Translations under genes and position numbers: made by a program | The notes under the pieces: generated by a model | The model's database searches: none | Seen by the model: the letters and a program-made list of their open reading frames with translations, nothing else | Told to the model about the DNA's origin: nothing | Shown here: in pieces, positions 1 to 32,000 of the stretch | How the letters are laid out: the number at the start of each line of letters is the position of its first letter | How positions within the stretch are numbered: the first letter of the stretch is position 1 | NCBI RefSeq assembly: GCF_900232105.1 | Contig: NZ_LT934425.1 | Location: 2,490,001-2,522,000, forward strand | Reading direction: 5' to 3' | Length of the DNA: 32,000 nt | Source: Candidatus Kuenenia stuttgartensis | Lineage (GTDB): Bacteria; Planctomycetota; Brocadiia; Brocadiales; Brocadiaceae

Positions 1-9
1 TCAAAAAAT

Positions 10-819
10 TTGATCGAATTTTTAAAAAATAAAGCCTTATGGGTGCGTAAAGAGACCTTGAATATTCACAGGATAGCACAGGAAACAAGACTGGCTTCCT
101 CTTTATCTGCTGTGGAGATATTTGTGGCTTTGTTTTATGGTAGGATTCTAAATTTTGATCCCAAAAATACCCTATGGGGAAATAGGGACAGATTTATTAT
201 CAGTAAGGGTCATGGTTCAATTTCATTGTATCCGGTACTTGCAGATTTGGGATATTTTGATATGCAGGAATTGAAACGGGTGTGCAAAGAGGGTTCTTTT
301 CTCGGAGCAATTCCGGATACTATAATCCCCGGATACGAGACAATAAACGGCTCTTTAGGACACGGTCTTGGGGTTGCGTGCGGTATTTCCCTTGCTTTGA
401 AAAGAAAAAACAAAAGTGAAGAAGTTTTTGTACTTCTTGGTGATGGTGAATTATACGAGGGTTCGGTATGGGAAGCAGTCATGTTTGCAGGGGCGCATAA
501 ATTGGATAATCTGGTATTAATAATAGATAACAATAAAATTTGTATGCTTGATTATTGTAAAAATATACTGGATTTAGAACCTCTTAGCGAGAAGTTCAAG
601 ATGTTTAGATGGATGGTTAGAGCAGTTGATGGGCACGACATTAATCAATTATATAAGTCCTTAAAAGAATTAAAAGAGAGTAAAGATAACAAACCAAAAT
701 TATTGATAGCTAGTACTGTAAAAGGAAAGGGTATACCAAGCCTTGAAAATGACCCCTTGAGTCATATAAAAAACATAAAACCTGACGAAATTGACAAAGC
801 AATAGAGGAATTAAAATGA
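10..819 (+). CDS. Split transketolase, N-terminal thiamine-diphosphate-binding subunit
   Basis: 269-aa ORF with SKGHGS..LY, GSLGHGLGVACG and GDGELYEGSVWEA..LDNL..IIDNN blocks typical of the TPP-binding half of transketolase. ATGA overlap with the next ORF. The frame is open to base 1, so the true start may lie upstream of the window. Confidence 0.85.
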   Translation: MIEFLKNKALWVRKETLNIHRIAQETRLASSLSAVEIFVALFYGRILNFDPKNTLWGNRDRFIISKGHGSISLYPVLADLGYFDMQELKRVCKEGSFLGAIPDTIIPGYETINGSLGHGLGVACGISLALKRKNKSEEVFVLLGDGELYEGSVWEAVMFAGAHKLDNLVLIIDNNKICMLDYCKNILDLEPLSEKFKMFRWMVRAVDGHDINQLYKSLKELKESKDNKPKLLIASTVKGKGIPSLENDPLSHIKNIKPDEIDKAIEELK

Positions 820-1778
820 TTACAGAGAGAAAGAGCATGAGGGATGTCTTTATAGAACAGATTTATCATCGTATGTCTGATAACAGCTCAATCTTTTTTC
901 TCTCTGCTGATTTTGGTTCACCGAAGCTTGATAAACTGAGAGAGGATTTTAGTGACAGATTTATAAATGTTGGTATTGCAGAGCAGAACCTAATAAATGT
1001 CTCGACAGGTTTAGCGTTGGAAGGGTTTACTGTGTATGCCTATGCTATTGCACCATTTTTGATAATGAGGGCTTATGAACAGATAAGAAATAACCTCTCT
1101 CTGCTTTCCCATACTCATAAGGTAAATGTAAACTTGGTGGGAGTTGGCGCAGGCTTGAGCTACGATGTATCAGGACCAACGCACCACAGCCTCGAAGATA
1201 TCAGTATAATAAGAACCTTACCCAACCTAAGCATTTTTTCTCCCAGCGATTGTTTACTCGCAGAGAAGTTTGTGGATTATTCAATAGAACACAAAAGCCC
1301 GAAATATATCAGGTTTGACGGTAAGCCATTGCCGGTTATTTATGGAAACACGAAGAGTTTGGATATACAGATCGGATTTTTTGAACTGACAAAGGGCGAC
1401 AATGTATGTTTGGTTTCAACGGGCTATATGACGCATACAGCCCTGAAGGTAGTTGAGAAATTGACCAAGGAAAATGTTTTTATCGGGCTTGTTGATGTTT
1501 TTCTGATAAAACCGCTTTATGAGGATTTACTTTTTGAGGCACTGAGTAAATATAAATATGTGATAACTCTTGAAGAGGCATTTATAAATAAAGGTGGCCT
1601 GGACAGTCTGGTATCAGGCATTTTAAATAATAAAGAAGCAAGCATTAAATTAAAAAAAATGGGATTTAGCGATAAATATCTTTTTGAGATGGGCGGAAGG
1701 GATTGCATGCACAAGTTAAATGGACTGGATGAAGACAGTATTGTCAAAGATATAAAAGACTTGCTGAGAAAGATATAA
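816..1778 (+). CDS. Split transketolase, C-terminal (pyrimidine-binding plus C-terminal domain) subunit
   Basis: 320-aa ORF with GIAEQNLINVSTGLALEGF..YAYAIAPFL.MRAYEQIRN, the typical transketolase/DXS-like Pyr-domain signature. Translationally coupled to the N-terminal subunit. Confidence 0.85.
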   Translation: MITERKSMRDVFIEQIYHRMSDNSSIFFLSADFGSPKLDKLREDFSDRFINVGIAEQNLINVSTGLALEGFTVYAYAIAPFLIMRAYEQIRNNLSLLSHTHKVNVNLVGVGAGLSYDVSGPTHHSLEDISIIRTLPNLSIFSPSDCLLAEKFVDYSIEHKSPKYIRFDGKPLPVIYGNTKSLDIQIGFFELTKGDNVCLVSTGYMTHTALKVVEKLTKENVFIGLVDVFLIKPLYEDLLFEALSKYKYVITLEEAFINKGGLDSLVSGILNNKEASIKLKKMGFSDKYLFEMGGRDCMHKLNGLDEDSIVKDIKDLLRKI

Positions 1779-1786
1779 GGCAGAGA

Positions 1787-3247
1787 ATGGATATAGTCTT
1801 AATTAATCCTGGTGACAGGAAGCAGGTTTATCAAAACCTTGGGGAAGACTACGCTGCAATTGAACCTCCGTTCTGGATTGCTGTAATAGGTGCTTATCTT
1901 AGAAATAATGGGTTTGATGTGGCAGTTATTGATGCAAACGCTGAAAATATTTCTCCACAAGAAACTGCAGAAAAAGCAAATAGATTACAACCGTTATTGT
2001 CTGCAGTAATAGTTTATGGCTCGCAACCTTCTGCATCTACACAAAATATGACAGTTGCAGGAAGAATTTGTAAGGCATTAAAAACAAACACATCTTCGAA
2101 GGTAGCTATAGGAGGACTTCATCCATCGGCATTGCCAAAAAGGACATTAGAGGAAGAAGAGGTAGACTTTGTTATTGAAGGAGAGGGTACTTTTACATTA
2201 GAACACCTTCTTAACATTTTAAGATCGGGTAGCAAGGATTACTCTAGTATTCCAGGCCTGTGGTATTTTGATAATGGAGCTATAAGAAATAATCCAAGAC
2301 CGTCGCTTATTAAAGATTTAGATAAAATGGTACCTATTGCAGCATGGGATCTTTTACCAATGGAAAGATATAGAGCCCATAACTGGCATTGCTTTGATGA
2401 TATAAATAACAGGATGCCTTATGGCGCAATATATACAAGCCTTGGCTGCCCTTACAATTGCGTATTCTGTTGTATAAATGCTCCATTTGGAAAACCAGGG
2501 ATAAGGTATAGAAGCCCTGAATTGGTAGTAGCAGAAATAGGTTTATTGACAAGCAAATACGGCATAAAAAATATAAAGATAGTGGATGAATTATTTGTTT
2601 TTAATGAAAAGCATTACATGTCAATCGTAGATTTAATAATCCGAAAAGGTTATAACCTGAATATGTGGGCTTATGCAAGGATTGATACGATTAAGCAAGA
2701 ACATTTTAAAAAAATGAAAAAGGCAGGAATTAATTGGCTTGCATTAGGTATTGAATCGGCAAGTGTTGTAGTAAGAGAAGGTGTCAATAAGAGGACCCGA
2801 GTAAAAGATATTATAAAAATTATAAGAATGATTCAATCTGAAGGTATTCGAGTGGGTGCAAATTACATTTTTGGTTTACCAGACGACAATCTTGAAACTA
2901 TGCAGGAAACCCTGGACATGGCTATGGGAATAAATTCTGAACTGGCAAATTTTTATTGTGCAATGGCTTACCCCGGCTCGGAACTTTATGATATAGCCAT
3001 AAAGGAGGGTTGGGAGTTGCCAAAGGAATGGTATGGATATTCACAGCACTCTTATGAAACCTTCCCTTTACCGACAAAATATATTAGCGCCAGAGAAGTA
3101 TTAAAATTCAGGGATGATGCATTTCATAAATATTCATCAAGTCCCATTTATCTAAATATGATAGAGAATAAATTTGGGAAAATGGTCAAAGAACATATTC
3201 AAGAAATGACGAAAACCAGATTAAAAAGAAAATTACTTGAGAGCTGA
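1787..3247 (+). CDS. B12(cobalamin)-binding-domain radical SAM enzyme
   Basis: 486-aa ORF. N-terminal Rossmann-like B12-binding region (VAVIDANAEN..., KVAIGGLHPSALP) followed by the CxxxCxxC cluster motif (SLGCPYNCVFCC). This is the only intact copy of a gene whose 3' end recurs three more times downstream. Confidence 0.85.
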   Translation: MDIVLINPGDRKQVYQNLGEDYAAIEPPFWIAVIGAYLRNNGFDVAVIDANAENISPQETAEKANRLQPLLSAVIVYGSQPSASTQNMTVAGRICKALKTNTSSKVAIGGLHPSALPKRTLEEEEVDFVIEGEGTFTLEHLLNILRSGSKDYSSIPGLWYFDNGAIRNNPRPSLIKDLDKMVPIAAWDLLPMERYRAHNWHCFDDINNRMPYGAIYTSLGCPYNCVFCCINAPFGKPGIRYRSPELVVAEIGLLTSKYGIKNIKIVDELFVFNEKHYMSIVDLIIRKGYNLNMWAYARIDTIKQEHFKKMKKAGINWLALGIESASVVVREGVNKRTRVKDIIKIIRMIQSEGIRVGANYIFGLPDDNLETMQETLDMAMGINSELANFYCAMAYPGSELYDIAIKEGWELPKEWYGYSQHSYETFPLPTKYISAREVLKFRDDAFHKYSSSPIYLNMIENKFGKMVKEHIQEMTKTRLKRKLLES

Positions 3248-3273
3248 CTCTCTAAATTGCTCATTGCTCTATA

Positions 3274-3479
3274 TTTCGCCTCTTCGATTTCTGTGACCTG
3301 ATCATCGTGAGAGGATATGGCCTGAATATCTGGGCTTATGCCAGAGTTGATACAGTCAATGAAAGATGCTAGCCAGGAGGAAACAATCGGGCATCAACTG
3401 GGTGGCCTACGGTTTTGAATCCGGGCGCATGAAAGTGCTTGACGGGGTCAGTAAAGGATACTTTCAGAATGAAAAATAA
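3274..3479 (+). pseudogene. Mid-gene fragment of a second B12-rSAM paralogue (frameshifted)
   Basis: Translates as ..DLIIVRGYGLNIWAYARVDTVNE then, after a frameshift near 3360, ..GINWVAYGFESGRMKVLDGVSKGY. This parallels ..DLIIRKGYNLNMWAYARIDTIKQE..GINWLALGIESASVVVREGVNK (about residues 276-345) of the intact gene. The nucleotide sequence is clearly diverged from the intact copy. Confidence 0.6.
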
Positions 3480-3499
3480 AAATATGGAGGAGGAAAAAG

Positions 3500-3721
3500 A
3501 TGGAAGTCATAAGCAAGACAAAGATACTCGGAGATGGTGATATTGAGCTTTCTCCCGAGGCAAAAGAAAAACTCAAAAAATTGGTGGGAAAAACAGTAAG
3601 GATCGTTGTGCAAGAGGAAAAGGAGCTTGCCAGTCCCCTTCTTGAACTCTGTGGAAGGGCCGATGTGAAAATCAAAGACGGCTCCCTAAATCATGATAAG
3701 TATATCTATGGGGGAAAATAA
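3500..3721 (+). CDS. AbrB/SpoVT-type antitoxin (VapB-like)
   Basis: 73-aa ORF with a GGAGGAGG RBS upstream. It has swapped-hairpin-like N-terminal features (ILGDGDIELSPEAKEKL.KLVGKTVRIVV) and a C-terminal NHDKYIYG tail, also seen in the antitoxin-like ORFs at 27235 and 30127. Sits directly upstream of a PIN remnant. Confidence 0.6.
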   Translation: MEVISKTKILGDGDIELSPEAKEKLKKLVGKTVRIVVQEEKELASPLLELCGRADVKIKDGSLNHDKYIYGGK

Positions 3722-3724
3722 CCC

Positions 3725-3910
3725 TTGGAAAAAGCCTTTATTGACATTTCCTACTGGATTGCTTTTTTGAGTCTGTTTAGAAAAATAGAGTATAAAGATC
3801 TGAGTTTTGTAGATTGTACCAGTTTCACCCTAATGAAAAAGGAAGGGATTGCAAGGGCTTTGACATTCGATGCACATTTCGAGCAGATGAGTTTTCTCAA
3901 AGAGCCATAA
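3725..3910 (+). pseudogene. PIN-domain (VapC-like) toxin remnant with a large internal deletion
   Basis: 61-aa ORF with a TTG start. The N-terminal PIN strand (AFIDISYWIAFL) joins directly to the C-terminal PIN block (SFVDCTSFTLMKKEGIARALTFDAHFEQ). About 70 residues of a normal ~130-aa PIN domain are absent. Confidence 0.55.
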
Positions 3911-4069
3911 AGGGTAACAGATGTAGGTAAAAATGGATTGCCATGCGGTAGTGCGGATAAGGTCGTCCGGGAAAGGTTGAAGATGAAAAATAAACCTAGT
4001 GTCTAATTGCATAAATTGTTGATAGTATTTCTCTCCAGAAATCCCTTTATTCTATGGGTATTCGAGGCA

Positions 4070-4083
4070 ACAAGATATCTTGT
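4070..4083. promoter_or_regulatory. Perfect 14-bp palindrome ACAAGATATCTTGT, candidate operator upstream of the mazEF-like pair
   Basis: Read directly from the sequence, 66 nt upstream of the 4149 start. It is nested inside a 16-bp inverted repeat (3996..4011 ctagtgtctaattgca / 4091..4106 tgcaattaaacactag, 15 of 16 matching). A TTGATA -35-like hexamer lies at about 4019. Confidence 0.3.
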
Positions 4084-4148
4084 GTACTATTGCAATTAAA
4101 CACTAGAGAAAAATGTGGGAAGTGTACCAAATTTAAAGGAGTTTCTAA

Positions 4149-4343
4149 ATGAATTACAATCCTGTTAAAATAACCGTTGAAGAGATAAAGCATATCTTGC
4201 CCAGACTTTCGAGGTGCCAGATCATAGAATTAGATCAAAGAATTCACGAATATCTGGAGACATCCCTATTGACCAGGGCTTCAGAAACAGCATTCTCTGA
4301 ATGGGAAGACCCTGAGGAAGACCTCTATAATACCGATGTTTAA
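4149..4343 (+). CDS. Putative antitoxin of the MazF/PemK-like toxin
   Basis: 64-aa acidic-tailed ORF (..SEWEDPEEDLYNTDV) with an AAGGAG RBS. It overlaps the start of the downstream PemK-like ORF by 8 nt. Assignment rests on position only. Confidence 0.5.
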   Translation: MNYNPVKITVEEIKHILPRLSRCQIIELDQRIHEYLETSLLTRASETAFSEWEDPEEDLYNTDV

Positions 4344-4674
4344 ACCCGGCACTATAGTATTGGTCAATTTCCCTTTCACTGATAGCCAGTCTTCGAAGGT
4401 AAGACCTGCTTTGGTGCTTACCAAGAAGGGGGATGACGTTATCATCCTTGGTATTTTTTCCAAGTCCATTGATGGGCTTCGTGAGTCATGGATCAAAGTT
4501 GATGGACTTAACCCGGATTTTCATAAAACAGGATTGAAGAAGACCTCTATCATTAAAACGGAAAAAATCACAGTAATTCACCAGTCCTTGGTTCAGAAAG
4601 AACTCGGTTCCCTCTCCTTTGAATTAATGCAACAAGTTAGAAAAATACTTCGTAAAACTCTGGAAATTGAATAA
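4336..4674 (+). CDS. MazF/PemK-family endoribonuclease toxin
   Basis: 112-aa ORF starting MFKPGTIVLVNFPFTDSQSSKVRPALVL, the hallmark PemK/MazF N-terminal SH3-like signature (G.iv.v.fp......K.RPalVl). Confidence 0.8.
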   Translation: MFKPGTIVLVNFPFTDSQSSKVRPALVLTKKGDDVIILGIFSKSIDGLRESWIKVDGLNPDFHKTGLKKTSIIKTEKITVIHQSLVQKELGSLSFELMQQVRKILRKTLEIE

Positions 4675-4881
4675 AAAGAGGCTGGGCAAGTACATCACGC
4701 AATCCGCAATCGTCCTAATGACCCAATGGCCTATTGATTTTTTGCTATGCGATGTCAAGATTAGATTCTGCTGCCCCATGAAAATGGGCAATTGCAACAT
4801 GCCACAGTGCAACGACTTAAAAAGGCGCGTTTTGGCAAAATGGCTCTTTTTCAGCAGAATCAAGATTAAAGACATGGTCAC

Positions 4882-5241
4882 ATGACAGCCATTGAAACAA
4901 TGCAGGAAACCCTGGACATGGCTATGGAAATAAATTCTGAACTGGCAAATTTTTATTGTGCAATGGCTTACCCTGGCTCTCAACTTTATGATATAGCCAT
5001 AAAGGAGGGTTGGGAGTTGCCAAAGGAATGGTATGGATATTCACAGCACTCTTATGAGACCCTCCCTTTACCGACAAAATATATTAGCGCAAGGGAAGTT
5101 TTGAAATTTCGAGACGATGCATTTTGTAAATATTTCAAAAATGCAGATTATTTGAATATGATGGAAGGAATATTTGGGAAAGAAGTTAAAGAACATATTC
5201 AGGAAATGGCGAAGACGAGATTGAAAAGAAAAATTCTTGAA
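4882..5241 (+). pseudogene. rSAM 3'-end copy B (equivalent to about residues 370-486), lacking everything upstream
   Basis: ETMQETLDMAMEINSELANFYCAMAYPGSQLYDIAIKEGWELPKEWYGYSQHSYE..KTRLKRKILE aligns collinearly with 2894..3247. The tracked ORF reads through to 5406 into repeat sequence. Confidence 0.75.
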
Positions 5242-5344
5242 ACAGGACGTTATATTTTTTCGGAATTCGGAATAGGGATCAGCATGAAGTGCCTCTTTGC
5301 AGACGCTCGATTCTTGGAGAATGGAGTAGTATTTAGGGGTAAAT

Positions 5345-5456
5345 GGGACAGGCTGAATTGTAAGGAGGATTTTGAAATATGCCCAGGATTCCAAGGGGAT
5401 TGGTAGATGGATTTATTTATCATGAGGCGAGAAAAGGTAGAAAGGTAGCCTGTCCC
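5345..5456 (+). mobile_element. RayT(COG1943)-like mini-element, copy 1 (internally deleted; REPtron/MITE-like)
   Basis: Bounded by inverted 10-mers gggacaggct (5345..5354) and agcctgtccc (5447..5456). Inside, ATG at 5379 encodes MPRIPRGLVDGFIYH, the canonical start of COG1943 Y1 transposases (MPR.aR....G..YH..RGN.R). This joins directly to a short K/R-rich tail like the gene's extreme 3' end. Confidence 0.5.
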
Positions 5457-5552
5457 CTTCCCCCCTTTGATTATATATCCCATTGGGGTTATCGATGATG
5501 CGAAGGCTTGTTTAAAAAATGTTTTTGGTAAAAAGAGTGAGGAGGTTGAAAT

Positions 5553-5867
5553 ATGCACAGCTTAATAGAATTATCCCCTAATTTAAAAGGTATATTTAAA
5601 GAATTTGGAGAGAAGGCAGAAGATATAGTAATGAAGGCATTGTCTGCCGGGCTCAGGGAACTTCTGAGAGAGTGCGAAGAGGAAATATTAGAGTTTGAGA
5701 TAAAATATGGACTCTCTTTTGAAAAGTTTAAAGAACATCTCGAAAAGGGAAATGTAGGCGATTTTCACTCTTATCCTTTAGAAAATGACGCAATGTTATG
5801 GGAAGACCTTGAAGAAGAGAAACGGATTAGATTAGAATCATTGCGCAAATTGGAACGACTAGATTGA
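5553..5867 (+). CDS. Hypothetical small helical protein, candidate antitoxin partner of the next ORF
   Basis: 104-aa ORF with a GAGGAGG RBS. Its stop overlaps the start of the downstream ORF. It contains an FEIKYGLSFEKFKEHLEKGNVGD...NDAMLWEDL block of the kind seen in small antitoxin-like proteins (recollection only). Confidence 0.35.
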   Translation: MHSLIELSPNLKGIFKEFGEKAEDIVMKALSAGLRELLRECEEEILEFEIKYGLSFEKFKEHLEKGNVGDFHSYPLENDAMLWEDLEEEKRIRLESLRKLERLD

Positions 5868-6193
5868 TGTTGGGCAACTTAAAAAATGAATTGTTTCAAT
5901 TATTAGAAAAATATTTTCCTTCAATTCGAATCGACAGTAAGGAAAAACGTGGAATTATACTCGAAGTGAGGGCGCATATCGATGAGGCAACTTTCATTGT
6001 GGTTTATGCTAATGCCATAACTGGAAAGAGGAGTTTTGCTCTAATCTCAAAGGGTGAGAGGATAATTGGCTATGACAACTACAAGTTTTGGCACTATCAT
6101 CCTCCTGGCGAGCCAAACAGCCACATTCCTTGTGATGAACCTTCCATAGAATCGATAATTTTAGAGTTTAAGGCTGTACAAGAAAAATACTAA
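5864..6193 (+). CDS. TumE-like / DUF6516-like putative toxin
   Basis: 109-aa ORF. The block GERIIGYDNYKFWHYHPPGEPNSH matches my recollection of the ..RI.GYDN....HHH. core of DUF6516 (TumE family). Needs HMM confirmation. Confidence 0.5.
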   Translation: MMLGNLKNELFQLLEKYFPSIRIDSKEKRGIILEVRAHIDEATFIVVYANAITGKRSFALISKGERIIGYDNYKFWHYHPPGEPNSHIPCDEPSIESIILEFKAVQEKY

Positions 6194-6214
6194 CTTTTTA
6201 CGAGAGGGTAAAAT

Positions 6215-6319
6215 GGGACAGGCTGAATTGTAAGGAGGATTCTGAAATATGCCCAGAATTCCAAGGGGATTGGTATATGGATTTATTTATCATGAGACAA
6301 GGAAAGGTAGCCTGTGCCC
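6215..6319 (+). mobile_element. RayT(COG1943)-like mini-element, copy 2
   Basis: Near-identical to 5345..5456 (gggacaggct...MPRIPRGLVYGFIYH...agcctgtGccc). Same orientation, on the other side of the 5553..6193 gene pair. Confidence 0.5.
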
Positions 6320-6450
6320 TTTGTTTTTAATGCTCTTTTTTTAAAATGCATAACTGTAAGGCATTGATTATATGAGGCTTCCGTAAAGTTTGGAGCATTG
6401 GGTTTTTTGTCATTTGAATTTGTTTCGTATTTCGATATTCGTATTTCGAA

Positions 6451-6478
6451 TTTGGTTGCGGCCAAAGGCCGCTCTAGG
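6451..6478. repeat. REP-like palindromic unit (tttggttgcggccaaaggccgctctagg)
   Basis: Contains the hairpin gcggcc-aaa-ggccgc. It is the reverse complement, 27 of 28 matching, of 6695..6722. Preceded by the short tandem ttcgtatttcga x2 (about 6427..6450). Confidence 0.6.
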
Positions 6479-6503
6479 TACTTCATGGTGATACTATGAG
6501 TAG

Positions 6504-6695
6504 TAAAAATATGGAGGAGGAAAAGGATGGAAGTCATAAGCAATGCAAAGATACTCGAAGATGGTGACATTGAGCTTTTTCCGCAAATTTAAAGGAGGTT
6601 CTAAATGAATCCTGTTAAAATAACCGTTGAAGAGATAAAGCATGTCTTACCCAGACTTTCGAGGCGCCAGATCGTAGAATTAGATCAAAGAATTC
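6504..6695 (+). pseudogene. Second-copy remnant: start of the AbrB-like antitoxin fused to the 5' half of the mazE-like gene
   Basis: 6504..6580 matches 3476..3555 (MEVISNAKILEDGDIEL..). It then jumps to the equivalent of 4128.. (aaatttaaaggag..ATG at 6605, MNPVKITVEEIKH.LPRLSR.QI.ELDQRI). The mazE-like reading frame is cut at 6695 by the insertion. Confidence 0.7.
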
Positions 6696-6722
6696 CTAGC
6701 GCGGCCTTTGGCCGCAACCAAA
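6695..6722. repeat. REP-like palindromic unit (cctagcgcggcctttggccgcaaccaaa), inverted partner of 6451..6478
   Basis: Read directly from the sequence. It forms the first 28 nt at the left junction of the 1.7-kb insertion. Confidence 0.6.
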
Positions 6723-8395
6723 AAGGTGATTTTTAGTTTATTATAAAGTATAGTAGTATCCTCGTAAATAGTAATCAGACAATTTGGAGGACACTACTTA
6801 TGAATAAGTTGATGGAATTATATCGAGACAGGATCGTGGGTGCAATAAGCGGTCTGGACAGGATTCGTTTTCGCGGGACATTGCGGTGGTTGGCCAGTGA
6901 GCGTGGGATGGGAACATTCATGAACCAAGCGAGAATTCTGCTTAAGGATTTTTCCGGTTGGGTCAATGGGCTTACGGCACAGGTGCGAGACAGTTGTGAA
7001 TCGCGGGCGAAAGATTTGGGTATCGAGGTGCGGTATTTGATGAGCAGCGGTGTTGATAAGGAGAAGTTGGCTCGCCAGATCGCGGCGGATAAGAGGATTA
7101 CGGAAGGTTCCATCTGCCTGTTGAGTGTGGTAGAGCCTTGTATTGCGCCGATGGTCAAGGGCAACAAGGCCAGCAAGAAGCTCGAGTTGGTAATGGCGCC
7201 CCGCAAGTGTGTCTTTGTGTATCATTATTTTAACGATCCAGTGTTTGGTTTTGGTCATGTTCGTATCCAGAGTTGGGCGCCGTTTAATATTTTCATTTGT
7301 CTCAATGGTCGTCATTGGCTGGAGCGGCAACTTCAGAAGCAAGGTATTGATTATGTTAAGGACGGCAACTGTTTTGTGCGTATAGAGGATATTGCGGCTG
7401 CGCAGGTTCTGCTCCATGAGCAGCTTAAGACTGACTGGGCGAAGCTGCTGAACGGGCTTGCGTTGGGCAGTTGCCCGGCATTGTCGCAGATTCTTCGTCC
7501 GTTGGAACCGGAGTATTACTGGTCTGCGGATGAGACGGAGTGGGCGACGGACATCATGTTTAAATCGGTTGAGGCATTGGAGGAGTTGTTTCCATCGTTT
7601 GTTCATCATGCGATGCGGGTTTGCGACAGTTCTTCGGTGATGAAGTATTTGGGTAGGCGTAACCTTGCAGGCGCTGCCCCTGATGAGGTTATCAGCGACT
7701 ATCGAAGACGCTATGAAGGTATACGGGTCAAGCACAGTGTGAATTATAATTCAGTGAAGATGTATAACAAGAGCGGTAGTCTCTTGCGTATTGAGACAAC
7801 GATCAATAATACGCGGGACTTTAAGGTCTTTCGGAGTCCCAATGATGATGAAGGCAAACCGGCGTCATGGCAGAAGATGCGTAAGGGCGTAAGCGATCTT
7901 CATCGACGGTGTGAGGTGAGCCAACAATGCAATGATCGTTATGGGGATGCTTTGGCGGCGGCTCAGGTAGAGGAGAAACTGAAAGAAGTGGTGAGCAGCG
8001 CTTGTAACAAGGTTGTCAAAGAGGGCAAGAGGTATCGAGGTTTGAATCCCTGGCAGCAGGATGATTACCAGATGCTGATGTTCCTGTCCAAAGGCGAAAA
8101 CGCGATAAATGGATTCCGCAACCATGATTTGCGTAAGTGGCTTTACCGGGAATCCGAACAATCCGGCAAGGATCAGCAAAAGAAATATTCCGGACGAACG
8201 ACCCGACGGATAAAGATGCTGCGGGCACACGGTCTAATCCGCAAAGTTCCGAGGGCCAACCGCTATGTTTTGACGGAGAAAGGCCAGAAGTTCTCTTGTT
8301 CACTGATGACCGCTTCAGCCCTTGATATTAAAGCACTTACGGAAATGGCGGCATGAAAAACACGCATAAAAAACAAGAAATTGATGGATAGTAGT
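6696..8395 (+). mobile_element. 1700-bp insertion of unclassified type interrupting the second mazE-like copy
   Basis: The uninterrupted copy reads caaagaattc|acgaatatctggaga (4236..4260). Here the same two halves lie at ..6695 and 8396... The insert is visibly G+C-richer than its flanks and has a single long ORF. No terminal IRs and no duplication at the outer junctions. A 9-bp direct repeat ATAGTAGTA occurs at 6750..6758 and 8388..8396. Confidence 0.65.
6800..8356 (+). CDS. 518-aa protein of unknown family, cargo of the insertion (putative mobility protein)
   Basis: Long ORF with a GGAGG RBS (6786..6790). Foreign-looking composition. C-terminal winged-helix-like segment (RRIKMLRAHGLIRKVPRANRYVLTEKGQ). 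I cannot recognise a DDE, HUH, serine or tyrosine recombinase motif by eye. Confidence 0.5.
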   Translation: MNKLMELYRDRIVGAISGLDRIRFRGTLRWLASERGMGTFMNQARILLKDFSGWVNGLTAQVRDSCESRAKDLGIEVRYLMSSGVDKEKLARQIAADKRITEGSICLLSVVEPCIAPMVKGNKASKKLELVMAPRKCVFVYHYFNDPVFGFGHVRIQSWAPFNIFICLNGRHWLERQLQKQGIDYVKDGNCFVRIEDIAAAQVLLHEQLKTDWAKLLNGLALGSCPALSQILRPLEPEYYWSADETEWATDIMFKSVEALEELFPSFVHHAMRVCDSSSVMKYLGRRNLAGAAPDEVISDYRRRYEGIRVKHSVNYNSVKMYNKSGSLLRIETTINNTRDFKVFRSPNDDEGKPASWQKMRKGVSDLHRRCEVSQQCNDRYGDALAAAQVEEKLKEVVSSACNKVVKEGKRYRGLNPWQQDDYQMLMFLSKGENAINGFRNHDLRKWLYRESEQSGKDQQKKYSGRTTRRIKMLRAHGLIRKVPRANRYVLTEKGQKFSCSLMTASALDIKALTEMAA

Positions 8396-8602
8396 ACGAA
8401 TATCTGGAGACCTCCCTGCTGACCAAGTCTTCAGAAACAGCATTCTCTGAATGGGAAGATATTGAGGAAGACCTCTATCATTAAAACGGAAAAAATCACA
8501 GTAATTCACCAGTCCTTGGTTCGGAAAGAACTCGGTTCCCTCTCCTTTGAATTAATGCAACAAGTTAGAAAAATACTTCGTAAAACGCTGGAAATTGAAT
8601 AA
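8396..8602 (+). pseudogene. Second-copy remnant: 3' part of the mazE-like gene fused to the last ~50 nt-equivalent region of mazF
   Basis: Matches 4246..4328 and then 4551..4674. The 222 bp between the two 12-bp direct repeats gaagacctctat (4317..4328 and 4539..4550 in copy 1; a single copy at 8467..8478 here) are missing. Confidence 0.75.
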
Positions 8603-8800
8603 AAGAGGCAGGGTAAGTATATCCCGCAATCCGCAATCGTCTTAATGGCCTATTGATTTTTTGCTATGCGATGTCAAGATTAGATCCTGCTGTCCCATGA
8701 AAATGGGCAATTGCAACATGCCACAGTGCAACGACTCAAAAAGGCGCGTTTTGGCAAAATGGCTCTTTTTCAGCAGAATCAAGATTAAAGATCTGACCCC

Positions 8801-9181
8801 ATGACAGCCATTGAGACAATGCAGAAAACCAAGAAAATGGCAATGTAATTAAATACTGAATTAGCAAATTTTTATTGTACAATGGCTTATCCTGTCTCGG
8901 AACTTTATGATATAGCCATAAAGGAGGGTTGGGATTTGCCAAAAGAATGGCATGGATATTCACAGCATTCTTATGAGACCATACCTTTACCGACAAAATA
9001 TATTAGCGCAAGGGGTGTTTTGAAATTTCGAGACGAGGCCTTTTGTAAATATTTCAAAAATGCAGCTTATATGATGGAAGGAAAATTTGGGAAAGAAGTT
9101 AAAGAACATATTCAGGAAATGACGAAGACGAGATTGAAAAGAAAAATTCTTGAAACAGGACGTTATCCTTTTTCTGAATAG
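8801..9181 (+). pseudogene. rSAM 3'-end copy C (in-frame stop)
   Basis: MTAIETMQKTKKMAM-TAA (stop at 8846..8848), then ..FYCTMAYPVSELYDIAIKEGWDLPKEWHGYSQHSYE..KTRLKRKILETGRYPFSE. Preceded by a copy (8603..8800) of the spacer 4675..4881. Confidence 0.75.
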
Positions 9182-9259
9182 GAATCGGCATGAAGTGCCT
9201 CTTTGCAGACGCTCGATTCAGTAGTATTTAAGGAATAAAATAATGAGCTGGAGGAGTAA

Positions 9260-9592
9260 ATGGATAAGGTAATATTCAATGACAACGAAGAGAAAGCTGT
9301 TTTGAAACTTAAAGAGGTTTTGACGGAAAGATTCAAGCTTCTGGACTTTCGGGTTTTTGGCTCAAAGGCACGTGGCGAAGCCTTGCCTGATTCCGATATC
9401 GATGTCATGATAAAAATTGATGAATATTCACCGGAAATTGAGTCGGCAATTGACGATCTTGTATATGAACTAAACCTCAGCTATGACTGTTTTATATCGG
9501 TTATCATCTTCAGCAAAAAAGAGATAGAAGAAGGTCCTATGAGTGAGTCACAGATATATAAGGCGATCGAAAGAGAGGGAATTAAGGTTTGA
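9260..9592 (+). CDS. MNT-type nucleotidyltransferase (antitoxin of a HEPN/MNT module)
   Basis: 110-aa ORF with the Pol-beta NTase signature FGSKARGEALPDSDIDVMI (GS..RG....SD.D). Overlaps the downstream HEPN ORF by 4 nt. Confidence 0.75.
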   Translation: MDKVIFNDNEEKAVLKLKEVLTERFKLLDFRVFGSKARGEALPDSDIDVMIKIDEYSPEIESAIDDLVYELNLSYDCFISVIIFSKKEIEEGPMSESQIYKAIEREGIKV

Positions 9593-10020
9593 TTCCTGAT
9601 GATAAGAAAGATGCCCTCGCAAGATACAGGATAAAACAGGCAGAAGAAAGCCTTGCGGAGGCGAAGTTTCTCTTGGTAGGCAAGCAGAGTCCCCGCTCTG
9701 TGATCAATAGGTCATATTATTCAATGTTTTACGCTGTATCGGCTTTACTTGTGTATGAACAATACTCATCTTCAAAGCACAGTGGTGTTTTGAGTTATTT
9801 CAATAGACGTTTTGTAACAGGCGGTATTTTCAGTGAAAATCTCGGACGGTCTATAAACAAGGCATTTGAATTAAGACAGCGAGGAGACTATCGTGAGTAT
9901 TTTGAATTGACTTATGAACAGGTTGAACCTTATATTTCTGAGGCGGAAGTCTTTATAAATGCGGTGAAAAACTATTTACAGAAAATAACAAAACCCGCTG
10001 CTGAACAGAATGAACATTGA
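9589..10020 (+). CDS. HEPN-domain protein (toxin of a HEPN/MNT module)
   Basis: 143-aa all-helical ORF: RYRIKQAEESLAEAKFLL....SPRSVINRSYYSMFYAVSALL..., ELRQRGDY. Typical HEPN (PF05168-like) architecture and a canonical position after the MNT gene. TTG start. Confidence 0.7.
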   Translation: MIPDDKKDALARYRIKQAEESLAEAKFLLVGKQSPRSVINRSYYSMFYAVSALLVYEQYSSSKHSGVLSYFNRRFVTGGIFSENLGRSINKAFELRQRGDYREYFELTYEQVEPYISEAEVFINAVKNYLQKITKPAAEQNEH

Positions 10021-10035
10021 AAGAGAGCGATTTTA

Positions 10036-10263
10036 GTGGGTGATCCACCTATTGAAATGCCAGTAGAATGGGATAAATATGTAGATGAACCATTAACAGA
10101 GAAGGAACTGGAAAGGTTGTGGCAGAGCGTAAACAGGCAATCGCCCTTTGGGGATATTATCTGGCAGCAAAAGGTATGCAAAGCATTATGGATTAGAATC
10201 GACCATAAGACCTGTGGAAAGGCCAAAGAAAAATGAGGAAGGCAAGAAAAAGTAGCCTGTCCC
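10036..10263 (+). pseudogene. C-terminal fragment of a RayT(COG1943)-like Y1 transposase gene, with its REP-like end
   Basis: ..WDKYVDEPLTEKELERLWQSVNRQSPFGDIIWQQKV..ALWIRIDHKTCGKAKEK parallels the family C-terminus (..E.EL..lR.s..rG.P.G...w....lGle.t.rprGRPkK). Followed by agcctgtccc (10254..10263), the same terminal 10-mer as the mini-elements. Confidence 0.45.
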
Positions 10264-10285
10264 CTTTCCCTGCCTTTCCCTTTCA

Positions 10286-10516
10286 AAAGAATGGCATGGA
10301 TATTCACAGCACTCTTATGAAACATTACCTTTACCAACAAAATATATTAGCGCAAGGGATGTTTTGAAATTTCGAGACGATGCCTTTCCTAAATATTTTG
10401 AAAATCCAGTTTATTTAAAAATGATAGACGAAAAGTTTGGGAAAAAAGTCAAAGAACATATTCAGGAAATGACAAAAACCAAATTAAAAAGGAAGTTAAT
10501 TGAAAACCAATTCTAA
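10286..10516 (+). pseudogene. rSAM 3'-end copy D (5'-truncated), abutting the pathway genes
   Basis: EWHGYSQHSYETLPLPTKYISARDVLKFRDDAFPKYFENPVYLKMIDEKFGKKVKEHIQEMTKTKLKRKLIENQF-stop. Its stop (10514..10516) overlaps the TTG start at 10500 of the next gene. Confidence 0.75.
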
Positions 10517-11021
10517 AAATAACCAAAAACATAGTTTGGTTTTAAAAAATATTCAGTTAATAGTATACGATTTTGATGGTGTTATGACAGACAATAAAGT
10601 TATCGTACGAGAAGATGGGCTTGAAAGTGTTGTTGTTAATCGGTCTGATGGTCTGGCAATAGAAATGATAAAGAGTAAGGGAATAAAACAAATTATATTG
10701 TCAAAAGAAAAAAATAGGGTTGTAGAAATGAGGGCAAAGAAGCTTGGTATTTCGGTCATTAAAGGCATAAACAACAAAAAAGAAACCCTTATTTCTTACT
10801 GCAAAGAAGAAAATATTCAACTCAATGGTGTGGTTTACATAGGAAATGATATAAATGACCTTGAGGCTATGAAGATGGTAGGTTATCCCATATGCCCTTT
10901 AGATGCATATGAAGAAGTGAGAGAAATATCAAAGATTATTCTTGATGTTCCAGGTGGAAATGGAGTGGTTAGAGATTTCTTAAAATATATAAAGATTGAT
11001 TGTAATCAAGGGGATACATAA
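10500..11021 (+). CDS. HAD-IIIA KdsC-like ulosonate-phosphate phosphatase
   Basis: 173-aa ORF with VYDFDGVMTDNKV (DxD nucleophile motif), RSDGLAIEMIKSKGI, GNDINDLEAMKMVG. This is the KdsC / N-acylneuraminate-9-phosphatase family pattern. TTG start. One-nt overlap with the next gene. Confidence 0.8.
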   Translation: MKTNSKNNQKHSLVLKNIQLIVYDFDGVMTDNKVIVREDGLESVVVNRSDGLAIEMIKSKGIKQIILSKEKNRVVEMRAKKLGISVIKGINNKKETLISYCKEENIQLNGVVYIGNDINDLEAMKMVGYPICPLDAYEEVREISKIILDVPGGNGVVRDFLKYIKIDCNQGDT

Positions 11022-11887
11022 TGAATACAAATCCGTATGTAAATGAAGAAAAGTTGCCATTTATAATTGCTGAAATAGGTATAAACCACAACGGCAGTGT
11101 GGAAATAGCCCAAAAGCTAATCGATGGGGCAGTCTTCGCGGGTTGCGATGCCGTAAAATTCCAAAAAAGAACAGTAGAAAAAGTATATTCAAAAGAAGAA
11201 CTCGATAAATATAGAGAAAGTCCTTGGGGAACTACAAATAGGGAACAAAAACTGGGTCTAGAATTTGGTAAAGATGAATATGATGAAATTGCTATGTATT
11301 GCAAGGAAAAGGGAATCTATTGGTTAGCATCAGCTTGGGATTTAGATAGTCAAAAGTTTTTAAGGCAGTACAATCTTAAATATAATAAGATTGCCTCTGC
11401 TCTGCTCACGTATAAAGAATTGTTGGAAATGGTTGCAGAAGAAAAAAAATATACGTTCATTTCTACAGGAATGAGCACCATGGAAGAAATAGAACGAGCT
11501 GTTAATATATTTAGAAAAAGAGATTGCCCTTTTGAGCTTATGCATTGTAATTCCACCTATCCTATGAAGGACGAAGATGCAAATCTCAGGATGATTCAAG
11601 TATTGCGTGAAAGGTTCAACTGTAAAGTTGGATATAGCGGTCATGAAGTAGGATTAATAGTATCCTGCGCTGCTGTAGTCTTCGGGGCAACTTCGATTGA
11701 GCGACATATAACACTTGATCACGCCATGTATGGTTCTGATCAGTCAGCCTCTGTTGAGGTAACGGGGTTCTGGAAATTAGTAAAATATATTAATGCGATT
11801 ACGTTGGCAATGGGAGACGGTATCAAAAAGGTAACCGAAGAAGAAAAAAAAGTTAAGGCTAAACTAAGAAAATATGAATGGGACTGA
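11021..11887 (+). CDS. NeuB-family (PEP-condensing) ulosonic acid synthase, TIM-barrel only
   Basis: 288-aa ORF with PFIIAEIGINHNGSVEIAQKLIDGA..AGCDAVKFQKR and HCNSTYP, the NeuB/LegI/PseI signature. Its length suggests the C-terminal SAF/antifreeze-like domain of classical NeuB is absent. Confidence 0.85.
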   Translation: MNTNPYVNEEKLPFIIAEIGINHNGSVEIAQKLIDGAVFAGCDAVKFQKRTVEKVYSKEELDKYRESPWGTTNREQKLGLEFGKDEYDEIAMYCKEKGIYWLASAWDLDSQKFLRQYNLKYNKIASALLTYKELLEMVAEEKKYTFISTGMSTMEEIERAVNIFRKRDCPFELMHCNSTYPMKDEDANLRMIQVLRERFNCKVGYSGHEVGLIVSCAAVVFGATSIERHITLDHAMYGSDQSASVEVTGFWKLVKYINAITLAMGDGIKKVTEEEKKVKAKLRKYEWD

Positions 11888-11899
11888 TTCACATTAAAT

Positions 11900-12919
11900 A
11901 TGGAGACAAAACGTGTAGCGATTGCTGGTTGCGGCAATGTTTCGGGTGACATCGACAATGATGCTAAGAAGAGGCATATTTATGGCCATGTAAAGGCAAT
12001 CGGAATGGTAAAAAAACTTAAGCTCACGGCCTGTTGCGATATAAACGAAGGCCGGTTAACAGCATTTGCCCAGAAGTGGAAAATTTCACGTTCTTATCTG
12101 GATTTGCAAGAGATGCTGCGCAAAGAACCAATCGATATTCTCGTTATAGCAACTCCAACAAAAACTCATTATGAAAATGTCCTCTTGGCTTTGTCGAGCG
12201 ATGTTAAGGTGATATTTTGTGAGAAACCAATTGCATTCGATCTCTCGCAAGGTGTTGAACTGGTGAAGAAAGCGGAAGAATCTGGGAAATTGCTGGTTGT
12301 TAATTACATGCGGAGATGGGATGAATTTTATGCCGAATGTAAGAACTTGGTAGAAAGCGGGAAACTGGGGAGGATCGAGACAATCGTTGCTTATGTAGAT
12401 ACTGCTTTTTATATGAATTCAAACCATATGCTGGATATGCTCATTTATTTTGGTGGCGATGTCCTTTCATGTGTGGGGCATATTGACAGGATTAATAATA
12501 CCAGAGTTGTTCATGATGAAAAAGATTTTGGAGGCATTGCTTTTATCAAACACAAAAATGGTATTATCAGCTTTGTAAAAGCTACCGGCGAGTCACAGAG
12601 AAACCATTTTTTCGAACTTGATATTCAATGTACAAAGGGGAGGCTTAGGATATTGGATGATGATATGAGATATGAGGTGTATAAGTTCAGGGAGAGTCCT
12701 CAGCATAAAGGGTTGGATGAACTGGCCATTGACTATACCAAAGTTAATGATATTAAAAGTGAGCGGGTAGTTAATGCCTATCTCGATATCCTGGATTGTA
12801 TCGAAAACAAAAAGGAACCTAAAATTACTGCTAAAGAAGCACTGAAATCATTGGAGTTGATTAATTTAATCTATAAATCAAATTCTATAGGTCATTTACC
12901 AGTAAATTCATCGCTATAA
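11900..12919 (+). CDS. Gfo/Idh/MocA-family NAD(P)-dependent oxidoreductase
   Basis: 339-aa ORF. N-terminal Rossmann segment VAIAGCGNVSG and the family EKP motif (IFCEKPIAFDLSQG). Confidence 0.75.
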   Translation: METKRVAIAGCGNVSGDIDNDAKKRHIYGHVKAIGMVKKLKLTACCDINEGRLTAFAQKWKISRSYLDLQEMLRKEPIDILVIATPTKTHYENVLLALSSDVKVIFCEKPIAFDLSQGVELVKKAEESGKLLVVNYMRRWDEFYAECKNLVESGKLGRIETIVAYVDTAFYMNSNHMLDMLIYFGGDVLSCVGHIDRINNTRVVHDEKDFGGIAFIKHKNGIISFVKATGESQRNHFFELDIQCTKGRLRILDDDMRYEVYKFRESPQHKGLDELAIDYTKVNDIKSERVVNAYLDILDCIENKKEPKITAKEALKSLELINLIYKSNSIGHLPVNSSL

Positions 12920-12927
12920 GAAAGATT

Positions 12928-14322
12928 ATGAAAAATAATAGATTAGCTATTCATGGAGGAAAGCCGCTCAGAACAAGAGAGTTCAGGTCAAAACCCTTTA
13001 TTACAAAGGAAATGATAGATGGTGTCAAATCCTTAATGCGTGAAGGTAGACTGACAAGGTTTATTGGCTCTCCTGTACCGGGCACCCATGAAATTATCGG
13101 GCTTAAAAGCTCTGAAGTAGAGGGTCTTACCAATAGCGTTTCTTTTCTTGGTGGGGCAAGCGTGAGAAAACTTGAGAGTAAATGGTCGGGATTGCATAAG
13201 GTAGATTATTCTATATCAGTAAACTCGGCGACATCAGGGCTGACAGCAGCAATTATGGCCCTTAATATAGGGCCTGGAGATGAAGTTATGTGTTCTCCAT
13301 TTTCATTTACAGCCTCAGCGACTTCGATTGTTCTTGCCAATGCAATTCCTGTGTTTGCTGATATTGATTTAGATACGTTCTGCCTGTCTCCTGAGGCTGT
13401 TGAAAAGAGTATCACACAATCTACTAAGGCAATTATGCCCATCCATTGGAATGGTAATGCCGGGAATCTGGGTGCAATAATATCGATAGCAAAGAGAAAA
13501 GGGCTCAAGGTAATCGAAGACGCAGCACAGACACCTGGCATATTATATAAGGGCAAATTTCTTGGTACTTACGGTGATGCCGGAGTTTTCTCGCTCAATG
13601 AACCAAAGAATGTAATGACAGGCGAAGGAGGAATAATTGTTACCAATAGCAAAGAAATAGCTATAAAATGCAGGCTCATTAGAAATCACGGTGAGGCTGT
13701 TGTTAATGAAAACTCACCGGATGATCTGGTAGCCAATGCAATCGGCTACAATTTCAGGTTGGTCGAATTATTAGCTGAAATAGGCGTTGCACAGTTAGAT
13801 CATCTTAATAATTTGAATAAGATAAGAGAAGAAAATTATACCTATCTGGTCAAAAAGCTCATATCAGAATTCGGTGAATATCTCAAGCCTCAAAAAATTA
13901 CTCATCCGAAGTCTTATTCACCTTATACTGCGGGTTTCCGCTGGATGAGTAAAAAATCAAAAATACACAGGAATATAGTGGCGGATGTCCTTCGCGCAGA
14001 AGGAATACCGGTTGCAAGTGGAGTAGCAAGGCTCATGTCTGATAACCCGTTGTTCCAGCGGCAGCTAGCATATGGAAAAGACCATTGTCCTTTTTCGTGC
14101 CATTTGTATAAGAGAAGAGGAAAATATTCCATCCCTGACATGCCGAATGCAAGAAGACTGCAGGATGAAGAATATTTAGGTTTTTTCCAGGTAGGATGGC
14201 CAAATACGATTAAAGATATGAATGATATTGTTAAGGGATTTAGAAAGATTATGGCAAATAAAGACTCTTTATCCCGAATGCCTGTTTTATCAAAGGCGAA
14301 TATATTTACATCTGGGAGATAG
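12928..14322 (+). CDS. DegT/DnrJ/EryC1/StrS-family PLP-dependent sugar aminotransferase (long form)
   Basis: 464-aa ORF with SVNSATSGLTAAIMAL.IGPGDEV, IEDAAQTPG, and a lysine-containing NEPKNVMTGEGGIIVTN block. Longer than the usual DegT-family size, with an extended N-terminus and C-terminus. Confidence 0.8.
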   Translation: MKNNRLAIHGGKPLRTREFRSKPFITKEMIDGVKSLMREGRLTRFIGSPVPGTHEIIGLKSSEVEGLTNSVSFLGGASVRKLESKWSGLHKVDYSISVNSATSGLTAAIMALNIGPGDEVMCSPFSFTASATSIVLANAIPVFADIDLDTFCLSPEAVEKSITQSTKAIMPIHWNGNAGNLGAIISIAKRKGLKVIEDAAQTPGILYKGKFLGTYGDAGVFSLNEPKNVMTGEGGIIVTNSKEIAIKCRLIRNHGEAVVNENSPDDLVANAIGYNFRLVELLAEIGVAQLDHLNNLNKIREENYTYLVKKLISEFGEYLKPQKITHPKSYSPYTAGFRWMSKKSKIHRNIVADVLRAEGIPVASGVARLMSDNPLFQRQLAYGKDHCPFSCHLYKRRGKYSIPDMPNARRLQDEEYLGFFQVGWPNTIKDMNDIVKGFRKIMANKDSLSRMPVLSKANIFTSGR

Positions 14323-14324
14323 AG

Positions 14325-15050
14325 ATGAAGAATGAGGTCTTGGTTGTAATCCCCGCCCGTGGAGGGTCGGTTCGTGTTCCGAAGAAAAACATAAAAATGC
14401 TTAACGGCAAACCATTAATTGCCTACGTTATCGAGGCTTCCAGAAATGCAAGGACTGTTAGCCGTATAATTGTTTCAACGGATGATGCTGAGATTAAAAA
14501 TGTCACAACTAATCTTGGGGCAGAGGTTCCTTTTAAAAGACCGGCAGATATCTCTGAAGATGTCCCTACAGAAGATGTGATTATACACGCTGTCAAGTGG
14601 CTTAATGAGAATGAGCGTTATTTTCCGGATATAGTTGTGACTCTGGAACCGCCATCACCTTTCAGAAAATCCGAACATATAGACAGATGCGTTAACAGTA
14701 TCATTGCTGATAAAACAATTGACTCAGCCGTTACAGTCTATTATGCCGGGGCAAACAGGCCTGAATGGATGGTATACGTGGATAAGGATAATTTAATCAG
14801 GCCATATACTGATTATTTTAAAAAACAGGGCGAGGCATTATTAAGATTTCCTGCCAGCCAGGAATTTGAAAAATTATATCAGGTTAGTGGTGTGGTTATC
14901 GCCTGCAGGACTGAGGTTCTCTTTAAATCCAAGAGTCTGGTTGGTAAAAAATGTGCCGCTGTTGAAATTGATCGAAATGAGACATTTGACCTGAACTACC
15001 AAGAAGATTTTGAGATATGCGAGATATTAATGAAAAAACGTTTTCAATAA
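14325..15050 (+). CDS. Acylneuraminate (CMP-ulosonic acid) cytidylyltransferase family enzyme
   Basis: 241-aa ORF with VVIPARGGSVRVPKKNIKMLNGKPLIAYVIE, the NeuA/KdsB-type CMP-transferase N-terminal signature. Confidence 0.85.
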   Translation: MKNEVLVVIPARGGSVRVPKKNIKMLNGKPLIAYVIEASRNARTVSRIIVSTDDAEIKNVTTNLGAEVPFKRPADISEDVPTEDVIIHAVKWLNENERYFPDIVVTLEPPSPFRKSEHIDRCVNSIIADKTIDSAVTVYYAGANRPEWMVYVDKDNLIRPYTDYFKKQGEALLRFPASQEFEKLYQVSGVVIACRTEVLFKSKSLVGKKCAAVEIDRNETFDLNYQEDFEICEILMKKRFQ

Positions 15051-15077
15051 GTATTATTCATAAAAAAGGAGAGGGAT

Positions 15078-15779
15078 TTGCCTAATTATCTTGAAACCAA
15101 TTACTTTGAAGATGAATATGCTCAGGACAGGTATCCGCAGAAATTGTGCAATTTTTTGACCGAGTGTTACTTTAAAACGGGAGATTCTGGCAAGATTCTG
15201 CTGGACATAGGATCTGGGAAGGGCAACTATCTTGTTGGTTTTTCAAGAAATGGTATGATTGTAAAGGGTTTGGATAAGAGAAGAGAATGTATAAGGATAT
15301 TACCAGATTTTGATATCTGTGAATGTGACTTGGGAAAAGACCCATTCCCATTTGAAGATAATTATTTTGATTTTGTTTTCTCTAAATCTGTACTGGAGCA
15401 TGTATATAATACTGAAAATATAGTCAAAGAGACTTATCGAGTGTTAAAACCTGGGGGTATTACGGTACAGTTAACACCTGACTGGGCTACGGATTTTAAA
15501 TACTTCTGGGATGACCCTACCCATGTAAAACCTTTTACCAGAAAAGGTCTCAGACAGGCCTTTATACTCGGTGACTTTATAGAGGTCGAATGCAAGGAAT
15601 TTTACCAAATTCCTTTTTTATGGAGACATCCGGGTCTTGTTTTTATTACACGAATTATATCTTTACTGCCGAATTCTCTTAAGTGGAAAGATAAAGAAGA
15701 AAGAATTCAAAATGTTCTTATTCGTCACTCTAAAGAGCGTATGCTTCTTTTGAGTGCACAAAAGCCATCTCAGCGATGA
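15078..15779 (+). CDS. Class I SAM-dependent methyltransferase
   Basis: 233-aa ORF with motif I LLDIGSGKGNYL and a post-I acidic residue, plus LKPGG. TTG start. ATGA overlap with the next gene. Confidence 0.7.
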   Translation: MPNYLETNYFEDEYAQDRYPQKLCNFLTECYFKTGDSGKILLDIGSGKGNYLVGFSRNGMIVKGLDKRRECIRILPDFDICECDLGKDPFPFEDNYFDFVFSKSVLEHVYNTENIVKETYRVLKPGGITVQLTPDWATDFKYFWDDPTHVKPFTRKGLRQAFILGDFIEVECKEFYQIPFLWRHPGLVFITRIISLLPNSLKWKDKEERIQNVLIRHSKERMLLLSAQKPSQR

Positions 15780-16600
15780 AAAATTCCGTGGGAATCATGC
15801 AGGGGAGATTATCCCCTCCAGTTGATGGGAGGATACAGGCGTTCCCTTGGGATTGCTGGGAACGGGAATTTTTTCAGGCTAAAGAAATTGGCTTAGATCT
15901 GATAGACTGGATTGTAGAAGCAGATAGACTTCATGAAAATCCAATTTTGACTAATCAGGGTAGTAAGACAATAAAGACACTTATGTCAAAGACCGGAATT
16001 CGCATTGGTGCAGTATGTGCTGATTATTTTATGGATTGCCCACTCCTGAGATGTTCTCCTTCTGAACTGAAAGAACGTTTGGAAGTACTTGATTTATTAA
16101 TTGTTCGTTTAAATAACCTTAATATTAAATATCTAGAAATACCATTTGTGGATAATTCCGCGATTAAAGATGCTGCAGAATTAGAGCAGATAAAGCAGGT
16201 TATCAAACCGACCCTTGAGAAGGCTTACCAACTCGGGGTAACTTTTGCATTTGAAACCTCACTTCCAGATGAAACATTTAAGGCCTTTTTGCTAAGTCTT
16301 AATCATCCTGCAGCAAGGGCAAATTACGATACAGGCAATAGTGCTTCCCTCGGCTATAACCCGAAGGAGGAATTAGAGGCTTACGGTAAGCTGGTAGTTA
16401 CAGTTCACATAAAAGACCGAATATTAAATGGAGGAACAGTGCCTTTGGGTCAGGGTAATACTGATTTTGCCACATGTTTTTTGACGCTAAGAGCTAAAAA
16501 ATATGCCGGGCCTTTTATACTCCAGGTAGCAAGATCTGGTGATGAGATCGAATCAGCCAAGGGAAATCTGGCGTTTGTAAGAAAGTATTTGAATGAGTGA
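15776..16600 (+). CDS. Xylose-isomerase-like TIM-barrel protein (sugar phosphate isomerase/epimerase family)
   Basis: 274-aa ORF. Alternating beta/alpha pattern with FETSLP, VTVHIKDR and a short motif ending DF, typical of the AP-endonuclease-2/IolE-like TIM barrel family. By-eye call. Confidence 0.55.
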   Translation: MKNSVGIMQGRLSPPVDGRIQAFPWDCWEREFFQAKEIGLDLIDWIVEADRLHENPILTNQGSKTIKTLMSKTGIRIGAVCADYFMDCPLLRCSPSELKERLEVLDLLIVRLNNLNIKYLEIPFVDNSAIKDAAELEQIKQVIKPTLEKAYQLGVTFAFETSLPDETFKAFLLSLNHPAARANYDTGNSASLGYNPKEELEAYGKLVVTVHIKDRILNGGTVPLGQGNTDFATCFLTLRAKKYAGPFILQVARSGDEIESAKGNLAFVRKYLNE

Positions 16601-16606
16601 GGAACT

Positions 16607-17653
16607 ATGTCAAAAAATAAAATGAAAATTCTATTTATCGGTCTTGGTGGCATAGGGCAGAGGCATTTGAGAAATATTTATGCCAAGTTTGGGGGCGATG
16701 CGACACTGCTTGCCTATCGTGTGCGGAATCTAAAGCAGGCTATAACTCCGACTCTGACCATAGATGAAAATGTTGATCTTATAGAAAAGTACTCGGTCGA
16801 TATTTTTACGGATATGGATAATGCCCTCTCTCAATTGCCAGATGTGGCCTTTATTTGCAATCCATCGAGCCTTCATATTACTTCTTGTCTAACTGTCGCT
16901 AAGGCAGGTTGCGACTTTTTTGTGGAAAAACCTCTATCAAATTCTCTCGATGGCATCGAAGAATTAGTATCCATTTGTCAATCAAAAGGACTGATAAGTT
17001 TCGTCGGCTACCAGCTTCGATTTCATCCCTGTTACAGATTGTTTAAAGAGCTTATAGCAAAGGGAACCGTTGGGAAATTATTGTCTATTCATGCTGAGGT
17101 TGGAGAATATCTGCCTGACTGGCATAAGTATGAAGATTATCGGCAGATGTATGCATCGAGAAGTGATTTAGGTGGAGGGGTAGTGCTGTCACAGATACAT
17201 GAACTGGATTATTTATATGATTTATTCGGCGTGCCAAGCAGGGTGGTTGCATTAGGGGGTCATCTAAGTAATTTAGAGATTGATGTAGAAGATGTAGCCG
17301 ATATTTTGATGGATATGACCTTTAATGGGGGGAGACTGCCTGTTTCTGTGCATATGGACTATATTCAGAAGCCTCCTTCTAGGAATTGTAAGGTAATAGG
17401 AGAATCGGGAAAGATTACTATGGATCTCACCGAACTTAAGGTGATTGTGGAAAAACCCGGTAAGGAAAAGGATATCCATGATTTTGGCGGTTTTGAACGC
17501 AACGAACTTTTTGTCAGAGAAATAGATCATTTTTTTGAATGTGTTGCTAGCCGTAAGCAACCTGTCGTAACACTTATGGATGGAACGAATAGTTTGAGGA
17601 TGGCGTTAGCAATTAAGAAATCGATGGAAACTGGAAAAATTATTGGTCTCTAA
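16607..17653 (+). CDS. Gfo/Idh/MocA-family NAD(P)-dependent oxidoreductase
   Basis: 348-aa ORF with KILFIGLGGIGQRHLRN Rossmann motif and FFVEKPLSNSLDG (EKP motif). Confidence 0.8.
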   Translation: MSKNKMKILFIGLGGIGQRHLRNIYAKFGGDATLLAYRVRNLKQAITPTLTIDENVDLIEKYSVDIFTDMDNALSQLPDVAFICNPSSLHITSCLTVAKAGCDFFVEKPLSNSLDGIEELVSICQSKGLISFVGYQLRFHPCYRLFKELIAKGTVGKLLSIHAEVGEYLPDWHKYEDYRQMYASRSDLGGGVVLSQIHELDYLYDLFGVPSRVVALGGHLSNLEIDVEDVADILMDMTFNGGRLPVSVHMDYIQKPPSRNCKVIGESGKITMDLTELKVIVEKPGKEKDIHDFGGFERNELFVREIDHFFECVASRKQPVVTLMDGTNSLRMALAIKKSMETGKIIGL

Positions 17654-18505
17654 ATGAATACGAAAAAGGTAAAAACAAAGATAAACCAGCTATTTGACCT
17701 TTCTGATCGTGTTGCGATAATTACAGGAGGCGCTGGTATGCTTGGTGAGATGCATGCCGAAGCTATCGCCGAAGCAGGAGGGTGTCCAGTTTTAGTCGAT
17801 ATTAACGAAAAAGAAGCTATAAAAAAAGCAAAAATTATTTCTGAAAAATATGATGTAGATTCAATTGGGATTAGGACAGATATCACTAATAAAACCGACG
17901 TAGAGGCAATGTTGGAAACTGTCTTAAAAAGATTTGAGCGAATTGATATTTTGATCAATAATGCAGCAAATGACCCCAAAGTAAAAGCTAATAATGAGAA
18001 TAAAGCGGGGAGCAGATTTGAGAATTTTCCACTTGAAACTTGGAATCAGGATATAGCAGTAGGATTGACCGGAGCCTTTTTATGCACTCAGATAATCGGT
18101 TCTGAAATGGCAAGGCGAAAAAGTGGCGTCATATTGAACATTTCTTCTGATCTTGGGTTAATTGCTCCAGATCAGAGAATTTATACAAAAGAAGGTTTAC
18201 CTGAAGACAAGCAACCTGTTAAGCCAGTCAGTTATCCAGTAATAAAAAGCGCTCTTATAGGACTGACACGTTATGCAGCTACTTATTGGGCTGAAAAAAA
18301 TATTAGAGTCAATGCGATATGTCCTGGCGGCGTCCAGAGCGAACAGCCGATGGATTTTTTGGAAAAATTAACTTTCAGGATTCCAATGGGCAGGATGGCA
18401 AGAAAGGATGAATATAAAGGCGCAATATTATTTCTCATCTCAGAGGCTTCTTCCTATATGACTGGTGCGGTTTTGGTTGTGGATGGGGGAAGAACATGCT
18501 GGTGA
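17654..18505 (+). CDS. Short-chain dehydrogenase/reductase (SDR)
   Basis: 283-aa ORF with VAIITGGAGMLG (TGxxxGxG), NNAA, and catalytic YxxxK (SYPVIKSAL). Confidence 0.85.
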   Translation: MNTKKVKTKINQLFDLSDRVAIITGGAGMLGEMHAEAIAEAGGCPVLVDINEKEAIKKAKIISEKYDVDSIGIRTDITNKTDVEAMLETVLKRFERIDILINNAANDPKVKANNENKAGSRFENFPLETWNQDIAVGLTGAFLCTQIIGSEMARRKSGVILNISSDLGLIAPDQRIYTKEGLPEDKQPVKPVSYPVIKSALIGLTRYAATYWAEKNIRVNAICPGGVQSEQPMDFLEKLTFRIPMGRMARKDEYKGAILFLISEASSYMTGAVLVVDGGRTCW

Positions 18506-19563
18506 AAAGGATTTGTGCAACAGCCTCATGTGCTATTTGTAATAATTCAGATTTTATTCGGTATCCATACAACAAGCATAATAGAATTGCCAAGAAATTC
18601 TTCAAGTATTATAAGTATTATCTCTCTCTCTTTATTTCACCTATACTGAAATTGAAAGTATTCAATCCAAATTATTATAGAATTAATTTATTAAAAAAAA
18701 GATTAATTTGGTTAAATAATTTGGCTAATTGGGCGAAGGAAGATGTTCTCTTTTCCCCTAGATTTGATATCCTGAAATGCAAAAAATGTGGATATGGGGT
18801 ATATGATAGACAATTAGATGTTAAATTCCTGCATAAATATTTCAATGATACATATTTACCCCATCCCTTCTCGATTTCATCTAACGAATATCATAATGAA
18901 AGCCTATACCTTGAGGATATTCGTGCAATAGGACAGTATAATTTTGTTAAGGATGAACTTCGACATTTTTCCAAGATTAATATGCTTGAGATTGGAGGTG
19001 GCGGGACTTTATTTCCAAGATTAGTAAGAGAAAAGCATCAAGGACAAGTATTTATAAATGTAGTTGAGGCAAATGATTTTTGGGTACCATATTACAATGA
19101 ATTAGGTATAAAATTAATAGCAAAATTTTTCCCTGAAGGCGAAATAGATCAAAAATTTAACTACATCCATGTTTCCTTTTGTCTTGAATATGTCTATGAT
19201 TTGTTTGGTGCGATAAACAAGTTAAGGTATATGTTGACAGAAGATGGGCTGCTTTTTATAGCTGTGCCAAATTGCAATTCTGATTGGTATTCATTAGATC
19301 TTACTGACACGCCGCGTATTCATTTTTTCGCAAAGGAATCCTTGGCTAACCTCATGGAAAATTATCATTTTAAGGTATTATCGCTTCAAGAATATGGATT
19401 AACCCATTACGAACAATGTATGAGGGAAAGAGCCCCTAATAATTTCGATGAAAAAATACTTGAGGAAGCAAATATTTCTATAAGGGAAAATACCCCTCGC
19501 GCAGACGGAAATTGTTTGAGAGGGTTGTTTACTTTAAAAAACCATTCATTATTTGATGTATAG
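18496..19563 (+). CDS. Putative SAM-dependent methyltransferase with a Cys-rich N-terminal region
   Basis: 355-aa ORF with MLEIGGGGTLF (motif I-like) and a later LLFIAVPN block. N-terminal CATASCAIC and KCKKCGYG could form a zinc ribbon. Overlaps the SDR stop by 10 nt. Confidence 0.5.
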   Translation: MLVKRICATASCAICNNSDFIRYPYNKHNRIAKKFFKYYKYYLSLFISPILKLKVFNPNYYRINLLKKRLIWLNNLANWAKEDVLFSPRFDILKCKKCGYGVYDRQLDVKFLHKYFNDTYLPHPFSISSNEYHNESLYLEDIRAIGQYNFVKDELRHFSKINMLEIGGGGTLFPRLVREKHQGQVFINVVEANDFWVPYYNELGIKLIAKFFPEGEIDQKFNYIHVSFCLEYVYDLFGAINKLRYMLTEDGLLFIAVPNCNSDWYSLDLTDTPRIHFFAKESLANLMENYHFKVLSLQEYGLTHYEQCMRERAPNNFDEKILEEANISIRENTPRADGNCLRGLFTLKNHSLFDV

Positions 19564-19762
19564 GCTGGATGGAGCAAAATTTATAATGTTATATAGGAAA
19601 AGAAGCTGTTAATCGATATATAACTATTATATGAATGAAAACATTACAAACTTTTACAATGTCAACTTTAAACAAGATGCGAGCTTTCGAGGTGCTAGAC
19701 ATATTTAATATAAAAATTTTACTATTTCCTTTGTTTTAAGTCTATCTGGAGTTTCGGATTTA

Positions 19763-21091
19763 ATGCTATTGAAGACCGATAAAGAGACAAAAAAGGTAAT
19801 ATTTTTCTGCCCTGGCCCTGAGTATTTGTTTTATAACACTGGTATTTATTGTCTTTGGGAATTGTCACGCTCCTATTCAGTTGTTTTGCTATTAGATTTT
19901 CCATACCATGATTTAAACAAACTAGAGAAGTTGAAAGAAAAAGGAATAGTGCAAGATTATATATACATTTTTTTTAATCCGACAACGCACTTAAAACTAT
20001 TTAAAATGTTTAAAAGGCATTGGCATTACTATCGGGTATGCAGATTTATTTTTGCCAAATATCAACCTACCGCGATCATTCAGCACAATGATTACGATCC
20101 ACTAAATATTTATTGGTTCAAAGAAGCCTCCTTTCGAAAGTGTAAAAGAATAAGGTTTAATGCTAGCCATTCGCCTGATGATCCAAATCGTGATATTCAA
20201 AGGATGCAGCTTATGCATATAAACAGCCTGCAAAATAAATTTAAAATCCCGTATTGGCTGGCATTTCTCTTTCACTATTTTAATCATATTACGTCATATT
20301 ATTTTGGTTATTATATAGTGCCTTTCGTAATTACAGGTCGTGTTTTTAAGCCAAGCATAAGATCCTTTCCAATTAAAAAGAAATGGTATAATAAAAAAAT
20401 AAATTATTATGAACATAGCATTGCTTATTCAGAAAAAGAAAAGAAAGGTTTAGTGGTTTATTGTGGAGAACCAGCGACTGCAATAAGAAATCCTTTATAT
20501 GATATTCAGGAGGATGTATTTTTCTGCCTTTACGGGCCAATAGAGGAAATGAATACAATTCTTATTTTGCTAACTGCCTCCGAAATGCAATATATAGCGA
20601 AAGCGAAGGATATGCCGCAGGAGGACGTAATTCAGTTCTTTTTTGATAGGTGGTCAGAGGCCATTGATATTTTAAAGAACAAATTCATTAATTATAAAAT
20701 ATTCTTGAAATTGAAACCCGGCCAATCAAGAGATATTCAGTTCCAATATAATGAACTTGCCAAACGCCTTTTAGAGCATAATGGGCATATCTCTATTATC
20801 CCGAGTGAAGAAAACACCCAAAAATTAATACTTGAAGCAAAAATTATTGTAACCAGTTATTCCTCTGTTCTATGGTGGGCCAATCATCTTAAAACTAAGA
20901 AAATCTTAATCAGCCTTGATATATTTGATATACCGGAGGGTGACCTTTTCTCAAATACAGAGGGTATTTGCTATTTTGATAGCTTAGAAGCATTGGCTAA
21001 GTATGACTTTTCAAAAGTTTCACAAAAAAGGAAAAGTATTTTGCCGGAACTTACATTGACAGCGTTTATGAAAAAACATGTTGGGGTTTGA
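19763..21091 (+). CDS. Hypothetical 442-aa protein, possibly a GT-B-like transferase
   Basis: Real-looking ORF in operon orientation, preceded by the only ~200-nt gap inside the cluster. An N-terminal VIFFCPGPEY Rossmann-like start and a C-terminal AKIIVTSYSSVLWWA block recall the ..DYSS.. block of TagF/capsule-type GT-B enzymes. Weak, by-eye call. Confidence 0.3.
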   Translation: MLLKTDKETKKVIFFCPGPEYLFYNTGIYCLWELSRSYSVVLLLDFPYHDLNKLEKLKEKGIVQDYIYIFFNPTTHLKLFKMFKRHWHYYRVCRFIFAKYQPTAIIQHNDYDPLNIYWFKEASFRKCKRIRFNASHSPDDPNRDIQRMQLMHINSLQNKFKIPYWLAFLFHYFNHITSYYFGYYIVPFVITGRVFKPSIRSFPIKKKWYNKKINYYEHSIAYSEKEKKGLVVYCGEPATAIRNPLYDIQEDVFFCLYGPIEEMNTILILLTASEMQYIAKAKDMPQEDVIQFFFDRWSEAIDILKNKFINYKIFLKLKPGQSRDIQFQYNELAKRLLEHNGHISIIPSEENTQKLILEAKIIVTSYSSVLWWANHLKTKKILISLDIFDIPEGDLFSNTEGICYFDSLEALAKYDFSKVSQKRKSILPELTLTAFMKKHVGV

Positions 21092-21116
21092 ATTTTATAA
21101 CGGATGGTAAGATAAT

Positions 21117-22097
21117 ATGTTTGAAGATTTACTTTCAGTAAAAAAGCCTAAAATATCGATACTGACTCCATCATTAAACCATGGTAGGTTTTTGGTTGAT
21201 ACAATAGAATCTATTCTCAGTCAATCCTACAGAAATTTTGAGCATATTGTTTTTGATGGAGGTTCAACAGATAATACTATTGAAATTTTGAAGAAATATC
21301 CGCATATCCGGTGGATTTCTGAGAAAGAAGACAACATAGTTCAGGCATTTAGAAGAGGATTGGATATGGCTAAGGGAGAATATGTCATGCAATGCTGCGT
21401 TTCAGACGGCTACCTAAATAAAGACTGGTTTAAACATTGCGTGGAGATATTGGATTCAGATGAGGAAGTTTCTCTGGTGTGGGGATTACCACAATATATG
21501 ACAGAGGATGGCTACCTTCGCAATATTTCATATGTAGAATTTTTTAATGATCATCCTCCCCAGAAGATGGACTTCTTTCCTTTTTGGTTAGCTACAGGGT
21601 TTTGGTATCCAGAAGGAAATTATTGCGTTTCCCGAAGGGTTTTTGATATATGCCTTCCCAAAGATGACCCTAGAGATCCTTTTATAGATCATTTGCATAT
21701 GGGATTTATTTATAATTTTAATGCCCTTGGCTACCTTCCTTATTTTCTTCCTGTAATTGCAAATTATGGCAGAACGCACGAAGATTCAAGAGGGAAGCGG
21801 TTATCTAATATAGAAATGCCTATTATGGATAGATATTATAGGTATGTAAAAGATTATAAAAATAAATTTCTCAAAGGAAGTAGCATTCATGTTTTTAAAA
21901 ACAGAGTGTCTACAATATTGAAGGAAGTTACTCATGCTGAGATTAGAAAATGTAGGTGGAAAATACTGAGATATCGCATTATTAACTCAAGATGTGTTCG
22001 GACTGATATTTATACTATGCAAAAAAAGTTACGTAAGAAAATAAAGGACAAACAACTATTAAGTTCCATTAAAAAGTTTTATAGCACTTTTTTTTGA
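21117..22097 (+). CDS. Family 2 glycosyltransferase
   Basis: 326-aa ORF with ISILTPSLNHGRFLVDTIESILSQSYRNFEHIVFDGGSTDNT, the GT-A/GT2 N-terminal signature. Confidence 0.8.
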   Translation: MFEDLLSVKKPKISILTPSLNHGRFLVDTIESILSQSYRNFEHIVFDGGSTDNTIEILKKYPHIRWISEKEDNIVQAFRRGLDMAKGEYVMQCCVSDGYLNKDWFKHCVEILDSDEEVSLVWGLPQYMTEDGYLRNISYVEFFNDHPPQKMDFFPFWLATGFWYPEGNYCVSRRVFDICLPKDDPRDPFIDHLHMGFIYNFNALGYLPYFLPVIANYGRTHEDSRGKRLSNIEMPIMDRYYRYVKDYKNKFLKGSSIHVFKNRVSTILKEVTHAEIRKCRWKILRYRIINSRCVRTDIYTMQKKLRKKIKDKQLLSSIKKFYSTFF

Positions 22098-22131
22098 AGG
22101 TTATAGGAATATTTTTACGTGGCAAAACACA

Positions 22132-22896
22132 TTGAATAAGATTTTTAAAAAAACGAAATATAACTTGAAAGAAATTTTTTTTAAAATTTTCTTAAAATCT
22201 CTAAAAACAACAAATATAGAAAAACGTGAAGAATGGTTGAAGAAGACACTAAAAAAAATTCCAGATGGTTCTCGTATTCTTGATGCTGGTGCAGGAGAGC
22301 AGCAGTACAGGTGCTTCTGTACCCACCTAAACTATGTAGCTCAGGATTTTGCTCAGTATGACGGCAAGGGCAATGATGCAGGGCTACAGATGGGAAATTG
22401 GAATCAATCCAACCTCGACATCATTTCTGATATTACAGCAATTCCAGAACCAGACGCCTCTTTTGATGCCATAATGTGTGTGGAGGTACTTGAACATCTA
22501 ACTGATCCCATTAAAGCAATTCATGAGTTTGCTCGCTTACTCAAACCAGGTGGACGTTTGATTTTAACCGCGCCTTTTTGTAGCCTGACGCATTTTGCCC
22601 CTTTCCATTTTTATAGTGGATTTAACCGCTATTTTTACCAAAAATGGTTGAAAGAACTTGGGTTTGATATTGTTGAGATAGTGCCAAACGGCAACTACTT
22701 TGAATTTCTCCAACAAGAAATTATGCGATTAAATCTTATGTCACTAGAATATGCAACAAAAGCTAAATCATTAAGTATGATTGAATATTTTGCTATATGG
22801 AAAATACTGCGAACATTAAAACGTTTGTCCAAAAATGATAACGGTTCAAATGAAGTCTTGTGTTATGGGTATCATGTCCTTGCTACTAAAAGGTAA
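22132..22896 (+). CDS. Class I SAM-dependent methyltransferase
   Basis: 254-aa ORF with ILDAGAGEQQY (motif I), CVEVLEHL and LKPGGRLILTAPF. Confidence 0.75.
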   Translation: MNKIFKKTKYNLKEIFFKIFLKSLKTTNIEKREEWLKKTLKKIPDGSRILDAGAGEQQYRCFCTHLNYVAQDFAQYDGKGNDAGLQMGNWNQSNLDIISDITAIPEPDASFDAIMCVEVLEHLTDPIKAIHEFARLLKPGGRLILTAPFCSLTHFAPFHFYSGFNRYFYQKWLKELGFDIVEIVPNGNYFEFLQQEIMRLNLMSLEYATKAKSLSMIEYFAIWKILRTLKRLSKNDNGSNEVLCYGYHVLATKR

Positions 22897-22912
22897 TTAA
22901 TAAAACGGATAA

Positions 22913-24112
22913 TTGATGAACCTTAAGAGTAAAATAAAAAAAATTCAATTCTTATATACTATAAATGCATATTGGAAGGCAAAACAAACAAAAAGAAATT
23001 ACGCAACTATAAAAAAATATTATGAGGTTCTTTCTGCCGAAAGAAAAATCATATATCAGGAAAATAATATTCCAAATCAGTTGGCTGATTCTTTTAGTGA
23101 AAGAAATATCAAGATAAGGCCATTACCAAAAGGGAATTTAAGAATTATCTATGTAGGAACAGATGAGGGGCAAGATTTTGGAGGGATTATACAGGGTTTA
23201 CGAAAGTTCGGAGAGGTTATTGCTTTTGATCAAAAATCTGGTCTATATGGACAAATGCTTTTTGATAAAAAGGGAGTAGATGTTGCCCAAATTAACGGAA
23301 AACGACTAATGGCAATTGTCCATGACAACATTAATTCATATCCTTTGCACGTTGTTATCGGCCAGATGTGGGGCGGGACAATGGATTCCAGTATATTGCA
23401 AGCTGTGAGAAATATGGGAATCCCAGTTGTCAATATTTCTATGGATGATAGGCATGCATTTCGATTGAGAAAAGTTGATGGCAAATGGATGGGAACATCC
23501 GGTCTTATTGGGGCAGTAGATCTTGTCTGTACAACAGCAAAGGAATGTTGCTTATGGTATCAAACAGAGGGTTGTCCAGCTATTTACTTACCGGAGGCAA
23601 GTGATCCAGAGTTATATAAGCCAGGTACTGTTACAAAGGAGTACGATGTCTGTTTTGTGGGAGCAAATTATGGGATTAGACGTAAAATTGTTAAGGCTAT
23701 CGAGAAAAAAGGTATCAGAGTTACATCTTATGGGAATGGCTGGCCAAATGGGAGGATAGATGTAAAAATATTACCGGAAATTTTTTCTAAGTCCCGCGTA
23801 GTATTAGGTGTAGGCACTATTGGTCATTGTACAGATTTCTATTCGTTGAAGATGCGGGATTTTGACGGGCCGATGTCAGGGAGTTTTTATTTAACTCATG
23901 ATAATCCTGATTTATATGAGCTTTATGATATAGGGAAGGAAATAGTAACTTATCGTAATCCCGAAGAATGCGTTAATAAAGTTGAATATTATCTTACACA
24001 TCCTGATGAAAGGGAAACCATTGCTAAAGCTGGGAAGGAAAAGGCTATAAAGAACCATACATGGGAGAAAAGATTTGATAAGGTATTACGAGTCGTTGGA
24101 ATTATTAAATAG
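22913..24112 (+). CDS. CgeB-like / DUF3880-type glycosyltransferase-family protein
   Basis: 399-aa ORF. The C-terminal block EIVTYRNPEECVNKVEYYLTHPDERETIAKAGKEKAIKNHTWEKRF is typical of the Glyco_trans_1_2 (CgeB) family as I recall it. Confidence 0.5.
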   Translation: MMNLKSKIKKIQFLYTINAYWKAKQTKRNYATIKKYYEVLSAERKIIYQENNIPNQLADSFSERNIKIRPLPKGNLRIIYVGTDEGQDFGGIIQGLRKFGEVIAFDQKSGLYGQMLFDKKGVDVAQINGKRLMAIVHDNINSYPLHVVIGQMWGGTMDSSILQAVRNMGIPVVNISMDDRHAFRLRKVDGKWMGTSGLIGAVDLVCTTAKECCLWYQTEGCPAIYLPEASDPELYKPGTVTKEYDVCFVGANYGIRRKIVKAIEKKGIRVTSYGNGWPNGRIDVKILPEIFSKSRVVLGVGTIGHCTDFYSLKMRDFDGPMSGSFYLTHDNPDLYELYDIGKEIVTYRNPEECVNKVEYYLTHPDERETIAKAGKEKAIKNHTWEKRFDKVLRVVGIIK

Positions 24113-24132
24113 AAAAATACAGGGATTTATTA

Positions 24133-25128
24133 ATGCCTAAAGTTCCTTTAATAAGTGTAGTAATGCCGGTATACAACTGTGAGCAGTATGTACGAGAGGC
24201 AATAGAGAGTATTCTTCACCAAACGTTTCAAGAGTTTGAATTTATAATTATAAATGACGGTTCAACTGATCAGACACCAGAAATATTAAATGAGTATGCA
24301 AAAAAAGATATTAGGATAAAAGTAATAAATCAACTTAATAGTGGTATAGTTGTAGCTCTTAACAGAGGCTTATTTGAATCGAAAAGTGAATGGATATTCA
24401 GAATGGATGGAGACGATATTGCTTTGCCCCATCGGTTTGCAGTTCAGATAAAGGCAATTGAGAAAAATCCTTCTTTAATTCTTCTTGGTGGATGGTGTCA
24501 GCAAATTAATACAAAAGGAGTTTTTTTAAAGGTTAATAAATATCCTTCTCATCATAATAAACTAATACACAATTTAGAGGCACATAACCAGTTTTTTCCA
24601 CATCCAACTGCATGTTTTCGCCGTGGAGTAGTTATGAAATTAGAAGGATATAGAGAAAGATTTCGTCATGCAGAAGATATTGATTTGTGGTTTAGAATGG
24701 TAGGACATGGTCAATTTGCTTGTTGTGACGATGTAATACTTTGTTTAAGAAAACATGAAAAGAATATATCTGATTTTGATTTTGGCAGAATTCAACAGGT
24801 GAAAGCTGTTGCTGCATTTATATGTAATTTTCAACGCAAATATAGACGTTTTGATCCATCGCAGATGAATGAAAAAAACTGGCAGGAATTTTTGTTTTGG
24901 ATTGAAAATGAAATGGACTCAAATGGATACTTTCGAAAAATGCGAGGAATGGATGCATTAAGAAAAGTCTGGTACTCCAAACCAGGAACAAATATGTTAA
25001 AAAGGGGGGTATCTGTAGTCCGTGAACTAATTCGCAATCCTGTAGCCAGGAAAATTATTTGGAAGCAATTTGGGAATAGCAATTTTATTCTAAAATTAGC
25101 AAAGAGAAGCGAAGAAGCATTGAAGTAA
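24133..25128 (+). CDS. Family 2 glycosyltransferase
   Basis: 331-aa ORF with ISVVMPVYNCEQYVREAIESILHQTFQEFEFIIINDGSTDQT and the DxD-type RMDGDDIA. Confidence 0.85.
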   Translation: MPKVPLISVVMPVYNCEQYVREAIESILHQTFQEFEFIIINDGSTDQTPEILNEYAKKDIRIKVINQLNSGIVVALNRGLFESKSEWIFRMDGDDIALPHRFAVQIKAIEKNPSLILLGGWCQQINTKGVFLKVNKYPSHHNKLIHNLEAHNQFFPHPTACFRRGVVMKLEGYRERFRHAEDIDLWFRMVGHGQFACCDDVILCLRKHEKNISDFDFGRIQQVKAVAAFICNFQRKYRRFDPSQMNEKNWQEFLFWIENEMDSNGYFRKMRGMDALRKVWYSKPGTNMLKRGVSVVRELIRNPVARKIIWKQFGNSNFILKLAKRSEEALK

Positions 25129-25209
25129 ATGAAAGATATAAAAGCAACAAATTTGTAAGTTGTCAGATAGTGTTGTGTCTCTTTAACCGTGCAGTTATCA
25201 CAAATATTG

Positions 25210-26346
25210 TTAAACCGCACTTTCAAAAACTCTTAATGTATTTTTTACTGCATTTTCCCATGAAAAATTTTCTGCCCTTTTTAATGAAATTTTTTTCAAT
25301 GTTAAAATTAAATTCTTATCTGTTATTGTTCTGCATATTGTATCTGCCATGGTAATAGGATTCATAGGGTCGAAGTATACAGCAGCGTTTCCGCACATCT
25401 CCGGCATGGGTTCTATATTAGAAGATAGTATTGGAGCGCCACAAGCCATTGCCTCTATTAAAATATTTGGGCAATTCTCACAGGTAGAAGGGTAAACAAA
25501 AAGTAAACACGAAGCATAAAGAAAAGGAAGCTCCTCGTACGACACCTCTCCCAGAAATAAGACCCTTTCTTCAAATTTCCTTTCTCGTATAAATCGCATC
25601 ATTTCATCATAATAACCATCATCAAAACATCTCCCCACTAATACAAGTTTTATCTCATTATCTATTTTGTTACAGATTAGTGAGAATGCCTTTATAAGCT
25701 CAAAAAAGTTCTTATAACGATGGATATTTGAAACATAAAGTATAAATTTACTAAGATTATATTTGTTGCCTATTTGTTGTTTTTTATCTAAATCAACGTT
25801 TTCATGAAATAATTCTTCATTCTTTCCATGATATATGAGATTGGCATGCTTTAAAGAAAGCCCAAGATTCTTCATATCGTGAATCGCCTTTTTTGATATA
25901 AATATTACCTTTTTTGCTCTCTTGATGGATGCTATAGTTAATAATTTTAGGAGTTTTAGTCTGTACTTTTGAATTTTACGTTCGGCATCAATAATTGCAT
26001 CGTCGAATGGGGCAAGATTTTGTATCATGACAACATTTGGTATCGTTGAAAAAAGAGGGCATATATTCCCAGGAGAAAAAAGAACATCAACGCCTTCTTT
26101 TTTCAGGATAAAAGGCAAGATTAATTGTTCCCACAAAATGCGTAATAGAGGATTTCTTGAGGCCATTCTAAAAGATAAAAATGTAAAATCGGGGTGTTGA
26201 AAATAAAATACATCTTTTCCTTTGAGTGTTGTGAGTATAAGAAATTGATGGTGAGTGTTTATTTTTGACAAATACGTTAAGAGATTTTTTATATAGGTGA
26301 CACCTCCGCCGGCAACGGCAGATGTCGTATTAATGGCTATTTTCAT
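25210..26346 (-). CDS. Family 4 (GT-B, GT1-like) glycosyltransferase
   Basis: 378-aa ORF on the - strand, convergent with the operon. C-terminal LFVYPSTCENCPNILIEAMACGAPILSS carries the EX7E motif of retaining GT4 enzymes. Confidence 0.85.
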   Translation of the reverse strand: MKIAINTTSAVAGGGVTYIKNLLTYLSKINTHHQFLILTTLKGKDVFYFQHPDFTFLSFRMASRNPLLRILWEQLILPFILKKEGVDVLFSPGNICPLFSTIPNVVMIQNLAPFDDAIIDAERKIQKYRLKLLKLLTIASIKRAKKVIFISKKAIHDMKNLGLSLKHANLIYHGKNEELFHENVDLDKKQQIGNKYNLSKFILYVSNIHRYKNFFELIKAFSLICNKIDNEIKLVLVGRCFDDGYYDEMMRFIRERKFEERVLFLGEVSYEELPFLYASCLLFVYPSTCENCPNILIEAMACGAPILSSNIEPMPEMCGNAAVYFDPMNPITMADTICRTITDKNLILTLKKISLKRAENFSWENAVKNTLRVFESAV

Positions 26347-26858
26347 GTAATATTAATCCATTAGGACACGGATAAATACTGATAAACGCGGATTATATAA
26401 CATTCCCGTATCTGAAACAACGAATAAAATATTGTGTGACAGTTCTGTTTACCGCAGAGAAAGCGGAGACTTAGTCGCGAGTCTTCGGTGTGAGCGCAGA
26501 CGAACACTCAGTTGAACGATCGCAGAGGCAGCAAGGTAGGTAATGGTTCACCAGGCGCAAAGGTAGTATTTTAATTTTTCTTTGCGTCTCTTATTATAAG
26601 GAGTATAACCTATAATTATCCGTCGGAGGAGCTTGAAGAAGAAATCAGGAAAGATTTAAATACTTTAAAGAATGTGATAAATTAAAAGATAAAGGTTGCT
26701 GGCTTGTCAGTTTTAGTAAATATCGTTGTCCCTGTTTTCCAATGTTGCTGAGGCACTTAGACATGCATGGCTTGTGTAAAGTAAATATGTCAGCTATGAA
26801 CATTGGAGTGTCAAGATTCAAGATCTGACCCTCGGTACTGTCATATCAGATGGAAAGC

Positions 26859-26985
26859 GATGATAATGCAGTAATAAACGGCATACGTCAGAATACAAAA
26901 ACCGGCAGACCTTGCGGTGGCAAGTCTTTTATAAAAAAAGAGATTAATGGCATTATCAAAGGGAAGACCGCCAAAGAAAAAATAA
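26859..26985 (+). pseudogene. C-terminal remnant of a RayT(COG1943)-like Y1 transposase gene
   Basis: DDNAVINGIRQNTKTGRPCGGKSFIKK...LSKGRPPKKK-stop parallels the family tail (..lR..t.tGRP.G...F....e...gr.l...kGRP.K). At least one frameshift in the A-run near 26930. No N-terminal part present. Confidence 0.4.
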
Positions 26986-27053
26986 ATGGTTGCCATCCCT
27001 ATTATTCCCTCATATCGATAGGTGTATAATGCCTTGCTGAGAAGGGAGCAGGA

Positions 27054-27087
27054 AAGCCGTATGAGGGAAAAACCTCACGTAAGGTTT
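27054..27087 (+). ncRNA. Orphan group II intron domain V-like hairpin (intron 3'-end remnant)
   Basis: aagccgtatgagggaaaaacctcacgtaaggttt aligns position-for-position with the 34-nt DV consensus GAGCCGUAUGCGAUGAAAGUCGCACGUACGGUUC. The AGC triad, CGUAU...ACGUA.GGUU arms and an A-rich loop are present. It has a few deviations and no RT ORF upstream. Confidence 0.55.
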
Positions 27088-27234
27088 GATGAGAAGATGC
27101 TGGAAATAGGGTATGGTTGAGATGGTGTGTGACACTCTCAGAGGAAACGGAGAGAAACAGGGAACACAAATCTTAACCTGTAGCCACTACATCAGTGTTT
27201 TGCTTTACATTTAATAAGGAAGATTGTTAAAGAT

Positions 27235-27417
27235 ATGATTGATGCTATGCCAGAGGATGAGCTTAAAAAAGTCTTTGGAATCCTGGAACGTCTTATAGAA
27301 AAAGACAGTAATGAAGCGTGGTCAGTATGGGAAGAACTTGGTAAAGACGCTGCTGAAGGCAAATGGAATGATGCTTCAGAAAGACACGATTTCTATTTAT
27401 ACGGAATAAAGAAATGA
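27235..27417 (+). CDS. Small VapB-position antitoxin-like protein, copy 1
   Basis: 60-aa ORF ending ..ASERHDFYLYGIKK (an HD.Y.YG tail as in the 3500 antitoxin). ATGA overlap with a PIN-type ORF start. Confidence 0.5.
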   Translation: MIDAMPEDELKKVFGILERLIEKDSNEAWSVWEELGKDAAEGKWNDASERHDFYLYGIKK

Positions 27418-27616
27418 AAATCTTTATTGATACCAGCGCGTGGGTTGCCTTAGAAAACAGAAAAGACATTCACTTGATAAAGATTTTGAACAAATGGGCT
27501 TTGCAAAAAGCCCTTTGCTAACGTATATATGACGTGGGGAATATTTTCCAAACTACTTTTAAACAAATATGGAAATCACAAAAAATATTCACAGTTTCGC
27601 AATCGGGTTCATAATA
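27241..27616 (+). repeat. Direct repeat, copy 1 (~376 bp; partner 30121..30498)
   Basis: Collinear by eye with 30121..30498, with scattered substitutions. Covers the antitoxin-like ORF, the gutted vapC and a decayed fragment resembling an rSAM accessory-domain C-terminus (..DVGNIFQTTFKQIWKSQK..). Confidence 0.7.
27414..27521 (+). pseudogene. VapC (PIN) remnant with internal out-of-frame deletion, copy 1
   Basis: MKIFIDTSAWVALENRKDIH is a canonical PIN N-terminus. The next bases encode, in another frame, DKDFEQMGFAK, a canonical PIN C-terminal t.D.dF block. The domain core is missing. Confidence 0.55.
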
Positions 27617-27810
27617 ATGTTGTACCCTTTTCAGTGCCGGTTTTGCCCGTCATTCCATGTTTCTACGTATCAAGAAGATACTGAAGAACTCAAATGTTTT
27701 CTAATTAAATAAAATGAGAATTTATTTTGATAGTTGTAGCATTCAAAGACCATTTGATGATAAATCTCAAATTCGTATTAGAATTGAGACAGAAGCGATT
27801 TTAAGTATTA

Positions 27811-29526
27811 CCTAAATCCTGCAAACAAGGCAAAGCCTTGTTGCAGGAATAGGATTGAAATGGTAGGATTTCCAAGGTATTCGGCGGTATATTGATAACA
27901 AAAAACACCTGAAAGGAGATTCACCATTTCGATGAAGAATATAGCAAAAAAATACAGCAAAAGACAACCGAAAATCAAGGCAGAGATGAGCGGGAAAGGC
28001 TTAACGGTACATGCAGGGCTTTTACCGGTATTGAATTTTATGGGTAAGCTGATGTTCCGGGAGAGAGTCCATGAAGCGGTCCATAAGGATCGTGGAGCAA
28101 ATGCCCGGTATCAGTTTATCGATGCGGTACAAATGGTAGTGATAGGGTTGATAGCAGGGGCGACATCGATGGTAGAGGTGATGAAGGTGTGTACAGATGA
28201 GGTATTGAAGAAGATGTCCGGGTGGAAAGAGGTACCTGTAGATACTACGATAGGACGTATTATGAAGCTGGCGAGTCAGGGAGATATAGTGGAACTGACG
28301 GGGGTGATCCACCGGTTTAGGGGAAAGATATGGAAGCGTGCGGTGAGATCAGGCCATAAACTCAGGAGTGCTCTTTGCGAAGTATGGATAGATGTTGATT
28401 CTACCGTAGATGGTGTATATGGGAAACAGGAGGGTGCAGAGGTAGGATATAATCCGCACAAGAAGGGGCAGAAGGCGTATCATCCCTTAATGGCATTTAT
28501 TGCAGAAACAAAGGAGGTATTACATAGTTGGTTCCGCTGTGGAAGCGCCTACACGAGTAACGGAGTAGTAGAGTTCATGAAGGAATGTATGGCGTACATG
28601 AATAAGGGGGTAAGGGTGGTATTTCGGGGAGACAGCGGTTTTTTTACCGGAGAATTACTTGAATACCTTGAGTCAATATTGGCGGGATATCTGATTAAGG
28701 TAAAGCTGAAGAATCTGGAAGGATTGCTTGAAGGGCAGAAATGGAATGAGGTGAAAGGGGAGCCAGGATGGGAACAGGCTGAATTTTGGTATCGATGTGC
28801 AGGGTGGGATCGTGCGAGACGTTTTGTGGCAGTGCGGCAATTGGTCAAAAGAGAAAAGAAATTAGTAGAAGTGTCCGTGTATGAGTATTTTTGTTACGTT
28901 ACAACGGAGCGGTTAAGTCCGATGGAAGCGCATCGTTGTTATGGAAAGAGGGCTACCTGCGAGACTTTGATAGAAGAGAGTAAAGGACAGATGAATGCGG
29001 GGCACATACGTACGGGTGAATTTTTGGCCAATGCTGCGCTATTTCAGTGTGCGGTGTTAGCGTATAATCTTTTGAAGTGGATGGGATTGCTCAGTGGTGG
29101 AGTGATACAAAAGTGGGAAGTAAAGACGATGAGACTGTGGTTAATCCGTGTGGCAGGGAAACTGGTGGAGAGAAGCCGGCAGATGACATTAAAATTGCCG
29201 GAGAAATTTCTCCATCAGGAGGAATGGGAAAAGTGGGAACGCATGTCACTGGATGTAGTTTTTCAGTAGAAAACCGACGTTGTATTTCGTTTTTTTAGTC
29301 TTTTGAGAGTGGTAAGTATACCGCAGATGGAGACAGTACATCCCTATCTTGATTTTCATTGCATCAGAGAGCACGTTTCCGACAATTTCCCATGTCTTTT
29401 TGTTTAAAGTAGTACAATAGCGCTACCACAATTGCTAAAAAACGGATATCTGTTATCGCTTTTTGCCAATCTTGGTAGTGGAAAATACTGATTTTCGCAT
29501 TGCGAAAATCGTTTGCAGGATTTAGG
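27811..29526 (+). mobile_element. IS1380-family insertion sequence (1716 bp)
   Basis: Perfect 16-bp terminal inverted repeats cctaaatcctgcaaac (27811..27826) / gtttgcaggatttagg (29511..29526). Flanking 5-bp direct duplication TATTA (27806..27810 and 29527..29531). Single transposase ORF. Confidence 0.85.
27932..29269 (+). CDS. IS1380-family DDE transposase
   Basis: 445-aa ORF with WIDVDSTVDGVYGKQEGAEVGYNPHKKGQKAYHPLMAF, VVFRGDSGF and CETLIEESK blocks, which is how I recall the IS1380 family signature. Confidence 0.9.
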   Translation: MKNIAKKYSKRQPKIKAEMSGKGLTVHAGLLPVLNFMGKLMFRERVHEAVHKDRGANARYQFIDAVQMVVIGLIAGATSMVEVMKVCTDEVLKKMSGWKEVPVDTTIGRIMKLASQGDIVELTGVIHRFRGKIWKRAVRSGHKLRSALCEVWIDVDSTVDGVYGKQEGAEVGYNPHKKGQKAYHPLMAFIAETKEVLHSWFRCGSAYTSNGVVEFMKECMAYMNKGVRVVFRGDSGFFTGELLEYLESILAGYLIKVKLKNLEGLLEGQKWNEVKGEPGWEQAEFWYRCAGWDRARRFVAVRQLVKREKKLVEVSVYEYFCYVTTERLSPMEAHRCYGKRATCETLIEESKGQMNAGHIRTGEFLANAALFQCAVLAYNLLKWMGLLSGGVIQKWEVKTMRLWLIRVAGKLVERSRQMTLKLPEKFLHQEEWEKWERMSLDVVFQ

Positions 29527-29864
29527 TATTATAGAACTGATTGAGGATGGAAGGATTGACCTGATTACCTCATCAGTGGTAGAATTTGAGTTAAAGAAAA
29601 CACCTGATCCGGAACGAATATCTTCTGGATTAAAAGTAATATCGTTACATTCAGAAAGAATTACTTTGTCTGATAAAATTGTTAAGAGAGCCAAAGAATT
29701 TGAAATGCGAAATATAAAGGCAATCGATGCGCTACACCTTGCGATTGCTGATGTAGAAAAAATAGATTATCTTTGCACATGCGACGATAGGTTTCGCAAA
29801 AGTGCAAGCAAGATCAAAAAGCTAGATACAAAAATTGTTTCTCCTATAGAATTTATAGAGGAGT

Positions 29865-30074
29865 ATGAAAATGATTACGATAACAAATAATGAAATAAAT
29901 AAAGAAGCGTTTGAAGTTCTTTTTAAAGAACTTGGCGTTAGCAAAACGATACGGTTTATAAACCAGTTTAGCGCTGGAAAAGGAAACTATACTGAAATGA
30001 AAGATAAAATATTTAAAGGAATGACGGTGGATGATATAGTTTCTGAAATCGAATCAAACAAAGATTTACCATAA
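29865..30074 (+). CDS. Small hypothetical protein downstream of and overlapping the PIN gene (possible cognate partner)
   Basis: 69-aa ORF overlapping the PIN gene 3' end by 26 nt. No recognisable motif; the role is inferred from position only. Confidence 0.35.
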   Translation: MKMITITNNEINKEAFEVLFKELGVSKTIRFINQFSAGKGNYTEMKDKIFKGMTVDDIVSEIESNKDLP

Positions 30075-30120
30075 AATTTATGAGGAGATTCGTAACGCAA
30101 CGTTTTTAAAAGGAGAGAGA

Positions 30121-30498
30121 GGATGCTATGCCAGAGGAAGAATTTAAAAAAATCTTCGAAACACTGGAATGTATTATGGAAAAAGACAGTAATGAAGCGT
30201 GGTCAGTATGGGAAGAACTTGGTAAAGGCGCTGCTGAAGGCAAATGGAACGATGCTTCTGAAAGACACTATTTCTGTTTGTACGGAATAAAGAAATGAAA
30301 ATCTTTATTGATACCAGCGCGTGAGTTGCCTTAGAAAACAAAAAAGACATTCACTTGATAAAGATTTTGAACAAATGGGCTTTGCAAAAAGACCTTAGCT
30401 AATATGTATATGCCATGTGAAATATTTTTCAAATTCTTTTTAAACAAATTTGGGAATCAGAGAAAAATTTTTCCACTTTCGTATCCGGGTTTATAATA
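30121..30498 (+). repeat. Direct repeat, copy 2 (partner 27241..27616)
   Basis: See 27241..27616. Homology ends exactly where the MITE-like element begins (30499). Confidence 0.7.
30127..30297 (+). CDS. Small VapB-position antitoxin-like protein, copy 2 (56 aa, below the ORF-track cutoff)
   Basis: Hand translation: MPEEEFKKIFETLECIMEKDSNEAWSVWEELGKGAAEGKWNDASERHYFCLYGIKK. AAGGAGAGAGAGG lies upstream. The following vapC start (30294) now carries TGG>TGA at codon 10. Confidence 0.45.
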
Positions 30499-30993
30499 GG
30501 AGCATTTCCGATTTTTTGTAACCGTTTGTGTGATTGGGGCAAAACAACGCAGCAAGGGGGATGTGGCAAGCCTGTCCCCCGCTGGCGGGGGATTAAGGGG
30601 GTGGAATTGTCTGCGGAGGAAATCTGGGAGGTTTATAACATGAATAGCCATAAATTTTTCTTCTCATTCCTACGTTCTGCGGGAATGCATGTCACGAAGC
30701 AGGATAAAATTGTCCATTTGACCAGTCTGCGGAGCGTGGGAAAGAGGGTCAAATTTGTTTTCATAATAAAGGGGTAGTTGAATCGATGGAGAAATCCAGT
30801 CCACCCCCTGCACCCCCGCCAGCGGGGGACATAGTTTGAACAACAGGCGCATTCCCGATTTTTGGTTAACTAATTGTACATTGTAACACAAGCATCCTGC
30901 TTGTGGCATTTTACCCTCAAACAGGAAGCTTGTGTTACTATTCCTTTCCCTCTCCCCGCTAATGACATTTTTACAAAAATCGGGAATGCTCCC
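30499..30993. mobile_element. 495-bp MITE-like non-autonomous element
   Basis: Terminal inverted repeats ggagcatttccgattttt (30499..) and aaaaatcgggaatgctcc (..30993). Flanked by a 10-bp near-duplication gttTataata (30489..30498) / gttCataata (30994..31003). An extra internal copy of the left end lies at 30846..30863. No ORF with coding character. Confidence 0.5.
30573..30831. repeat. ~31-bp inverted repeat pair, each arm containing a G/C palindrome, nested in the MITE-like element
   Basis: Arm 30573..30604 is tgtcccccgctggcgggggattaagggggtgg; arm 30801..30831 is ccaccccctgcacccccgccagcgggggaca. They match as reverse complements except for the short attaa/tgca segment, and enclose ~196 bp. 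The left arm overlaps another agcctgtccc motif (30569..30578). Confidence 0.55.
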
Positions 30994-31103
30994 GTTCATA
31001 ATAAAGAAACAGGCTTGCCCACAGGTATCTGAACTTTCGCTGACAGGCAATGAAGTTTTACAGCAATAACAAGACACTTAGTCAAAGATTTATCTGATAG
31101 ATT

Positions 31104-32000
31104 GTGTATAAAATTTATGTATTGTATGACAAGGTGAGAATGTTGCATTTTTTTGAGAGAGGCGTACAAGCGCTGCAAATCCAATGGAGGAAGCGCCGGG
31201 GCAGACGGGATTACATTTGAAGATGTGGAGTCATACGGGGTGGAGAAGTTTCTTGGAGAGATAATAGAGGAACTTGAAAACAAAACCTACGAACCACAGC
31301 CGGTACTGAGAGTGTACATACCTAAAACCAACGGTAAGACACGACCATTGGGAATCCCTGTGATAAAAGACAGGGTAGTGCAGATGAGTGTAAAGCTTGT
31401 AATAGAGCCGATATTCGAAGCAGACTTTGAAGATAGCTCCTACGGATTCCGACCGGGACGTTCAGCGGGCGATGCTGTGAGGAAAATCAAAAGAAAGACT
31501 GCGAGAAGGGAAAACAGAGGTATTTGACGCAGACCTTAGTTCTTATTTTGACACAATACCGCACAAGGAATTGTTACTGTTAATAGGGATGAGGATAAGC
31601 GACAAGAACGTACTGCACTTGATAAAAATGTGGTTAAAAGCACCGGTGGTAGAGGAAGGCAAACCAGGTGGCTGGAGGAAAAATAAGATAGGAACACCGC
31701 AGGGAAGCGTAATATCACCATTATTAGCAAACATATATCTGCACATGCTCGATAAAGCAGTCAATAGAGAGAATGGGGTTTTCTATAAGTATGGGATAAC
31801 AAATCATACGTTATGCGGATGATTGGGTACTGATGGCAAAGCGAATACCTCGTGAAGCATTAGACTATCTCAATAGGAAACACAAGAAATACTGGAACAT
31901 AGAACCAAGCAAGAAATCACAAAAGAAGGTTAGGGAAAAGATAGGAAACTACCTCAAGGGCAATGGGCATAAAGCGGCGGAAAAAGTAGCTAATGAATTG
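31104..32000 (+). pseudogene. Group II intron-type reverse transcriptase/maturase, frameshifted and internally deleted; runs off the window
   Basis: ..LYDKVRML.. / LREAYKRCKSNGGSAGADGITFEDVE..TYEPQPVLRVYIPKTNGKTRPLGIPVIKDRVVQ..SYGFRPGRSAGDAV / [40 protein letters not shown] / [13 protein letters not shown] are RT blocks 0-5 of group II IEPs. They are spread over three frames, with shifts at the T-run ~31149, the A-run ~31488 and the A-run ~31800. RT6/7 sequence is missing after YADD. Confidence 0.8.

Follow-up and report, generated by a model that had tools for sequence, protein, structure and literature searches.

Repeated 3' ends of a B12-binding radical SAM gene at a glycan locus of Candidatus Kuenenia stuttgartiensis, best read as scars of module exchange

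The window analysed here, a stretch of 32,000 nucleotides, comes from Candidatus Kuenenia stuttgartiensis, an anammox bacterium of the planctomycetes. It carries an intact gene for a 486-aa B12-binding radical SAM protein (rSAM; 1787..3247, plus strand, Pfam B12-binding and Radical_SAM), part of a tktN-tktC-rSAM triad that is kept across many phyla, and the identical protein sequence is found in three other assemblies. An earlier sequence-only reading had proposed that the 3' end of this gene occurs four times, and self-BLASTN and TBLASTN located all four copies on the plus strand, essentially where they had been placed. The portion repeated in copies B, C and D comprises the last 76-118 codons of the gene. 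Copy A, the last ~118 codons of the intact gene itself (2892-3247), matches copy B (2892-3240 against 4892-5240, 87.5% nucleotide identity, E 3e-121), copy C (2892-3240 against 8811-9153, 81.1%, E 3e-89) and copy D (3021-3240 against 10284-10503, 83.2%, E 5e-61). Copy B (4892-5241) begins at residue ~366/369 and keeps an open frame to residue 486 (residues 369-486 in TBLASTN, 86% amino acid identity to the 486-aa protein), with no stop codon at the normal stop position. Copy C (8811-9154, residues ~365-486, 75%) is the most decayed, with a 6-nt deletion and the in-frame TAA noted earlier, which lies at 8845-8847. Copy D (10284-10516, residues 411-486 plus two further residues, 79%) is open, and its end at 10516 indeed overlaps the TTG start (10500) of a KdsC-like gene. 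The tails also read as described before, KRKLLES in A, KRKILETGRY.. in B and C, and KRKLIENQF in D. The resemblance between B and C extends into their surroundings, 4533-5313 matching 8461-9219 at 90.6%, which confirms a common origin of the two, flanks included.

Behind copy A lies a frameshifted rSAM relic of residues 282-335 (3295-3366 and 3375-3455, plus strand, TBLASTN), followed by an AbrB-like antitoxin ORF (3500-3721) and a PIN toxin remnant (3725-3910), both on the plus strand and with weak Pfam matches to AbrB_C and PIN. Relative to strain CSTR1, in which an intact 138-aa PIN protein is encoded, the PIN gene of the window carries a 230-bp deletion, positions 8762-8991 of contig L091 being absent from it. 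The A-B block further holds an apparently intact toxin-antitoxin (TA) pair, MazE-like/MazF (PemK), with overlapping ORFs (4149..4674, plus strand, Pfam PemK_toxin 1e-12 over the full profile), and a non-coding segment j (4698..4891, plus strand, self-BLASTN and junction comparison), which abuts B. After B come a tail, segment k (5242..5313, plus strand, self-BLASTN), and a MITE-like short repeat with inverted termini (5335..5459, no strand assigned, repeat families D6, D14, I12 and I20, BLASTN), which recurs at 6205-6321 and, as an end fragment, just before D (10240-10267). The B-C block also contains a pair of genes for 104 and 109 aa that overlap by 4 nt (5553..6193, plus strand), a probable TA pair with a weak TumE toxin match (E 0.011, below the Pfam cut-off) and a weak PF27273 match on record for the 104-aa product. 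A second unit opens at 6496..6695 (plus strand) with a ~90% identical partial repeat of the AbrB and MazE starts (3469-3555 matching 6496-6582 and 4128-4245 matching 6584-6695, self-BLASTN), is interrupted inside MazE' by a multi-copy insertion sequence (6696..8396, plus strand, boundaries mapped), and resumes at 8396..8810 (plus strand, BLASTN) with the end of MazE' (4246-4331 matching 8396-8481, self-BLASTN), a 3' remnant of MazF', and j' (8625-8810, plus strand), the copy of j that abuts C. Copy C is followed by k' (9155-9219, plus strand), a copy of k, and by an apparently intact MNT (nucleotidyltransferase)/HEPN TA pair in the C-D block (9260..10020, plus strand, Pfam NTP_transf_2 2e-10 and HEPN 1e-16, ORFs overlapping by 4 nt).

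The insertion sequence has a higher GC content of 47-50% and encodes a 518-aa protein that matches no Pfam or NCBIfam family and is found, identical, at at least eight sites in CSTR1; its left end also occurs alone, in inverted orientation, at 6451-6478 (inverted repeat I1). Group II intron reverse transcriptase genes are likewise present in the window, as are intron remnants at 27052-27143 and 31153-31822. Within 3248-10499 the only large ORF is that of the insertion sequence, and no integrase or recombinase was found among the ORFs. This bears on one proposal of the sequence-only reading, namely that elements carrying a replacement end inserted one after another at the 3' end of rSAM, taken here as tandem accretion of integrase-driven islands. 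Direct partial gene copies at the block boundaries, with the intact gene at the upstream end, are what such islands would leave. Nevertheless, a single core start would be predicted, the actual starts being at residues 366 and 411 in the window and 386, 358 and 382 in other lineages, and the repeats, 81-87% identical over 220-350 bp, have ends without a shared identical core. Integrase-driven accretion is accordingly regarded as very improbable.

Pairwise dS among the ends ranges from 0.5 to 0.9 and dN/dS from 0.13 to 0.22, and dN/dS reached 0.5 or more in under 0.5% of bootstrap replicates for A-B, A-C and A-D and in 1.2% for B-D. The copies are thus homologous and old, not fresh duplicates, and they diverged while each was in a working gene. 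Since in addition the frames of B and D are open and C carries a single stop and one 6-nt deletion, divergence predates decapitation, and the near absence of decay argues that decapitation was recent. Copies A, B, C and D and the relics in contigs L089 and L090 are mutually 80-91% identical at the nucleotide level, against 78% or less between the rSAM ends of the Kuenenia lineage and orthologues in other genera, which indicates that the ends are alleles of one lineage. An origin from reverse-transcribed, 5'-truncated rSAM mRNA would fit the common 3' end, the variable 5' truncation and the intron reverse transcriptase genes and remnants of the window, but the homology reaches only to the stop codon instead of to the end of a transcript, the copies differ from the resident gene by 13-19%, a divergence that arose under purifying selection, and each has its own downstream context, kept in other genomes. 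We consider this origin the least credible of those weighed here.

The sequence-only reading favored a tandem array of rSAM paralogues, all but the first decapitated in place and colonized by TA cassettes and mobile DNA. The co-orientation, collinearity and age of the copies are in accordance with it, as are the gene order of the mid-gene fragment and B, and the additional, distant B12-rSAM genes that many relatives carry downstream. These genes, however, are only 21-32% identical (one, about 8 kb away, reaches 41%) and are therefore not copies of the rSAM gene of the window. Decay of duplicates in place predicts a dN/dS near 0.5, well above the values observed, and tandem orthologous rSAM copies were found neither in 80 species-representative genomes nor in the Kuenenia-lineage loci read. 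As to the mid-gene fragment, it is real, though shorter than claimed and frameshifted. It is only about 52% identical to A in amino acids, while A orthologues from other phyla show 63-78% over the same residues (among the 30 best listed), and it is 52-63% identical to all orthologues, A being no nearer than the others. Being further from A than most orthologues of other phyla are, and far more diverged than B, it apparently stems from another gene copy than B does. This relic follows A in all Kuenenia-type loci read, including L081/L082, L090 and L091, and is older than the B, C and D ends. With strains that encode an identical rSAM protein lacking B, C and D, and a D-type end present elsewhere (contig L093) as a single-copy allele, the tandem array is unsupported and we judge it unlikely.

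In other Kuenenia assemblies whose rSAM gene is the same or 92% identical, C and D are absent throughout and B is absent in some, and other sugar-pathway modules lie upstream or downstream. L081/L082 encode the identical rSAM protein, lack B, C and D, have a SPASM/NeuB pathway, and show k preceded by an unrelated 133-bp stretch rather than by B, the replacement ending within about 1 nt of the boundary between B and k. CSTR1 carries B at 99% identity, lacks C and D, and has the SPASM/NeuB pathway combined with an upstream module of another kind (TPP enzyme, NUDIX). In CSTR1, L081 and L082, j' continues into the upstream region of that pathway, and in the window into C. Along the rSAM gene, identity between the window and CSTR1 rises from a 5'-terminal 70%, with patchy values of 85-97% in between, to a 3'-terminal 99-100%, a gradient that shows crossovers within the gene and hence a mosaic allele. 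Contig L090 is a clear case in which the upstream module was replaced and a decapitated end left behind: a distant version of the module (amino acid identities of 47% for rSAM, 41% for tktN and 37% for tktC) is joined without a gap to a relic of Kuenenia type that begins at residue 358, and behind this relic come the mid fragment and the AbrB start, as in the window, at 90% nucleotide identity.

The gene overlapped by copy D (10500..11021, plus strand) encodes a KdsC/KDN-9-phosphatase-like HAD phosphatase according to Pfam and NCBIfam, with all NCBIfam matches below curated cut-offs, and is the first of a downstream nonulosonic-acid-type module (NeuB-like, Gfo/Idh, DegT, CMP-transferase-like). 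That D travels with this gene, in line with the sequence-only reading, is supported by the independent contig L089, where a KdsC-like gene is again overlapped by a D-type relic, at 92% identity to 10284-10910 of the window. The uninterrupted rSAM-KdsC junction expected in relatives was not encountered in 80 genomes or in the neighborhoods of KdsC homologues: KdsC-like matches within the 10-kb flanks of rSAM are absent in 78 of the genomes and at a weak, chance level in the other two (E 0.01 and 0.7, both upstream of rSAM), and homologues of 67-69% identity have other genes upstream. Contig L093 carries an intact single-copy rSAM gene of 488 aa (P0038) among different neighbors again, and the 3' end of this gene matches D at 92.4%, compared with 83% between A and D.

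The repeated ends could also be functional silent cassettes, which would vary the C-terminus of the enzyme or, by an A x D deletion, switch on the downstream pathway, in the manner of pilin or Rhs/CdiA orphan arrays. The open frames of B and D would permit this, and A x D recombination would indeed create an intact gene of 488 aa directly adjacent to the KdsC-like gene. However, the longest run identical between A and D is 28 nt (76 nt between A and B), so that this event would be rare, and A x B, A x C or A x D recombinants are present in none of the assemblies read. Moreover, copy C is disrupted, and most changes that separate the copies are synonymous or conservative, with no hypervariable stretch. 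A role of this kind seems highly implausible, and the relics themselves are probably functionless.

A published comparison of Kuenenia genomes reports that genome structure and surface proteins are highly plastic, and describes heavy glycosylation of the S-layer protein (PMC7709395). We propose, with a probability of about 0.6 for the explanation as a whole, that the window is part of a strain-variable surface-glycan (nonulosonic-acid-type) biosynthesis locus and that the copies represent the ends left by earlier resident alleles when, in the course of module exchange, non-allelic or illegitimate recombination removed their 5' parts. The rSAM gene would serve as a conserved linker joining exchangeable upstream and downstream pathway modules, and diverged alleles of it would circulate within the Kuenenia lineage. 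When foreign-lineage DNA replaces part of the locus, one crossover would be homologous and the other sometimes non-allelic or illegitimate, inside the resident rSAM. The incoming DNA would bring a complete rSAM with its downstream sequence, for example TA cassettes, and the resident gene would lose its 5' part, its last 75-120 codons staying joined to their old downstream neighbors. Repeated rounds of allele replacement would build the A-B-C-D series, in which D would be the oldest resident end, still fused to the KdsC-like module of its arrival, and one event would have set two diverged junction versions (MazEF-j with B, MazEF'-j' with C) in series. Insertion sequences, MITE-like repeats and small deletions would later have remodeled the junctions.

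That j' runs into the SPASM-pathway upstream region in other strains and into C in the window would follow from a single illegitimate event in which a j-type end was fused to rSAM codon ~366. A rather doubtful alternative to module exchange is that circles composed of an rSAM 3' fragment and a TA-bearing body form by recombination between two direct copies, without a recombinase, and after transfer integrate by a single homologous crossover of the Campbell type where the resident rSAM gene is conserved, at its 3' end, resulting in an integron-like array with units running from rSAM end to segment j and protected from loss by their TA pairs. Consistent with such circles are the fixed junction of j and codon ~366 in both B and C, the A-to-B spacing of one 2000-bp unit, the insert B-k-MITE-TA-MITE between direct j/j' repeats in CSTR1, the apparently intact TA pair in each block, the 76-nt run common to A and B, and the low dN/dS, expected if relics repeatedly exchange with working genes. 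Nevertheless, both junctions are 90% identical together with their flanks, which points to one event inherited twice and not to independent insertions. Copy D and the L089, L090 and L095 relics have other 5' ends and no j, neither a circular nor an empty-site form was seen, and the first junction would require an illegitimate event anyway.

Several observations stand against module exchange as formulated here. The relic 5' ends of five lineages cluster at residues 358-411, contrary to what random breakpoints predict, a clustering that is partly search bias, and the proximity of the L081/L082 replacement end to the boundary between B and k is a coincidence that the model leaves unexplained. Since an intact allele with a B/C-type end (..ILETGRY..) is absent among the 120 closest protein clusters, and the genomes and neighborhoods searched gave no intact rSAM-KdsC junction, the arrangements from which B/C and D came are inferred rather than observed. 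The same applies to the sequence in which the events took place, to the crossovers having been one-sided or unequal and to a stabilizing role of the TA pairs, and the few assemblies available give no unique reconstruction of the order and number of events. With 81-87% identity between copies, precise excision should be rare, and the apparently intact TA pair in each inter-repeat block may counter-select it; by analogy with integron arrays, TA pairs possibly prevent deletion in the window.

Several known systems resemble this arrangement in part. Like the tandem islands of tRNA/tmRNA genes, the window has blocks bounded by direct partial 3'-end copies with the intact gene at the upstream end, but it lacks an integrase and a common core site, and its repeats are long and diverged, with unequal 5' ends. 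As in chromosomal integron arrays, small cassettes that share one orientation and include many TA pairs are lined up between repeats; unlike in these, there is no IntI and no attC-type site, and a protein-coding gene supplied the repeats. In rhs/cdiA orphan arrays a full-length gene is followed by co-oriented, 5'-truncated 3' copies with addiction-type pairs between them, and in the displacement model each former end is pushed downstream by incoming DNA. The window shares this layout and the displacement explanation; however, the displaced rhs/cdiA ends are variable toxins with cognate immunity genes, whereas here the ends encode a conserved enzyme C-terminus, to which the TA pairs, as cassettes of their own, are unrelated. 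In mosaic polysaccharide loci (O-antigen, capsule, LOS), gene content varies between strains, modules are exchangeable, alleles are deeply diverged and crossovers fall in conserved genes, and pseudogene remnants and insertion sequences are found at module junctions. The loci compared here (window, L081/L082, CSTR1, L089, L090 and L093) likewise have strain-variable modules, deeply diverged alleles, conserved-gene crossovers, and remnants and insertion sequences at junctions. The window differs in that the same gene end was left three times in series and in one orientation, in that the junction filler consists mostly of TA cassettes, and in its host, an anammox planctomycete, the locus not being described in PMC7709395. 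The repeated ends are best read as ordinary genome mosaic, the scars of swapping at a glycan locus, and not as a new system.

The 3' end of the intact B12-binding radical SAM (rSAM) gene (1787-3247, + strand, 486 aa, with Pfam B12-binding and Radical_SAM domains) recurs three times further downstream on the same strand. In a self-BLASTN comparison the end of the intact gene, A, matches copy B with 87.5% identity (2892-3240 against 4892-5240), copy C with 81.1% (2892-3240 against 8811-9153) and copy D with 83.2% (3021-3240 against 10284-10503), at E-values from 1e-61 to 1e-121. At the protein level B corresponds to residues 369-486 of the enzyme (86% identity), C to residues 365-486 (75%) and D to residues 411-486 (79%). 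The recurrence proposed in the sequence-only reading is thus borne out by both kinds of match; its three kinds of tail, one in A, one in B and C and one in D, were found as described, as was the overlap of the stop codon of D with the TTG start at 10500 of the KdsC-like gene. The frames of B and D are still open, and C carries one in-frame TAA and one 6-nt deletion. A frameshifted mid-gene fragment (3295-3455, residues 282-335), recognized by its protein-level match to the rSAM enzyme, is 52-63% identical in amino acids to any orthologue and no nearer to A, and this low and even identity marks it as a much older relic, not as the front half of B. In public genomes B, C and D are annotated as small hypothetical proteins, which constitutes a warning for annotation.

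In order to date the copies, pairwise dN/dS ratios were estimated among A, B, C and D, and they lie between 0.13 and 0.22 at dS of 0.5-0.9, the B-C ratio being taken separately. The values against A are 0.18 for B, 0.18 for C and 0.13 for D, and the fraction of bootstrap replicates reaching 0.5 or more is at most 0.3% for these three pairs and at most 1.2% over the pairs, whereas a duplicate decaying beside a working copy is expected to give a pairwise ratio of about 0.5. The ends are therefore old, as had been supposed, and the low ratios, together with the open frames of B and D and the presence of only one stop codon and a small deletion in C, lead us to infer that they diverged inside working genes and were cut off recently. 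For B and C, whose flanks are common at 90.6% identity and which share an origin as anticipated, the ratio is 0.38 with a wide interval, and fits a partly neutral divergence following a common truncation. The explanation first favored for the copies, a tandem array of paralogues decapitated in place and left to decay, is unlikely in the light of these results, since the neutral evolution expected of truncated copies is not seen and no second tandem copy of the rSAM orthologue was found in 80 species-representative loci. In these genomes the orthologue (54-77% amino acid identity) usually follows the split transketolase genes tktN-tktC and the downstream content varies; the other rSAM matches in its vicinity are only 21-32% identical, with one of 41% about 8 kb away. 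Likewise, a single orthologous intact copy is present in each of L081/L082, L091 (strain CSTR1), L090 and contig L093. The tktN-tktC-rSAM order itself (10-3247 in the window, loci L002-L075 elsewhere) is kept across Nitrospirota, Desulfobacterota, Campylobacterota, Elusimicrobiota, Lentisphaerota, Omnitrophota and anammox bacteria, and usually adjoins DegT-type aminotransferases.

The four ends and the relics found in L089 and L090 are mutually 80-91% identical in nucleotides and at most 78% identical to the orthologues of other genera, and consequently they are variants within one lineage. Contig L093 harbors an intact 488-aa gene (P0038) whose 3' end is 92.4% identical to D and which lies in a different gene neighborhood; among the 120 best clusters, no intact gene with an end of the B/C type was found. 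We also considered gene conversion between A and B, given that A of CSTR1 has the base of B at five of the six sites at which it differs from A of the window. L093 has the same base at four of five such sites, which therefore look like ancestral states, and conversion was rejected. A function of the copies as silent cassettes of the pilE/pilS type is very improbable: the differences between the CSTR1 and window versions of A give no evidence of conversion from B, no recombinant occurs in the assemblies examined, and the substitutions between copies are largely synonymous, with no hypervariable segments. An origin by reverse transcription we regard as more improbable still.

Comparison between Kuenenia strains provides the context in which such allelic ends may be understood. 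The rSAM protein of the window is identical in three assemblies, and loci L081 and L082 are 99.9% identical to window 1-3944 and carry different pathways afterwards. Both lack window 3945-4636 and have, in place of the end of segment j (4698-4891, adjoining B) and the whole of B, an unrelated stretch of 133 bp that resembles neither the rSAM gene nor the other sequences compared and ends within about 1 nt of the boundary between B and its tail k (5242-5313). They keep window 5242-6313 at 99%, followed by a 186-bp copy of segment j' (98% to 8625-8810, which adjoins C in the window) and by a pathway with rSAM-SPASM, NeuB, CMP-transferase-like and aminotransferase genes; C and D are absent from both. 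In the 4.33-Mb genome of CSTR1 the upstream module contains a TPP enzyme and a NUDIX gene where the window has the transketolase pair, the rSAM allele is 92% identical overall, window 4094-6313, B included, has a 99% identical counterpart, and j' and the SPASM/NeuB pathway follow as in L081/L082. Both the upstream and the downstream modules thus differ between the window and CSTR1, a more distant similarity (68-80%) returning further downstream. Along the rSAM gene, identity between the two is 70% in the first 200 bp, patchy at 85-97% thereafter, and 99-100% from the 3' end onward, a gradient which indicates that crossovers between diverged alleles fall inside the gene. Four public short-read contigs (L085-L088; window 9190, 9879, 10289 onward) end at or beside the repeated segments, and the repeats thus account for the breaks in assemblies of this region. 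One of these, L088, begins 5 bp inside D even though D has no exact 31-mer in common with the other copies, which hints that sample DRR859385 may hold a second variant upstream of D.

Gene content thus differs between strains at the same locus, with common segments flanking the differences and breakpoints inside a conserved gene, and the pathway genes present (NeuB, CTP_transf_3, DegT, KdsC-like and glycosyltransferases) fit, as judged from their sequences, sugar-nucleotide and nonulosonic-acid pathways. Based on these observations we propose, with a probability of roughly 0.6, that this is a mosaic locus for glycan biosynthesis, variable between strains, in which B/C and D are the ends of successive former resident alleles. 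The rSAM gene would act as the joint between exchangeable sugar-pathway modules; DNA arriving from outside and bringing an rSAM gene along would be joined to the locus at a non-allelic site, which would cut off the resident end and thereby leave B/C and D behind. B-type and C-type versions of one junction may later have been set in series by an unequal, possibly IS-assisted event, and D would be the end belonging to the KdsC-like module. The general part of this proposal, namely that the locus recombines and that the copies are functionless remains of different alleles which once worked, stands on firmer ground than the particular order of the events.

Relics of the same kind are found in other lineages. 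In L089 a frameshifted D-type relic beginning at residue 386 overlaps a KdsC-like gene; the segment matches window 10284-10910 with 92% identity, and another pathway comes after it. The suspected link of D to the KdsC-like gene (10500-11021) thus recurs outside the window. An intact rSAM-KdsC junction was found neither in the 80 genomes, nor in the contexts of KdsC homologues, nor in metagenome scans. In the 80 genomes no KdsC-like gene follows rSAM, the two chance-level matches both lying upstream of it; upstream of homologues of the KdsC-like gene at 67-69% identity lies a glycosyltransferase or an epimerase gene instead of rSAM; the junction between D and the KdsC-like gene has no metagenome match; and a metagenome scan for the motif common to all copies returned contig L093 alone. 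L090 carries a distant version of the upstream module (47% amino acid identity for rSAM, 41% for tktN and 37% for tktC) and, about 70 bp beyond it by TBLASTN positions, a Kuenenia-type rSAM end from residue 358, followed at 90% nucleotide identity by the same mid fragment and the start of the AbrB gene. This locus is a clear example of a resident gene that was decapitated by an upstream module coming in. With a further relic in L095, the 5' ends of the relics in five lineages lie at residues 358 (L090), 366-369 (B/C), 382 (L095), 386 (L089) and 411 (D), that is, within about 55 of the 486 codons. A preferred breakpoint zone where the most conserved 3' stretch begins is possible; the search with the 77 residues of D gave short ORFs only, and the clustering of relic lengths is therefore partly a search artefact. 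The scatter of these ends leaves no common core site, and no tyrosine or serine recombinase is encoded among the ORFs of 3248-10499 (AbrB, PIN, MazF, MNT, HEPN, some small ORFs of unknown kind and a single IS protein, which has no integrase domain). Consequently, the alternative offered in the sequence-only reading, integrase-driven islands that target the 3' end of the gene and carry a replacement end, is highly improbable. In addition, Rfam and tRNA/tmRNA scans of window 1-11000 returned nothing, so none of the repeated segments is a known RNA gene or a target of the tRNA type.

The DNA between A and D is itself composite, and every ORF in it runs in the operon direction. The A-B interval holds the old mid-gene relic, the remnant of an AbrB/PIN pair, and a MazEF pair that appears intact. 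The PIN gene beside the AbrB-like antitoxin (3725-3910, against 8720-9136 in L091) has lost 230 bp internally in the window as well as in L081/L082 and is intact (138 aa) in CSTR1; the toxin is thus inactivated and its antitoxin ORF kept. B is followed by its tail k, 72 bp long, by two repeats of the MITE type and by a pair of overlapping ORFs of 104 and 109 aa with a weak TumE match, and then by a degenerate second copy, about 90% identical, of the AbrB-MazEF-j segment, interrupted by a 1.7-kb insertion sequence. In the C-D interval k' (9155-9219) and an MNT/HEPN pair, apparently intact, are accompanied by a 66-aa ORF and, 16 bp before D, by a fragment of a MITE end. The MITE-like repeats, of about 120 bp (5335-5459, 6205-6321 and the fragment 10240-10267), have the inverted termini AGGGGTAAATGGGACAGGCT / AGCCTGTCCCCTT.., and the position of the fragment suggests that such an element may have produced the extra 5' truncation of D relative to L089. 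The insertion sequence (6696-8396, ORF 6800-8356, with a solo copy of its end at 6451-6478) encodes a 518-aa protein which matched no Pfam or NCBIfam family, is found identical at at least eight sites of the CSTR1 genome, several of them inside operons and in the operon direction, and has index entries in 248 collection blocks. The element has a hairpin near its left end and lacks terminal inverted repeats or a clear target duplication; it may represent an undescribed transposase family. In promoter and terminator scans, terminators were not enriched, and the slight surplus of promoter-like sites was uninformative.

The occurrence of a toxin-antitoxin (TA) pair in every block raises the possibility of cassettes devoid of a recombinase, circles of one rSAM end and a TA-bearing body that integrate by a single homologous crossover. 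The fixed junction of j with residue 366, the j/j' repeats that surround the CSTR1 insert and a run of 76 identical nucleotides between A and B also speak for such cassettes. However, the j-B and j'-C junctions are not independent, being one junction inherited twice, and the remaining relics have no j, for which reason we consider this explanation doubtful. In CSTR1, L081 and L082, unlike in the window, j' runs into the upstream region of the SPASM pathway, as expected if a j-type end had been joined illegitimately, in a single event, to codon ~366 of rSAM. A broader form, in which TA cassettes move between Kuenenia lineages by the same means, with a piece of about 350 bp of a conserved glycan-pathway gene as landing pad, insertion into the 3' end of that gene and the toxin keeping the unit in place, is less probable. 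If true, it would amount to an integron-like array made by homologous recombination alone, and the direct repeats of the array would also drive shuffling of the neighboring sugar-pathway modules.

Elsewhere in the window a second pair of diverged direct repeats (27241-27616 and 30122-30498, 88% identical), each comprising a short antitoxin-like ORF and the first part of a PIN gene, flanks an IS1380-family transposase gene (27932-29269) together with a gene pair that includes a PIN gene (29513-30074). Here, too, TA duplicates surround mobile DNA. Pieces of a group II intron lie at 27052-27143 and 31153-31822, with a sub-threshold Rfam catalytic-domain match (30 bits, the gathering score being 40), and at the end of the window there are broken ORFs resembling reverse transcriptase.

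O-antigen, capsule and similar loci evolve as mosaics in which gene remnants and insertion sequences stay at module junctions, and they are the closest known situation to the one proposed here for Kuenenia; the mechanism is not new, and the locus is an example of a known process. The orphan arrays of rhs and cdiA are alike in their serial displaced ends. In those arrays, however, the displaced ends are variable toxin domains with a cognate immunity gene, whereas the Kuenenia copies encode a conserved part, the C-terminus, of a radical SAM enzyme, with 75-86% amino acid identity and no variable domain. With the rSAM gene as the recombination joint and one gene end left per past exchange, the locus would provide a concrete and datable record of the rebuilding of a surface-glycan locus in an uncultured, slow-growing anammox bacterium. 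S-layer glycosylation is known in Kuenenia stuttgartiensis, and variability of the S-layer protein between Kuenenia strains has been noted (PMC7709395). Our finding complements this published surface-protein variability, and it suggests a glycan coat that also differs from strain to strain, perhaps under pressure from phages or grazers.

Follow-up and report, generated by a model that had tools for sequence, protein, structure and literature searches.

A complete insertion sequence within a mazE-like gene

The window analysed here, a 32,000-nucleotide stretch of the Candidatus Kuenenia stuttgartensis assembly (contig NZ_LT934425.1), contains two copies of a mazE-like gene. One is intact (4149-4343), and the other is split by a complete autonomous insertion sequence of 1700 bp on the forward strand (6696..8395; 5'-CTAGCG...GGATAGTAGT-3'). 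The ends of the element are given by the intact copy, which provides a paralogous empty site (4236..4260, + strand) where C4245 directly precedes A4246. Within the window, the two mazE-like copies match at 95% upstream of the insertion point (4158-4245 against 6608-6695) and at 90% downstream of it (4246-4331 against 8396-8481), and the in silico removal of 6696..8395 regains caaagaattC|ACgaatatctggaga exactly. The phasing of the insert is unique (CTAGCG...GGATAGTAGT, 1700 bp, target C^AC), and the disrupted codon is a His (C|AC) of the mazE-like ORF. The paralogue thus fixes the nucleotide-precise 1.7-kb insertion that an earlier note on this DNA, made from the sequence alone, had claimed. 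That note had also described the insert as richer in G+C than its surroundings and devoid of inverted repeats and outer target duplication. Both descriptions hold: the insert has a G+C content of 0.48-0.53, compared with 0.34-0.42 for its flanks, a search of 6696..8395 for terminal inverted repeats found none, and no target duplication appears on comparison with the empty paralogous site. Regarding the empty and filled sites that it proposed to look for in related strains, the window supplies a paralogous pair, but no orthologous empty site was found in the other Kuenenia assemblies examined. At one Kuenenia locus (L185), the mazE-like gene is present as copy 1 only.

Copies, relatives and a miniature derivative

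The complete genome of Ca. Kuenenia stuttgartiensis CSTR1 (CP049055.1) contains at least ten copies at unrelated loci, all encoding an identical protein; seven are 99.9-100% identical to the window element end to end, and three more have the same ends. Three copies in Brocadiaceae are 91% identical to the window element over the same span, nine identical copies of 1708 bp are present in a Thermoguttaceae MAG, and multi-copy sets are also found in Victivallales (four) and Hydrogenedentes (six). The protein family comprises 7262 clusters at 50% identity, distributed over at least eight bacterial phyla, with more than 4521 close homologues of ~517 aa. Its members are annotated as "hypothetical protein", one plasmid homologue as "ArsR family transcriptional regulator", and a transposase annotation is absent from every family record examined.

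A decayed MITE of the same family lies on the reverse strand of the window (6321..6477), with its left end CTAGAGCGGCCTTTGGCCGCAACCAAA running from 6477 down to 6451 and its right-end terminus lost. It is ~90% identical to the interior of an intact MITE of ~190 bp from a Brocadiaceae locus (L021), which retains only the two ends, namely the left-end hairpin and a 48-nt right end. The hairpin motif is accordingly seen twice in the window, against zero expected, and the upstream copy, 240 bp off, belongs to this separate MITE.

The element therefore displays the generic features of an insertion sequence: multiple copies at unrelated loci, conserved ends, a transposition function only, and an empty/filled pair. 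We conclude that the element at 6696..8395 is intact, was active recently and belongs to an insertion sequence family previously unclassified in Pfam, NCBIfam and RefSeq. The candidate mobile element of the earlier note is thus borne out by the CSTR1 copies with their defined, conserved ends, by the multi-copy sets in other phyla and by the MITE; neither of the two outcomes it had named as contrary occurred, since no transposase of a known IS family was matched in Pfam or NCBIfam and the element is present more than once.

Most close homologues are found on contigs of 1.7-2.1 kb, which we count as evidence of mobility, but this abundance of metagenomic contigs of about the element length could also be explained by an integrated miniature rolling-circle replicon or satellite, in which the protein would be the initiator, the hairpin the origin, and the copies the result of circle integration. 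The Rep_trans-like motifs described below, beside a hairpin as in the pT181 and Rep-Arvir origins, would suit such a replicon. Nevertheless, we consider it improbable. These contigs carry chromosomal flanks bearing the same target motif as the element, a right-end/left-end junction (TAGT|CTAG), as in a circle or tandem, was seen in none of the loci and contigs examined, and the element lacks both a second gene and a recognisable lagging-strand origin. Moreover, only 11 weak matches were retrieved among 72,556 plasmids, and ten chromosomal copies with defined ends, together with a MITE, correspond to the behaviour of an insertion sequence. At one locus, a right end is followed, after a gap of 14-17 nt, by a left end.

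Ends of the element and leader stem

The left end (6696..6724, + strand) consists of CTAGC, a 6-bp GC stem (6701-6706 / 6710-6715) closed by a TTT loop, and AACCAAAAA. The hairpin GCGGCC-TTT-GGCCGC, correctly recognised in the earlier note at the start of the insert, occupies 6701-6715 and has a DNA fold of -8.9 kcal/mol (z = -2.7). Across the family, the left-end signature is CTAGCG, a covarying GC hairpin and then AACCAAA. The stem occurs as GCGGCC/GGCCGC, GCGGCT/AGCCGC, GCGGC/GCCGC, CCGGC/GCCGG or CTGG/CCAG, with at least three compensatory pair changes among relatives, while the loop varies in length and sequence and AACCA is invariant. Every relative keeps this hairpin-bearing end, over a range that begins at 91% DNA identity and reaches as low as 30% protein identity. 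The right end (8357..8395, + strand) is formed by 39 non-coding nucleotides with the terminus GGATAGTAGT (8386-8395), conserved as G-G-A/T-T-A/T-G-T-A-G-T in the subfamily logo and kept in the MITE; no significant right-end hairpin was found in the window copy (fold z-scores -0.3 and -1.0). In the three CSTR1 copies with the same ends and an identical protein, ...TAGT is followed by AT instead of AC, which rules out GTAC as the terminus and assigns the AC at 8396 to the target rather than to the element.

Between the left end and the gene, a long stem (6752..6798, + strand; arms 6752-6763 / 6787-6798) sequesters the ribosome-binding site GGAGG (6786-6790), its 3' limit lying just 5' of the ATG at 6800. 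The DNA fold of 6696-6805 reaches -17.3 kcal/mol (z = -4.3), with none of 200 shuffles as good, and stems of other sequence that pair with the RBS or ATG are present in the Thermoguttaceae, Hydrogenedentes and Victivallales relatives.

This stem also accounts for the 9-mer ATAGTAGTA, found at 6750-6758 and 8388-8396. The earlier note had seen this direct repeat, which is indeed present, and had left open a history of two nested events, a hairpin element followed by a 1.63-kb element with a 9-bp duplication; the hairpin copy 240 bp upstream could be taken in the same sense. However, the left copy of ATAGTAGTA forms the 5' arm of the stem that sequesters the RBS and is not a second element boundary. 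In all copies and relatives, the hairpin travels with the rest of the 1700 bp as a single unit. Since the hairpin belongs to the element, the two-event history is refuted. An ordinary or domesticated single-copy gene conflicts likewise with a multi-copy element spread across phyla, and we give these two readings together practically no weight.

Target site

The left half of the target (6686..6695, + strand) comprises the 9-mer CAAAGAATT and the first base (C) of the split CAC, and its right half (8396..8403, + strand) the remaining AC and GAATAT; the target sequence is CACAGATTAC^ACAGATTA. The family inserts at C^AY within tandem CAYRRAWWN 9-mers. The 11 Kuenenia sites, eight with C^AC and three with C^AT, follow the pattern CCAC-RRAWW-N-C^AY; the target logo displays a CAC box ~10 nt upstream of the insertion point, and past AC the right flank reads R-R-A(0.95)-T/G. 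Single CAYRRAWW units are about as frequent in the window as expected (68 vs 65), and the selectivity must therefore lie in the tandem arrangement. The repeats that flank same-ended elements are tandem 9-mers, imperfect and 2-8 bp long, and were thus pre-existing. The 6-8 bp repeats at some Kuenenia copies could have been mistaken for a target-site duplication, which is ruled out by the variability of the repeats and by the presence of both units in the empty site.

A target chosen by sequence, together with the lack of inverted repeats and duplication and the strongly structured left non-coding region, would also be expected of an RNA- or DNA-guided recombinase resembling those with the bridge or seeker RNAs of IS110/IS1111, the 104 nt of this region setting the donor and target cores. 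We regard this as very improbable. The left non-coding region is short; RBS sequestration accounts for its second stem, which covaries with the RBS/ATG rather than with the target, and relatives whose left-end interiors differ widely insert at the same C^AY/RRAWW target. In addition, no DEDD transposase domain (PF01548/PF02371) was matched by the protein in Pfam or NCBIfam, no RNA family was matched in the element by Rfam, and no core is duplicated at both junctions.

The transposase and its domains

The sole ORF conserved across all elements (6800..8356, + strand) encodes the 518-aa transposase and, as claimed earlier, is single in the insert and follows a good RBS. Searches of this protein against Pfam, NCBIfam, PHROGs and PDB sequences gave no match except a weak C-terminal winged helix, and thus none to the known IS, Rep or defence families that these collections cover. 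No known transposase domain was detected in the window protein (Pfam, NCBIfam) or in 94 family members (Pfam), and no NCBIfam or Pfam model of the named IS families matched, whether DDE, Ser or Tyr, or of the ISNCY subgroups, ISKra4, ISLre2, ISAzo13, ISH6 and IS1202. These results agree with the earlier note, which could not see DDE, HUH, serine- or tyrosine-recombinase motifs.

The winged helix that the same note suspected at the C-terminus is a MarR-like winged helix-turn-helix (wHTH) at aa ~440-505 (8117..8314, + strand). It matches HTH_45 in the window protein (E = 0.0056) and HVO_A0261_N in 39 of the 94 members (best E = 2.8e-5), the family profile matches the MarR chain 3bj6 (E = 0.035), and helices and strands are modelled at 441-507. 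The AF2 model built from a deep alignment has a pLDDT of 92.5 and a pTM of 0.85, while an earlier one from a shallow alignment (pLDDT 60) was unusable. In this model, aa 1-~360 (6800..7879, + strand) form a predicted catalytic domain with a large curved beta-sheet of the TBP or Rep_trans type, with no sequence signal of an internal duplication between its two halves. Among the 94 family sequences, which extend down to 27% identity, D20 (6857-6859) is near-invariant, and Y143 (7226-7228), E247 (7538-7540), Y322 (7763-7765), R330 and E332 (7793-7795) are invariant.

Possible relation to Rep_trans initiators

Rep_trans proteins have a TBP fold, with an active site composed of D46, D142, E214 and Y191 in RepDE, and the archaeal Rep-Arvir family, a catalytic domain followed by a MarR-like wHTH, was found by the same kind of hits as those reported here (PMC13107129). 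Foldseek searches of BFVD with our model gave TBP-fold matches, for example to a Terrestrivirus TBP (E = 5.8e-4, probability 0.99), with low TM-scores (~0.2). Against the PDB, nothing was retrieved at E <= 0.001 and RepDE (4CWC/4CWE) fell outside the top 50. We take the fold class of the modelled catalytic domain to be of the TBP type, and its strand order (a central N-terminal strand, four more, the strand of motif 1, and another four bearing motifs 2-4) matches the topology described for RepDE/RepSTK1.

Five motifs are colinear between the 518-aa protein and pT181 RepC: GLD20RIRFRG with SFD46AMTIVG, E247WATD251 with D142LAFD146, Y305EGIR309 with Y178FGVR182, K320MY322NK324 with R189IY191NK193, and LR330IE332 with WR212VE214. 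The Rep_trans hallmark, R/K-x-Y-x-K followed by R-x-E on the next strand, is present as K320-M-Y322-N-K324 and R330-I-E332. With sub-regions picked by eye, hhalign paired the same motifs over the core (P = 0.009; 2 of 150 column shuffles scoring as high) and gave P = 8e-4 for the N-terminal strand. In these sub-region alignments, D20, E247 and E332 are placed on the RepDE metal ligands D46, D142 and E214, and Y322 falls on the catalytic tyrosine Y191. The core alignment with nine Rep_trans sequences gave P values of only 0.01-0.03. Moreover, full-length hhalign against RepC or a five-sequence Rep_trans alignment remained below 1% probability, and Pfam PF02486 was not matched at E <= 10 by the window protein or any of the 94 members. 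The comparison set was narrow: the RepC homologues listed were at least 81% identical, IMG/VR contributed one locus and the phage collection none. Therefore, the weak resemblance to Rep_trans noticed earlier in VKMYNK...LRIETT gains from the five colinear motifs and the TBP-fold matches, but the profile statistics are weak, and homology to Rep_trans is suggestive, not proven.

These statistics leave room for a different reading, in which the element is an autonomous insertion sequence of a new family whose transposase has a new fold unrelated to Rep_trans, the YNK...RxE motifs being convergent and the chemistry of another kind, such as a cut-and-paste reaction on double strands that leaves flush joins, or an exchange on duplex DNA like that of tyrosine recombinases. 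All results on mobility and anatomy are equally compatible with it, and neither the sequence-profile nor the PDB Foldseek searches returned a significant Rep_trans match. We judge it unlikely, although clearly ahead of the alternatives above: beyond structural Gly, Pro, Asn and Leu, the only invariant residues are the five named above, all of which save Y143 fall in order on the Rep_trans motif positions, and the TBP-fold matches point the same way. Furthermore, a covarying hairpin at one asymmetric end and duplication-free insertion are what single-strand nickases, and not DDE enzymes, typically show.

Proposed mechanism

Our preferred explanation, to which we assign a probability of about 0.6, is a new insertion sequence family that transposes by single-strand transfer, with a tyrosine nickase resembling Rep_trans as its enzyme. 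The copies, ends and searches support the corresponding reading of the earlier note, a bounded, novel, hairpin-adjacent mobile element with an unclassified transposase ending in a wHTH. Mobility and copy number, the precise ends, the covariation of the hairpin, the conserved residues, the target pattern without duplication and, in the model, the fold class are direct results. We infer the Rep_trans homology, the chemistry on single strands, the strand involved and the sequence of events, taking as models the Rep_trans initiators, the MOBT relaxases and two kinds of HUH-type elements, IS200/IS605 and IS91. The transposase would comprise an N-terminal nicking-joining domain, with D20, E247 and E332 as putative metal ligands and Y322 as the putative nucleophile, and the C-terminal wHTH for DNA recognition; Y143, the second invariant tyrosine, would lie in the other half of the sheet. 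The protein would first bind the extruded left-end hairpin with the flanking CTAGC and AACCA, and then nick one strand at C^CTAG and TAGT^AY via a 5'-phosphotyrosine intermediate. Joining of the ends would yield a single-stranded circle, or a displaced strand equivalent to it, the donor being resealed or copied, and the reaction would finally be reversed at the target C^AY in phased CAYRRAWWN 9-mers. Because one strand would be exchanged at one phosphodiester, no target duplication would arise and inverted repeats would not be needed. Against this explanation count the weak Rep_trans statistics, the lack of a TAGT|CTAG junction in the loci examined, the inconsistent orientation of the Kuenenia copies relative to local GC skew, and the right end of the window copy, which shows no convincing hairpin.

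A broader proposal, for which we see about even odds, is that this element is the first known member of a transposon superfamily using a non-HUH nuclease of the Rep_trans/TBP fold, acting as a two-tyrosine monomer with a wHTH that reads 9-mer arrays. In the dimeric RepC, both strand cleavages are shared between subunits; with Y143 and Y322 in the two halves of a pseudo-symmetric sheet, a monomer could make both. To our knowledge, the groups of Rep-mobilised transposons described so far (IS200/IS605, IS91/ISCR, Helitrons and Replitrons) are all four HUH. Our literature searches turned up neither a Rep_trans or TBP-fold transposase nor the present insertion sequence family.

Comparison with known systems

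With the Rep_trans (PF02486) and MOBT proteins (pT181 RepC/RepD, RepSTK1; Tn916 Orf20, ICESt3 RelSt3), the transposase would share a curved TBP-like beta-sheet domain, as modelled, and the motif order phi-D-x-phi-x-phi-x-G, [DE]-x-A-x-D, Y-x-G-x-R, [RK]-phi-Y-N-K and R-phi-E, carrying metal ligands and the nucleophilic Tyr (proposed in our protein), as well as an action beside a DNA hairpin, also proposed here, and an accessory DNA-binding domain. It differs in its lack of HMM-level similarity, its 518 aa with large insertions and its C-terminal MarR-like wHTH, and it is encoded not by a plasmid, phage or ICE but by a multi-copy chromosomal insertion sequence that has defined ends and a target motif. 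As the hairpin loop is variable, the nick would be placed beside the stem, unlike in Rep_trans, where it is in the loop. The Rep-Arvir/DUF7845 proteins (RepSNJ2; PMC13107129) present the succession of a TBP-fold catalytic domain and a MarR-like wHTH, the nearby hairpin and the kinship to Rep_trans at the structural level only that we propose for our protein, and were likewise detected through TBP-type Foldseek matches in BFVD. However, our protein does not match Pfam DUF7845, its tyrosine context is KMYNK rather than KHYYM, and its family is bacterial and borne on insertion sequences, in contrast to the archaeal virus and plasmid replicons.

The similarities with IS200/IS605, moved by the HUH Y1 TnpA through single-strand peel-and-paste, concern the anatomy: the absence of inverted repeats and of duplication, asymmetric ends, a subterminal hairpin, a short specific insertion sequence, an RBS-sequestering 5' leader stem and MITE/REP-like derivatives. 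In contrast, the present transposase has 518 aa instead of ~150 and no HUH motif, and neither a Y1_Tnp (PF01797) TnpA nor a TnpB was found in the Pfam and NCBIfam searches of this single-ORF element. A clear hairpin is found at the left end only, and the specificity extends to both sides of the nick, in tandem 9-mers. The lagging-strand bias typical of IS200/IS605 is not demonstrated here, the orientation relative to local GC skew showing no consistent bias (7/11 Kuenenia copies positive).

The HUH Y2 rolling-circle elements IS91/ISCR and Helitrons are comparable in their size of ~1.7 kb, single ORF, lack of duplication, asymmetric ends, short target sequence at one end and two conserved tyrosines (Y143 and Y322 here). 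However, no HUH/Y2 domain was found, Y2_Tnp (PF04986) with its Zn-binding N-terminus giving no match in Pfam or NCBIfam, one-ended read-through products are not in evidence, and the two tyrosines would lie in different halves of the sheet and not on one helix. The DEDD elements IS110/IS1111, guided by bridge RNAs, also have no or minimal inverted repeats, no duplication and sequence-specific targets, often repeated and extragenic; they differ in their DEDD/RuvC-like domain, long non-coding RNA and core dinucleotide at both junctions.

Significance

If the Rep_trans-like assignment is true, a second, structurally unrelated class of rolling-circle nickases would have been recruited as transposases, and Rep_trans enzymes would be known from bacterial insertion sequences besides plasmids, phages and conjugative elements. 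The choice and joining of two different ends by a Rep-type nickase would also become directly testable. As a tool, the element is a candidate for compact, duplication-free, sequence-directed and possibly single-strand DNA insertion, with the short cis-acting ends indicated by the ~190-bp MITE. The family is very large (at 50% identity, it forms more than 7000 clusters, from at least eight phyla), yet neither Pfam nor NCBIfam has a model for it, and because its members are annotated as hypothetical proteins or an ArsR regulator, IS tools based on known transposase models should miss it. Its copies matter for assembly breakage, most homologues lying alone on contigs of 1.7-2 kb, and for gene disruption in applied organisms, among them Kuenenia and Brocadia, both anammox bacteria.

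Boundaries of the insertion

The mazE-like/PemK module is present in the window as two diverged copies, which align on both sides of an interruption (4158-4245 with 6608-6695 at 95%, and 4246-4331 with 8396-8481 at 90%), showing that the second mazE-like copy is split by exactly 1700 bp, 6696..8395. Excising this segment in silico gives back caaagaattCACgaatatctggaga and the frame ...DQRIHEYLE...; a single phasing of the boundaries is possible (5'-CTAGCG...GGATAGTAGT-3'), and the insertion point falls inside a His codon, with C upstream and AC downstream. The nucleotide-precise 1.7-kb insertion described in an earlier note, made by a model from the sequence alone, thus receives exact ends from the paralogous empty site. 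The rest of that description also holds at this copy: comparison with the empty site reveals no target duplication, no inverted repeats were found at the element ends, G+C is 0.48-0.53 inside against 0.34-0.42 in the flanks, and the sole long ORF (6800..8356, 518 aa) is preceded by GGAGG. A left-end hairpin, GCGGCC-TTT-GGCCGC, lies at 6701-6715 and the two copies of ATAGTAGTA at 6750-6758 and 8388-8396, as the note had placed them.

Distribution and miniature derivatives

The transposase gene occurs at at least 10 unrelated loci in the complete genome of Kuenenia strain CSTR1 (CP049055.1), including the ftsW-murG interval, the interior of a flagellar operon and the neighbourhood of restriction-modification genes. 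Seven of these copies align with the window element over its full length at 99.9-100% identity, six of them at 100%, and the remaining three have both ends as in the window element. The exact 518-aa protein is recorded on 153 contigs, the longest being the 4.4-Mb chromosome of Ca. Kuenenia stuttgartiensis MBR1. Multi-copy relatives are found in a long-read Thermoguttaceae MAG (nine identical copies of 1708 bp), a Brocadiaceae MAG (three identical copies, 91% to the window across exactly 6695-8397), a Victivallales MAG (four copies) and a Hydrogenedentes MAG (six copies). Close homologues number above 4521; almost all of them are ~517 aa long and lie on contigs of 1.7-2.1 kb, the signature of an assembly-breaking repeat. 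An exhaustive HMM search recovered 7262 clusters at 50% identity, of which 956 reach E <= 1e-30; length is constant at ~515 aa. A genome scan placed the family in Planctomycetota, Lentisphaerota, Acidobacteriota, Chloroflexota, Bacteroidota, Desulfobacterota, Hydrogenedentes, Calditrichia and others.

A miniature derivative (MITE) of ~190 bp is intact in a Brocadiaceae locus (L021, ~1000-1190, minus strand), where only the hairpin module of the left end and a 48-nt piece of the right end are retained, around unrelated DNA. This MITE shows that the cis requirements are ~27 nt on the left and ~48 nt on the right. A decayed MITE, with the hairpin module and an interior ~90% to that of L021, lies in the window at 6321-6477 (minus strand) and explains the second hairpin copy 240 bp upstream of the element. 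The suspicion of mobile DNA is therefore borne out by the CSTR1 copies with conserved ends, the multi-copy relatives and the MITE, and we put at roughly 95% the probability that the element is an autonomous insertion sequence (IS) whose transposase is the 518-aa protein.

The interior of the window MITE contains ACGAAAT-type repeats resembling IS target units. A decaying copy at another locus, in Planctomycetia H5_AMX3 (L020, 2892-4343; 92-96% to the window element), has a ~250-bp deletion within the transposase gene, equivalent to window 7038-7288.

Element ends and leader

The left end, kept down to 30% protein identity, reads (C)C-Y-A-G-C-G, followed by a G+C stem of 4-6 bp, a loop and AACCAAA. 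The stem covaries (GCGGCC/GGCCGC, GCGGCT/AGCCGC, GCGGC/GCCGC, CCGGC/GCCGG, CTGG/CCAG) and the loop varies in length and sequence (TTT, TCT, ATA, TTCG, or an 11-13 nt extension); selection acts on structure, not on loop sequence. The right end terminates in ...GG(A/T)T(A/T)GTAGT. The earlier note had left open a two-event history, a small hairpin element followed by a second element with a 9-bp duplication, on the strength of the ATAGTAGTA repeat; this is excluded, since the hairpin is conserved across the family and hence is an integral element end.

Between the hairpin and the ATG, a second stem pairs the ATAGTAGTA region with the RBS and the nucleotides immediately preceding the initiation codon. 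The fold of 6696-6805 has z = -4.3, with 0 of 200 shuffles as good, and the leaders of relatives keep the same RBS/ATG-occluding pairing with other sequences; no Rfam family matched the element. An RBS-occluding leader stem is a classic IS device against activation by read-through transcripts.

In the Hydrogenedentes subfamily (L045-L051, L069) the right end is ...GGTTAGGGAC. Most of these copies lie inside a REP-like repeat, which presents a CCCCGAAGGGG hairpin followed by AACATGACAG to the left of the element and a CCAGGGCAACGCCCTGGG hairpin to its right. Homology between copies reaches a variable distance into the flanks.

Target site

Three CSTR1 copies with window-type ends have AT, not AC, after the right terminus; the two bases following ...TAGT are therefore target-derived, concordant with the window empty site. 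Over 37 distinct flank pairs, the base directly 5' of the element is C in 95%, AC/AT is followed by R-R-A (A = 0.95) and then T or G, and ~10 nt upstream a CAC box is over-represented (C 0.65, A 0.46, C 0.57). Kuenenia targets, such as AAC-CACAGATTA-C^ACAGATT(A/G)-CACAGATTA and similar sites, are tandem CAYRRAWWN 9-mers with the element in the second unit. The direct repeats of 2-8 bp flanking the copies could be taken for target duplications, but they match imperfectly and differ in length around same-ended elements, and both units (CAAAGAATT-CACGAATAT) are already there in the window empty site. This rules out duplication and identifies the repeats as pre-existing target structure. Single units occur in the window at chance frequency (68 observed, 65 expected), so selectivity must stem from their phased arrangement.

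Two further loci concern such arrays. At L174 and L175 (CSTR1, CP049055.1 ~4.24-4.25 Mb), two IS copies occupy the same position of another Kuenenia repeat, in which CACGGAA(T/C)A 9-mers form inverted arrays at the ends. Ends of this kind, belonging to a different repeat/MITE family and composed of target units, may be preferred by the IS. At L052 (~500-545), an upstream copy finishes with its right terminus, TTAGTAGT, and 14-17 nt further on a full copy begins with its left end; CACAGAG units lie in between, indicating two insertions in one 9-mer array.

Neighbouring repeats in the window

A B12-binding radical-SAM gene (1787-3247) has its final ~110 codons repeated three more times downstream (4882-5406, 8882-9181 and 10364-10516) at 74-87% DNA identity, separated by small toxin-antitoxin-like pairs (3500-3910; mazE-like/PemK, 4149-4674; 5553-6193; NTase/HEPN, 9260-10020). 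This array looks like serial cassette insertion, each bringing a replacement 3' gene end. Direct repeats of 106 bp, 92% identical (5335-5440 and 6205-6310), flank the two-gene unit at 5553-6193 and may be cassette boundaries. Another pair of 300 bp, 91% identical and 2.9 kb apart, lies at 27241-27540 and 30122-30421.

The transposase and Rep_trans initiators

The protein, named hypothetical in public records, had been called unclassifiable with a C-terminal winged helix. Both points stand: for the window protein, 10 diverse relatives and a 94-member deep alignment, searches of Pfam, NCBIfam, PHROGs and PDB sequences gave no match beyond the winged helix, which is recovered as HTH_45, as HVO_A0261_N in 39 of the 94 members, and by profile as a MarR chain (E = 0.035). 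This domain accounts for mis-annotation of the family as an ArsR regulator. A full-length homologue on a Paraburkholderia plasmid (NZ_CP014580.1, 252820-254310; 29% identity, 98% coverage) is labelled ArsR family transcriptional regulator, and Rhodococcus and Mycobacterium plasmid homologues are shorter, covering only aa ~141-495.

The AlphaFold model, built on the 94-sequence alignment, is confident (pLDDT 92.5, pTM 0.85), and from N to C comprises a long strand, four long antiparallel strands, a helical excursion, a long strand, four strands, a helical linker and the winged helix. Foldseek found no significant match in the PDB; in BFVD the best named match is a Terrestrivirus TBP (E = 5.8e-4, probability 0.99), with further TBP-like matches from iridovirus and asfarvirus. 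Rep_trans rolling-circle initiators have a TBP fold, the RepDE active site consists of Y191 with D46, D142 and E214, and archaeal Rep-Arvir initiators, detected via the same kind of BFVD TBP matches, combine a catalytic domain with a MarR-like wHTH (PMC13107129, 2026).

Family columns are invariant at Y143, G150, P161, N169, L174, E247, Y322, R330 and E332, and nearly so at D20, R21, E112, D251, K320 and K324, among others. Compared with the pT181 RepC sequence and the residues described by Carr et al., five motifs are colinear: GLD20RIRFRG with SFD46AMTIVG, E247WATD251 with D142LAFD146, Y305EGIR309 with Y178FGVR182, K320MY322NK324 with R189IY191NK193, and LR330IE332 with WR212VE214. Their strand order is that of the published Rep_trans topology. 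The profile-profile statistics are weak. Profile alignment of the core region pairs exactly these motifs (P = 0.009, z ~3 against column shuffles, 2 of 150 as good) and that of the N-terminal strand gives P = 8e-4, both values overstating the evidence because the sub-regions were picked after the motifs had been seen. Enlarging the Rep_trans set to nine sequences did not improve the statistics. The weak Rep_trans resemblance proposed earlier is thus strengthened at the level of motifs, but not by full-length profile-profile comparison, which returned nothing, nor by the Rep_trans HMM, which does not recognise the family. True homology, or at least a common active-site design, is fairly probable.

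Another invariant tyrosine, Y143, has R155-x-Q157 on the strand that follows, an arrangement mirroring Y322/R330-x-E332 of the other sheet half, and hhalign pairs its region with RepC motifs III and IV; no internal repeat between the sheet halves is detectable. This mirroring suggests a possible two-tyrosine enzyme.

Possible mechanism and relation to known systems

The element has a strand-specific pair of asymmetric ends, one with a structure-selected hairpin, and its insertion involves a single phosphodiester and no duplication. We lean towards a Rep_trans-like single-strand mechanism, by analogy with Rep_trans initiators and relaxases and with HUH single-strand transposons. The extruded left-end hairpin and its CTAGC/AACCA foot would be bound by the wHTH and the sheet, and Y322 would nick C^CTAG, becoming 5'-linked. 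Y143 or a second protomer would then cut TAGT^AY, cross-joining yielding a TAGT|CTAG circle and the donor being resealed to C|AY or copied. The reverse reaction at C^AY of a phased 9-mer array would insert the strand, the host making the complement. All four junctions fit a single reciprocal exchange of one strand: C^CTAG at the left of the donor, TAGT^AC at its right, C^AC in the target and TAGT^CTAG in the predicted circle. Local GC skew at 11 Kuenenia and ~40 other copies gave no clear strand bias, and no TAGT|CTAG junction was present in the loci examined.

The element is nearest to IS200/IS605 and IS91 in its mode of working, and to Rep_trans and Rep-Arvir in its enzyme. The window protein lacks the protein domains of IS200/IS605, IS91, IS110 and all NCBI-modelled IS families, and neither a transposase of Rep_trans or TBP fold nor this family is described in the literature searched. 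The Rep-mobilised transposon groups are IS200/IS605, IS91/ISCR and Helitrons, with Replitrons as a fourth, all of them HUH (Replitrons paper, 2022-23). The element is an IS with a hairpin end and no target duplication, somewhat more probably than not driven by a tyrosine nickase, and the odds are about even that it is the first of a transposase class of Rep_trans fold that is new in kind. The IS itself is real, precisely bounded and active, and belongs to a family that is very widespread and unannotated.
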